Shown: piece by piece, positions 1-64,000 of the stretch
How positions within the stretch are numbered: position 1 is the stretch's first letter
Layout: the number at the start of each line of letters is the position of its first letter
Assembly (NCBI GenBank): GCA_009103225.1
Contig: RHPI01002076.1
Span: 150,205 to 214,204 of the forward strand
Direction: 5' to 3'
Length of the DNA: 64,000 bases
DNA from: Chlorokybus atmophyticus
Lineage: Eukaryota > Plantae > Mesostigma and Chlorokybus algae
The notes under the pieces: model-generated
Told to the model about the DNA's origin: nothing
Seen by the model: the letters and a program-made list of their open reading frames with translations, nothing else
Database searches by the model: none
Made by a program: the position numbers and the translations under genes

Positions 1-744
1 GAAGCTGTCTGTATGGCTACTGACAGCGGTGGCGGTGGTGGTGGAGGCGTTGGTGGCATAGGCGAAAGGAGGCCAGGTTAGGGCGTGTAGCTGGATTTGT
101 TCACCTTGGCTGGCTGGTGAGTGTCGTGGGCGTCATGGAGGCTGCGTTTTGCTGACGCTCATGCAAGCCCACCCGATCAGACCAGTGGACTTGGTGGCCA
201 CTTGTTCGTAAACCCCTAGCCCACTGCCAGGCAGATAGCGGTGCAAAGGTGCTGTAAGAGTTAAGAAATGTGCTGTTATTGACGCAATGTATAATGGCTT
301 GTTGCTCCTTCTTCGTCTCAAGACTGCCGGTCAGCGAGCGGTTGTCCATGCAGCACAGTGGTAACACCTTGCTGAGCATCGCAACCAAGTGACATTGGCT
401 TTCATATATCATAAAAGCCAAGGTTGTTGTCACTGCATGCCACTTGTGTCACGCAAGCTGTGTGGGGTCACCTTTGTTGAGTCAGCGAGTGTCTACTCGG
501 CTGCACTCTAGGCTGCAACTGAGCGTGTTGCTTCACCTTGGTCAGCTACTGTTTGCTTAGCTGCGTTGCCTCCAACTGCACCTGAGTGTTTTAACTGCAA
601 CAGATCAAGTGTAATAGTGCCTGCGTGCAGTTGTCTAGTGTTCATTGCCCATGTCCCAAACATTCTCAACTTTGCTCTGCTTGCTTCTCAGCACTGCATG
701 CAGGTCTGATGCGGGGAGGGGTACTCCGAGAAAGTGCCAGCGGC

Positions 745-1383
745 TGTGTTTACAGAACGGCGACCTACTGCGCTTGATCATTAAGTTCTTATGTCTTATT
801 TTCAAGAGATGGCGCGAGACGTGTTCGGTGTCAACAAGCAATGGAAGCAGGCATTTGGTGATGTTCGGGACGAGTACTATCATCGTATATGGCCGCTGCA
901 CGTCATGCTGGGGACTCGCGTGCAGCTTTTACAAGATGAACGCGTGTGAACGGTATCTGGTCCAACCTCTCACGCAAATGCTTAGGAGCTTAGATATGTG
1001 GCCTTCGTCATGGTGCGCTACAATCGCAGTTTCCGCGTGCCGTACGAGTCGCCGCTGTTAGATATGGAGTGGAATGGCGACATCGTTACGCTAACGCGGA
1101 GTCAATGGAGACTGTGCTTGGGTCCAGCAACGCAGGAGACAGTGCACTGCAGTCTATAGGTGGTGTGATAGCTGACCGAGTTATGCTTGACATCTTTGTA
1201 GTGAGGGCATCAGCTCGGATGGAAAGATGCAAATTCCAGCTACGCAGTACTTTCTTCCCGTACGACATGTTTACGGACGGCAGAGGCATGCTGCGCTATG
1301 AGGTGTGCATCACCACAACCGAGGCAAATAGCTACCTTCTTGCAGGAGGCCTTCACATTGGCATGTTTGGTCTGATTGCATGA
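745..1383 (+). pseudogene. Decayed F-box-like gene remnant
   Basis: Joining frames gives LQNGDLLRLIIKFL/MSYFQEMARDVFGVNKQWKQAF..., which resembles the F-box consensus (LLxxIxxxL...VxKxW). It continues through frameshifts and stops to ADRVMLDIFVVRAS...GLIA* (ORF 1069-1383). Motif resemblance only. Confidence 0.3.
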
Positions 1384-2014
1384 AGCAGTTCAGGGGCCAT
1401 TTGATTAATTGCAGATGCGCCGCGCGTCAAGCGGCTTGTCGTTGAGGCACCATCATGGTATGTCGATGATCAGTACTACTCTGGACAGAAGATGCCATCA
1501 CAGTGTATTGTAGCATAATAAAACCGTAATGTACGAGCAACACAGGGCAACATGTGCACTTGCAATGTTGACCGGGCATGGGTACCTGAGAGCTGTTATC
1601 TGGCCAGCTTTTGTCCACTACACCACTGCTAGTGTTTCAGAACGCATGCACGCGTGCGTTCGTGCATGTGTAAGCACGTGCGCTTGCGTGCGTGTCTATC
1701 ATTGCGCGTGTGCACGCGTGAGAGCGTGTGTAAAGTGTGCGTGTGCGTCTCGCATAACCAACGTAGAATTGTATTATTGCAACCACATGACACCGGTCTA
1801 GCATGGTTGTCGCTTGTAAGCAACAACGTTGCGGTCATCTGGCAAGCTTGAGTGTGGCAGGCTGCAACACGCGGTCAGTTTGCTTATGGCTGTACAGTCC
1901 AACAATTAGAGAGCTTGACACGTTCACATTGCTGATTTCTACTGCTTGAACCCAAATCCGGACCCGAACATAGGCTATGCTATCATTTCGAACGTTTCAG
2001 ACTTTCAGACCTCA

Positions 2015-2926
2015 GGCAGATGACTCTGACTCAGAATCGGATTCACTCTACTCTGAATCGGATTCAGACGTTGCAGACGTTTCAGACTTCACCTCCGATA
2101 CTTTCGGTCTCTTATGCAGGAATTGGTTGAGCTCCTGCGCTTTGTCAAGGTGATGGAACAGGACTTCGAGCACCGGCTCTGTGCAGCAGTCGCTCAGGTG
2201 CTCCTTCTTCAAATCAAGTCTGCTTGAAGGAACTTCAGCTTAGAGATGGCGCGCTGGCGAAGGCTCTGCAGGTTGTATGCGTCCGCCAGCGCAGCCATCC
2301 TTGCCACACATGTGAGGTCAGATGGACCCGTTCGCTTAGTGAGAAGGACTTCACAGCGGTCGTACAATATCGTCACATCATACTTCCTGGCCAACTCCAG
2401 CAGTTCAGCGGCTTCGGCCTGCAAACAAACATGCAGCATTTGTCAACAACAGAGAAGTAAAGCAGGTACTTGAACAACCGGAGAAAGTGGATGGCTTGGT
2501 AAGAACTGCTCATGCATGTCAGCCCAAACGTACAATGGAGTTGATCTTTTGGTCTGGTAATGTCATTGGGCACAGCTGCTGCAAGAACTGCTTTATTGTC
2601 TTCGCTTTGTCGTCAGGTGAAGTTAATCTGCTCTCGTCCGTTGCCTCCAGCAAGCCCTTCAGCACGCTGCTGTGGCTTGCAAGTAGCCAACAACTGGTAG
2701 GAAACCTCTGGCCTGAGTGGCAGGTGCATGCGGTGTAAGTATGCACAAGAGCAACATGTGCTGCAACAGAAAAGGCACATGCGAGCTGCGAGTAGTACAC
2801 GCGACTGTTGTACATGTGTGTGGCAACACATGCAGATAGTGATGTATCTTGACAAAACGCTCTACCTTCCACCACATGTACAAAGTTGCAGATTTCATCG
2901 ACGTAATGGCCGCTTCCTGGACGGTT
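2015..2926 (-). pseudogene. BTB/POZ-domain gene, copy 1 (frameshift plus nonsense in last exon)
   Basis: Exons 2926-2866, 2712-2534 and 2418-~2015, with GT/AG borders at the same positions as the paralog at 13.5-14.5 kb. Protein: ...VVEG/QRFPTSCWLLASHSSVLKGLLE...DDKAKTIKQFLQQLCP.../AEAAELLELARKYDV...RCE. A 1-nt deletion near 2215 shifts the LKKEHLSDCCTEPVLEVLFHH tail out of frame, and a TAG at 2050-2048 interrupts the Ser/Glu-rich tail. The first exon is unresolved. Confidence 0.75.
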
Positions 2927-2929
2927 CTG

Positions 2930-3154
<225 letters not shown>

Positions 3155-5794
3155 GCCTCTGAATGCGCGCGTGTACAAGATGCGGCAGATGTCATTCATG
3201 CACGTGTCCCATCAGGTGCAACTGTGTGCGTGTGAACTGCGTGTGCGTGTGCATGTGTGTGTCCTTCAGGCACGAGCAAGGCACATGAACGCCTTGACAA
3301 GTTCAAGCCAACCAGTGGCAGATGCACGCCCGTGACGCCCCAAAGACTCGCATGGTGGCACCAAAGGCACGAGCAGTCTGACCCTGTTATTTACTCGGCT
3401 TCTCCATGTCCAGATGGGGTCTAGCCAATGGACCTGCGGTCCCAATAAGACAGAGAGCACGGTCAACTTCATCCAGTGCAGATCCCCTGGTTGGCCCCGC
3501 CTACCATCCTGGCGCTTGCATGCGTACAAACTACGCACAACGCTAGCATGAAATTTCTCAGGTGAAGCGTGGGATGCTGCAAGGTTAAGCATGAAGTGGC
3601 CATTTCAGGCATGTACCGACGTCAGTCACATCACCGGATTTGCAGGAGTTGAAGCCCAATGCCCAATGCCAAACTATAATACCAGCACCTTCTGGCAATC
3701 AGCTCAGTCCTTAGGAAGCTTTTGTAGCTTCCTCGGCAATGTAGCTAGCTTCTGTAGCTTGTCTGGGAAGTACACGACCGCAACATTTGTGGACCTTGTA
3801 CGCATAACACATCAAAGCCCATCTGCCGCACCATCTGTTGTGCCTCCACACAGACAGATTGAACGTGGACTCTCAGGTCGTCATGGGTGCAACTCCTGAC
3901 AGCAGGAGAGAGTTACACGCAGTTGTGTGCCTGTGTATGTATATGGGATTAGAGAGGAGAGCACTCGCTTTACAAGCAGTTACGTGAACAAGTGTGTGAG
4001 GTTGTGTGTGAGAAGATGCACACTGAAGGGCACTGTTCAGAGGTATGCACTCGGGCCGCCCCTGTATATGGGTTCATTCATTCATCAAGCACTGCTGATT
4101 CTGAGTCAAAATCAGCAGTGCTGCCAAGCACATGCACTGCGAGTACAACATGTGTACAGCACGCAGGTATGCATATGACGGCTCGCTAAGTCATCATCTC
4201 TCCAGTTGAGGTGGTGTACAGACATAGGTCAATGAAAACCAGTCTATACTCAATCATACATTGGTCACCCTAGTGGCCTAAGCGCACATGCACAAATGCA
4301 CACGCGCGCGCGTAGATACATGCACAGGTACACCACCTGTGCATGTAGAGATGCAGGCAGAGATGCACACCTGGTAGCTTACTTAGTGATGTCACGTGGC
4401 ACGCCTTTGCAGTGGGATTGACGGGAGCATTGTGTCGTGGAATGTGCAGCAGCTCTCCATCAGAAGCCCTCACCACAAAAGGTGTCCAGCATAACTTGGT
4501 CAGCTGTGACACCAGGTATGGTTTGCAGTCAATGTTGCACTCTCATGCGCGTGCAACGAACTACCTGACAGACCCTATACATCTACAAACAGTGCACTCA
4601 CTGTCCGCAACAGGCACGCACGCACGCATCGACCGTTCACGATACAATCAGTCAGTTACATTATGCACACACGCACACACGCACGCCTGCACACATACAT
4701 ACAGACAACCCCATACGCACATACAACTGCAACGTGCGAGAATAACAGAGTGGTATGCACACGTGCCCATGCCCATGCGCGTCAGTCAGCGCACACATGC
4801 GCACTGTGATGGCACGCTTGCATGCACAGAAACACATGCGCGCGCACGCGTATATACACAACACTGCTTGGCAAAGCCACGGTGCCACACACATACACGC
4901 AAATGCTAACATTGGTGTAGTACAACAATGCACGTGCATCGGCGCGATCACACACTGTCACTCTCCCACTTGTTGGGACTGTCGCTGCCACTAGTTGCAT
5001 GTACCAGTAGACTTTGATGGTTGTGGATGACACAGTGGTCACCACTCTGTCATCTACCATACAGAGACACGGTGTCTATGTGTGATAGCATGCGGCATAA
5101 CAAGAGCGGCGCTTGTTCGTATCATGCACCCAGCGCCACCCGCAGCTTATTCAACTTCACATGCGTCACCAGGAGGCACTCGCACTCGCACATTTCACTC
5201 ACTTCTCTCAACTTCCTCAACTTGAGCTCTTAGAACGCTCTCCCTTCTTAAGACAGCAAGTTGCGCAATAGTCGTCTGAGTGTGTCCAATACTGCTCACA
5301 TCTGTCATTGCACTGCTGCATATGTATATGTATCAAAAGATCTGGAAGCAATATGTGCGATGTGTGTGTGTGTGTGCGTGTGCGCGCCCGCGCGTCAACG
5401 TGCGAGGTAGAGCCCCACAGCACTTAACACACGCGGCATGTACTTATGTGTATAGAGTGTGAGCTATAGCGGCTAATACCAGCGTGAGGACCCTTGGTTT
5501 TGGAAGCGCCTGCTATTGTGGTTGTGCCTGCCAGCAACTCTGCAGTGAGAAAAACGTTGTTCCATAACGCTCTCAACGTTGGTCAGCAAAGGTACAGTCA
5601 TTACACTTGACGGCGGCCAACCTGCAGCTGAGGGTGGTTGCATCCGGCTTTGCGCACTCAAACGACAGGCGACTTCTCGCGTGTATCAATCAACATGCAA
5701 GACGAAAGCCACTACGACGTGGGTGGTTGGCACGAGAAGTAATCTCACACTAGCAACGTACATTTGGGACAAAGTACAACAACGTGAGTCAAGT

Positions 5795-8700
5795 CAAGGG
5801 ATCAGCAAGTGCTTTATCGCATCAGCGTGCGCTGAATCCAGCAAACTTCGAGTCCATCACATCCCAGAACTTCACGGACTTGTAGACAAGGCATGTCGCA
5901 CGGCTTCAAGGCTGGCAGCAGCACTTAATCCAACGCCTGCGCAACATGCTAGCGAACTACACATGACGGTCATGTTACCGTGACTCATGTGGGTTGCCAC
6001 ACCGCACTGCAAAGCCTCCATGTCAGGAATGGTGACAGCCTACAATAGATGCTATGGCACGCCACTGTCGCATGTGTATGGTTCATGCAAATGTCATGAA
6101 CCATTCAACGACCGTCAGGGGGCTCTGATGCGGAAACACACAGAGTCACCTGGTAGAGTCTCAGCCATAACCACTGCATGCATTGTCGTCGTATTTCACT
6201 GCATGACATATGCATATGGTAGATAGCAGGCATTGTGGCACAGTTGAGCAGGCAGTGCATCAGTGAGTGCCAAACGAAACAACTTACAACTTCGCACATG
6301 TATGCAGCGCCAGAGTCAATATTAGCCAACAGTCAACGCATGGCATGCTGGAGTAAAGGAAAGGTGCGCTTCAAGGATGTTGTACTGGCAAGAGAGTCAA
6401 GGGAGCAGCGAGTATGTTCTTGACATCAGCGTGCACTGAATGTTGACAGCGCCCGACAATCCACCATTATGTTGCATGGTGTCCCACGCAAGCACACACA
6501 CACAAGGACTGTCGCGAGTAATAACCCGTTGCTGTTCCTCATTCTTCAAGTAGTGCTGTGTCAGTATTGAAGCAGAAGGCCTCTACACTAGCCAACACTT
6601 TATTGGAGAAACAATATTGTTCTAACACAAAGTCACGCATGTGAAATAGCTTCAGTCATGACAACACGCGCTACCTCCTGCTTGTGTACTGCCATCACGT
6701 TCCTGTCAGTTTTGTTTGCGCTCTGCTCCGTGTCCTCGTGGTGAACCTTGAAACGCAGGATAACTTTCAGCCAAATGTAACACATGCACTGAATGATGCA
6801 TGCGTTTGGCGCTAGCCTAATACTGCAATCCAAAATACGTTGCTGAGTAGTTATTCCCAACCAGAGAAAACAACACGACTGATATGCAGAAAGCAAACTG
6901 ATTGCAACATCATTGCGCCGACAAGCCAAGGGATCAGTGAGTGTTCGTCTGCATCAGCATGTGCTGGCTATGAGGGAAGAATACCCATTACCATCACATC
7001 CCTTGGAGTGCATGCAAGCCTTGCCGAGGTGCATGTGCTGAGCTCCTGAATGCACAAATGTCACGGTAAGGATTGAACAGCTACCATCATGGTGAAGGCA
7101 GCTGTTCGAACCTTACCTTGCGAAGAAACACACCTTTTACTGGTATTGTGCCGCGATGCTGCGCATAGACGTCTGCTTAGCCCGGTGTCTTGTAGCAGCC
7201 TGTCAAGCCTGGAGCGCCACCTTGCATGCGTCAAAAGCAGCATGCTGCTTTTGACGGCGCTGCGCAGTGCCGTGGAGCGCTGTACACCAAAATCGCCTCA
7301 TCGCTGCAGATTGTCAATATAGCTGCAGGCATGGCCCGCATGATACTGTGCAGGCACTATGCCTGGGGCTCACAGAGGAGTTGCCACTGACAATGCGGCT
7401 GCATCATGCTACTTACACGTTGGGTTGAAGCACGCATTGACTCACTGTGCCACTGTTCATTATGCAACCGAGACAACGTACAGGTTTCAAAACGCGCTGC
7501 GTCAAATGGTCCTCAGCGTCCGCCATCCACATTTGACACCTTCATGATGATGTTGCAAACCGCGGGAAAGCAAGCACGAGACGGACTTGAAATGCTGCTT
7601 TCAAGTTGACAGGAGGCTAGCACACTGCCTGCAACAACGCACGCACCAGTGAGTGTTACGACCAACGCACTTTGGGTGCGTATGCGCGCAAAGTGTTACG
7701 AATCTGCACGCAACACATTCCAGCAACTTTGACTAATCACAGACATGCCAAGGGGAAGTCACACAGGCTAAGGGATCAGTGCAAAGTACTCTTCGTAGCA
7801 GCTGTGCTGTATGGAGTGGTATTGGCTTTGAACATCATCTCCCTTCAAGACAAGTCGACCATCATCACACACAACAAAACATACAGTTCACACTGTTGCA
7901 TCATCAGACCGTACCATCCCACCAGGTTGGATGAGGGTGATTGTTGATGTTATTAGCGAAAGCGCTTGAAGTTCTCCGCCGCCATGACTCGCAAGCAGCG
8001 ATGAGTAGCTGCTACTCAGTAGCACCGCCTATGTGTCACTAGTGTAAACTGGTTACTTGTTACGGCATAACGCTACAACATGTGCGTAGGCTTTCATCCA
8101 ACTGACTGCGCAACAGCGCTTTCGTTGCACCACTCGTGGCTCAGAAGTCCCGCAATACACAAAGAGAACCTGAGCAGTCAGAACAAGGATCAGCCAGGAT
8201 GACTTTGCATCATGATGATCAGCCAATGACTGACATCTGTAGTCATCGTATCCGATACGATGACTACACATCTTAGGAGTCCTTAACACGCCACGCAGCC
8301 GCTGCGTGATCAGCGGCTGATCAAGTCACATTGTAATACAGATACGGAGGCACTTTGACTGCACATTTGTTTTGCTTGTGCGAGATGATGCCTGCGCGCA
8401 ATGCAAACAGCTCTGCTCTTGCATTGTTGAAGCGTGATTCACCGCTGCGCACGGACCACAACTTCTCGGCATCCACCATCCTATTCACTCCTCGTACATC
8501 ATGTGGCCAGTGGCCACCTTTGCGAGCGCGGTAATGTTGGACATGCGAGAAACCTTCCAAGTGCGAGAAGTGCTGCTTGAAAGACAAGAGGTTTCAGGAA
8601 CGGCAGTACACTAGGCTTGAATACCCTTTTTGACACACGTGTGGGCAACGCCGCAAGCAGCATTGCTGCCAGCATGCTGGCGCTGAAGCTGCAAGAGTTT

Positions 8701-10790
8701 TTCATCTCGTCTTGACTTTGCCAGTCACCCACAGAGGCCTGCCACTTACGTTGTTAAATTAGCCACTGTGAAAACTACTCTCGTCATGACCAAGGCAAGG
8801 ATCAGGCAACAGCCACCCGCTCATTGCCTTGCACTTTGCATTGACAGCAACTGGGTTCTATGACTGCATCCAAAAGCATAGATCAGGCAACGGGTCACAA
8901 GAGGTCAGGTAGCAGAGAGTGTCTGGCCTGCACTGGTTGTAGGCACTTGTCACGCACTCAGTTAGGGGGCTTACTTGCTCCGATAGATCTGAACGGGAAA
9001 GCCACCACCCCTTTAGCTGCGTTGCTGCATGATGCAGGTAGCGGAACTGGCGATCCCCCATGTGTACATGCTGTGGCGCAGACCATGCGCATACTACGCA
9101 CTTCTTCAAACACCGCCTCAGTCAACTGCGAGGAGAGTCTCCGATGCCCCCACTCCGTGCAGACATGTCTCGATTTGCGTAGGCAGCCATAACTGCTAAC
9201 CGAGGGTATAACCTGCCCGCAGCTTTTTATATTTCACAGCTAGCTGCTCTGCGGGCAGGTTTAGCCTTCGGCTAGCAGGACCGTTTTGCTCAAAGAGTAA
9301 TTTTTTGATCAGGCCGTGTCTCCGCGTGTCTTTGAAGAAGATAATAACCAATCCCAGCACTGTGGCATTTGCCAAACGACCAACCGCCCATCTGTTAACG
9401 TCACCTGCAACCACACATCCTTGAGTAATGTGAACCTACTCAATGGTTCGCATAACGAACAACCACGACAGTGCTGACAGTCGTTACAAGGGATCAGCGA
9501 GTACGGTCGTCAACAGCACGCGCTGAATTTGGTACTATCTAGTAGATCACTTTGCCATCACATCCTTGGCGTCTATACCAGCACCAAGGCTGTGTGAGAT
9601 CGTGTGCTGGCTGGCAAGGCAATGTTGCAGACCTTGCTTGCGGAGGAGATGGAGGAAGCTAGCCTGTCAGTTTTACACTACCAAGCTGGTGCTGTGAGTG
9701 GCGCGATCATGCATCAGATGTGTGTACTTAGCGATGTTGGGCTGGCCCCGTGCGTTCGCCTATGCGCCGGTTGAAAAGTAGAAGCAGATGACAACATGCG
9801 AGTATCAGCACTCAAGGCAAGTGCTTGCACTGCAAGCACTGCAAGTACTTGTCTTGAATGTGATGTTGGCAACACCAACGCTTGTGTTTGCGGCAACTGG
9901 GCAGCACAACGGCAGTGCACTTGCCAATCAAGCACTTGCTGTCTTTTGATGTAGTTCATGAATACATCAGCTCCACCTCAGTTCCTTATGGGTACCTATA
10001 ACCAACATTGTTAGCCCCCCACCCGCCCACCCACCCCACCCCACCCCCACGCACGTACGCATGCCACCAAAGCAGCCATTGCGCATGATGCTGCGAAATT
10101 AACTATCGCATGCGTTTCTGATCACCACTACAGTAAATGCACAACTGGGACAGACAAAGGGGTCAGCAAGTGTTCTTTGCATCAGCGCGTGCTGGTATCA
10201 ATCGGTGTTGGGTCATTTCCATCATAGCCCCTGACATCACGTTAAGCATTTGCACTTTTTTGTTATTCACCAAACAGTTGTTTGAACCAAAGCAGCGGAA
10301 GCCACGATTGTTCATTGGTTGTTTGAGCCCTTTGCGTCGAAGATGGACATTGTTGCCAGCAACTACGATATTATGGTTCCAGCCTGCAGTGCAGACCGAC
10401 ACTGTCACGTGCCCGGCGAAGTACGTACCTGTTCTCACAAGTGTTGCTACCACTGGCGCACCAACAAACTGTTCACACTAGTAACCGCCAAAGCAACCTA
10501 CAACCAAAGCCAGTGTGGCATTGGTCACGATGTCACTAAAGAACACTGAGATAACAATTGATGCATGTCAATTCTTACGTGACAATAAGAACAATGCACC
10601 AGGCTGCTGTAATAAGCCACAATGTTTACCCTTTCCAATGTCATAAGATTCGCTCAACTGGTTGGAACGGTGCAGTATGGCGCTGCATAGCGCATCCAAC
10701 AGCAATTGCTACATAACACGCATGATGATGACGCCATTGGCCAAGCAATCAGCACATCATCTTCGCATCAGCCGTTGCTGCATGGGACTG
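5795..10790 (+). repeat. Degenerate array of about 9 related units (CAAGGGATCAGC...CATCAG core), probably decayed BTB-like coding repeats
   Basis: The core motif recurs at about 5795, 6398, 6927, 7769, 8184, 8796, 9487, 10155 and 10742 (spacing about 400-850 bp). Translations such as FKDVVL...HQRAL, TDCNII...LHQHVLA and SKCSLHQRVL resemble the BTB start (DVxL...HxxVL). There are many stops and indels. Confidence 0.5.
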
Positions 10791-12480
10791 TTGAGCAAGA
10801 CATCATCCGTTGGCCATGAAAGCAGCTAACAGCCAGTACATGACGTGCATTGCTCGCACTGCATAACTTGGATGAAGCTTACAAAGTATGCTAGCAGCAT
10901 CACGCCTGCACTTCAAGAGTTGAAGCTCCTTGCAGCCGCTGTCCATGAGCAAGCGTTGTTTTGCAAATCACAATTCTGGCAAAATTCTTCACCAGGCATA
11001 CTTACGCAGGCACCATGCTAATGATTCTGGCATGCTAACGCGTGCGCTTCACATCCGTGCGTGTGTCTGTGTGGGACATCGTGTGTGTAGAGCTAGACTA
11101 CACGCGTAACACTGCAAACCGGACATGCGACCCACAACTTGCAACACTGTTGCTGTACACATGCGTTGCTGTGCGCCCGCATGTGTACAGAAACGGCACA
11201 CACAGTGTGCATCATGCATACCCATGGCGTGCCCACGTGCCCACGTGTGCGCATGTCGGCAAAAAAAAGTGCACGCGTGCATGAGTGTGCGTGCATGCAA
11301 CTGCCAGTCACTTTGCAGAGGATTAATACATACTGTGTGTGTTGATGCTCTGCAAAGCGAGTATAAGCTGCGTGGCATCTACGCTGCCATGCATTCGGAC
11401 AGACGGAATGCCAATAGCCTTGCGTTCAATCAACGTTACACATTTGGTTTTCATGCAGCGAATGAACAGCAAAGGTTTTAATGTTTTTGAAGTGATGCAT
11501 ACTCTGCGGCAGCAAGCGCAGAGTCAAAGAGCGAAGCGCTTGCGCATGGCAGCTGCCGCGTTAAGCAATACGCTCAGACAATGCTGTATGCAACATGCTG
11601 GGCTTGTAACCTAAGGTGGCAGCGATTTGGCCGAAGATGGCACGCGCGTTGCCGTACCTGCTCACTGGAAGCACGGCAACGCACAATCAGTGCTTTTAGC
11701 ATGCAAGCATGCGTAGCACTCGCAGGTTGCCTGCGAGCAACCAGCACGAATCATCGCGCACACATGTAGTTTGTGCGGTTAAGATTGGTTGTTTTAGGTA
11801 TGCCACAGAACTTTAGTGCAATCTTCAACCTAGCATGCATGGCGCAGGTTTAAGCATGCTAGCGATAAGGGTGAATTTGCCAGTGCATACACCCAGCAGC
11901 CACATGTTGAGGCCAGACGGGCTGTGCCAAAGCAATCGGGCGTTATGCTTGGCGCAACCACAGTCGAGCGCAGAGGTCAGCTGAGGCCGCTATGCATGGT
12001 GACACTGCAGCAACTTATGAAGCTGCTTGAAGGCGACAGCTAGGGTTTGACAAGCCGTACCTGTCCCCTTCACAAAGGTACGTCATATTGGAAGAGAGGC
12101 CCTGCGAGAACAACGCAGATGACAGTCAATTGCCAGTAGTCAAGCCGCAGACTCAGTTATACAAGCAAGTTCTGCCCACTCCGCCTGTAAAAGTCAACTT
12201 AGTGGTAGCCAACGCTTTTCAGCCGGTTACCACAGGACACTTGACCAGTAGCTCTCCCCTCCCGAGCATCGAGCAGCAGATCGTCAGGTCGCCCCTTCTG
12301 GCAGTGCATGTGCAACGGGCAAACCCTTCCTCTCCATGCGATGGTTACTAATACTACCCAGCCAATTGCCTTGCACACTTCATGCCACGTGATTGCCGTT
12401 CCGCCGCTCGCGTGATGAAAGGGTCTCTACTGAGAGCATGCATAATTGGGGCTGAGCTGTCATGCATTCCCAAGCAGCAG
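10700..12480 (+). pseudogene. BTB/BACK-like multi-exon pseudogene ('family Z'), 3' part
   Basis: LQELKLLAAAVHEQALFCKSQF (about 10915) matches LQPLKLFAAAVHQPPLARYCERQLF at 37.4 kb (-), which resembles a BACK helix. Downstream blocks (VMHTLRQQ, PSSPCxGxY, ACIIGAELS) are colinear with 36.8-35.8 kb. Multiple stops. Confidence 0.4.
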
Positions 12481-13520
12481 GACGCAACGCGTTGCAGAGC
12501 TGAGTACACGAGTAGGGCCAACCATCAAGGGTGTCGAGCCTGTGCCCCAAGCGGCGGTGCCGGGATGGGGCGCCCATCCCGCCCACGCCCGCCGGTCTCA
12601 GAGATGGATGCTGCGCACGCCATGGAGGTGTGGTGGGGCGGGGCGGGGCGGGGCGGGGCGTGCGAGGATGGCATCAACTGGCAGTCCTTTACCACCTGTC
12701 AACATCACAAGTGACGACGGACGTCAGTCGTGATGCTTGCACGCACATAGCAGCAGCAAACGGCAAAGCGTGTGACCCGATGCAGCTCTCTTCGTTTTGA
12801 CGTGTATTGAACTGTCGCAGAGGCATTTGTGAAGTGCGTTGGCAGTCAGGCACACGGGCAGGCATGAACGCTGCGTATTGTTTGACTGACAAATGAAGCT
12901 GCACTTCGGCACGTAAAATTGGCAACTGATGTTGGCTCTTTCAAAACACGACTGACGTCGGTACAGGCCTGTCAGGCATGCCACTAATTCTTGAAGGAAA
13001 GTCCTGAAGCCCTTTCTTGGACTGAATTGTGTTGCAGCATTGGACCTTGAAGAGTTTGATGCTTGCGTAGTTTGTGCGCATGCAAGCGCTAAGGTCAAGG
13101 CAAGTAGCTCAATCTTTACTGAATAAAGCTGAGGTGCATTTCGGTGCATTCAGTTTGTCTGCTTGGACGCAGGTTTGCCACCGGTGGACATGGAGAAGCC
13201 AGCCAGCAGGTGGGTCTCTCCCACACAGCGCATATGCGCATGCATGTCCCTGCTGTCTCACGTGCACCAATGCTCCATCTTGTTGCTTTCCTTGAAGTTG
13301 AGTTGGAATGCCCTGCTCCTGCTTGCAGAACACCCAGGTATACACACGCGCACACTGTCCTCACAACTGCACTACATGGGACACATGCATACATGACACT
13401 CATGATATTCACCTCATGTCGTACACGCGCATGCGCATGTACGACATGAGGTGTGCATGTGCGCACATGCACACAGATGCACATGCTGCCCCCCCTCCCT
13501 CTCTCTCTCTCTCTCTCTCT

Positions 13521-14523
13521 GGAGGGAGCTCTGCTTCTCGAAAGGAATCAGGATCCCAGGACGCTCATGACGTCCCAAAGTACTGCGACGTTGAACTCAT
13601 GGTGCAAGGTAGCGTCTCTTCAACACACGGTTGCTGCATTTGTCTTTTCTTTTCTGTTTTGCGTGTTGCTACACATATCAGTCGCGTGCTAGCAGTCAGC
13701 GCTGACTCCGCAGTAGTAGCCTGAGTGGGCTACTCGGTTATAGGCTAGTAGGCTACCAGGATACTACTCGCATAGAGATGGTGTGTGCCTTCGCTGCCTT
13801 TGGCGAGCATTACTTCTGTGATAGCACATGTTCTTGCTAATCCCCCTTGCACGCTTACACAGCAATCGCTGCCTCACTCAGGCCAGAAGTTTCATACCAA
13901 TCGGTGGCTACTCGCCAGTCACAGCAGCGTGCTGAAGGACTTGCTGGAGTCAACAAACAACACTACTTTAACTCTAGCTGACGACAAGGCGGAGACCATG
14001 CAGCAGTTTTTGCGACAGCTGTGCCCAATGACACTGACAGACCAGAAGATAGACTCCATTGTAAGTCTGGGCTAAGGCCGACATGCACATGCACAAGCAG
14101 TCCTCGCTAAGTCAAACTCTATCGGTTGATGCTCTGATTTAGGCAATCACCTCAGGAGGCTCCCGTGCCTGTTTGCAGGACGAAGCGGCTGAACTGCTGG
14201 AGTTGGCGAGGAAATACGATGTGAAGATATTGAATGAGCGTTGTGAGAGCTTTTGCATTGAGCAAACCAAAACGTCACAGCTGACATGCTTGGCAAGGAT
14301 GGCTGTGCTGGCAGACACATACAAATTGCAGAGCCTTCGCCAGCACGTCATTCCCAAGCTGCAGTTGCCTAACAGCATGGATGGGTTGAAGAAGGAACTC
14401 CTGCGTGACTGTGGCATGGATACGGTGCTCGAGGTCATGTTTCATCACGCTGCCAGAGAGCGGGAGCACAGCCGATCCTTAAGGAAGGAATTGTCGCACT
14501 TGCATTCTGGAGGTTACGACTGA
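13521..14523 (+). CDS. BTB/POZ-domain protein, copy 2 (likely CUL3 adaptor); N-terminus unresolved
   Basis: Exons ~13521-13608, 13882-14060 and 14179-14523 have compatible phases and GT/AG borders. Protein: YCDVELMVQG/QKFHTNRWLLASHSSVLKDLLES...DDKAETMQQFLRQLCP.../DEAAELLELARKYDVKILNERCE...*. This fits the BTB consensus, with no internal stops. Confidence 0.8.
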
Positions 14524-14951
14524 CCAGCTCAACTTGACGCAGTGGAACACAGCCATGGAAGGAGTTAGGAACTCTAGTCGTTGGCTTTGACAACTACAAG
14601 TAACCTGAAACGTGATGTGTCGTAGGTGTGTATGTGTGTTGCATGCCCGCCCTTCGGGCGCAATTGTTGCAAGCATTCGTTCACCTGCCTGCTACAAACA
14701 CTGGCAAAGCATCATCGCCGCAGGTAAGCACCAAATACCTTGCATTTTCCACCACAACCACCACTGCAATCAGCAGCCTGCTGAGCTTGCTGCCCTCCTC
14801 CAAATCTACTGGCTGGCTGGCAGCGAGTTGGCAACATGCTAAAGAGTTACGTGGTAACAGCAGGCAGCGACTCAGGCAGGCTGTTGTCTCTGTTGACAGA
14901 ACTTTTCGTTGCGTCTCAAGTTTGCACTCGTACTTTGTGGCGTCTGGGAGG

Positions 14952-14973
14952 GAGCGAGAGCGAGAGCGAGAGC

Positions 14974-15004
<31 letters not shown>

Positions 15005-15006
15005 CG

Positions 15007-15094
<88 letters not shown>

Positions 15095-15198
15095 NNNNNN
15101 NNNNNNNNNNNNNNNNNNNNNNNNNNNNNNNNNNNNNNNNNNNNNNNNNNNNNNNNNNNNNNNNNNNNNNNNNNNNNNNNNNNNNNNNNNNNNNNNNN

Positions 15199-15252
<54 letters not shown>
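14952..15252. repeat. (AG)n/(GAGAGC)n microsatellite containing an N-gap (15095-15198)
   Basis: Directly visible in the sequence. Confidence 0.95.
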
Positions 15253-15255
<3 letters not shown>

Positions 15256-15429
15256 TGCAACCTCAGTCTGTGCATGAGTCGTGCACAGACTTACCCCCAC
15301 CGAGTGATCAGTGGGGACATGATGTGGATCACCATTCAGTGCCATGCGCTATCTGTATATTTAGGGCTGTATCTCAGACGCGCCATAGCATTGGCACTAG
15401 CACGGCAACTCGTTGGCTTAGTAGTATGG

Positions 15430-15950
15430 CAGGACGTCTTGAGGAGCGGTCAGGGCAGTAGTGGTAAGCCTCTAATCAAGCTGCGGATTCAAGCATCCAC
15501 AAACACAGCGCCCATCAGACTCACGCTAACCTGTTACCACGTTCTCGCTGGAAGCTGCGCAGCTCCACTGGCTGCATGTGCAAGGGCAACACCTTCCTCA
15601 CCATGCAAGGGTGACTACCGCTACAGTCGAGCCAGTTGCCTGGAACAATTCATCATGTCGCACAATTGCCGTTTCGCCGCTCGCGCCGCTGCTCCCTCAA
15701 CCTATTGCGGCCGCTGCTTCTGCATTTGTAGAGGAATGTCACTCTGCAGGCCTTCTGGTGAAGGATCTATACAACGTGATTTGGGTGAACATGTCGTTAC
15801 ATTGCCAACCAGGACGCAATACGCGTTGCAATGATCCCAAGCCAGCACAGCCTGCTTAAATAGCCAAGGCTGGGGATACCCAGTAGCCTCACGCCATGCT
15901 ATCATGATGTTGCTCCGTCTAGCGTAGTCTACACGTAACCAAGCCTGGGC
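15430..15950 (+). pseudogene. Family Z 3' fragment
   Basis: caccttcctcaccatgcaagggtgactaccgc and agccaaggctgggg are shared with 12.3 kb (+), 28.2 kb (-) and 35.8-36.0 kb (-). Stops are present. Confidence 0.35.
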
Positions 15951-16336
15951 AACGTACAGCATGTGACAAGGACGCATACTACAGTATGGCCATTCTGTGG
16001 TGCACGCCGTCTGACAAGTGATTGTTGCAATGTGTTAGCTAACATGCTGCAAACGAGCCATCGCTATTGCATCTTGTGCGTACGGTATAGTGTGTGTACA
16101 CTGACGCAGGTAACTATCATGGAATATCTACCACAGACAATACCTACCAGCGTGCAGTCCGGCTGGGGAGGGCTTGAGCCTCCCCAGCCGGGGAGCATAC
16201 CAACCACTAGCAACACGTCGTGTGAAGAACCACCACCTATGGTTCTCAAAACTGAGTTGGTCGCCGAGTCATTATACACAATCCTCGGGGAACTTGCAAC
16301 ACTTGCACAAGCTATAAGGTGCTCACAAGCTGTACT

Positions 16337-18890
16337 TCACTCGTCTTCGTGCCGAAACCAGCACCGGTGCGCGCCGTGGCGGCAGGCAGCCAGCGTGCCG
16401 TAGCGGCACATGCGGTCGTAGCGCCGCACTCGCTGTCGCATGTTCAAGTTGTGGTCACCGGCATTACCACCGTGCTGACGTTGTATGTCAACTTGAAACC
16501 TCAGGATGATATCATCATCGTCATCCACCTGTGGCTCAGGCGGCGGGCGCTTGAAAAGTCCGCACTGGCAGCCTGGCCGGCCGTGCTGGTTGTTGGCGTT
16601 GGGACTCTGATTGACATATGCGACGCCGCACTGAACACGCAGACAATAAGTAGTCCAAGTCTGCATGACAACGTGACTCACTTCTAATGTAGGTTGTACG
16701 ATACAACACACGCTCATCATATCAATCAATGCGTGCGCGTGCGTGGATGCTTGAATACTACGCGCATAGTGCGTGCATTGATGTGCATGTGCACGCACAT
16801 CATGTTCGTGCACATGCACACCAACGAACGCACACACTGTGCATGCGCGTACATGCATGCGTGCACAAATCTGGGAACATGTGATGCAATCTGTGTCATG
16901 CAGTGCTTAATAAGCATGCGGTGCGCACCTGATAGCAGAAGGCTGATCTGCAGCGGCACAGCAAGAAGTTGCAGCCGTCAGGGTTCCTTTCCACCATATG
17001 CTTGCAACTCGGACATTGACGCCAATGTTTCTGCTGAGCCAGGTGCAACAGCTGCAAATCTTCTGCCGTCCTGTTTAGAAAACCAAGCAACTTAGAACTG
17101 CTAGATGTTGTGCTCAGCTGTTGTGCTCAGCAAGTGTGTACACAGAGTTATACCTCAGGTGGTCAGGCAGCGCCTGATACTCTTCGCAGGAGTAGCCGGC
17201 GTGCCAGCTGATCCGGCACGAAGCACAAAAAGGGCGGTGGCAGTTGACACAGTTAGTTATGCCTTCCGGGTCAGGAATGTCCATAACAGTATCGCATTGC
17301 GCATACGGGCAGTACACTACGTTCTCCATGCCGGCCTCATCCGCCAGATGTTGGAAGAGAGCCACCTGCTCGGCATCACCTTGAACAATTTCCTGCACAT
17401 CGTCAAGCCCAAAAGCCCACCTGTACAGGTGGTACGCATCTGTGCAGGTACTATGGGACCACATGGATATAGCAACGATACCGCGAAGGATGTTGCTACA
17501 CGCATGCACGCACGCACTTACATGCAACCCGGAATTGCGCATTTGATTGGGTATTTGTGTTGCTTGAGCTCATTGCGGATGTACTCAGCCGCGCAGCAGA
17601 CACAGATGTTGTGTTGGCAGACGCTCGCACGAGCGCTGGTTGAACACTCAGGCATGGCCTCTACATCCAGCGGCAGTGATGGATGGCATGTCCCCTGCAA
17701 ACGACACACGTATTTATGCAAGTTATGACAAGAACAGTGACAATTGTTAGGCGGCATGTGTGAAACACAAAAGAGCTCACCGATGCTGGCACTGATTCAA
17801 GGCAAATCATGCAGTCAGTCAAGTTAGGGTCATCTTCTTCACTTGAGGCCTTCTCCGCGCATGAACCAATTGCTCCCTTGAGCTTGCAATCGTCCAAAAC
17901 CGATGGTTCTGAGATACTTGAACCCACTGCCACACGGAGTTGACGCATGTTGTCAGGAGTTACAACTCCTAACAACTGTACATCAGCTTGTTAACAACCC
18001 GTTCATGTAAGGGCTATATACTAGCCTAGTAGGCTACTAGAACAACATAGTGTGCAGTTCTTATTGTTTTGAGTGTTACCTGTTTTTTCGCCTTCAACTC
18101 CAACCGGCATCGGTCTCATGTAAGTGGCACCACGATCTTGCCACTCGTGCTCGGGAACGGCTGCCAGATACTTGGCGAAATCTTCATCGTGCGCGACAAC
18201 TGTGTGCTGCCTTTGCTCAACTCCTTGCAGCGCCTCTGCCACCTGATGTATGCACAAGCTCATCATGGTGTTGCATGTGCAGCTGATGCAATGGCATGAA
18301 TGAGACTGTATGCTACCTCGCTGTCTCTAATTGCCTGCAGCACTTGAGACAGGGCTTGAATCTGTTCGTCCAGTAAGGATAGGGCAACGTGCCACTCCGA
18401 AAGCTCCAGTGTTGCTGGCGCAACAGTCTTTTCACGTGCTGGCTGACTGCAGCTGCTGGTGACAAGTTTGGCTGCCGAGAAATGTCAGTAGTGAGCATAC
18501 TATGCTCACTAGGCATGCATAGTATACATGCCTGATGCTTAACAAAAAGGGTGCAGTTAGTGATCTGTGGAGCTGCAGCATGACAGACAAGACGCTCTTG
18601 TACTGAACCACAGCTAGCATGCTGTGCTACATGATACATGACCACGCATGTTGCTACCTATTCAAAGATGCATGCACGCAGCAGGCACCCGCATGCACGC
18701 ATAATTGCAAGGGCTCACCAACGTCTTCTTCTGCCAAATCGCCATAGGGAGAAGCACTGTCTTCAGGCTGAAGTTGAAGGCACAGCGCGAATACAGCGTC
18801 CTGCTCCAACTGCCGCTCCGCATGCAGCTCCTGTAGCTGGATCTCCAAAGCAAGGGCATATGCACCGCCACCAGCTGCCACCGCCATCAT
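16337..18890 (-). CDS. RBR E3 ubiquitin ligase (RING1-IBR-RING2) with N-terminal coiled region and C-terminal CCCH finger, copy A, about 523 aa
   Basis: Eight exons: 18890-18719, 18471-18317, 18242-18080, 17986-17781, 17694-17522, 17420-17154, 17070-16929, 16630-16337. All borders are GT/AG, phases are consistent, and the 1572-nt ORF has no internal stop. RING1: CMIC...CQHNICVCC...CAIPGC. IBR: YCPYAQC...CVNCHRPFCASCRISWHAGYSC. RING2: CPSCKHMVERNPDGCNFLLCRCRSAFCYQCG. Confidence 0.88.
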
Positions 18891-19069
18891 GGACGCTCTT
18901 TGACCGCACCAGCTGGCCACAGCCCAACACACATTCACATGCCTATATAGTACTTACTTTGTACGCTGCTAGCTGAGGTTGATGTATTGTGATGGGCGTC
19001 ATGCTATTATAGCCTCAGAGCGCGCTTAAACTCAAAGCGCTGACAATTGCTAACAATCAGCCGCTAGTC

Positions 19070-19830
19070 ATGTGTGTGAGTGCACCAGTGATGGACCTTG
19101 TCACAACGTGCCTTGCCTGCCGTAGAAAACCGCAAGGGCTGCGATGGCTCCAGCGCCAGCACAGGGCAAGCTCAAGAGAAGCTCGCCTTGCTCCAGCTTA
19201 CGTCTACCGGGGCGTGTGGCCTGGCCTTTTAAAGGCGGTTAGCTTCCAGCCTTTCACTGTAAACCTGGAGGCTATACTACGGTAGTTGCATACTTGAGCA
19301 ACACTGGGCGTGCCATGCGACCAGCCTGAGCCACCGCACAGCTTGTGACTGTGCGGCACATAGCTTGATATAAGACATGGTAATTGAGCACTCGTTTCAA
19401 TGAACGGACTTGAGTTGCTTTCCAGCTGTGCTTACTTCATGCATGAGCCTAGCCCGTACTAGTAGCTTCAGTCTACCGCCTCCCAGGGTATATGCTTGTG
19501 TCACACAGTATGCGCCACTCAGGTCGCAGCGCAACACGAAACCATAATCAGCTACCCCTACTGTACTTGTTGCTGGCCCACCTTGGTGTTTCTTTTGAGC
19601 TGTAACCCGTGTCACCTTCAGTTGTACCAGGCATGTGCAAGCTTGCGCATGCCATGGAGTCTCGTCACAGAGGTGAAAGCTTGATGCACCCGCATTGAGC
19701 CGCAGGGCATGGTCTCCCACGCACGCCTGCCCCTCGGCCTCAAAAGCACTCGCGACGACACACCAGCGAGCCAAGACGGTCGCCGCCGCCGCCGCCACCA
19801 CCCAGCATGCTGCACCACACAAACATGGCA
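19070..19830 (-). other. Conserved module upstream of RBR copy A (unknown, disrupted coding remnant)
   Basis: Homologous to 26480-27000 (-) and 32330-32770 (+). The shared reading is GQACVxDHALRLxAG...EETP...ACTCLVQ. Confidence 0.45.
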
Positions 19831-20327
19831 GTGCCCCGTCCGGGGGCGACAGTAGCAGTGACTGACTCCAAAACCATGGGCCATCCAGTGGAGTCATTGC
19901 TACTGTCACTGATGGGCATCCAGCAGGCTGAACTCTGTCGTCGGTGTTCCCTTTCTCCTAGTCAGGAGCAACAGCGTGCGTGGGTTTTATACTCACCAAA
20001 GAAAGAAACGCCTATGAAGGCGCAGCTGATCTGAGCTGAGGTGAGTTGAGCACTGCTGGCAGTGTGGAGATACTGCACCGCAGCTACAGGGAGGTGCAGT
20101 TCAGCAAAAAATGGTTGAGCAATCTTGAATTTGAAGGTGAGCGACAGTGGGTGTGTGAACCCTAGCATCATATAGAGACGGCCTCAGGGCATGCTTTCGC
20201 TGCTCTGCTCATGAGCAACTGGTGCTGCTAATACATATCAATGAGTGAGGTGTACTGCACGGAGGTGTTGAGATCTTGGGCTGAAATTGTACCACAAAAG
20301 TACATCAACACTGACGCAAACCTAATT

Positions 20328-20364
20328 TGTGCTATTGCTGCTACTCAGTAGCAGCAATAGCACA
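20328..20364. repeat. Perfect 18-bp inverted repeat with 1-nt loop
   Basis: TGTGCTATTGCTGCTACT-C-AGTAGCAGCAATAGCACA. Confidence 0.9.
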
Positions 20365-20819
20365 CTCTAGGTCGAAGGCTTGGAGGCTTCAAGTACAGGC
20401 CATTCGTGGTAGCAGCAGGAGTGACTAACATCAAGTCGTGAGGTCAAGTAGGAATGAAAGATCAAGGTTAAGAAGGCGGATGACGATTCTACTTATCCTC
20501 TTATGTTCAACGTTTGTGCCAGGTACATGTGTGCCAACATTAGTATGCAATCAATGTGGTAGGTGTGCACGCGGAATCAAAGAGGTTGAACCGCTGGTAC
20601 CACCGAGGTGTGAGCTCATGCATATATATACCACACCTCGCACGTGCCCATGCCAGCCTCTGTGCTTTGCGCATGCCCATGCCATGCCAATCGACACAGC
20701 GTACGCTACTGAGGGCAAATGTAAACATAACGCCTGAAAGTAACTCTGCTTGCCCAGTGCCGGCAGCAGTGCAGCCAGCAGTTGCTGCCCATGGCCTATG
20801 AGGTTGACAATCGACGGAG

Positions 20820-22640
20820 ATGCTGCAGGTGCTGCGCCTGTGGCTGGTGATATATAAATTCTATTATGAGTATACCCATACCGTATGGGTTTGCTGTACG
20901 TATGTGACATACGTACAGCAAAGCATGATAATCTTGCTGCACTGCAGGAAGATGTGATATGTTGCAACATACTGCTGTAAAAAGTTGGTGGAAGGGGTGG
21001 ATTCTGCCAGCCCAAGATGTGTTTCAAAGCAAGTTGCATCGCAGGTGCTGGTTGTGTGACAGCTATACTGACAGCTTGGGAGTGACTGAGCGTGCAGTTG
21101 GTGGTATTGCCAATACCAGTGGTGGCTGCCACAACTGGAAAACACGGTAGTGTGGTTTGCTGATGGCTTCCTTTGTGTTTAGCCTCAAGCTAGCCTCCCT
21201 GGCGTTTTGAAGCTGTTTGCTATGTAAACACCGTGGTTGCCAACTACGTGTCTAGTAGATGGTCTGCTAGACAATCAAGTGTTCTGGTTGTCCTCTGCAT
21301 AGTTGGCTGTACTCAGGGTGATGCAATATAAGAAAGGGTTATGGCACGTCTCTACACACCGTGCGACACGCGCACAAACAAGCGCGTATACACATTGAAT
21401 GTGCGTGCACGCGATGTGCATACAATGTGGCGTGCATTGGCGCATGCATTTGTATGCATGTCACTTGCATGCATGTGCGTGTACTACATGGCAGTGCGTG
21501 CAGGTCTGTGTGCTCGTGCGTGCGGGCCTGCATGCATAAGCGCACTCCCATGCACACGGGTGTGTGCCGTAATGTGCATATGTGTGCCAGTGCACACTCC
21601 GATTGTGAAGTTGTCACAGGCGCACATAGCGTATGTGTGCTTATTGCGAAGGGCCCAGGAGCATGCGCGCGTGATTATGCTCGCCCAAGTGCGTACACAC
21701 TTGCATGCTTTGCAATTTTGCACACTGCATGCGTGCGCATGTTGTACGCGTGTTCATGTGCTTATGGGCGCATACAGGCAGTGCCTGTGTGTGCATGCAT
21801 GCGTGCGCATGTGCGTGTGCATTTGTGCACCTTCATGCTTGGGCCCGTGTGTGCGCATAATCAGCGATGTAACCCACAGGCGAGAAACGTATATATGTTC
21901 GCGCAGAGGCACGCATGCACGCACACAAGCGTGCGCGTGCACACACACACACACACATACACACACACTGGCTGTACATGTATCCTTTACCTGGAGTAGT
22001 CAATACATGAAACCTTCTTGTGTAAACCTGCACGTACTCCTGCTCAGCACAACCTGCTTAGCACAATACTCACGCCTTCTAGAAACACCATATGTGTGTG
22101 CACATACACGTGCGTATATCATGATGGAGGCAGCATCATCTTGCTGCTACATGCATGCTGCTTAATCATGCTGGTATCTCCGTGGTTGAGCATGCGCACA
22201 TTCGCATGCTCACACCTGCACACCTGTGTTAGTCCGCACAGCACATTCTATCTGTGTTTGTGTAGGCTACACAGAGCTGCCAGCATAGAGCATGCCACAG
22301 TCAGTGTGCTGTCCGCACTGCATAGTACTGCAGCATTCTTGCTGGCAACAAGCGCTGCGTGCATGACGTTTGTATTCAATAATGCAGAGACACATTGCAG
22401 TATGCTTCTAGCTGGCATGCCAAGTACCAAGGTTGCATGCGCAGCACCTGTGAAGTTGAAACTCAAGGTATGGCTGTTCAGACGAGGAACTTGCTGCTCA
22501 GACATGTTTGCTGTTGTCAACTTGTCGCATGGTGCACGTGATAGGGAGCCAAGGAACCCGATGCCTTCGTCATGAAAGACATCTTGTGTATACCTATTGA
22601 TGAACTCAAGCGAACTCGCAAGCTAATTGGGCAGGGTACA
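20820..22640. repeat. Duplicated block Y (direct paralog at 29440-32110)
   Basis: Shared runs include ggtgctgcgcctgtggc, aaaccttcttgtgtaa, gcagcattcttgctggcaacaagc and aagacatcttgt, in the same order in both copies. Confidence 0.75.
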
Positions 22641-22788
22641 TGCCAATGTCAGTGGAGTTGCCTGCATGTCCACATGACTCGCAGGGACCCCCCTGTGATG
22701 CAGTCAACTCGGAACCGATCAATGGGAGCTGAAGTACACAATGTGCAGAATGTCTGAGCACAGCGACGGTCTTGGATGAGTCACTCAC

Positions 22789-22841
22789 CAATCAGCCTTC
22801 CCACCATTTCCATGGCATTGAAATGGTGGGAAGGCTGATTG
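22789..22841. repeat. Perfect 22-bp inverted repeat with 9-nt loop
   Basis: CAATCAGCCTTCCCACCATTTC-CATGGCATT-GAAATGGTGGGAAGGCTGATTG. Confidence 0.92.
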
Positions 22842-23979
22842 TGTAGGGAAGTGGTATTTGTCTTCGTGTGGTGAGCTAGTTATGAAGTGTACATCAAATG
22901 CAGGACATGCATGTGGGTGTTGAACTCGCGTGCGGCATGCACTTGACACTATGCATGACATGACATGCGTGTGACACTTTGTATGCGACTAATCGGGGAT
23001 CCTATCTTTTTATACACACACACACGCGGGAGTCCGCTGGTCGTTGTGGTCGTGATGATGTTCCTGGTCAAGGCTGACGCTGCCGGCCATGTGACAGGTA
23101 CTCTGGCTGTGGGAACTACTTGGGGGTCATGCATGTAGGGATGGCCCATCGTAGCGGTAGAACCAGCACATAGCCTGGCGGTCATAAAGGTGGTGTGTTG
23201 ATGGCTGCATGCTGCGATGTGATAAGCTGATTGCAACTATGCTTTTGCTGTGCAAGAATGATACAATGGACCGCATGCAACGAGATGCTAGCAAGCGTAG
23301 CTGCCTACCCAATACACGCACATGCCTAGACATTCACGCACTTTGTGTCTGCATGCGCAGTCCGTCCCTACCTTGACAAAACGTCCGACATGGCAAGGTA
23401 CTCGCTAAGGCGGTGACGGCCACAGCAATTTGGTTCATGTAGTTGTGGCGCAATTATGGTACACTTCTTGTCTCATTATTACGTACAACATGTTATACGG
23501 GCGAGGCCTTTGTTGCACATCATGGCCGGCTGGGATCGCTCACACGCAGGCTGGCATTACAAATGCAACGGCTTCAACACGCGTACAACTGATCTCCACG
23601 ACATGTGCTGATTCCAATTGGCACGTGTCATCATGGTTATTTTCACGTTAGCTTAAATAGTCTCTGGCAAATTGTTGGCCCTCTCCAGAAGATGTGTGTT
23701 TGGGGACCGACACTGTGCAGTACCCCACCCACATCATGTCATCATGTGTTCATCAGTGAGAAGGACTAGGCAGCGGTGTTGTTTCGGTCAGGCTTGGTAA
23801 TGCACAAGCTGCCTGCTACTTTCATGCCAACTAGGCCCTACTAGTGCCTAGTTAGCATGACACTGCCTTGTGTTGCAGCTGTCTAGTGGACAGCTGCGAC
23901 ACAGTGCCAGTCCCTTAGTACACCCAACAAACTGTCGTTTATGCAAGTGAAGTAGCTAGCTAGGGAAGGTGCTCACAGG

Positions 23980-26341
23980 CTAGACATCTGGTTCATCTTC
24001 ATGGCGAAACCAGCAGCGGTGCATGCCGTAGCGGCAGGCATCTAGATTGCCATAGCGGCACATGCGGTTGTAGCGACGCACTCGCTGTCGAAGGTCCACC
24101 AGCACGTTGTGGGCATCGGCATTTCCAGCGCCGTCATCATCCTCTAACGCCTGCGGGTCAGGCGGCGGGCGGTCGAAAAGTCCACACTGGCAGCCTGGCC
24201 TGCCGTGCTGGTTGTTGGCATTGGCATCCAGATTGATGTACGCGACACCGCACTGAGCATGTAGTAATGAGTTGGCAGCTACATCTTAGCAGATCTCATG
24301 ATGCGTGTCGTTGTGTGTGCATGTGCGCATGCATTAGTGGGTGCACAAGTACATGCGTCCGTGCGTGCGTGTGGGAATCTATCCTCTGGCCATGCAGAAT
24401 TTAGTACACTGCATCGCTGCAGCAGACACCTGATAGCAGAATGCTGACTTGCAGCGGCACATCATGAAGTTGCAGCCGTCCAGGTTCCTCTCCACCATGT
24501 GCTTGCAGTTTGGACAGCGACGCCAAAGTTTTTGCTGAGCCAGGCGCAACACCTGCAGATCTTCTGCAGTTCTGTTCGCAGACCCAACAACTTAACACAA
24601 CAGTCAGCAATGCTAACTGTTGTGTTAACACATACACATGTTGTGACACCTTGAATGGTCAGGCAGCGCCTGGTACTCCTCGCACGAGTAGCCAGCGTGC
24701 CAGGCAGTTTGGCATGTAGCGCAGAAAGGGCGGTGGCAGTTGAAACAGTCAGTCTTGCTTTTGGGGTTGGGTATGTCCATGACGGCCTCGCACTGTGCGT
24801 GCGGGCAGTACACTCTGTTCTTCATGCCAGCCTCCACTGCCAGACGCTGGACGAGAGCCAACCGCTTGGCATCATGTCGAATAACCTTGTTCACATCCTC
24901 AAGACCAAAAGCCCACCTGTACAGGTGGTCAACATGTGCGTACCATGAGACCACAACAGGCGACTAACGTTTGAATGTTGCCTGATTGTTTACACGAGCA
25001 AGCAGTGTAAGTGACTTACTTGCAACCCGGGTGCGCGCATGTGATGGGATACTTGTGTTCATCAAGCTCGATGCGGATGTACTCGGCAACGCACATGGAA
25101 CAGATGTTGTGCTTGCAGCCGCCGGCGCTGCTTGCACGGGCGCTGGTTGAGCACTTGGGCACAGCCGCAATGTCCAGCGGCAACGATGGATGGCAAGTCT
25201 CCTGCAAACCCCAAATATACTTGGGCAGGTATGAGAACAGTTCAACTAGTATGTACAGTGTTTCAAACAACGACAAAGCTCACCGTCAGTGGCACTGATT
25301 CAAGACAAATCATGCAGTCAATCAAGGCCTTTTCCGCGCACAAGCCAACCACTCCCTTACGTTTTTTCAACGGCGATGCCTCTGCCAGAGCCAGTGACAG
25401 AGCCAGTCAGACTCAATGAAAACCACTGCCATAAAGAATGCACCCATCTTATCGGGAGTTTAGCAAAGTTTTGAAACAGCTACGACTGATATTGTGTTGG
25501 TATTGTTCGGGTGTTACCAGTTTCTTCGCCTCCAGACGGTATTGGTCTGGAATAAGTATTGCCATGAACCCGCCACTCATGCTCGGGAACAGCTGCTAAA
25601 TACTTGGCGAACTCAGCGTCGTGCGCGACAACTGTGCGCTGCCTTTCCTCAACCTCATGCATAGCCACTGCCACCTGATGTACGCACCACTTCGGAGTGC
25701 GCTGTTGCTTCTGCAGCGCATGCATATGCATGCACAACACTTTTTCCACAATAATACGCTACCTCGCTGTCCTTGATTGCCTGCTGCACTTGACTTAGGG
25801 CTTGGATCTGTTCGTCAAGCAAGGACAGGGCCTCGTTGCACTCCGACAGCTGCAGTGTTGGCGCAACACTGCAGCCGCTGCTGGTGACATCTTTAGCTGC
25901 CCAGGTATGTCAGTAGCGTACACATGCCAGGTTACCTCTAACAGTACTTTCAGTGACCAATGGAACTCCAAGTGCACCATGAAAGACAATAGGCCGCATG
26001 TTGTCTGTCATGCTGGAGGCAGGCAGGAAGATGCCGGGTTATAGTTCAGTACAAGCCGGGATTTTATTGAACTACAACTTGCTGTGCTACCTGAAACCAT
26101 GAGCCCAAGTTGTTATCTCCTCAAAACTGCTTGCGTGCCTGCGCAGTTCAAGGAGCTCACCGCCAGCGTCTTCCGCTGCTGACTCGCAGTCATAGGGTGG
26201 ATCAGCGTCGTCAGGCTGCAGTTGAAGGCACAGCGCCAAGGCAGCGTCCTGCTCCAGCTGCCGCTGCGCATGGAGCTCCTGCAGCTGGAGCTCCAAAGCA
26301 AGCGCATATGCATCGCCACCATCGCCATCTACCGCCATCAT
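23980..26341 (-). CDS. RBR E3 ubiquitin ligase with C-terminal CCCH finger, copy B, about 477 aa
   Basis: Eight exons: 26341-26161, 25896-25763, 25674-25518, 25381-25284, 25201-25020, 24916-24650, 24571-24430, 24252-23980. Phases are consistent (1434 nt). The frame is open only if exon 4 uses the downstream acceptor ctggcag at 25382. It has the same RING1/IBR/RING2 motifs as copy A plus CRYGNLDACRYGMHRCWFRH. Confidence 0.8.
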
Positions 26342-26479
26342 AAAGGATTCTTAAGCAAACCAGCCAGCCGCTTAACACCATCCTTGCCTTGGACTCTCGG
26401 GTGCTGAATGGCCTCAGGCAGCATGCGTACAAAGTACGCATGCTGAAGTGGATGTGACGTGATAAGCATTTCCTCACAG

Positions 26480-27000
26480 CGCAGAAACAATTGCTGTCAA
26501 CTGCCATTGGTCAGCCGTCCAATCATCAGTGTGGGATTGCACAACGTGCCTTGCTGTTAAACCTGGGTGGGGCTGCAATGGTAACTACAGAACCGCCGGT
26601 GGAGCAAGGCTTGCTCCAGCCAAGGCGGTTAGCTTCCCGCCTCGCACCATCTCAAACCCTGCTTGGTCTCCGCAGGGGCTTGCCTAACTTGGTGTCCCTT
26701 TGAGCTGCTTCCGACGAGAAACGGGAGGCTCCCGTGTCATCGTCAGCTGTGCCCGGCATGTGCAAGCTTGCATGCCTGGTATATGCCGGCATGGAGTCTC
26801 CTCATGGAGGAGAAGCGCTTCTCCTCCATGCTAGCTCGGCAACCCGCACTGAGCCGCGCATGGCCTCCCACGCACGCCTGGCCATGGGCCTTGTTGATCG
26901 TCACCTGCGCCCAAACACCGTGTCGGCGCCGCCCAGTGTCTGTGGGCCACAGAGCAGGGCCGGCCGCCGCCGCCACCCAGCACACTGCACTACAAACACG
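26480..27000 (-). other. Conserved module upstream of RBR copy B
   Basis: AQVTINKAHGQACVGGHARLSAG; homologous to the modules upstream of copies A and C. Confidence 0.45.
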
Positions 27001-27949
27001 CCCCCAGCACTGCGTCAGGGCACTGGCCTGGGAGTCTTTGCCACGTTCATCGCAAGCAAGCTATACTCTGGTAGCGACGGCGATGGTGGACCCTTGCTTA
27101 GAGCAGTTGCGACACAAGCCTGCGTTGGAATCCTGATCAGCGAACAGGATTCGTCAAAGGCGCAGCTGAGCTGAGGTTAGTTAAGCGGAGCTACGGTAAT
27201 AGTGACACTGCTAAGTGCTGCTAGCTTACTACTCAGTAGGCTAGCACAGTGCATGCTGCTGCTGCGATTCTAGCAGTAGGGATTGACTAGCAGAAAGACT
27301 TGACAGGTCACCAATCGGGTAAGCGAACAGGCAAATGCCGAGAAGGCAGGCGTTATTCTTTAGCTTGTGGTGCAAGATACATGCGTGCCATCGAGTAGCT
27401 TGCATGCATGCACTATCACATGGCATGTTCAGAAGCTGAAGTTTGTCTGCTGGTGCTTTCATGCTCTATGCGCTTACACAACTTGCACACATGCCACGGG
27501 ATTTGCTCAATGTGGTCTTGACAGATTATAAGCAAAACGACTAGGAAATCTCAACCAGTGCCGACAACCCAGCCATCACACAATGAGTGCACTTCGCTGT
27601 TCATAACCTGTCGTCCATGGCTGCTGTAGTGCACGAGAGTTTACTAGCCTTGGCAGCAGCATGTCTTGTTTTAGGACGCTCGAAGGTGCTACATGGTTGA
27701 CGCGGCATTAGCCAGCATATATGGCGGCGTACTGTACTACATGCTAACGTTTGTCGTTGATGTAGTATCAGTCGTATCCCATGTGACAGCATCCACTACA
27801 TTACCCTTTGGGGGTAACTGTTGATTTTAACATGAATACAGTGCGTTCACTTGTTATTAATGGTACAATTCTTACTGCTTACATTGTGCACCGGGCTGAA
27901 CAAGTCAGGTCCGCTTGACCCAATCACTGGACTTCATTCAACTGGTTGT

Positions 27950-28560
27950 TGAAGCAGCGCCCGTCGTTCAGGCATGTCACAGGCTGTAAGTTGGTTGCGT
28001 GTGCTGTGCGTCCTGTACTTGTTCACCTGTCATTGACATGTGATGCCATCAAGTACTAAGCAGGTGTGGCGTCAATCTCATGCCTAGAGTCCTTGTTGCG
28101 AAGGTCACAGATTATGTTTTCTTATTTATTTATTGTACTTGAGCCTAGACTGCGCAGCCTGCATGGAGCAACATTGTACGGTGTGACGCTTGACGTACGC
28201 TGCTGGGTCCCCAGCCTTGGCAACAGAAAGGCGGCGCCTGGCTGCTTGCTCAGGGTCTTTCCCAGGCGCATTGTATTCTGTTTGGTAACGTATTGACAGG
28301 TTTGCGGCAATTATGCAGGCACAACAACTCACGCTTTGCACCCGTCTGCAGTCAGAGAGGCATTCTGAAACTGTGTGCTCGCAGTCTTGGCTGCAGTTGG
28401 TGGAATGTTGTCTTTCTCGCGCTTGCTTCGGAGTCTCTCGTCTGCCTTGACAATTTCAAGCTTGCAGCGTGTGCGTGAACAGACAGCAAGACCCAGGCCT
28501 TTGCGCACAGGTGAGTACGCAAGCGTTAAACACGCATGCCTGTCAAATTTGAACAATGTC
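27950..28560 (-). pseudogene. Family Z 3' fragment
   Basis: ACIIAANLS...VAKAGD matches 12.4 kb, 15.8 kb and 35.8 kb. Confidence 0.35.
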
Positions 28561-29439
28561 TCGTGTCCCTTCCTTACATGACCGGGCTCTAAAACTGTTG
28601 TAACCCATCACCTGTGCAATCTGGAGGCAGGCCTGCATCGCTTCAGCTCACCATTAACGTCCACAGGTCAACAACAGGCAACGTTGTCAAGTTCCCAGAC
28701 GTGCAGCTTGTGGTTCAAGGTGGGATTATAGAGGTGGCTTCTGACACAGCACAGCAGCGTGTTGTACGACCAACTATCGTGCAACTGGCCAGATCGCTAT
28801 GGTAGTAGTGGAATGCACGTGTCAGAGTAGTTCACATGTTCCTTGCGGACTGCGACGGAAACATGATTTGCTTACTGATCAAGGCAGGTAGCGTAACTTG
28901 TATAAGTATATCGAAACAGTGCGCCGGCTGCAGTGCACCGGCTGCTGTGATATGGAGTATCTGCTGCATGTGTTGGACAACGTGGCCAGCAATGCGCTAT
29001 GGGTATGTTCACGTGCACCGTTTGTGTCCTTCTTAGATTGTATAATAAATAGAATGCATGGAATGTGGCATGCATGAGAGTGTGATACACACATGCATAA
29101 GCAGTCTACTCACCACACCATGAAGCACTTGCATTGACCACCGGGCTGCTAACCTAGCCACTACCTACCTACCTTCTCTACTGCCCATACCCCAATGGAC
29201 ATGCATGCATGCATGCGTTTGTCATCACTTGGATGACACCGCCACTGTGGCTGCCAGCCGGTGTGTTTGGAACTTGTTTGTATTGAATACAAAACTGTAA
29301 GCATCGGATATGGCATTATGGGCTCACAGCCTGATGCACGGCTGCCTGAGTGACTGCTAGACATAGTGTACTGCATCAATACAATAACCGTCCCGTGAAT
29401 GCTTGCGCGCATGCCGGCTGGGAGCTGGTAGACAGTTAA

Positions 29440-31318
29440 TCAATATGCTGCTGGTGCTGCGCCTGTGGCAGATGCTGTGAATGACTCTACTGTGGGTATA
29501 CATAGGGCAAAGTAACTAACCCTGATACTCTTGCTGCAGTGCGTTGCAACATCATGGAGTCCTGCTGTGAACAAGCTGGTGGATTCCGAATCATGGAGTC
29601 CTGCACGCAGCTGTGCCCGAATCCTAGCTGCTGTTCGTGTGGCAGCTGTACTCACAGCATGGGAGCAAGTGAGCGCGCATGGCACGTCTTTGCAAATGCG
29701 CACAAGTAACAACGCTCACAAACATAGCGCGTTTGCACACTGCATGTGCGTGTACGCATCTCTTGGATGCATCTCTCTCACGCAAGTGAGCGCGTGCTTG
29801 CGCATGCCTGTGCGGGCAGGCGGGCGGGCTTACAAAAGTAGTACACGCACGTGCACATCAGCGCACCCGTGCACCCGTGCAAATGTACATACAACGCGAA
29901 GTGCAGGGTGTGCCCTTGCGCATGTTTGCGCATGTGCATGCCGATTTGTGTGCACTTACAAGAAACGCACATACCGTTTGTGCGCTTGTTACAAGGGCCC
30001 ACGAGCGTGCATGTGCGCACGAGCGCGCAGGATCATAGTCGCCCAAGCGCATGCACACACATGCATGTGCGCGCATTTTGTACGCATGTCACTCGCATAT
30101 GGTTGTTTCACAAAAGAACTCCGACGGAATTCAATGCGTGCAATGCTTCGCACATACACAACATGCATGATATGCATCACACATGCATAGGCAACAGCAG
30201 CACTCAGTTCAGCAATCACCACTGGGCTACTTTAGTACCTCCATCTACCTCCACACCTGTCACTACTACCTCTACTATGTACAGGATATGCGAGGTGCTA
30301 ATACAGGCATGCATTCAAAAGCAGTTGACTACAAACAGCTAGCAACACGCCCCTGAATGCTGCATACACAACCACTGGGCTTACTCTACTCGCTCCCCTA
30401 CTACTACTCCTACCGCCCCCCCTGTTAGTCATGCACGCATGCATTCACGGCAGTCCTTGTTCCTTGCATTGTGCAACTGACCGCGGCTGTGGTCAGCGAC
30501 CAATCCTTGCAATGAATAGTATAGTATTCAAGGATTATGGCGTGCATGAGAATGTCAGCGATAGCATCAGCAGCAGACCCAACAGACGTCCCCTCCCTCC
30601 CCCACATATCGCCACCGTGGCGATACGTGGTGACCACCCAACGTGGGTCGGTGACCGTGACGCCCCACACGCCTAATGTCATCAACTCAATTGCAGCCTT
30701 AGGATTCTGTTAGCGTACGCATGATGCATGTACGGCAGGCACAGACACTTCCTCCGTGGCTGATTGTCGTCGCTGTGTATGCGCGCGTGCCTACATGTGC
30801 ATGCATCATGATGCGTGCACGCGTGTACATCAAATGCAGGACATGCATGCGCATGCACAACGTGTAGTCCAGTCAGCACGCAGCAACACATGCAAGGTGT
30901 CATACAAATGACATTTAGTTGACCACCGGGCTACTACTAGCACGCTAATCTACTGCCTCTACCCCGTTAGACATGCAGCAGTCAATATGCAGTTGGTAAT
31001 CACCTGCCCACATGGGCGTTGGTTAGTTGTTGGCGCTTTTGGTCACGCAGACAGCATGCAAATTGGCGACCAGGACTCCCCCTCCCTCTCTCCCTAGCTC
31101 CGCCGCCTTCCTCGCCCTCTGCAAGCGATGCAGCAGGGTTTGCTGGGTTGTGTCGTAGTTGCGTTGCACTGCCGACGTCAGCAATGCCTTGTCCAGTGCC
31201 CCCTCCGCACAGGTTGTGCTGTGTTCGGTTCGGGTGCTGGGCTGGTTAGGTGCTGGTTGGGGATGTGTGCACACGTGCACGCTTGAGTCCGTGCCCATAG
31301 TATTTGCTGTACCCAAAG

Positions 31319-31368
<50 letters not shown>

Positions 31369-32110
31369 CCGGTCACCTGGAAATTACGCGTGCACGCACA
31401 TGCATTGGTTGTACGTGTATAATTTATCTGGGGTAGTAAATTTACCAAACCTTCTTGTGTAAGCATGTACGTAGTCCTGAAGGAATGGACCTCAGCGCAA
31501 CCTGCTTAACACGGTGCTCTTGCCTTCTAGCATCACCGTGATGCACACACGTAAGATGACCATATGTGTGTTTGCATGCGCACGTATACACGTGTAAATG
31601 CGTGCATGCGTGCGGCTGGGACGTCCCCGTGCGCACGCACACACGTTCTGCTAATTGGTATCTCAATTGTTGAGCATACGGATGCGCGCACAGTCGCATG
31701 TATGCAAACACCTGTCAGTTCGCAGCACACTCAGTTTGGATTTGTAAAGACTACAGCGCTGTCAGCATGCTATGCTTCAGTAAAGCATGCGACAGTCAGT
31801 GCTGTCCGCATATTGCAGCATTCTTGCTGGCAACAAGCACTGCGTACACTATGTAGTGCTTAGTGCAGAGACAAATAACAGAAACAATATCTAGCTGGCA
31901 TGATAAGTAGTACCGCAGTTGCATGTGCAGCACCTGTGAGCGTGTCTGAACCTATATATGGTTGGCTAGTCGATGAACTCGCTGCATAGACACATTTGCT
32001 GTTGTCGTCTTATTGCAACGTGCACCTGATGAGAAATCTTTATGCTGTCGTCGTAGCTGATATCCATCACGCAAGACATCTTGTTTGCACCCTATTAGTT
32101 GAAATATGAC
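29440..32110. repeat. Block Y paralog with an extra segment of about 1.2 kb (about 30200-31400)
   Basis: Colinear with 20820-22640, interrupted by sequence that is absent from the first copy. Confidence 0.7.
30480..30715 (-). pseudogene. Protein-kinase-like (TKL-like) fragment
   Basis: AAIELMTLGVWGVTVTDPRWVVTTYRHGGD...IADILMHAIILEYYTIHCKD resembles kinase subdomains III-VIb (E...LxGV..dp..VTEY..GGD...IHRD) with deletions. Confidence 0.3.
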
Positions 32111-32329
32111 GTGATGTGAACGCGCAGCTTCTCTCACCTCACCTCACCTCATGTCACCTGCGTTTCTTCAATTTCATTTTTCTTCCCTGAGCATGACACC
32201 AATGCAGGCCTATTGCGCAAGTGGTCATGGGCAAAGGGACCACCATGGCCGCCGCCGCCAGAGTGTAGCTTGCTTGCTTGACGAAAGTAGCAAAGGCTTC
32301 CCAAGCCAGTGTCCTCAGTGCTAGGGGCG

Positions 32330-32770
32330 TGCTTGTGGAGCAGCATGCTGGGAGGCGACGGCGGCGGCGACCGTCCTCAGCTCTGTGGTGTGTCGGCGCA
32401 GGTGATGATCAATGAGGCCCACGGCCAGGCGAGCGTGGAAGATCATGCGCTGCTGCTCCGTGCGGGGTTTGTCCAGCTTCTCCTCCGTGAGGAGACTCCA
32501 TGTACCAGGCTGTACGCAAGGCGCAAGGCTTGCAAATGCCTGGTGCAGCGACTGTAAAGGGATAAAGCAGCTCAGAAAGGACACCAAGGTAAGGCCAGCC
32601 CCTGCAGAGACCAAGCAGGGTCTGGGATGGTGCGAGGCAACTTGTAAGGCTGGAAGCTAACTTTTCTGACTTTACCATTGCACTGGTGGCTCTTGAACCA
32701 TTGCAGCCCACCTGGACTTTACAGCGGCAAGGCACTTTGAGGCAAGGTCCATCATGCGTGCATTGCCACA
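32330..32770 (+). other. Conserved module upstream of RBR copy C
   Basis: AQVMINEAHGQASVEDHALLLRAG...EETP...ACKCLVQRL*. Confidence 0.45.
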
Positions 32771-32952
32771 CAGATTATTGACGGCTGACTGTTAGCTATT
32801 GACATTAAGTGTTTCTGTCGGCTATGCCCATCACGTCACATCAACTTCAGCATGCGTACAAAGTACGCATGCTGCCTGAGGCTGTCAGAACCCGAGAGTC
32901 CAAGGCAAGGATTGTGTTAAGCGGCCAGCCGGTTTGCGCAAGAGTATCCTCC

Positions 32953-35339
32953 ATGATGGCGGTGGCAGCTGATGGTGGCGATGCATATGTGCTTGCTTTG
33001 GAGCTCCAGCTGCAGGAACTTCATGCCCAGCGTCGGCTGGAGCAGGACGCTGCCTTGGCGCTGTGCCTTCAACTGCAGCCTGAAGACGATGATCCAACCT
33101 TTGGCTGCCAGTTAACAGCCGATGACATTGTCGGTGAGCTCCTTGAACTATGCCAGCCTTGAGAAGACATCAACTTGTGCTCAAGTACATGCAGCACAGC
33201 ATGCAACCTGTGGTTCAGTGCAAGAGCCCGGCTTGTCTGCCTCCAGCATGACGGATAGCACGGGGCGTGCTGTCTGTCATGAATGAGAAGTTCCATTGGT
33301 CACTACCAGTGTTTTCAGGGGTAGCATCAGGCATGTGTATGCTCGCTACTGACATACCTGGGCAGCTAAAGATATCACCAGCAGCGGCTACAGTGTTGCG
33401 CCAATACCACTGCAGCTGTTGGAGTGCAACGATGCCTTGTCCTTGCTTGACGAACAAATTGAAGCCCTCAGTCAAGTGCTGCAGGCAATCAAGGACAGCG
33501 AGGTAGCGTACTACTTAGGCAAAACTGTGGTGCATGCATATGCATGGGCTGCAGCAGCACCATGGTGAGATCGTGCATGCATCAGGTGGCAGTGGCTCTG
33601 CATGAGGTTGAGGAAAGGCAGCACACAATTGTCGCACACGATGTTGAGTTTGCCAAGTATCTAGCAGCTGTTTCCGAGCACGAGTGGAGGGTTCATGGCG
33701 ACAACTTTTCTAGACCGATACCGTCCGGAGGCGAAGAAACCGGTAACACGCCAACACAACCTTAGTTGTAGTTGTTTCAACACTTTGCTCAACTCTCAAC
33801 TCGACAAGATGAGTGCATTCTCTGCGGCAGTGGTTTCAAAGAAATCACTGACTCTGTCACTGGCTCTCTGGCAGAGCCATCGCCGTTGAAGAACCATAAG
33901 GGAGTGGTTGGCTCGTGCGCGGAAAAAGGCCTTGAGTGAAGGCTATAAAGCTGACTTGATTGACTGCATGATTTGTCTTAATCGGTGCCACAGACGGTGA
34001 GCTTTCTCGTGTTTTAAACACTGCAGACACTCGATGGACTGTTCTCAATGCCTGCCCAAGCTTGTCTGAGGTCGCAGGAGACTTGCCATCCATTGTTGCC
34101 GCTGGACATTACGGCAGTGCCCGATTGCTCAACCAGCGCCCGTGCAAGCGGCTGCGAACACAAGATCTGTTTTATGTGCGCGGCTGAGTACATCCGCATT
34201 GAGCTTGACGAACACAAGTATCCCATCAGATGCGCGCACCCGGGTTGCATGTAAGTCACTTACACAGTGTGCTTGTGCTCGCCACAGTGTGCGTGTGCGT
34301 GTAAAACAATCGGCAACAGTAGTCGCCCGGTTTGGTGTGGTCTCATGGTACCTGCGCACATATTCACCAACTGTACAGGTGGATTTTTGGTCTTGACGAT
34401 GTGAACAAGGCTATTCGACATGATGCCAAGCGGTTGGCTCTCGTCCAGCGTCTGGCGGTGGAGGCTGGCATGAAGAACAAAGTGTACTGCCCGCACACAC
34501 AATGCGAGGCCGTGATGGACATACTCAACCCCAAAGGCAAGATTGACTGTTTCAAGTGCCACCGCCCTTTCTGCGCTACATGCCGAACCGCCTGGCACAC
34601 TGGCTACTCGTGCGAAGAGTACCAGGCGCTGCCTGACCACTTGAGGTGGCACACCATGCGCGTACACTTGTCTTTGGAACAACAGCTAGCAATGCTGAGT
34701 TATTGGGTTTTAACAGAACCGCAGAAGATTTGCAGATGCTGCGCCTGGCTCAGCAAAAACTTTGGCGTCGCTGTCCAAATTGCAAGCACATGGTGGAAAG
34801 GAACCCGGTGGGATGCAACTTCATGATGTGCCGTTGCAAATCAGCATTCTGCTATCAGGTGTCTGCCAGTGTTGCGGTGTTTATAAGTACTGGTTGGCCA
34901 TGTTATGCATCCCTGCACACCCACGCACACACGCACGCATGCATGTACTTCAGTAGTACTCGCGTATCCACACATGCATGCGCACGCGGACACACCCAGC
35001 GGCATGCGTGATGAGAGTATGTCATATGCTCCGCTGAGCTGCAACCTCTAATTCTGTCACTCCAATGTCAGTGCGGTGTCGCGTACATCAATCTAGTTGC
35101 CAACGCCAACAACAGCCATGGCAAACCAGGCTGCCAATGTGGACTCTTCGAGCGCCCCGCAGGTAATCGAGGATGGAGATCATCATGATGACGTGGGGAT
35201 GCTGATATGACCGACAACAGGCTCGTGAACCGCCGACAACAAGTCCGTCGTTCCAATCACACGTGCCATTGCGGCAAGCTGACCGCCGCCATGGCATCCA
35301 CCGCTGCTGGTTCGGCATGAAGATGAACGAGATGTCTAG
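32953..35339 (+). pseudogene. RBR-CCCH E3 ligase copy C (frameshifted)
   Basis: Exons 32953-33133, 33366-33502, 33586-33742, ~33809-33987, 34078-34250, 34379-34645, 34717-34858 and 35072-35339 parallel copy B. An extra A in gcggaaaaaggcc (about 33925) gives an in-frame TGA, there is a -1 at cttaatcgg, and the last exon is frameshifted and has lost the CCCH finger. Confidence 0.85.
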
Positions 35340-35699
35340 CTGTGACCTGCTTGACTTTTTGTACATACAATGTTGTATTGGGTCTTGTAGGTGGTGCAAT
35401 TTGCCACGAGTACGTTTGGTCACTCTGTAGCCAACGTAGTTTTGACAACGACAATCCGTTGTCTGTCATCCAAAAGTCTATTGATACAATACCGATGGTT
35501 GGAAGGAGGGCTGTAGGGCTGTGGACATCTTCCACAACGGTTACCTGCGTCAATGTAAGCTTGCTATGCTATGCGCATGTACGCAGGAGTGATAGCGAAC
35601 CCTTTGCAGCAGCATGTACATATGTATTCGTACTTACACATTACAAGTTGAAGGCGCGCACCAAATGAGGACACGACGGCGTTATGCGTGTTGTGCGCA

Positions 35700-38600
35700 T
35701 GTCACATGTGTCGCTTGATCGTAAATGCCTAGACTGCGCCGCAGGCTGTATTGTGCAGCGTACAGCATGATGTATCATATCCAGCAGTGTGACGCTGCTG
35801 GGCATGCCCCCCAGCCTTGGCTACTGAAACGCTGTGCTGCCTAGCGTTTTGGTTCGGGTCTTTGCGCTAACCCATTTGTTCGGCAATGCATTGACAGGTC
35901 CGCCCCGATCATGCATGAAGTCTCTAAGGACTCTCGCGGCATAATGTACTTTGCAAGGCAGCTGCTTTGGTCGCTGCGGTAGTCACCCTCCCATGGTGAG
36001 GAAGGTGTCCATTGCTCACATGCAGCCACTGGCACGGGAGCTGCGCAGTTTCCAGCTGGAAGGGGCAACCTGACGGTCTGCTTCTTGATGCTCGCCCTCA
36101 GCTGACCTCTGCGCTTGACAGTGGTGCCCACAAGCATACCTCCTTATGGCTTTGGCAGCGCCCGTCTCCCCTCAACACCCGACTGCGCTGGATGCATGCA
36201 TTGACGTGTTCAACGTTGCTAGCGTGTTTGTGCATGCTGGGTTCAAGGTTGTTCCTTCAGTTCTGTGGCACGATCGATGCTACTCCATCAGTCCTCAACC
36301 GCACAACCTACATGCTTGGAGTAAACGCTGATCTGCTGCGCTGGTTGCTGACAGCCAAGCTGATGTAACGTGTCACACCAAGTTGGAGCATATGTTACAG
36401 AAGGCTTGGCTGCAGTTCATTGGCAAATCCGCCAGTCCATAAGGTAAAGCTGACCAGGTGCATGAGTACTACCCATACTTTCATGACAAATCTAGTGCTA
36501 ATTGCCAAAGCCAGCACTGCTTGTAGTATCATGCAGTGCTGGCTTTGCTTCCATGCAGCAGGTGCAGCAGCACTTCTGGCATCCTCAGCCAAGTAGCTGT
36601 CATCTTAGATTGCATGCCCAGCATGCTGCTTGCATGCAGCATAATCTGAGCAGTATCCAACACAGCCGCCGCCATGCGCGATTCTTGGTACTCTCGAGTC
36701 TCACCTGCTGCCGCAGAGTATGCATGACCTCTCAAGACCTCCTGTGCATCCGCAGAGTATGCATGACCTCTCAAGACCTTCTGTGCATCCGCTCTCTCGA
36801 TACCAGGTGAGTAACGTTAATGGAACGCTGTGGGCTGATGGCGAAAGATTGGTTCTACTTGTGTATGCATGGCAAGCGTAGATGCATACGCATTCACTTT
36901 GCAGAGCATCAACATATTTGCACGCGCAAGTGAATACGCAAGCATATGCGAAGCAGCAAGGCTCGCGTACGCACATAGACACGTGATCATGTGCGCGTTA
37001 GATATGCGCATGATGCAAACACATGCTGCTCAGCACACTTTGTGCCGCTGTAGACAGATGTGCGCGAAGACGCACATGTGTCTTTGATGGCATGCGCGTG
37101 TGAGTAAGCTATGAGTTCACTGTTTGTGACATTCCAGATGCCGATGGAGCATTAACTCGTGGCGTTCTTGAACCGTTCATGCCTGCAGTGCGTTGCTTGA
37201 TGTGTTTGAACCGATCTCAAGTCTATGATGTTGCATGTTGTGGCTCGCACCCGGTTTGCTGCGTACGGGCGTAGTCACTAGCGCTATGCACAGGATCTCC
37301 GGCACTGAGACATGCATCCAAACACAACGCACACGCCGGGTAGCATGCCAAACCGTGCCTGTGCCGAGTGCAGGAATTGACAAGAAAATAACTGCCTCTC
37401 GCAGTATCTTGCCAACGGTGGCTGATGGACAGCGGCTGCGAAAAGCTTTAAAGGCTGGAGTGCAGGGATGGTGTTGCTAGCATATCTGGTAAGCTTGCAA
37501 CACCCACCTGATGCACGTCCTGTTATGGCTACTTGTGGCTTTTTCATGTTCAATGTTGAGCTAACGGAACAAAACAACGTGTCTTTTCCAAGATTTCCCA
37601 TGCAGCAGTGGCTGATGAGGAGATGACGTGCTGATCCGTTGGTCAAGGCGTGAGCATTGTTTAGCAATTTGGCTCAGCAATTTGCTGTCGGATGCACTAC
37701 TTAGCACTATACTGCACCGCATGATGCTGCATACATGGTGGTCATTTGTGGTTGCAGCCTAGTCTTGCAGTCATTGGTGTTCAATCTGTCGCTCAAGCGT
37801 TGCCATGCAACAACCTTCTCACTGACATGTCCTTTTGAAGGCTGCTTCGGCACTCTAGCGAACAGTTCTGTTGGTGCGGGCCTGCATTGCAGGTTGAAAC
37901 CATCAGATGGTGGTTGCTGGTAGCGTTGTCCATCCTTGTGCAAGTCAACGCATCCAATGCATCATTGAAGTGCTTCAAGTATCAGCAAGGTGGGGGGGTT
38001 GAACGTGCACTGCCTTGTGCAGCCTGCCCAGTTGCCGCAATTTGAAGTTGGGGGCAAGCACCTGTGCATGCTTGGTTGCTCGCAGTCACACTGTGACATT
38101 GCCGATTGCTTCTAGGCCGTGTTTAACAACCTGTTCCTGTTCAACATGGCGGACTCCTGCCAGTGGGGGAAGCTGTGGTCGACACAGTAGAGTGCGTTAT
38201 CAAGTTCGCTGCTCTGTTCATCGGCTGCGTTGGCGTAAGGCACGTAAGTTGGTAGGTTAAGGCAAATGGCTAGCGATTGGCTCTGTTTGGCAATGCCAGC
38301 ATACATGCTGCCTCACATGCGTTCAGCACATACGTGAGGCAAGTGGCAGTTGAGCTGTCGCCTGCATGCTTCAGTAATGGACGGTTTAGTGCAATGCGTG
38401 GTTGGACTTGCCACTTGAAACCTTTGTTGTTGCAACAAGTACAATGGCAGCCAGACACCCTGCTGAGCCTGCCTTTGTTTTTTCGCCAGAAGTGACAGTG
38501 TTTTACGGTTCTTGTGCACTGACTCCTGGCCCCAGCGACTCTGCCGTCGTCATGCTCTGACAGAGTGCAGCATCCATGCACTGCAGGAAATGATCTCACA

Positions 38601-38800
38601 TTCTTGAATGGTCATTGCAGCTAAAGGCCACGGGATGGCCTCATGGTGGCTTACGCTGTTGTGAAAGCTTACAGAACGAGATAAGTGGCAGGCCTCTGTG
38701 GGTGACTGGCAAGTTGAAGTTGAAGAGTTAAAGAGTTCATGCAGCACTTCAAGTGCCAGCGTGGTGCTGCTTGCTGCATGGTTTCCATGCGCCATGCTAG
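35700..38800 (-). pseudogene. Family Z BTB/BACK-like pseudogene, inverted paralog of 8.6-12.5 kb
   Basis: An exact 31-nt match, ttgccagtcacccacagaggcctgccactta (8718 + / about 38700 -), plus several further colinear blocks. Multiple stops. Confidence 0.45.
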
Positions 38801-39374
38801 AGTGCTGCCATTGCTGAAACCACGTGGCACACGTCATTGTGCCTGCAGGGCATCATCTCCCAGAAGCAAACAAGTGTGTACGTTCAAGTGCTTGCTTGCA
38901 TGTCATATCGCCAATGATGATCACCGTCATGAGGCAGCTCGAACAGTTGTGGAGTGTAAAGGATGCTGACAATCTGTCGCAGTCAAATCTTTGATTCATG
39001 TAGAGCACTTCTGGCTGACCTTGGTCTTCCTGTCATTGAGTCAACTAAACCTGGCAGGTCTTCTTTCCTTTGGTGTGTTGTGGGGCTTCCGACCAAGAGT
39101 GGTGCGTGGAAAGCGCTGTTGCGCAGTCATAGCGGCGCAAAAGTGTACGACAGTGTTGTAGCGTGATGCTGTGACAATCTGCTATAGTGACAACCTCGCT
39201 GTGAGCAAGTAATGGTGGAACGCTTCAAGCGCTTGCATTGATGACGTCAACTATTGCCCTCATCACCACGGTTGCAAAGTTGTGCATGGTCTGTTGATGG
39301 TAGAAAAAGTGTCAACAGCATGTGTTGTGTGTTGCACTTGTTTCTAACAAACGTCATGAGGATCATTCTCAACT

Positions 39375-40260
39375 ATCTGATGATCACTCCTGAGAAGGAG
39401 TGGCGGGAGCGTGGTGCCACTTACATGAGACCAATACCGGTTGGAGAACAAGGTGAAGCAAACCGGCCGGTAACACCCAAACAGTGCCAACACCATGGAT
39501 TGCTGTTTGCACGCCAATGTACACAACTCTTGGCAAGATACGTGCATTCTCTGTGGCAGTGGCTTGGCTTCAGACAACTCAGAGCCACCTTTGTAAGAAG
39601 AGTCCAAAGCGGTCGGCTCGTGCGCGGAAAAGGCCTCGAGTGAAGAAGACGAACCCAACCCGTGGTTCACTGCATGGTCTGTCTTGCATCAGTGCGGGCA
39701 CCGGTGGGCTGTTTGGTGGTTCCAGCACTTCACGTGATAGTTGTCTCACTTCATATCAACACCGTGTTGATATAGAGTGACTTGCCTAAGTACGTGTGGG
39801 TTTGCAGGATACGTGCCTTCCATCCATCGTTGCCACTGGACAATGCGGCCATGCCAGAGTGCTCAACCAACGCCCGTGCAAACGGCTGCAAACACAACAT
39901 CTGTTCCGGGTGCGCAGCCGGGTACATCCGCATCGAGCTGGCAGAACATAAGTACCCCAGCATGCGTGCGCACCCGGGTTGCATGTACTAAAGTCCGAAG
40001 CACTATTGTGTGTGCATGTTGGCAACATCATCATGATCGTCGCCTGGTACAGAGGTCTCATGTTACAATACCATGAGGTCCTCGCGCACATGTGTGACAC
40101 CTGTACAGGTGGGCTTCTGGGGTTCAAACCCAAACAAGTTGTTGATGTGAAGGAGATCATCATCCAACATGAGGCTGCGGGTTGCTCTCTTCCAGCGTCT
40201 GGCGGCGGACTGGGTGTCCGTCTCAAACTGCCTGGCCAGCCACATCGTGCATTGCATGTA
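39375..40260 (+). pseudogene. RBR E3 ligase copy D (heavily degraded, lacks RING2)
   Basis: EWRERGATYMRPIPVG, CILCGSG...*..GSCAEKASSEED, GCKHNICSGCAAGYIRIELAEHKYP...HPGC, and a broken IBR exon starting ctgtacag|gtgggc at about 40109. Confidence 0.8.
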
Positions 40261-40407
40261 ACCCACATGTACGCATGCACAACGCATGCAAGCTCGTATA
40301 CGTGGAGAGATTCTGCCGGGGGACCTGTGTGTGGGTGAGTAACCATACACAGTGGTGAGTAACCATACACAGTGGTGAGTGAGACTTAGTCCCCATCTTC
40401 ATCTTGC

Positions 40408-40477
40408 CTGTTGATGACGAAGCGAATGTCGTCTGCGTTGAGCTTGAGTGTGAGGACAGATGTCAATGTTGGAAGGA

Positions 40478-40550
<73 letters not shown>

Positions 40551-40843
40551 NNNNNNNNNNNNNNNNNNNNNNNNNNNNNNNNNNNNNNNNNNNNNNNNNN
40601 NNNNNNNNNNNNNNNNNNNNNNNNNNNNNNNNNNNNNNNNNNNNNNNNNNNNNNNNNNNNNNNNNNNNNNNNNNNNNNNNNNNNNNNNNNNNNNNNNNNN
40701 NNNNNNNNNNNNNNNNNNNNNNNNNNNNNNNNNNNNNNNNNNNNNNNNNNNNNNNNNNNNNNNNNNNNNNNNNNNNNNNNNNNNNNNNNNNNNNNNNNNN
40801 NNNNNNNNNNAGAGAGAGAGAGAGGGAGAGAGAGAGAGAGGGA

Positions 40844-40884
<41 letters not shown>

Positions 40885-43110
40885 AGAGAGAGAGAGAGAG
40901 GGGGGGGTTGTTCGCCTGTCTCCTGTTGCGCGTTACGCTGGAGAAGAGCTGCGTGGAGTTGTCGAAAGAGGTACAGGGCTGCTGACCCGCATTACGCTTC
41001 GCTATGTCAGCCTGACGAGATGAGAGTGTGGGTGCTGTGTGGGCGTGTGCGTAGGGGAGTAGCTGGGCGTGTGGGTGTGGGTGTGCGTGCGCATGTGCGT
41101 GGGGATGATTTGCATGTGAATGCGTGAACTTGTGCGTATATACGCGTGCGTGCCCATCTGTGTGTGCACGTGTGCAAGCAAGTGTGTGCGCGTGTTTGTG
41201 CCTTCATGTGCCTGTGCGTGTCAGTTGCGTGTGAACGCGCACGCACGCGCATGTGTGTCTGCATGTGTGCTTGCGTGGGTGTGTGTACACGTGTGAATGT
41301 GCAGCTGCGTGCGCGTGTGTGTGCGTTTGCGAGCATGTGTTCATTGACTGTCACTGTGTCCACACAACACAACACACTTACAGAGATGTCGACGATCTGG
41401 TTGTTGATACAGCTGCCCGCTGGGAGCGCGCGAGCACTTCCCATGCTGCTACCTGTATGACACGCCACATCACGTCGTGTTGATGTTATATAAGTTGTGT
41501 TGAAAGAGACGGAATCCTTATTGAGCGAGAGAGTGCGTCTGAAACTGCATCAACACTACCTACTGGTACTACCAGTAGGCTGAGAAGGAGGTGCCGATGA
41601 GGTTGCACTGCGTGCTGTCCATTGAGAACTGCGTCTTGTCCACCACAAGCCACTGGTCCCTCCTCACTTTTGTGACAGACACACACACACACACACGCAC
41701 ACGCACACACGAGATGCAACAAGTCAACACATCTGTCATTTCACCAAAAGCGCTCTCGCACACATGCACGCATACCCAAGTTGTGAGGTGGGGTATGAGC
41801 AGGAGCTGCGACGTCATCACCCTCAAAGACTACACACACAATCAGTCAACAACACTCAATCACAAAAACACAACACATCCACAATGATCACGCTCCCAAC
41901 CGTGTACGGCGCCGTGGAGGGACTCCAACACCAAAGACTCCTGTGTAACACATTGTTGGTGTGTTGAGATGTGGGTATTTTGACCTGTTGGTGTGTGGGT
42001 ATCTTGGCATATGCTGGAATTTTGGAAGCAAGGGAAGTGTTCCGTGTGGTGTAAGGTTTGTGTACCGATGTGCTGGTATGGAGTGGTTGAATTGAATCTC
42101 AGGCAATGGTAGCTCTCGCTCATATTCCCGAACAATGCGTCGGGACCGTTGCCGAATGTGGAGTCCCAGGTGTTGTCGGAACCGCAGCCGCAGCAGAAAC
42201 CCTGGGGGATAGAGATGCCCACAGCCACAGATACATACAGACACCCACGTACACATGCACGCACGCACATACGCAAGCGCACGCACACATGCAGTGACAC
42301 ATGAATGCACACGTGTGTTTTTACGTGCGTGTGTATCTGGGTGCATGCGTGCGTGCGTGCGTGAAATTCATAAGTCCAAGTTTTCATCCGCAGGTGGGGC
42401 TTGAGTCGAAGTCGCCTGCGCTGCTATAATTTCACAACTCGGACGGGGCGTAGTGAAAGTCTTGATAGCAAGGGTGAGAGCAAGTGAGTGGACTGGCCTG
42501 CTCTGTATCACACACACACGCACGCGTCCACCCACCCACCTTTTTCATAGTAGATGGGGCATGTGTTGTACGTACCGATATGGCGTACGGCACCGTCATG
42601 GACTTGACTCTGCCGTCCACGTTGGCAGCCTCCGTCACGTAGGCCTGCACGCTCGTCGTCGCCAAGGTCTGCAATGAGGGAGGCGGACACAGCCTTATGG
42701 TGAGGAACACTCTCGCACGTGTGTATGCATGCAATCACATGTTCATATGCGCGCACGTGTGGACACGTGCGTGCCTACACACGGGTGTGTGCGAGCCACA
42801 CGCACACACACGCGCGAATACCTCTGCGACCCACCCAACCACACTCAACTGTGTGTGCATGTGCGCATGTGTGTTCACTGCGTACTGTGTGTGCGCGTGC
42901 GTGTATGATACACGCACGCACACACGCCATCCACACTCGCCCACCCACATCAGCACTCACGTGTCCGCTGGTGACGCTCATGGCGACGACCACCTTCTTG
43001 ATACACCTTATGGTATTGTTTGGATTCATCCCGACGGTGTTGGGATTGACACAAGTGTTGATGCCAGGATTGACGAATCGCCATCAACGGAGACAACATT
43101 GCGTTCAAGT
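40408..43110 (-). pseudogene. HAP2: HAP2/GCS1 class II gamete fusogen, disrupted and 3'-truncated
   Basis: Successive minus-strand exons in HAP2 order: TCVNPNT...RCIKKVVVAMSVTSGH (~43100-42961); TLATTSVQAYVTEAANVDGRVKSMTVPYAIS (42668-42576); ASPL...YQDFHYAPSEL*..GDFDSSPTCG* (42497-42384); GFCCGCGSDNTWDSTFG...YHCLRF (42201-42066); GVFGVG (from 41940); SQLLLIP (41829-41776); DQWLVVDKTQFSMDSTQCNLIGTSFSAY (~41665-41575); PAGSCINNQIVDI (41452-41382); ADIAKRNAGQQP/LYL (from 41011); TSVLTLKLNADDIRFVINR (~40474-40408). These match remembered Chlamydomonas and Arabidopsis HAP2 motifs. Confidence 0.9.
40476..40905. repeat. (AG)n/(AGAGAC)n microsatellite flanking a 260-N gap (40551-40810)
   Basis: Directly visible; it lies inside the HAP2 locus. 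Confidence 0.95.
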
Positions 43111-43289
43111 AATGTTCAGAATGACATGCATGATGAGCGTGTATCAGATGCACTGCTGAGATGCAGCATCGAACTCATCACTGTGTGCACGTTCAGTGCC
43201 AGCCTCACATGACATATCATAAGCCACGAGCTGATCCAAGCATCAACCTGCACTGCACTGCTGTTACGTTGCAATAAGATTGTCGCATG

Positions 43290-44760
43290 TCGCGAGAGGG
43301 TAACTGTTTTGCATGTTGCTGGACCATTACAACATCAAAGAGTGCATCGAAAACTGCCATGGCAATGGCGACCTTCAATTATGCGACTTCTGTAAAGAAG
43401 CCTTCCATATTATATACGATTGGCTTCAATGACATGCAGGTTGACGCTTGGTTGTGTTTGCGCGTGTGCGGTGCAGGTTAGACACTTGATTGCATGCAAA
43501 TATACATGCATACTGACAACCCTTACCTGCACAGCAGTCCTGCCACACATGCACGGTGCCTGCCGCTGATGCTAAGTGCTGGGCCTGCAGAAGGGCCTCA
43601 TGGCCAAACAACTCTAACCTTACGCGCAAGCTGGCAGTCTCCTGGCTGCTGATGGCAACATTCAAGGCAAGTCAGTTGACTTCAAGTACTCAAGTTGAGT
43701 AACGTAGTAACATTCACCCCAAGCATTCACAGTAATGATGGTGATGTTACTATTACAACCAGCTGTACTTGGCAGATACTGAAGTCAATCCCAGGCAAAA
43801 CGCTCAAAACACCCAGGCAGTTGCAGAACATGCAAGGTAAGCAAGGCACCTTCTTGCGTGTTGTTTGTCAGTTTCCAGTCAATAATGCCAGTCACTGCCA
43901 GTCATCAATAGTAATGCAACCATTGCATAGGAGCAAGGAGCCACATCAGCGATGTGTGCGTGCCCTGTCAAGTGGAGGTTATGGGCAGACATCAACAAGT
44001 GTTGGTACCTGAAGTGTACTTCTGCCAGGCTGCCAAGAGGACAAGTATATATACCGTTTTTGTTTAGCCCAAGAGGTGAGACAATACACAAAGCTCGTAA
44101 GTTTGGCTGTTCAGTCCGTTGCACCATTGTGATGCGGTTGTTAACATCAAGCAAGTGTGTTATCATTATCTTACACGCTTATGCGCACGCATGTGCACGC
44201 ACCCATGCATGCGAGTGTGTCACCATTATCTCACACACGTATGTGCACGCGCACGCATGCACGCACCCACACACGCACGTATGCGCACAGTGCAATACTG
44301 ACTTGACATGAATAAACCTTCCAACGCCACTCCATTTGCGCAAATGTGCGGCGTTTATGTCTTAAATGGCGGCATAGAATCAAACACGTTGCCAAAGCCA
44401 TCCAAAGTAGTCCTTTTCAACAGCTGTGATTCGTCATGCATGCGCTCAGCGCGCCCAACATGCAGGAGGTTGTTGTCGGACGCCTCTAATAATGCTGACG
44501 ATGGTGAGTCTGTATAAGAAGCTAAGCGTCAGGACACAAGCGAAGGTATGTAGAAAGTTATCAACATTAGGACTTCATGCTGTATTCTCACGTTGCAGTT
44601 TTGGATGTGTGTTTGGTAGTACCAAACACAGTCTAGTACACTCAATCATGAGGGCAAATTATCATTGCAGGCGTTTCAGGATAACAATCTTGACGCTGGT
44701 AATGCCGGTAATGCTGTCGTTGCCGATGACTGGCTCTAGCAACAGCGCAGTGCGTTGATC
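43290..44760 (-). pseudogene. Possible decayed LRR-protein remnant
   Basis: Scattered LRR-like peptides in broken frames: LLEASDNNL, LKRTTLDGFGNVFDSMPP, LRALCIVS, LLMSAHNLHLTG, LQYL, LEYL. No coherent ORF. Confidence 0.2.
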
Positions 44761-45322
44761 ACCGTATGTGTGCCGCTACTGCAAGCTGGTCACCTGCTGC
44801 TTCTGCGCAGACCACTGCTGGGTTTACGAAGATGTAGCAGAAGTCCAGCCTGTGAGCACCTGCTTGACCAACGCAGACAATGCAGTACTGAGCCTTATGG
44901 CACGTGCGACTGTTGCAATTTGTAAGCCTTTGGGAATGTGTTTGTTTTCCACAACTGCTGCCAAGTCACGGCCTTGAAGTTGCTGCTGAGCTGGAATTTG
45001 TGATGGTGTTTGGCTGTAGCATCTAAAGCTACATTGGCCGCTCTGTGGCCAATGCAGCTTTGATTGCTACGGTTTGTTGCTTCAGAAAAATATGTTGTGT
45101 TGATGTGTTATCAATAAGTGAGGAGAGCTGCCAGCAGGTGACTGAAGCGTTGGTAGCTGTTTGTGCATATTCCATGTTGGTTACCTGCTGTGATGCAAGC
45201 ATGCTGTGCTATGTGCATGCACAAGTGCGACAGCATCTGTCATGGCAGCTGTGTTTGTCAACCATAGCTGCAATTTGCAACTTGAAGGCGTGCACCGCAC
45301 GAGCACACAACGTACAAGCCTC

Positions 45323-48300
45323 CTAGAAACCAGCGACGCGTGTTCGTTTTGCAGCTTGCATGACCTGCTCAGAGGCAAGCCGCCTCTTGCCGGCAGCTGC
45401 ATCTATGGCCGCATCGTCCAGGTCATCCTGGATGTCACCGAGGTTGTCCACACCCTCAAGCTCTTCATCATCACCGAGCTCCGGCTCGCCATCCTCAAGC
45501 TCTTCCTCCTCCTCCTCCGCTGCCTCCTCAACAGCTTCACCCTCTGCAACCTCACTGGTATGCCTCTCAAAGAACTCAGCAAACCTGTTGGGCTTTCTCG
45601 GCACCTGCAACCATGTTACTTGACTTCTAGCACGACAAGATTGACTTCTACATCACATTTGATCATGACATTATAACTTACCTGGAAGAAGCGTTGGCGC
45701 TCACGCGCGTTGCTGACCATCTCGCCCCAATGCTCGTTTGTTGAGAGCTTGGCTGCGGACCCGATTACCAGCATTGACGAGCGAGCGCGCGTGAGACCCA
45801 CATTCATGCGCCGCTCATCTGCGAAGCATCCAAGAGTTTGTGTTTGTTGATAATCACCTGGAAGTGATGATCAACCTTAACAACACCCGAGTGTTTCAAC
45901 ACCTGACAAGAAGCCTATTCCTCCTCGCCGCTTGGAGCGCACGCATGAAAAGATAGCAATTTCCATCTCACGCCCCTGCCAGTGACACAAGCCTGAGTAA
46001 TCTGGCTGACATGGGTATGTTGCATGATGACAACAATGCTTGGAAATGGTGAATATGACACCAACTACTACATGCCTGAAATCCGTCGACAGTGTTGATG
46101 TCAATGAGCCGTTCCACATCTTTGCCAAACAGTTCAGTGAATTTTGTCCGCAGCAGCTTGACCTGCGCCTTGTACCTAGCAAAGAATCAGATCTGTGCTG
46201 CAACCCAACTCCCCAACAGTATATCATACGGACTTGCGCACAAACAGGCGTTCAGCTTACGGAGATATGACTCCAGTGCGCCTGCCTTCTTTAAGCTGGG
46301 GATATTTGCTCACCAATTCCTGGTAGATAGCCAATGCAAATACTGCCTCCTCCTCATTGGCATGCGATCCACCCTGCAGGAGCAGTGCAAACAAACAGCT
46401 TTGGAAACGAACTGGGGCTGACCTGAAAAACTGAGCAATAGATTTATGCAGCCTGCCTACCTGTGGGGTGGTTTCTTTGCCATTGACATTGAAGAAAGCA
46501 AACGGGCCGAAGATCCTGTGCTTGTGCCAGGGCTGCGTCGTCTGCTCCAAAATGTTGGCACCATCCTCCAGCGATCCACCGTAAAAGTGATTGGACGGAA
46601 ACACTCTGATCTGTAACACAACAACACCCCACTCATTAGCAACATGTACACATACATTCGCACACGCACACCCCCACACTCACGCGCGCACACACACATG
46701 CACACATGCACACAGTCACACTCTCGCGCGCGCGCCAGAGAGAGAGTGTGTGNNNNNNNNNNNNNNNNNNNNNNNNNNNNNNNNNNNNNNNNNNNNNNNN
46801 NNNNNNNNNNNNNNNNNNNNNNNNNNNNNNNNNNNNNNNNNNNNNNNNNNNNNNNNNNNNNNNNNNNNNNNNNNNNNNNNNNNNNNNNNNNNNNNNNNNN
46901 NNNNNNNNNNNNNNNNNNNNNNNNNNNNNNNNNNNNNNGGGGGGGGGGGGGGGGGGGGGGGGGCGCGCGCGCATGCACGCACACACACAGTACTGACCTC
47001 AGGATGCATGCGGTATTGGGTTCGCAGCATGTGGACGGGGTGTCCTGCCTGCTGGAACCTCTTAAACATGCTGGTGCCGTAGCCGAGCTGGACGGCTCTG
47101 CTCGACAGCACCGTTGCGGGCAGCTGGATGGGGTCTCCAACGAGTATAACTTTCTTGCAGCCGTGCGCTAGCGGGACGAGCGTCGACGGCTCCACCGCCT
47201 GTGCCGCCTCGTCGATCACAACGACATCGAAACCGCGCGTCACACGAGAGAAGATGGCGCTGCCGCTGAAACTCAGCGTCGAGCAAACCTGTGCATGAAC
47301 GTAGTTTGAGTATTAAAGTGTAGACATGGAGGCTGCAGAGTAAGAAACACACACATACAATGGCTGCTTCATCAAGAATGGCAAGCCGGATTCGGTCGCG
47401 CTCAGTATTGACATCCGATCTTCCTCCGGCCTTGCGAGCCGCATTCAACCTCTGATTGACCTGATGAATGACAAGCACAAGTCAACACTCAAATAGCTTC
47501 TTATGAACTAAAATTCTCTGTTGAGCAAGCCATGTTGCATGTGCGTGGGCACGCATGCATGCGTGCCCACGCACATACATATGTCATGCATAGCTCACCA
47601 TGGTGTCCATACAGACGCCGTGCACAGAATGGTGAGGGTTCAATCCAACACGAACGATATTTGGCACGTAGTGCTTTCCTTGCTCGTCCGGAATGCCGGA
47701 GTTGAGCATACGCAACACCAACTCATCCAATGCAGAGTTGGACGGCGCACAAACAAGCACATGAGCACGGCGACCGTGGCCTTTGCCCAGCTTTGTTAAA
47801 ACCTGGACAGAACGTTGTTGGACTTTGCTTATGACTGCAAGCATGCATTATATCAACACTACATACCGCATCTGGTGTGCCAATGGTTTCAAAGCGAGTA
47901 AACAGTTCGTCTTCAACGGGCGTTACCGCATCGCGAACATTGCGACTGTTTCTCTGCCACGGGGCTGCACGCAGCCAATTAAGCTTCCTTTCTTCTTCGG
48001 TCATTTGACTCTGCGGAGCGACATCAAGAAGTTCTGCACTGCAACACCATGGTCAGGCTTGTGATAATAACAACATCAACTGCTGCTACACATGCTGGAA
48101 CCAGTTGCTCCACACATGACCGCATGCCTCTGCATATCTTAACAATTTGATGCAGCGTCTGTTGGCAAAGAGTCATGGTCCCAGCAATATTTGCAAGTAT
48201 GCAAGCAAATGCAGACTTCAGCCCAAGGGTTATGATGATGTATAAAGATCAGCATGAGACACATTGGCAGCGTCAACGTACACGCTCTTGGCCTCGCCGG

Positions 48301-50203
48301 CGGAAGTGGAGTGGAGGATGACACTCAGCAGTCCCAGCAGGGTCTGAGTCTTGCCCGTGCCGGGTGGGCCTTGGATGAGCGTCACCGGCGACGCTTCCAA
48401 ACCGCCCAGCACCGCCTGCAGCTGATACTCGTTGTGCGCCTTGGTCAACTGATCCAATAAGGACTCGGGTATGATCCTCGGGGTTGCCTGGAACACATGA
48501 GTGGTTGAATTGGTAAAATATGTAAGCTCTGTCCAGTTGCATACAAGGCTTGGTGTGCACCTCCAGATCTGTGAGGTCTCGAGGGCTTCCTGATAAAAGA
48601 ATGTCGCTGAAAGGGAGGTTTGGCGCGGCGTGCAAGGCCAGGTATTCTCTTGATATCGTGGACAAGCTCGCCAACTGAGCAACAGGAGAGACAAAGGCAC
48701 AGTTCAATCAGAACAATAGAATGAATGCTATCGAGTGGATGCATTCATTCAAGAGTAGTAAGTAGACTTCAACAGACCTTTACTATCCACCAGCCGGTTT
48801 TGCCATTACTGGCATCAAGCCGTGTGCGAACTCTTTTCATCCGGTCTTTGTGTTGGGCTGCGAGTCGCTTGGGTTGGGCAACCCCACTCGCAGCAGGCAA
48901 ATCTGCACACCACAAGGGTTGAATCATTGGCAAAAGCACTTTACATATCAATCAGTTGAAACCACACCAAGACAAAAAGTATAGCACCTTCCAGGTGCAT
49001 TCGTAGACGCAAGCTAGCCTCTCCATCATGCGCCTCAACAATCGCCAGGGCATGGCACTTTGGTGTTGCCGTCTCTCCAGGCTGGTGCATGCGTACACAG
49101 CATTGAGTGTTTGCTTGTTGATTGGTTGCCTACTGCTGAAATACCTGCCAAGTCTCACCTTCTCAAAAGACAGAAGTAAGACATCATTCTCGTTGAAATC
49201 GTTGCTCACAGCGGCTCCCACAAGTATCTTCAACATGCCGAAGTCATTGATGTGCTCGAACAACGTCGGCACCGCTCTCTGCACCTCCCCGGCCCCACCT
49301 GCATGCATGCGACCACCGTCATGCGGTGGTCCAGTAACCTGGCACACATACGCACGCGCACACGCACACACGCTGGCACACGCACGCACGCATACTCGCG
49401 CGCACACGCACACATGCATACTTGCATGCACACTGGCCCACACACACGCACACGCATGCGCACGTACGCATACTGACCGGATGATTACACATCAATGTTG
49501 GTACCTGTGCGTTCTTTGTCTAGGAGCAGTTGCGCTCGACACTCTTCGAGCAACAAAGGCTCGAAGCAGCCGAGGTAGTCTTCAATGCTGTCGAAGGAGA
49601 GCGGCACCTCTCTAAGGCCATCACCGCCCTTCGCTTTCGGATCCTTCTAATAACAGAGCATGCATGTTGCAGTTGCCACATGGAGAACTCAGCATGACAA
49701 AAAAACCAAGCCTGAGACGCTATATACTCAAGCAAAGAGCACACTCTGCCAGACGCGCACATGCCATTGCAGGCATGGCACATGACACAACTAGTCAGGT
49801 GCGGTGCATACTATAGCAAACAAGATGTGATGTGGATGAGTACTTTGCAACTGCGTTGTAAATTGTGCTCAATAAGTTTACACAGTACGAGCTGCTTGCT
49901 TTCGCCTCTGCATGCAAATATAGCACCATAACAACCACCATAATAACCACCAACCAAGAACATTGAAGACTGAACCTCTCAGCTATTAAAAGTCTTGTGA
50001 TAGCTGCTGCCTTCAGCTTTGCAGCATGCAACTTATCATGAATTGTCGCTGGTTAGTACCTTGTCAGCGGCGTTCAGCTGGAAGAAGTCCCAGGATAGGA
50101 TTTTACGCTGAAGCTGGGCGAGGCGGGCGGCGTTGGTCTCTCCGCTTTTTACCCCTCCTCCTGCTTCTGCTCCTGCTCCTGCTCCAGCAGCAAGGGCCAC
50201 CAT
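45323..50203 (-). CDS. MAA3: SEN1/UPF1-family superfamily-1 helicase, MAGATAMA3-like, about 862 aa
   Basis: Seventeen exons: 50203-50060, 49646-49505, 49298-49159, 49081-48988, 48902-48778, 48674-48561, 48487-48282, 48038-47867, 47802-47599, 47460-47359, 47288-46998, 46610-46461, 46373-46261, 46175-46076, 45975-45903, 45818-45682, 45604-45323. Phases are consistent. Motifs: ILSWDF, LIQGPPGTGKTQT, VCAPSNSALDE, FDVVVIDEAAQAVEP, LVGDPIQLPAT, QYRMHP, ISPY, TVDGFQGRE, RRMNVGLTRA, and an acidic tail, matching the MAA3 layout. Confidence 0.93.
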
Positions 50204-51584
50204 CCCAACCAAGTCAGCATGCGCAATGCTTTGCGAAGCAACGCATGACACCAAAGTCTGCCACCCAAGCCTGCCAGATCACACAGCCTGTACGTCCGAG
50301 AGCTGGTGGCGTGCGTCGTCGCCGTCGCCGTTGTGGTCGTCGTCGTCGTCGGCAGCGGCGGCACAGGCGAATGTATGTTTTGAACGCGGTACACGGCTCA
50401 TGAATTTGGGATGCATCGAGCAGCCGAGGATGGTTGTAGCGACTTGCTGCAAACATTACTTCAGCGAGAGCCCAAACATGCACGCAGCTCACCTTGCCAA
50501 TTGCATTAGCACATTAGCAACTGCATTACCACATGTACCTACGTGGCAGTGAGTTGCACAAGAAAGATTTGTGTCACATGGTACTTGTCATGTACCCCAA
50601 GTGCAATTCCTCTGCACAGTTTCTGAAACACTCTCAATTAGGCTTACATCCACAACCATCCATGTTTAGCATATTTTTATGTAATTTTGCATCACATGTT
50701 GTAAAAAATAGTAGCAAAAGAGCTAATGCATCGATATATGAGCAGCTTATACATTAATTACATAGGCAAACACTATAGCAGAACAGCAAAGCACCTTATA
50801 CATACGTAATTGCATGTGTTGCATTGAACTAATAAATACTTACATGATCAATGTAAGGTAATTGTTGCTAATGCATTTATGTGCACATGAATGCAATAGG
50901 CTGTTACAAACACGGACGTGATTTCATTGACCTTACAATGTTACTGAGTGGCCATCTTTATCTTTGATATTGGATGATAGCTGCTGACAATTTGTAAAAT
51001 CAGCGAATGATGACACATTGCATTGTGTTGTGGTAGTGTGGTTTGCCATAGATGATTATCTTCATACAATCAGTGAACGGCGAATTACCAGTGTATATGA
51101 ACCCAAAGCTTTATAATATTAAACTTACGGTCGTGAGGTAGGATAATTTGTTCAGTTATTAATCGTGAGTCTACAAGGGTTGCGGCCAATGGCTTATGCC
51201 GGGTTCACAAAGCTTTTATTTTTTGGAACATCACTATGTGCAATAAATTCGAACGTGCATGTTAGCGTACATACACAATAGCATTAGTATTTACGATTGG
51301 CTGCAAGTGCAAAAATTAAGGGAGCAGCAAGCGAGATACAACTTTCAACGTGAATGCTGTCTACCGTGTACAACGGTAAGCGCAGTACATTGTCGAGCTT
51401 TATTGCAGAGTTATGATGGGCATCATTTGTTGTTACACACAAGTGGGTCTCTTATGTGTAGAGTGCCTGCGTAACCCTTTTACTTTTACAAGGCTCTGTC
51501 TATCATTTGAGTGAAAAAATAAGCATATGCAAAGAGTACAGCTCATGTGTGCAATGCATTATGCACGTCACTCGGTGTGCGCCA

Positions 51585-51588
<4 letters not shown>

Positions 51589-51668
<80 letters not shown>

Positions 51669-51672
51669 NGAG
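51589..51672. repeat. (AG)n microsatellite
   Basis: Directly visible in the sequence. Confidence 0.95.
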
Positions 51673-53287
51673 CTCTTTAAGTGTGGTGTTCGCTTTGTTG
51701 TTCAATGATACGGTGTCACTTGGGTTTGCATTGAATGTTGTGTCCCTTAAATTATACATAAGTTGAATAGTTTATAATTGGACTCTGAAGCTAAATGCAA
51801 ATATCGCTACCGATCAATGGATGTGTATTATAATAACACTGAAGCTTATTGATGCTGTCGTTGCAAAACACATGTCGAATGTGTGCATCTCAACACATGC
51901 TTCACGTTGTCACGCACATATCAATTTGCAATGAACGACTATGTACTTCAGCTGCAATCGTTGCGAGTCTCATATTTGGGGTGTAAGGAGCTGTTGCGAG
52001 AGAGGCGGGGCTAGTTGACAAGAAGTCCGCACTGTCCGCACTGTCGTCGTCGTCCTGCTTATTGTCGTGGGTCACACCTCTCCCCTACTATCCTATGCTG
52101 TTCTACAGGTAGTGCTCTCAGCCTTTGCCCAGCTCCGTCCTGCTACTGCTCTGCCTGCCCTACTCTTGCACATCATGTAGGAACCAACCCCCTAGCTGTA
52201 TACCAAGGTTGCTTATGAGTGTGTGTGCGTGGCAGTGCAATGTGCATTCCTGCCTATGCTTGCGCCTTTGCTTTGTGTGCCTCTTTCGTTACACTTCATA
52301 CATGCTACATCGACATGTATCAAGATAGCAACAGCAGCGGAAATACTTCTTGGTATTACCCTGCCTCTCAAAGCACTCACCAATCTGTTGCTGAGATGGA
52401 AAGCATTTCAGCAATGCATACAAGAGGACCGCCTTGACTTGATTTGCATGTTGCACGCTGGCAGCCTAGGTGTGGGAATTTTGGAGTAGGATGCACGGTG
52501 GAGTAGGGTGCATCATGCACCCTACTGCTCAGAAAATAAACTTGGTCGATGCTGCAACGATGGTGCCCACGTAAACTTGCATCCGATGGCTTTATCGCAT
52601 TCGGTTGCATACCTTTTCATAACAGCTTAGTGGTCCATTGATGGCCATTAGACCGGTGCCTACCGGTAGCATAACAGCCTACAACTTGTAGGCCTAGGTA
52701 TCAGGCCTGTGCCACACAGGTCACTTCACGTGCATCAGCTGGCAAGGCCACAATCACCAACCATTGTCCGGTGCGGGCAAGTGCAGTGCAGTGAAACTGC
52801 TGCCGTTTCAGCGTGGACAGTTCTAGTCCCGTACCCGCATGCCCGGAGCATTTTGTAAGCCGGGTCGCGCCGTACGGCGCCACTCATACCTGTACTACGC
52901 AGAAAGATTGCCGCGGACTGGACAATTCTCGCGGGAAGCGAGCCAGCGGCCACAGCCCCTCGGGTCATCTCAGCCGTTTACCAACTTAGGGTACCTTCCC
53001 GTCACCAGGCAGGCCACGCTGCGGCATACATTCCGTGGATCCAACGATTCCAAACGGATTCCTGCCCCGATGAGGACAGCTGTGTGGTCTGGACGGGACG
53101 CGCCGCTGGCAATGGACTGCATTGGCGCATGCAGCTGGAAAGGGAAGCCGCATGCTGCTGGCAGTGTAGGGGGCGGCGGCTTTGGACGGGGTGTGATACA
53201 TTAGTCAGTGCGCTGCTAGTGTCGTGCGAGCACGCCGTCAAGGGCGGTTAGAAGGGGTGGCGTGCAGTTTTAGCTGTAGAGGCCGGC

Positions 53288-55738
53288 ATGTTCGCTAGTC
53301 ATACCGTGCAGCTCGCCGCCGGCAGTAGCAACTTGACAGCGGTAGCTTACAGCCGCAGCGCCACCGCCGTCGCTGCCGTAAACGTCCGCAAGCCTGCCGC
53401 TGGTGTCTCTCGCAGCAGCGTCGCCCCTCGTGCTAGGTTGTCGTCTAGATCGTCCGGCTTCTCCGGGGCAGCGCTAGTCTCCAAGGTCCGTCAGACCGCA
53501 CCGACCTACCGCACCGCAATGGCTCCGGCTTCCATGCTCATTGAGCCTGATGGCGGCGAGCTTGTCAACCTTATCGTGCCTGAGTCCGAGCTGCAGGCCA
53601 AGCTCGAGGAGGCCAAGACGCTGCCCACCGTGTCCCTCACTGAGGTAAGCCCCTGCTTCGCTTCCTCGGCCCCGGCAATGCAGAAGCTTGCAATGTAGCA
53701 TTTGGCATGCAGTAACCTACGTCAAGCAGCAGCATTGTCGCCGTGTAACACTTTGATACAGACGTGGAGTGTGTGTACTGCCAGCTGGCATGCTTCGCTA
53801 GTATGTCCTGCCTGTCAGCCCGCATTGCTTTCTTTGAAGCTGCAGTGTACGGCAGTGGACATGGTTATGCTGCTGTGTAACACTGAATGTGGCTGTCTGG
53901 CAGATTGACTTCCAGTGGGTGCACTGCCTGGCTGAGGGTTGGGCCAGCCCTCTCAGAGGCTTCATGCGCCAGAAGGAGTACCTGCAGACTCTGCATTTCA
54001 ACTGCCTGAGGCAGCCCAATGGCACCTTCGTCAACCAGAGTGTCCCCATTGTGCTAGCCATCAGCGAGGAGACCAAGGCCGCAATCAAGGATGCCAAGGC
54101 CATTACTCTGCTGAAGCAGAGCGGCGAGCCTGTGGCCATCATGCGCGACCCTGAGGTCTTCCCTCATCGCAAGGTTGGTCGGTTTGTAGTTAGGTTCTCT
54201 ATGAATGCCTGCCTAGCGATTGTCAGCTAACACATGCAATTATTGCAGGAGGAGCGCACTGCCCGTGGCTGGGGATCCACCGTCGATGGCCTCCCCTATG
54301 TCGAGGAGTCCATTAAGCCAGCTGGCGAGTGGCTGGTCGGTGGTGATATCGAAGTCATCGCACCCATGGTGTAAGTATCAATCACAATGTGGTTTGCACT
54401 GAAGCATGGTGCAGTGTTGTCCTCTGCGAATTGCGCCAATATACACAGCTGAGTCGATTGCTGTGTCCAGGTACAATGATGGTCTTGACAAGTTCCGCCT
54501 GACTCCTTCTCAGCTCAGGCAAGAGTTTGACAAGCGCGGTGCCGATGCTGTTTTTGCTTTCCAGGTAAACGTGCTACAAGCTAGCAGCTAGTAGCAGCCT
54601 TTGCCCACATGTCATACGTGTCTGTAGTCTGCAACAGTTCTGTTGTTTTGTTCCTGGCTCTGTTTCCTGTTCATGCACATGAATTGCAATTAAGCACATT
54701 ATGACAGAGCTTTTCACATGTACCATGATCTCCTCCTCTTAACATTTGATCTTGTGCAGCTGCGCAACCCAGTGCACAACGGACATGCCCTGCTCATGAA
54801 CGACACTCGTCAGCGCCTGCTGGAATCTGGCTTCAAGAACCCAATCCTTCTCCTCCACCCACTGGGTGGCTGGGTCAAGGCTGATGATGTCCCGCTCGAT
54901 GTGCGCATGGCGCAGCATGACAAGGTATGGGGACATTGCATGCTGTATGGTGTTGTGCTTGAATGTCTCGTCAGAGTTACGGACGTTGGCAATTGTGATG
55001 CAGGTGCTTGAGGAGGGTGTCCTGGACCCGGCCACAACCATCCTTGCCATTTTCCCCTCGCCCATGTTGTACTCTGGTCCCACGGAGGTGAGAAGCTGCT
55101 GAGCTCTGACGCATGTCCTTAGCTGCGGGATTGTATGTTATGCTGACCATGGTCCTCGCAGGTGCAATGGCATGCAAAGGGTCGCATCAATGCTGGTGCC
55201 AACTTCTATATTGTTGGGCGTGATCCTGCGGGTATGGCGCATCCGAACGGCAGCGGTGACCTGTATGACCCAGAGCATGGCAAGATGGTGCTCTCCATGG
55301 CACCTGGCCTGGAGAAGCTGAACATTCTGCCCTTCAAGGTAAGAAGCGCCACTCGCTATGCCCTTGGGCTGTAGCAGCCGAGCTAGAATGCACACATGCA
55401 AACATTGTCCATGCTGTGCACCAGGTGGCAGCATATGACAAGAGTGTTGGCAAGATGGCCTTCTTTGAGCCAGCTCGCGCCGGTGACTTCCTCTTCATTT
55501 CAGGCACCAAGGTACTCGATTTGTTTATACATGAGGCAGGTGTATGTGTTGCAGTCATACAATGCATGCTACAGGCTAGGTTACAAGTTGCTAATTTTGG
55601 CTATATATTTTGCAGATGCGCAATTTTGCCAAGACTGGTGAGCTTCCTCCGGATGGCTTCATGTGTCCTGGTGGCTGGAAGGTGCTTGCGGATTTCTACC
55701 AGAGCCTTGGCGATCGCGTCATGCCGGCTGCAGTCTAG
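53288..55738 (+). CDS. APS: Plastid ATP sulfurylase (sulfate adenylyltransferase), land-plant APS type, about 492 aa
   Basis: Nine exons: 53288-53644, 53904-54173, 54249-54370, 54471-54564, 54760-54924, 55004-55087, 55162-55338, 55425-55511, 55616-55738. All borders are GT/AG and phases are consistent. A Ser/Ala/Arg-rich transit peptide precedes [42 protein letters not shown] and [14 protein letters not shown]. Confidence 0.96.
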
Positions 55739-58090
55739 AGGAGTAAAATCTGTAATTCTTGACTTGCTGACTGTGTGCAGCACAGTACCAGCAGTTGCGT
55801 ATTAGGGGTAGCCAAAGTCCTTCAATTTTCTGTATTTGCCTACGTATAACGCTTTGTGTGTCAGCCTGCTGTGCAGTACAGGTTGCTATGCAAGCAGCTG
55901 CTGTTGTGTGTTGTTCATGCACATGCTGGTACGCTTTGCGGTCGCATGCGTACTCTGCAATTTGCGAGTTGGAAGTCTCAGTGCGACAGTCCCTGCTGCC
56001 AGCGCAGGTAGCTACTGTGCTGGGAAGTGGTGGGATCGTCAGGTTGTGGGCAGTAAAGAGTTGATCATGAGCGAATTGAATAGGATAAAGCACAACTCGA
56101 GAATTACTGCCCCTGTCCCATCCTCACTGGTGCTGTCAGCTTTGCCTACGTGGACATGCTGCTGGCCAAAGTGGGCTCACTCACCCTACGGTGTGCCATG
56201 GCAGCATAACAAGCTAACGCCCATGTTTCCAACATTGGCAAAACAACTTTTTCTGTTTAAACCAGCGGCCACACGCAGTCTACAATAAGGCACATGTTCA
56301 AACACATCATGTCATCATATAGCACAAGAAGGCATATAGCACAAGAAGGCAATGGAGTAGGCAATAGTGGTCACAAGCACGCCAGGCAATACACAGTTCC
56401 AAAGGCAGACCCAAGCACCTAATACCCGAGTGTGCGAACACAAAGACATGCAAGCGCGATTAACATCTAGAAGAAGATAACAGCGACAGCGGAGTACAAA
56501 GCAACCACATGTACATCGTGTATGGACCCTCACCTGTCACAGCAGCACCACCAGTCAGCAACTGCCGAAAGTGGGCAGACATATTCATTATGTATGATGA
56601 TGTATGATATGTGTTGGCAGCCAATGCAGTATTGATGGTCGGGAGGGTTGGGAGGCGGCGATGAGAGGAGTCGTTTCGTCGCACTAAACGTGGTCGGCTG
56701 ACGCTATTGATGCTGTCGCAGGTATGGCAGTCAATCGGTGCTTGCCAAGGGGCTGTGCATGCGTGGTAAAAAAGTTGAGCTGACATAGCATATACATTAA
56801 CATATGCCATATATCCTGGCGGTGATGGCTTGAATGTAATGATGACTGTGGATGGCCTCTGCGCATGTAAGTGTGCATGTGTAGCAACAGCGTGCGCATG
56901 TGAATACGCCTTAAGCATAGGGTAATATCCGAGGGGCCAAGCACTCAAATCAAATGCTTATAAGCACAAGCACAAGGCATATAGCCAAAAACAAGACACA
57001 ATAACACTAGAACCGCTACACTATGCTATGGGGCTGCTGCTATGTGCTATGTAGTGCAGGAAGGGCGTAGACAGCGGGCAGGCAGGAGCAGCAGCAATGC
57101 AGAGCACCGCTCAGCTACCTGCAGCAATCAGAGGGAGGGAGAGGGAGAGGAAATGGCAGGTTGAGGGCAGGGGAGTTGCGAGCGACGATGCTGAGAGAAA
57201 AGGACGCAGTGCAGGAGGCTGTGCTTGACAAACGACGCCTAAACCAGCCCCAAGCTGCGAATGGGCGACTCCCTGCGCCTTACCCTCCTGTCACAACAAC
57301 TAACAACGGCTGCAGGTTATTGGCAATGCCATTAGTGCATTGCAAGCATTAGAGCATCGCAGCCAATGCATACTACAGCGGGCATAGCATGCTCCCCACT
57401 GTTGCTTGCATACACAAGCTTACATGAACTTACCTCACCATGCTTGCGGTGTAGCCAGTGCCATCAGCTGGAACAAATGCCTAAAAGAACCATCAAACAC
57501 CACACCTGGTCTCGTCCACGCAAAAGAGTACGCAAACGTGACAGCAAAAGTTCTGCGCTTGTAACCCATAGCCTACATGTCGTCTAAAAAGGCGAATCAT
57601 CTCCTCCAAGAAGTGAGCCATGTAGGTACACAAACGCAAGAATCCGAGGCACAGCGACACCACCACATTTTGTTTAGTTGCCTTTGCAATATTGGATTGT
57701 GAATGTGGGGCTCGGTTGTCTGTCACGTTGGTGTAGTCAGGCTCACAAAGTCTGCTGTACGGTTTGATACACACAAACAGTAGCAGTTTGAAAGATCAGC
57801 ATGTTTTAGGTACGTTATGGAATTCCTGTGCTGTCACTGCCAATGTAAGCAAGTCACTTGGGTATATCCCCCACGCCAATGCAGTTGGTGATCTATACAT
57901 GACCTCATCAAAGCCGGGCAGGTTAGCCACCAACAAGTTATCAATAAAATAAACAATGCCTGTAACAGCACCACCGTCGCCGGTGATGCCCCTTCAATCC
58001 TCTACCCCAACACCCACACCGCCTATGACAAGCCTTTCAACGGCGTGGCCGCCACTGAGCAGAGAACTGAAAGTCCCCACATCAGATTGA

Positions 58091-58472
58091 TGTGACCTTT
58101 TATATCAAGAGTATATCAACTATATACCTCTCGATAATTAACTCACAACTAGACATCGACCCTACAGATAGGGTAGTTAGGAAATCTAGCGTGAGCCAAT
58201 CACAGCTCAGATAAGGTACCTATCGATAAGGTACCTATCGTAAGGTACCTAACGAGATAGTGATCACATTATATCAAATGTGACACTAAATAGGCTTGAA
58301 TAAGCGGTTCTACACCCATTGGGACTTATTTAAGCTATGATAAAGCATCATAGCCTTTAATAAGCGAGGAACCGTAGAAAAGAGGTATAAATAAGCATAT
58401 TTAAATACTTATTCATACAAAATGTGTTATTTAGGTAGCAATAATACCCCTATTATTATTGCTCCCGTTACA
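58091..58472 (-). repeat. 3' LTR of element 1 (TGTAAC...GTCACA, about 382 bp)
   Basis: The start is fixed by the PPT. The end is inferred from the GTCACA terminus and the compositional change at 58091. The partner LTR lies outside the window. Confidence 0.7.
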
Positions 58473-58619
58473 TTCCCCCCCACTTAGGTTTTCAACGTCC
58501 TCGTTGAACTCAAGTTGATCAGGCTTGATTTCGAGTAATTGTAACCAGTGAGATAGCAGGAAATGACAGGGTGGTAATGAAACTGCACTGCCAGTCTGTC
58601 ATAAAACCAAGCCCACAGT

Positions 58620-61600
58620 TTATGGGACAGGAGATGAATTCCAATAAGCTCGAAGCAACTCGCGGCAGTGCGTAAGATGCCTGTCGGGCTCCCAACTGTT
58701 ATGTTCTGGGCCATACCCTTTCCATTTCACCAAATAGCGAGTTGCGCGTCCTCAACCATTTAGCTTATGGTTCAATATAGCTTCCACCTCGTATTCGAGC
58801 TCGCTGTCCACCTCAACTGGCGGTGGTGGAGGCTGTGTTCTACCGTCTGAGCGGTAAGGTTTCAACAAGTTTACATAAAACACGTTGTGTATACGCACAC
58901 TTGGGGGCAATTGCAGTCGATAAGCGTGCGTACCAACTCTATCAGTGATAGAGAAAGGACCTAACCATCGGGGCAGCAACTTGCGAGCACCCGTACCTTT
59001 GATGGTTATGTTTTTTGCATTCAGCAAAACTTTATCGCCGACATCGAAAGTGGCCATTTTTCGATGTGTATCAGCATAAGCTTTTTGCCTGTCCTGTGCT
59101 TCTGACAGACACAGCTTGGCTCGAGCCAAATTTTCTTGCATATTAGTGGCAAATTCTTTTGCCGCTGGCACAGTCACGGCATGGCGAGGTACACGCAATG
59201 ACGCTGGTGTGTTCGGGCGAATCCCATAATTCAAGAAAAATGGGGTTTCCTTTACACTTTCCTGCCACGCGTTGTTCACAGCGAACTCTGCCATTGGCAA
59301 GTACCTGTCCCAATCAGCATGATTAGGAGCCACATAGTGGCGAAGCATTTCTTCCAGTATTTGATTTGCTCGCTCAGTTTGACCGTCCGTTTGCGGGTGG
59401 AAAGCAGTCGACATGCTTTGTTTTACCCCCAACAATTCACAGACTTCTCGCCAAAACTTGGAGACAAAACGAGGATCACGATCTGTGACAAGTTCACGCG
59501 GTATACCGTGAACGCGAAAGACCGTGGACACAAATAAGTGTGCCAAGTCCCGTGCACTTACAGTTGTGCAACACGGGGCAAAATGCACCATTTTAGTCAA
59601 ACGGTCGACAAAAACCACAATAGCAGTGTATTTAGCTGCTGTTTCAGGTAGGTCAGTAATCAAATCCATACTGACACTATCCCACTTTTGTTCTGGAATT
59701 GCCAATGGTTTAAGCAATCCCGCTTGTTTTTGTCGTAGTGGCTTATTACGTTGACACACGTCACATGTGCGAACATATTGATCCACGTCAGCTGACATTG
59801 ACGGCCACCAGTATAACTGTTGCGCAGATTTGAGTGTTTTGTGTTTCCCCAAATGCCCAGCATACGGCGGGTCATGCACTGAATGTAAGCATTGCTTACG
59901 CAAGTCGCCCGAGTTGGGAATTGCCAACTGCTCCCCTTTATACCACAGATTGCTAACAGCAGTAAGCTGTTGCAAGTTGGTTTGACTGCTAAACCAATCA
60001 TCTGAGTTATAACCTGCGGACACTTCCTTTAAGAAAGGATCTTCAGGCTGTTGTACATTACGCGTACTTCGAGAGCGCGTAAGTGCCAAAAGAGCAGGGC
60101 TGCGACTTAGTGGATCCGCCACATTGGTGCGACCCGGACGGTATTGCCAAGTGAAAGTGAAACGAGAAATGAATTCATTCCACCTAGCTTGCCGCCTCGA
60201 CAGATTTTGTTGCGTATGAAAGAATGTGAGCGGGTTGTGATCAGTAATCACTGAAAACTCCACCCCTTCCAAGTAGCAACGCCATGTGCGCAGCGCGTGC
60301 ACCACCCCGAGCAATTCCTGCTCAGTGGTTGTGTAATTACGTTCAGCAGGAATGAACTTTCTGCTTTCATATGCACATGGTCTGTCATCTTGTAGAAGGA
60401 CTGCCCCACACCCAATGGTGGAAGCATCACTGATCACCACAAAAGGCTTGGTGTGGTCGGGGAAGGCTAACACAGGGGCTTGTGTTAATGCATCTTTAAT
60501 GCGTGTAAAAGCAACCTCGTGTGCCTCCGTCCACACAAATTTAACATCTTTTCTTAGTAAAGATGTTAAAGGGTTTGCCATGCCAGAATATGCTCGCATG
60601 AACTTGCGGAAATAATTGGCTAGCCCCAAGAAAGCACGTAACTGATGTACATCCTTGGGTGGTGGCCAATCCTTTACCGCACACACCTTTTGAGGATCTG
60701 GTTTCAATCCTTCTTTGCCAATCACATGCCCTAAAAAGGGTAGTTCATCCTTTGCAAAGTTGCATTTGGACAGGTTGGCATAGAATTTGTGTTCGCGTAA
60801 CTTAGCTAGAACCAATTCCACATGCCTGTGGTGGTCCTCCCGGGTTTTGCTGAACACAATAATGTCGTCTAGATATACCAGTACAAACTTGTACAATTCA
60901 TCAGCAAATACCGCGTTCATTGCTGTCTGAAATGTAGCCGGTGCATTTGTTAACCCAAATGGTAACACTTTATACTCAAAGTGTCCTAGTGGGGTGCGAA
61001 ATGCAGTTTTTTGTATATCCGACGGGTGGATTTTGATTTGATGATAACCACTGGTCAAATCCAGCGTGCTGAACACTGTTGCACCTGACAGCTTATCAAA
61101 CAAATCATCAATCCGAGGCAAAGGGTATCTGTTTTTCACAGTGACCTTGTTCAACGCACGGTAATCAATACACATGCGTAGCTTGCCATTCTTTTTGGGC
61201 ACAAACAAAATTGGTGCACCAAAAGGAGATATGCTCTTTGTTATTAAACCTTTGTTCAATAACTCTTTGAGCTGTTTTTCCATCTCCGCGTGTTCTAAGG
61301 GACTTAACCTGTATATAGGCCGCCAAGGTGGCTTTGCCCCCTCCTCTAATGGAATGGTATGATGTATGTTTCGATCGGGAGGCAACTCTGGGAGTTCATC
61401 CTGAAATACATCAACGTGTTGTTCCGTAAGTGACTGCACCACAGGGTCACTGATAGCCTGTTCAGCAGGTGTTTCCACCTGTCGTAAGTGCAGTAAGTAT
61501 ACTTCCTCACGTTTACGCATGCAACGTTTCAATTGCATAGCAGAGAGGAGCGGAACATTATCGCGTGGTATACGTGCGAGTACAGATGCTGTTAAAGTCA

Positions 61601-62348
61601 TCCTACGTTTCCCTTTACGAAGGGTGCACGTATTGGCTCGAGAGTCTAATTGTAAACCTGCTTCAGTGTGCCATTGTTCCCCTAAAACAACATCCACCCC
61701 GGGGATACCAATATCCACCACGATGAAGGCTGGTCGGGTTATATGGCCATTAATAACAAAACGCCCTTTTACCTCTCCCATTGCATTGAGAATGGAACCA
61801 GCAGCACGTACGTATGACGTGATTGGTGTGAAAGGAGTGTTATTACGTTTCACCCAAGCATGTTCAACAAAGTTATGGTTTGCACCAGTATCAATCAATG
61901 CTGTACATGGTGTATTCATAAGTTGACTCTCAAATCTCCATTTGAGTGGCACTGAGTGACCATCAAATGTAGCTAATGTTGGAGTGCCGTGATTGGTAGC
62001 AGACTTGATCAAGATCACTTGCAATGGTGAAGCTCCTGTATCTTTGCGTGAGAGTTGCATGATTACTTCTCCCCCTTTCAACAATCGTGACCACGGGCCA
62101 TGATATCGAGGGATAACTACACATGCAGTAACAGCATGTTGTAATTGCAACTTGTGTAAGTGCGTAACAGCAATTACTAATTCAGAGAATGGAACATTGA
62201 TTAAAACACAACCGTTTGCATTTCTTAACACAGGTGGTGTGCTCATATCAGTCCATACATCTGATACATCACAAAGAGAGGAAACTTTATCAAGAAGTAC
62301 AGAGTTTTTAAAGTCGTTCTGCTCGACTAAGCTACCAACCACGGACAA
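58620..62348 (-). CDS. Pol polyprotein (Dam-like N-terminal segment, aspartic protease, RT, RNase H, integrase, chromodomain)
   Basis: ORF 62348-58752 carries ALIDTGA, LRMCIDYRALN, VYLDDII, SDAS and the integrase HHCC/DDE motifs. The chromodomain (YEVEAIL...[16 protein letters not shown]) continues in frame past the TGA at 58754-58752 to a TAA at 58620. Confidence 0.93.
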
Positions 62349-62416
62349 TTCCTATTTCTTGTCTCTCTGCTGCTTGACCTTCTGTGCATTCTGTTTTGCA
62401 TAGCACGTAGCCTCCC

Positions 62417-63088
62417 TGTAACAGTCAAGGCCAAATTCTGTGATTTTCATGGCCGTTTTAGGCCTTATTTGTAAGGTACATGTTTTTAATGACTTGTGGC
62501 GGATATCGGCGAGTTATGAGTCTGCCGCGGATATCGACCGGGGCCCCAAGACCAGTCCGGAAGGTGCCAGAAAACGGAGGGCCAGTCGAGAAGGGCTCGA
62601 CCAGATTTCTGGAAGGGCCTGGCGCCAAGTAGTATAACTTGACCATATGAGCAGCAAATTAGGAGATCTTTGGTGCGTTGGATAGGTCTAGAAGTGTACT
62701 ACAAGATTCTGCAAGAATATCTTAGCTTCTAGTTCCGTCTAGCGCTAGAATCGTCTAGACAGTAGCATGTGCAGACTGGTAGGTATAAAAGTGACATTCT
62801 ACAACTTGCAATACAACCTTTAGCTCCCTAGTTTCTTGTGTGCAAGCTTGGTGGTGGTTAGCAGGGGTTGCTAGCGTGTGCCCACCGGTGTGTGCTTGCT
62901 TGTGTGACGATCCAAGGCGCTACACAAGTCGGTGTGTAGCTTCGAGCGCATGCGCGTGCGTACGCGAGTGGCGGGGCGCGCGTGTGTGCTTGGCAGAGGG
63001 GGCAAGGTTCCGGTGTGAATACCGTGTCTTGGTGAGAGGGTTGTGGATTGGACCAACTCACAGGTGACAAGGCACGAGCACCGTCACA
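62417..63088 (+). repeat. 5' LTR of element 2 (672 bp)
   Basis: TG...CA termini, with the PBS 2 nt downstream. Confidence 0.8.
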
Positions 63089-63090
63089 AC

Positions 63091-63102
63091 TGGTATCGGA
63101 GC
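63091..63102 (+). promoter_or_regulatory. Primer-binding site (initiator tRNA-Met)
   Basis: TGGTATCGGAGC differs from the canonical TGGTATCAGAGC by one A>G, which is compatible with a G:U wobble. Confidence 0.85.
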
Positions 63103-63182
63103 ACGGTTTACGAAGGTGAGAGAGGAAGTGTGTGGGCGTTTACACTTTTCATTCGGAAGCGGAGTGTAGTGTGTTAGTAGAG

Positions 63183-64000
63183 ATGGAGGATGCTCGCATG
63201 GAAGAGCTTCAAGCTGCCATCTTGGCACTGAGGGAAGAGCTTCATCACACTCAAGCGGCGGCACAAGCACAACGCGAGGCGTATGAGCATGCGATGGCGC
63301 GTGTACAAATTCCCATGGCATCAAGCTCGCGAGTGCATGTGAAGGTGCCAAAGCCCAAGCCATTTAAGGGTCAACGTGATGGAGATGCAGTGGATGAATG
63401 GATTTTTCAAGTATCGTCTTTGTTGAAGCTCACGGAGGTGCCAACGCATCTGCACGTGGAGGTTGCAGCGACATTGCTTGAAGGTGCAGCACTTGTGTGG
63501 TGGAGGCATCGATGTACGCGTGTTACAAATGGGTTGGCGCTACCATTGACCACCATGGAAGAGTTGGCACTGGAGGTCAGGCATCAATTTGTTCCCGTTG
63601 AGAGCGTGAAGGCCGCACGCGACAAACTTGCAGCCCTTGTGCAAATGGGGTCGGTGATGGCGTACACGGCCGCGTTTCAGCGATTGGTGATGTCCATACC
63701 CAATATGACCGAGGAGGAGCAGTTGGACAGGTATACACGTGGTTTAAAACCTTTGGGGCGTAAAGAAGTGGAGCTACGGGACCCGAAGACACTCGCGGAG
63801 GCTATACGCATCGCGGAGCGTCTCGACGCGTTGTACTTCAAGTCCACCACAAGAAACACTGACTGGAGGCAAAGGCATGGTGATCAGCCCCGGGGAGGCT
63901 TTCAACATGCATGGAGACGAGGAGAACCAAGTTCAGCACTTGCCAATGGAGGTGGAGCTGACTCTGGGCCTGCACCAATGGAGGTGGGTGCCATACACAC
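63183..64000 (+). CDS. Retrotransposon gag (partial, runs off the window)
   Basis: MEDARMEEL...VPKPKPFKG...EWIFQV...LLEGAALVWW...ARDKLAALVQMGSVMAYTAAF...RYTRGLKP...PKTLAEAIRIAERLD...GPAPMEVG. No stop before 64000. Confidence 0.92.
   Translation, partial: MEDARMEELQAAILALREELHHTQAAAQAQREAYEHAMARVQIPMASSSRVHVKVPKPKPFKGQRDGDAVDEWIFQVSSLLKLTEVPTHLHVEVAATLLEGAALVWWRHRCTRVTNGLALPLTTMEELALEVRHQFVPVESVKAARDKLAALVQMGSVMAYTAAFQRLVMSIPNMTEEEQLDRYTRGLKPLGRKEVELRDPKTLAEAIRIAERLDALYFKSTTRNTDWRQRHGDQPRGGFQHAWRRGEPSSALANGGGADSGPAPMEVGAIH

Follow-up and report, generated by a model that had tools for sequence, protein, structure and literature searches.

A cluster of RBR ligase genes in Chlorokybus

The 64,000-nucleotide stretch of Chlorokybus atmophyticus DNA analyzed here (the window) contains two intact genes for ubiquitin ligases of the RING1-IBR-RING2 (RBR) type, together with a pseudogene and a relic of two further copies. 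The first intact gene, copy A (Chlat1/1744, protein P0001), lies on the reverse strand at 16337..18890 and was modeled with GT-AG introns as eight exons encoding 503 aa from the first ATG, with exons 1–4 at 18890-18719, 18471-18317, 18242-18080 and 17926-17781 and exons 5–8 at 17694-17522, 17420-17154, 17070-16929 and 16630-16337. The frame is continuous across all eight exons, and the public protein P0001 equals the translation of this model, first Met excepted. The last exon (16337-16630) completes RING2 with its second half and continues through an acidic linker, which contains a DDDDD run, and a basic lead-in to a putative CCCH zinc finger and the stop codon (16339-16337).

Spliced RNA-type contigs (run X1) support four of the copy A introns (16631-16928, 17071-17153, 17421-17521 and 17927-18079), and the join into the last exon is seen in them to be in frame. 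In-frame transcription, on which the preliminary description of this locus had made its reading of the tail depend, is thus supported as far as this splice junction but not through the finger itself, as the RNA contig ends at 16482, 74 nt before the finger, whose codons lie outside its coverage. The RNA support for splicing concerns copy A, while the model of copy B was read from genomic DNA.

Copy B (Chlat1/1745, reverse strand, 23980..26341) has the same structure as copy A, with exons 1–4 at 26341-26161, 25896-25763, 25674-25518 and 25381-25284 and exons 5–8 at 25201-25020, 24916-24650, 24571-24430 and 24252-23980, and it encodes 477 aa in our model. The public model of this gene (P0011, 416 aa) retains the tail; it translates a stretch of exon 3 in a different frame and omits exon 4, and the first Cys pair of RING1 is lost as a result. 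Analyses of whole proteins were run with the public sequences P0001 and P0011. Copy C (Chlat1/1746, 32953..35339) is a pseudogene on the forward strand, in the opposite orientation to A and B. When homologous splice sites are applied, its exon 4 contains frameshifts and stop codons; in its last exon, two in-frame stops interrupt the linker and deletions of 4 nt and 1 nt fall within the former finger. A search of the window with the copy A exons (tblastn) also located fragment D (forward strand, 39374..39982), a relic comprising exons 3–5 of a fourth copy and a stop codon.

The RING1-IBR-RING2 core

Ahead of the core, the proteins of this family have conserved N-terminal helical motifs (L-A-x-x-L-Q-x-x-E) that look, by eye, like ubiquitin-binding helices of the MIU/UIM type. 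A profile of these motifs gave no significant match in the PDB, and we do not claim a ubiquitin-binding motif here.

RING1 of copy A (17522..17810, reverse strand) is formed by the end of exon 4 (C-x2-C) and by exon 5 (C-x-H-x2-C-x2-C ... C-x4-C). All eight C3HC4 ligands can be read in the translations of these two exons, with an insert of approximately 32 residues separating the first two ligand pairs. The Pfam RING models do not match P0001, and the Volvocales orthologues match Pfam zf-C3HC4 weakly and below threshold (E 4e-4 to 3e-3). The IBR domain (C6HC) corresponds to exon 6 (17154..17420, reverse strand) and is recognized by Pfam PF01485 with an E-value of 5.4e-11 for the exon and of 6.8e-14 for P0001 (52 bits, cut-off 24.3); the IBR domains of RNF31, ARIH1/2 and parkin in the PDB also match copy A. 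RING2 (Rcat; 16553..17070, reverse strand) comprises exon 7 and the first 26 codons of exon 8, and aligns to RING2 of RNF216. In this alignment the predicted catalytic residue, Cys391 of P0001 in the motif D-G-C-N-F (codon 16973-16971, reverse strand), coincides with the active-site Cys of RNF216, a position occupied by Ala in the chain sequences of 8eb0 and 7m4n.

The profile of the whole family gives the same picture, as it matches ARIH1 (1.6e-13) and RNF216 (6.8e-13) along with ARIH2, parkin, HOIL-1, HOIP and CUL9, and it spans RING2 of ARIH1, parkin, HOIL-1 and HOIP. RING2 ends throughout the family in the invariant motif A-x-N-x-H-G-x-P-x-C-x-C-x-L-F. As read from sequence, both copy A and copy B appear to carry a complete RING1-IBR-RING2 core with the predicted active-site cysteine in place, and their earlier identification as RBR ligases is borne out by the Pfam IBR match, the solved RBRs found with the family profile and the position of Cys391.

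The residue following the active-site Cys-Asn is Phe in the Chlorokybus group vs. His in the Volvocales relatives. This difference would be in keeping with an enzyme that modifies or senses the very nucleic acid or ADP-ribose polymer read by its finger, either by ubiquitylating a non-protein substrate or by being switched on through RNA. An analogy is offered by those RBR and related ligases that act on substrates other than proteins, among them HOIL-1, which makes oxyester linkages on polysaccharides according to a preprint (bioRxiv 10.1101/2022.11.13.516300). However, RNF216, an ordinary protein/ubiquitin ligase, is also without that His (C-N-R-M), and our analysis yields no direct support for such a role, which we consider very unlikely.

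The C-terminal tail

The preliminary description reported an acidic linker after RING2 in copies A and B, and the translations of both last exons contain it. In copy A the linker occupies 16439..16552 (reverse strand) and is followed at 16340..16438 (reverse strand) by the basic lead-in (R-Q-R-V-R-R-Y-D-R-M), the finger and an acidic end (E-D-E). The six-frame pattern search places the C-x7-C-x6-C-x3-H finger at 16408-16349 in copy A, where it had previously been reported, and at 24060-24001 in copy B (both on the reverse strand), with residues identical to those quoted before. Between the two genes, dN/dS is 0.16 for the lead-in and finger (33 codons) and 0.18 for the RING2 half of the exon vs. 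1.2 for the linker, which also differs by a 12-residue indel. The finger is under purifying selection between A and B and the linker looks neutral, so the contrast drawn earlier between a conserved finger and a diverging linker holds.

A loose C/H pattern has eight further matches in junk frames of the window, which means that the bare pattern is common here and the signal lies in conservation rather than in the pattern alone. These matches, the failure of Pfam (below) and the incomplete coverage of the tail by the RNA contig are what could be said for a functionless Cys/His pattern, one that arose by chance in a disordered tail or through faulty annotation. To this may be opposed a leave-out profile, made from 12 non-Chlorokybus tails only and run against the 1,729 six-frame peptides of the window. 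It finds copies A and B at E-values of 1e-7 and 1e-6, followed by the decayed copy C (0.045), with all remaining peptides at 0.14 or worse and the Cys/His-rich junk frames not scored. The finger has decayed only in pseudogene C, its ligands are invariant in the aligned tails, and the family's tail profile matches only CCCH fingers among solved structures. Together with the dN/dS of 0.16, these results led us to reject a chance motif, which is nearly excluded.

The same succession of RING1, IBR, RING2, linker and finger is found in Volvox africanus, Astrephomene, Edaphochlamys, Chlamydomonas sp. UWO241 and metagenomic proteins. It is important to consider how these relatives are reached: searches with P0001, or with an alignment headed by it, return only the three local paralogues and distant plant RBRs, and the Volvocales orthologues were obtained only with an alignment headed by a 284-aa Chlamydomonas protein. 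The alignment of 14 tails, which represent at least five named species, shows the four ligands and a Gly (C, C, G, C, H) to be invariant (14/14) and W-F after the third Cys to be conserved; several members share a C-P-[YF]-G-x-x-C-x-F-x-H core. The spacing among the 12 non-Chlorokybus tails is C-x8-C-x6-C-x3-H in six, C-x8-C-x5-C-x3-H in five and C-x11-C-x5-C-x3-H in one, so that the middle spacer of x6, present in six of these tails and in Chlorokybus, is one residue over the canonical length, for which we took C-x(6-14)-C-x(4-5)-C-x3-H. Of the two positions for aromatic stacking, one (second Cys +2) lacks conservation. The linker varies in sequence as well as in length (approximately 35 to over 150 residues).

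A profile of the 14 tails, searched against the PDB at E-values up to 10, finds only CCCH fingers, with the ligands aligned: TIS11d (1rgo, 6.8e-6), Roquin-1 (0.0069), Tma46 (0.012) and MEX-5 (0.09). This comparison establishes, at the level of sequence, homology to RNA-binding CCCH fingers. Single sequences do not suffice for it, as phmmer with the last exon alone returned no solved CCCH protein, and nothing else, in the PDB at E up to 10. Likewise, no Pfam CCCH model rises above its cut-off in any member (single exons and 16 relatives), the best scores being 11.7–15.8 bits for PF18044 (cut-off 24.6) and 15.2 bits for PF21457 on P0003 (cut-off 27). The assignment to the CCCH type made in the preliminary description is therefore upheld by homology to solved fingers and not by Pfam; failure against CCCH profiles had been named in advance as evidence against it.

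The AlphaFold model of the tail (41 residues) is of moderate confidence, with a mean pLDDT of 69 and approximately 80 in the finger; for the last exon with a two-sequence alignment, pLDDT was 34. Neither Foldseek (pdb) nor VIA-align (pdb_via_wide) found a structural match for the 41-residue model, which is expected for a model of this size without regular secondary structure. Look-alikes of the last exon retrieved with a language model, which we treat as leads only, are mostly zf-CCCH clusters (0.78–0.86). Taken together, the tail very probably forms a genuine CCCH finger fused to an RBR core that appears active.

Copies A and B are best explained as tandem paralogues belonging to an RBR ubiquitin ligase family that is conserved among green algae. 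An invention specific to the Chlorokybus lineage was considered and rejected, because the design is shared by a streptophyte, Chlorokybus, and by chlorophytes, the Volvocales. The lineage-expanded family proposed in the preliminary description likewise does not stand, as the Volvocales share the design and the local set consists of no more than two intact genes, a pseudogene and a fragment. An RBR with a C-terminal CCCH finger had, on the other hand, been taken as uncharacterized, in line with our results: none of the relatives found is annotated with a CCCH finger, and a search of the available literature for RBR or IBR with CCCH returned no description of the architecture. Since standard domain libraries miss the finger in every member, architecture searches with InterPro or CDART would wrongly report the combination as absent. 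This architecture is an old variation on a known enzyme family, undescribed in the literature searched, with a link to RNA that we infer.

Possible role of the finger and comparison with known systems

In the mechanism we propose, the RBR core would receive ubiquitin from an E2 on Cys391 and hand it to a substrate, and the finger at the C-terminus, attached through a flexible acidic linker, would serve as the targeting module. The finger would most probably touch single-stranded RNA or an RNA-protein particle, a contact through which the ligase could be directed at proteins bound to RNA. The basic residues leading up to the first Cys, and the W-F that follows the third, presumably fit the mode in which TIS11d-type fingers hold RNA. 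CCCH fingers usually bind RNA. Each protein has one finger, and single CCCH fingers are often weak RNA binders or bind proteins or poly(ADP-ribose). For RNA binding by the finger, judged from its sequence, we would allow a chance approaching even, and we regard the explanation as a whole, an RBR family with a CCCH finger and RNA targeting, as equally likely to be right or wrong. A search of the literature on family members found no experiment, and the label "RNA-guided or RNA-sensing" in the preliminary description was pure inference.

The finger may instead be a real zinc finger that acts within the ubiquitin reaction, binding an acceptor or substrate protein or serving as an autoinhibitory element appended to RING2. 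Elements that confer specificity or regulation on RBRs typically lie directly after RING2, with precedents in the helix after RING2 of RNF216, the LDD of HOIP and the Ariadne domain of ARIH1. RING2 and the region after it align best with RNF216, acidic segment included, and the acidic linker could fold back onto the basic finger, which is single and without one conserved aromatic position. Still, a linker that evolves neutrally and varies so widely in length is better suited to a tethered recognition module than to a fixed catalytic appendage, and the nearest solved relatives of the finger are all RNA-associated CCCH fingers. On balance this alternative seems rather unlikely.

Returning to the finger as a module for RNA targeting, a bolder form would be an ancient green-lineage RBR family that reads RNA through a cryptic C-terminal CCCH finger and couples thioester-type ubiquitin transfer to RNA-bound targets, possibly being activated by RNA or acting on a non-protein substrate. 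We put this forward tentatively and would lean against it at present. To our knowledge, studies of RBRs rest almost wholly on 14 human enzymes, none with a classical RNA-binding domain, and we know of no CCCH-bearing RNA-binding ubiquitin ligase that is not a canonical RING type. If RNA targeting is true, the algal family would be the first RBR-class CCCH RNA-binding ubiquitin ligase and the RBR counterpart of RING-type RNA-binding ligases such as makorin and roquin; a CCCH finger tethered to an RBR, as in these algae, would be a new targeting mode for a thioester-forming ligase. A protein of approximately 500 aa with volvocine orthologues (Volvox, Astrephomene, Edaphochlamys) is also tractable for work on the recruitment or regulation of an RBR by RNA.

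Among characterized enzymes, RNF216 (TRIAD3) and ARIH1 have the same RING1-IBR-RING2 core, with the active-site Cys in a G-C-N-x-[ML]-x-C motif, and in RNF216 the end of RING2 (P-G-x-x-C-x-x-C...C-x-L-W-like) is followed by an acidic segment as in the algal family. The similarity is confined to the RBR core (E 1e-13, family profile); neither enzyme has a CCCH finger, ARIH1 having an Ariadne domain and RNF216 having SIMs and a C-terminal helix. The nearest named relatives by E-value ranking are Plant II-type RBRs (PMC2904391) such as the RVT_3-RING-IBR proteins P0013/P0014 of Carya and Camellia (E 1e-18 to 1e-25, 29–30% identity over the RBR core in a large protein database), in which the RING2 ending C-Q-C-x-[FL]-[WF] resembles that of the algal family. 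In these land-plant proteins the N-terminus bears an RNase H-like (RVT_3) domain and the C-terminus lacks a finger, whereas the algal proteins have helical N-terminal motifs and the CCCH tail.

Makorins and roquin-1/2 (RBULs, PMC5707401) resemble the algal family in joining a ubiquitin-ligase domain with one or more CCCH fingers, and the finger of Roquin-1 is one of the PDB matches of the tail profile. They are canonical, E2-activating RING ligases, whereas the algal family is of RBR type with a predicted thioester intermediate, and their fingers lie N-terminal to or distant from the RING and cooperate with further RNA-binding domains, for instance ROQ or several fingers. In the Plant I/Helicase subfamily of RBRs (DEAH11/12-like) the RBR core is fused to RNA-handling modules (PMC2904391), so the pairing of RBR and RNA modules is not in itself new. 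These modules (helicase, KH, RRM) are N-terminal, as in P0019, which combines RRM_1, KH_DEAH11, RING and IBR and is distant from the algal family (E 5.7e-6), and a C-terminal CCCH finger is absent from this subfamily. TIS11d/TTP shares with the algal tails the C-x8-C-x5-C-x3-H spacing, the C-P-Y-G-x-x-C-x-F-x-H core and the basic/aromatic lead-in; TIS11d reads UAUU repeats with two tandem fingers, whereas the algal tail has one, with spacers of x7 and x6 in Chlorokybus.

Gene models, transcripts and ligase core

The window has a G+C content of 51% and reads as eukaryotic DNA with GT-AG introns. Copy A occupies 18890-16337 on the minus strand, with 8 exons, 503 codons, a continuous frame and GT..AG at 7/7 introns; the segment 16337-16630 (minus) is exon 8/8. 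In a large protein library search, P0001 (eukprot jgi/Chlat1/1744, 502 residues) was found to be the copy A model without its first Met. Copy B (26341-23980, minus) shows the same eight-exon structure, giving a model of 477 aa. In its public model, P0011 (Chlat1/1745, 416 aa), exon 3 is partly in a different frame and exon 4 is omitted (25284-25674 for exons 3-4), so that RING1's first C-x2-C is lost, while the copy-A-like 8-exon model retains both the frame and all of RING1. The matching exon 3-exon 4 joint of copy A is RNA-supported.

Contigs from the public run X1 (its kind guessed as RNA) match copy A at 100% identity and lack exactly four predicted introns, with joints at 16630/16929, 17070/17154, 17420/17522 and 17926/18080 (minus). 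Since they skip the intron 16631-16928, exon 7 is indeed spliced to the last exon, with the frame as predicted. Of the in-frame transcription on which the preliminary description made its reading depend, four copy A splice joints, including that of the last exon, are borne out; the contig over the last exon ends at 16482, 74 nt short of the finger codons.

Exon 6 of copy A encodes the IBR domain (Pfam PF01485, E 5.4e-11 for the exon and 6.8e-14 for P0001), and the complete set of RING1 ligands is legible in exons 4-5; Pfam RING models give no match to P0001. A family-core profile matches all solved RBR families (ARIH1 at 1.6e-13, RNF216 at 6.8e-13, ARIH2, parkin, HOIL-1, HOIP and CUL9). In pairwise alignment to RNF216 RING2, Cys391 (codon 16973-16971, motif D-G-C-N-F) coincides with the Ala position of the 8eb0 and 7m4n chains, by which it is the predicted active-site cysteine of the copy A RBR. 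Next to Cys-Asn, Chlorokybus has Phe and the Volvocales relatives have His; the missing His is not disqualifying because RNF216 has Arg there. The C-N-F sequence (Cys codon at 16971-16973) also occurs in three metagenomic relatives (P0004, P0010 and P0021), the Volvocales group having C-N-H, and the two groups also differ by finger spacing.

Elsewhere in the window, a long (GA)n/(CT)n microsatellite at 14900-15300, broken by an assembly gap of N bases, yields spurious Glu-Arg and Ser-Leu repeat ORFs, and 58752-62348 (minus) holds an intact 1,198-codon Ty3/chromovirus-type pol ORF with protease, RT, RNase H, integrase and an SH3-like chromodomain region.

Constraint and identity of the C-terminal tail

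RING2 closes with the family-invariant A-x-N-x-H-G-x-P-x-C-x-C-x-L-F, from which an acidic linker and then a basic lead-in run on to the finger. The C-x7-C-x6-C-x3-H motif lies at 16408-16349 (minus) in copy A, with a second match at 24060-24001 (minus) in copy B, and the residues quoted for both copies in the preliminary description were recovered there. Comparing copies A and B by the Nei-Gojobori method for each last-exon segment gives a dN/dS of 0.16 for the lead-in and finger (8.5 synonymous vs. 6.5 non-synonymous changes over 33 codons), 0.18 for the RING2 half, and 1.2 for the linker, which also has a 12-residue indel; the earlier reading of a conserved finger behind a diverging linker is thus upheld. 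Read with homologous splice sites, copy C (32953-35339, plus) is a pseudogene: its exon 4 is disrupted by frameshifts and stops, its linker by two stops, and the former finger by deletions of 4 nt and 1 nt. Constrained in A and B and broken in C, the finger is therefore kept in living genes and decays in dead ones. A fourth copy, relic D (39374-39982, plus), comprises exons 3-5 only. Both C, annotated as gene Chlat1/1746, and D are inverted relative to A and B, and the history of the cluster is one of duplication, inversion and decay.

Pfam CCCH models stay below cut-off in every member (best 11.7-15.8 bits vs. 24.6), and a single Chlorokybus tail sequence has no match in the PDB. A profile of 14 tails searched against the PDB returns five sequences at E <= 10, and 5/5 are solved CCCH fingers with the four ligands aligned: TIS11d (1rgo, E 6.8e-6), Roquin-1 (8rhs and 4txa, E 0.0069 and 0.13), Tma46 (7rr5, E 0.012) and MEX-5 (6pmg, E 0.09). 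As controls, none of the window's Cys/His-rich junk frames scores above 8 bits with this profile, and when the Chlorokybus sequences are left out of it, A and B are still recovered from the 1,729 six-frame peptides, at E 1e-7 and 1e-6; that the motif arose by chance is nearly excluded. Language-model look-alikes of the last exon, which serve as leads only, are mostly zf-CCCH clusters (scores 0.78-0.86). AlphaFold gives the finger a pLDDT of ~80 from the 14-sequence alignment, and Foldseek and VIA-align return no match for the tail model, which is very small. Judged by its profile, the tail is a true, if divergent, finger of the C3H1 type that standard libraries miss. The ENA metagenome protein P0007/P0018, a C2H2 multi-zinc-finger protein without an RBR, has two C-x8/9-C-x6-C-W-Y-x-H fingers that share the unusual x6 middle spacer and C-W-aromatic core with the Chlorokybus tail.

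Relatives across green algae

A last-exon profile of copies A and B was searched against 1.84 billion representative proteins. Besides P0001, seven proteins close RING2 in the same way and then run through a variable acidic linker into C...C...C-W-[FH]-x-H at the terminus, two of them being hypothetical proteins of Chlamydomonas sp. UWO241. Two further matches at E <= 0.001, one a tick protein of 2,887 aa and the other a C2H2 zinc-finger protein, are unrelated. A search headed by a UWO241 protein gave full-length orthologues in Volvox africanus (568 aa), Astrephomene gubernaculifera (565 aa) and Edaphochlamys debaryana (532 aa), together with several more UWO241 paralogues and metagenomic proteins. 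N-terminal helical motifs and a Ser-rich RING1 insert are common to the Chlorokybus and Volvocales orthologues, and since these are shared along with the tail, the whole architecture is orthologous across a streptophyte and chlorophytes. The design is not Chlorokybus-specific, and its local expansion is modest (A and B intact, C a pseudogene, D a relic), less than the lineage-expanded family proposed in the preliminary description.

All 14 aligned tails keep the three Cys, the His and one Gly, and nearly all keep the Trp. Half of the non-Chlorokybus tails (6/12) have an x5 middle spacer, five as C-x8-C-x5-C-x3-H and one as C-x11-C-x5-C-x3-H, with a C-P-[YF]-G-x-x-C-x-F-x-H-type core; the other 6/12, like Chlorokybus, have a middle spacer one residue longer. 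The tail is absent from Pleodorina P0028 and from P0025 and P0027, which may be truncated models or losses, and the closest proteins of land plants (RVT_3-RING-IBR, Plant II-like) lack a finger.

The Antarctic alga UWO241 has at least six paralogues, an independent expansion: P0003, P0027 and P0029 share one 442,601-bp contig, and the others are P0009, P0030 and P0031; among the six are several truncated proteins and a fusion to armadillo and LRR repeats. P0021 is a single uninterrupted 370-codon ORF (L001 567-1679, a 13 kb ENA metagenome scaffold) with a hydrophobic N-terminus directly before RING1, adjoining a 1,422-codon ORF without a Pfam match. The N-terminal helices L-A-L-x-L-Q-x-x-E-L and H-D-x-x-F-A-x-x-L-A...E-x-W, whose conservation reaches from Chlorokybus to Volvox, lie at P0001 residues 8-40 and 120-140 (exons 1, 18890-18719, and 3, 18242-18080); by eye they look MIU/UIM-like (ubiquitin-binding), a likeness with no profile or PDB support.

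Candidate role and comparison with known systems

Copies A and B thus combine an RBR core and its predicted active-site cysteine with a CCCH finger that is under constraint and is attached by an acidic tether, itself neutral and variable in length. Ubiquitin would pass from the E2 to Cys391 and on to the target, whose choice the finger would aid. Our tentative reading, held at slightly under even confidence, is that the finger recognizes RNA or an RNA-protein particle; it is favored because the finger's solved relatives are RNA-binding fingers, because of the basic lead-in, and because the aromatic pair after the third Cys is conserved. The main rival, which by analogy with other post-RING2 elements would have the finger act within the ubiquitin reaction (acceptor or substrate binding, or autoinhibition), seems rather unlikely; in its favor, RNF216 is the best solved match for RING2 and the following acidic segment. 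A non-protein substrate, or a ligase activated by RNA, is possible but unsupported and quite improbable.

Four RBR subfamilies are recognized in green plants (Marin, 2010, PMC2904391); Plant II RBRs are described without extra domains, and none is listed there for Chlamydomonas reinhardtii (PMC2904391). The literature searched held no description of an RBR with a CCCH finger, in agreement with the preliminary description, to which no characterized RBR with one at its C-terminus was known, and the relatives are all labeled "hypothetical" or plain "RBR-type E3 ubiquitin transferase". RNA-binding ubiquitin ligases with CCCH fingers have been described as RING-type (PMC5707401), and the Helicase subfamily includes RBRs with fused RNA-handling modules (PMC2904391). 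The metagenomic P0019 (701 aa) is an RBR carrying classical RNA-binding domains, with RRM_1, a DEAH11-like KH, RING and IBR and without the helicase. An RBR with a terminal CCCH finger is new in the literature searched, while fusions of RBRs to RNA modules and CCCH RING ligases are already known.

Follow-up and report, generated by a model that had tools for sequence, protein, structure and literature searches.

A broken copy of HAP2/GCS1, the gamete-fusion gene, lies on the minus strand of the 64-kb stretch of Chlorokybus atmophyticus DNA that was analysed here (the window), where intron-containing remnants extend from about 43110 to 40210. With a probability of roughly 85%, this copy is an unprocessed pseudogene of HAP2, decayed and truncated, and it most likely represents a dead duplicate. 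Ten or eleven exons can be counted, which are arranged in HAP2 order and separated by GT-AG introns plus one GC-AG intron (Table 1). A HAP2/GCS1 pseudogene had already been proposed by a previous sequence-only reading of this DNA, and the proposal has been borne out, with a corrected list of lesions.

Table 1. Features of the HAP2 locus and its neighbourhood, in window coordinates.
Feature	Position	Strand	Remarks
Putative N-terminal exon	42961..43110	-	...SSILAS in one frame, TCVNPNTVGMNPNNTIRCIKKVVVAMSVTSGH (43056-42961) in another
Exon A	42576..42668	-	31 codons, both ends in phase 0; canonical cag/ acceptor and /gtacgt donor
Exon B, broken	42384..42460	-	conserved peptide divided between two frames
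Exon C	42066..42201	-	GFCCGCG...HCLRF fusion-loop region; phase 1 end, donor g/gtacac
Exon D, ambiguous	41877..41940	-	two readings
Exon E	41776..41829	-	54 nt, symmetric, canonical sites
Exon F	41573..41666	-	(V)RRDQWLVVDKTQFSMDSTQCNLIGTSFSAYW; 5mf1 326-356; phase-2 donor
Exon G	41382..41452	-	TAG 41451-41449 and extra base 41415
Exon H	40937..41011	-	ADIAKRNAGQQPCTSFDNSTQLFSS; intact; phase 0 at both ends, cag/ and /gtaacg
(CT)n/(AG)n microsatellite	40466..40925		between exons H and I; encloses gap
Exon I	40408..40475	-	LPTLTSVLTLKLNADDIRFVINR; GC donor (ag/gcaaga)
Exon J	40302..40324	-	(R)SPGRISP, start of domain III
Truncated RBR E3 ligase fragment	39356..40209	+	convergent with HAP2; homology to three window paralogs
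Inverted paralog of snoRNA host region 8057-11989	36093..39177		67-78% identity, patchy

The homology to HAP2 is directly observed in profile searches and in sequence comparisons with PDB chains. Three exons match Pfam PF10699 singly, none of them reaching the gathering score: positions 110-156 of the profile are matched by exon C (42201-42066; E 1e-4), 251-279 by exon F (41666-41573; E 1e-5), and 335-366 by exon I (about 40475-40408; E 4e-4). These matches are collinear with the profile, which confirms the proposed minus-strand arrangement in HAP2 order. When several exons were strung together as composites, with an X placed at each break, exon H raised the Pfam score of the series from 44.3 bits to the 50.4 bits of the F+G+H composite, well over the gathering score of 27.4. 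Phmmer searches of PDB chains aligned the F+G composite with residues 327-378 of Chlamydomonas HAP2 5mf1 (E 6e-9) and the B+C composite with residues 110-159 of the same protein (E 1.5e-6, 31.6 bits, versus 22.7 bits for the whole ORF piece that holds exon C). The I+J composite resembles residues 363-389 of Arabidopsis HAP2, with RSPGRI opposite RSPGKI. Taken separately, exons C and F also match the Chlamydomonas HAP2 entries 5mf1, 6dbs and 6e18, exon C corresponding to 5mf1 135-168, and the top structural matches of the remnant are those of Chlamydomonas HAP2. With these proteins and with Arabidopsis 5ow3, members of the HAP2/GCS1 family (PF10699), the remnant shares the GFCCxC...HCLRF fusion-loop region, the W..(V/L)DK...CN.IG..FSA(Y/F) segment, the C-x7-C-(L/I)xxQ motif, the ADDI..V..RSPG.I motif, and the order of these motifs along the gene. 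Judged from these comparisons, the identification as HAP2 is far beyond chance.

Not every piece of the remnant carries such similarity. Exons A, D and E, like the N-terminal exon, have no detectable Pfam or PDB similarity and were placed by position and splice phase, which in the case of the N-terminal exon are the only grounds for its assignment. No HAP2 match was given by the N-terminal, G+H and C+D+E composites, nor any PDB match by the short peptide of exon B by itself. Nothing was matched by the GFCC exon in protein databases, including a library of 1.84 billion representatives; an exact-product look-up of the local ORF returned no entry, and a full-text search with HAP2 motif strings gave no match. 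Further copies of the HAP2 exons were not found elsewhere in the 64-kb window.

At the 5' end, the putative N-terminal exon is followed by a gtgagt donor that begins at 42960, and the translations upstream of it, when read through, revealed neither a start codon nor a signal peptide. A frameshift had been proposed here between ILAS and TCV; the letters are indeed present, but the shift is unconfirmed and the N-terminal exons match nothing detectably. Exon B is broken. Its phase-0 acceptor (42461/42460) opens a frame that reads TFTTPRPSC, while the conserved peptide SAGDFDSSPTCG (42422-42387), whose Chlamydomonas counterpart is RPSNKVCKDGDWEDSPTCGW, sits in another frame, flanked by TGA 42434-42432 and TGA 42386-42384. 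The upstream TGA had been listed as an in-frame stop. Its coordinates are right, but it is in frame only where the phase-0 splice of exon A does not lead, and the lesion is better described as a frameshift or a stop located at some point in 42460-42422. The downstream TGA had been located where HAP2 has SPTCGW, and it does stand there, directly after SPTCG and at or adjoining the Trp of this motif; phmmer pairs the Chlamydomonas Trp with a Trp three residues further on, in the +1-frame reading of exon B. The dinucleotide GT does not occur in 42431-42387, and beyond the TGA at 42386 the sequence offers no in-frame canonical donor to match the phase-0 start of exon C. Whichever frame is ancestral, exon B holds one break in 42460-42422 and another at 42386.

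Between exons C and F, a large part of the protein core is missing, as had been suspected from the apparent loss of internal segments. Profile positions 157-250 of PF10699 (about 94) are covered here by at most 37 codons, those of exons D and E, which show no similarity to HAP2. Two readings of exon D have been considered. In one, a base would have been lost from the CCC at 41921-41919, and VFGVGV is followed by PSTAPYTVGSVIIVD; in the other, splicing takes place from an earlier donor at 41907 and the frame is maintained. Neither is supported by Pfam or PDB matches, and the frameshift at CCC 41921-41919 is unproven, given that the donor at 41907 preserves the frame and that no search lends it support. 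The core strands of HAP2 are largely missing whichever reading of exon D is taken, and the remnant has lost approximately 60 core residues that separate the fusion-loop region from the WLVVDK segment in HAP2/GCS1 proteins. The introns between the remnants are rich in CA/TG. Several of them, including 42205-42370, have runs of CACG/CA followed by runs of TG/TGCG, and these make up inverted repeats inside the introns (42254-42288, for instance, pairs with 42329-42363). The sequence upstream of exon C is open in one frame.

The second broken exon is exon G. The first acceptor after the phase-2 donor of exon F leads to W and then to TAG 41451-41449, which stands opposite the Tyr of FRYQ in Chlamydomonas FRYQPSGCGRAPQACL. 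Downstream, QHGKCSRAPSG (41448-41416) and SCINNQIVDIS (41414-41382) lie in separate frames, with one surplus base at 41415. An alternative acceptor located 4 nt downstream, with which the exon starts at 41448 and not at 41452, sidesteps both lesions; however, this bypass ruins the C-x7-C spacing and scores 39.5 bits against Pfam, versus 44.3 for the broken conserved reading, a difference of 4.8 bits. Exon H, on the other hand, requires no repair. The -1 shift that had been proposed at QQP/LYL is unneeded, because the unshifted exon has canonical sites, is continuous in phase with exons G and I, and scores 50.3 bits compared to 50.4 for the shifted form. It extends the Pfam coverage to profile position 322-328. 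Between the microsatellite and LPTLTSVLTLK, with which the conserved part of exon I starts, no AG is present, and the first usable acceptor is at 40443. Remnants I and J are separated by the GC-AG intron, 40325-40407 (ag/gcaaga...cacag/g), which holds a perfect 20-nt tandem duplication at 40334-40380. Exon J is, according to the sequence comparisons, the last securely recognisable segment of HAP2.

An assembly gap (40551-40810) interrupts the locus between exons H and I, and it is bordered on both sides by the same (CT)n tract (40476-40550 and 40811-40900). No read contig crosses this gap or lies on 40296-41043. Since the HAP2 profile ends at 322-328 before the gap and resumes at 335 after it, the gap hides at most about a dozen HAP2 residues. 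The order and strand of the exons agree across it, which supports the scaffold join.

The gene is also truncated at its 3' end. HAP2 similarity ends at 40210, where the fragment of an RBR ligase gene abuts it tail-to-tail. The homology of this fragment to its paralogs halts at exactly 40209 in all three comparisons made, at the point where the paralogs enter the IBR domain; this domain is found in the RBR paralogs of the window and is absent from the fragment at 39356-40209. The HAP2 and RBR fragments are each without their own 3' part. Farther on, the place that the 3' exons of HAP2 would have to occupy is taken by the inverted paralog of the snoRNA host region. No HAP2 matches were found in the minus-strand ORFs of 38553-40420, downstream of exon J. 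As weak exons miss Pfam singly, the lack of matches to domain III (profile 367-515) is moderate evidence only, and neither a signal peptide nor a single-pass membrane anchor was seen in the translated sequence of 36000-44500. The remnant thus appears to have no domain III, stem, membrane anchor or tail. The locus is a patchwork of duplicated pieces (snoRNA-host-like, truncated RBR and truncated HAP2 fragments), and the window has undergone several rounds of local segmental duplication. Transposon hallmarks, such as long terminal or inverted repeats, were sought around 35000-46700 and none was found.

The quality of the assembled sequence was assessed with contigs built from three low-coverage DNA runs of one sample, which reach a depth of 2-3 and possibly come from the assembled sample itself. 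Among the contigs of run X1, one equals 42395-42560 with 0 differences and 0 gaps and spans the first break of exon B, which is the only one of the lesions confirmed by reads. The TGA at 42386, the TAG at 41451, the extra base at 41415 and the junction at 40210 lie outside the coverage of the read contigs. Another X1 contig is identical over 42025-42121, which takes in part of exon C, and a further one is 99% identical over 41762-41954, which takes in exons D and E, with two substitutions and no gap. In addition, a Ty3-type pol ORF of 1199 codons (58755-62351, minus strand) is uninterrupted and has all its domains, which argues against pervasive indel errors. These domains comprise a protease, a reverse transcriptase (RT), an RNase H, an integrase and an SH3-like domain. 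A gag/capsid ORF (63120-63998, plus strand) adjoins the pol ORF on the opposite strand and runs past the end of the window; the two probably belong to different elements.

The same contigs reveal arrangements of the HAP2 exons that the assembly does not hold. In an X1 contig of ordinary depth, position 42121 of the plus strand is joined to 36266, with an exact 30-letter consensus, and this junction is missing from the assembly. It may represent a collapsed tandem duplication of a 5.9-kb unit (36266-42121), a circle, or another copy. The X1 contig that covers exons D-E departs completely at 41762 into sequence absent from the window, which indicates a near-identical second copy of these exons elsewhere. 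Altogether, at least two further junctions that involve HAP2 exons are present in read contigs and not in the assembly.

According to these data, it is proposed that part of a HAP2/GCS1 gene, introns included, was duplicated at the DNA level, presumably through a segmental duplication whose source was a functional HAP2 in another part of the genome. The duplicate would have been cut just inside domain III, past its first codons, and attached to the truncated RBR ligase fragment, and disabling changes would then have accumulated in it. The parent introns are retained, as in unprocessed pseudogenes and fragments of segmental duplications, which are likewise cut at a rearrangement breakpoint, have truncated gene copies alongside and carry nonsense and frameshift changes. 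In contrast to functional HAP2/GCS1, the remnant has its frame broken in at least two exons and appears to be devoid of domain III, stem, membrane anchor, tail and signal peptide. The coding of the conserved ectodomain, which is uninterrupted in a functional fusogen, is interrupted here both in exon B (split, plus a TGA) and in exon G (TAG, plus a 1-nt insertion), and the class II ectodomain is incomplete, its similarity to HAP2 ending at the start of domain III. With domain III, membrane anchor and signal peptide apparently missing, the copy would not yield a functional fusogen. Duplication of this gene is not without precedent, as Pleodorina starrii has seven tandem GCS1/HAP2 paralogs, each with a conserved HAP2-GCS1 domain (PMC10256686). 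Both cases would concern green algae with more than one HAP2 copy produced by local DNA duplication, but the remnant described here, unlike the paralogs of P. starrii, is broken and truncated.

Several other explanations have been weighed against this one. It could be argued that the gene is intact, its apparent stops, frameshifts and truncation having been introduced by faulty assembly or sequencing close to a scaffold gap. The locus does hold a gap, the absence of the 42121/36266 junction from the assembly means that the region is imperfectly assembled, several of the putative shifts fall at short homopolymers (such as CCC 41921-41919), and most of the lesions lie outside read coverage. Nevertheless, the contig that crosses the first break of exon B agrees exactly with the assembly over 42395-42560, the contig over exon D has no gaps, a 3.6-kb ORF of the window is free of indels, and the loss of about 60 core residues together with the abutting RBR fragment is structural and not a matter of base errors, all of which make this explanation highly improbable. 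Even less credible is the idea that TGA encodes tryptophan in C. atmophyticus, in which case the TGAs would not be lesions. It would suit TGA 42386-42384, located where Chlamydomonas has the Trp of SPTCGW, but a single transition converts TGG into TGA, the other TGA is away from any Trp position, a TAG stands at a conserved Tyr, the stops occur together with frame breaks, and the TGA at 42386 is not followed by any in-frame canonical donor. This candidate was rejected on account of the TAG at Tyr, the frame breaks and the missing donor.

The remaining alternatives accept that the copy is altered and assign it another history or role. The sequence-only reading had left the choice between a dead duplicate and loss or relaxation of sex in the lineage, on which view this would be its sole HAP2, in decay. 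That the copy does not function is clear, as the latter view would require; however, its fragmentary and rearranged surroundings are typical of duplicated pieces, the reads reveal further HAP2 exon copies with other flanks, and HAP2 expansions are known in green algae, as in P. starrii (PMC10256686), so the decay of a sole copy is very unlikely. The dead duplicate is favoured by the 3' truncation, the joint with the RBR fragment, the duplicated surroundings and the extra junctions in the reads, while loss of sex is left unsupported. A further proposal is that the locus is in use, either transcribed into a truncated HAP2-like protein with domains I/II only or acting through a regulatory RNA on an intact paralog. 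Most exon-intron boundaries have canonical sites and compatible phases, and there is a path that preserves the frame, N-A-C-D'-E-F-G'-H-I'-J, in which exon B is skipped, an earlier donor is used for D and the alternative acceptor for G. Against this, the path sacrifices exon B, which is conserved, as well as the Cys motif of exon G, and encodes no recognised signal peptide or anchor, and symmetric exons make such paths likely by chance; use of the locus is accordingly quite unlikely. Unlikely too, if a little less so, is that the 5.9-kb unit 36266-42121 is a tandem, circular or genome-copied package (snoRNA host, RBR and HAP2) that corresponds to an unrecognised fragment-capturing element or acts as a source of antisense or small RNA against an intact HAP2.

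A dead duplicate is thus the preferred explanation, and the copy is an ordinary pseudogene, from which nothing can be concluded about sex having been lost or relaxed in C. atmophyticus. Since it bears the marks of a duplicated fragment, it also calls for caution: a decayed HAP2 in one window is not evidence of asexuality without a search of the whole genome. Gene models at this locus would mislead, as the remnants can be spliced along a path that preserves the frame but is meaningless. Should the genome hold one intact HAP2 and several fragments, this would add a modest data point on changes in HAP2 copy number in green algae.
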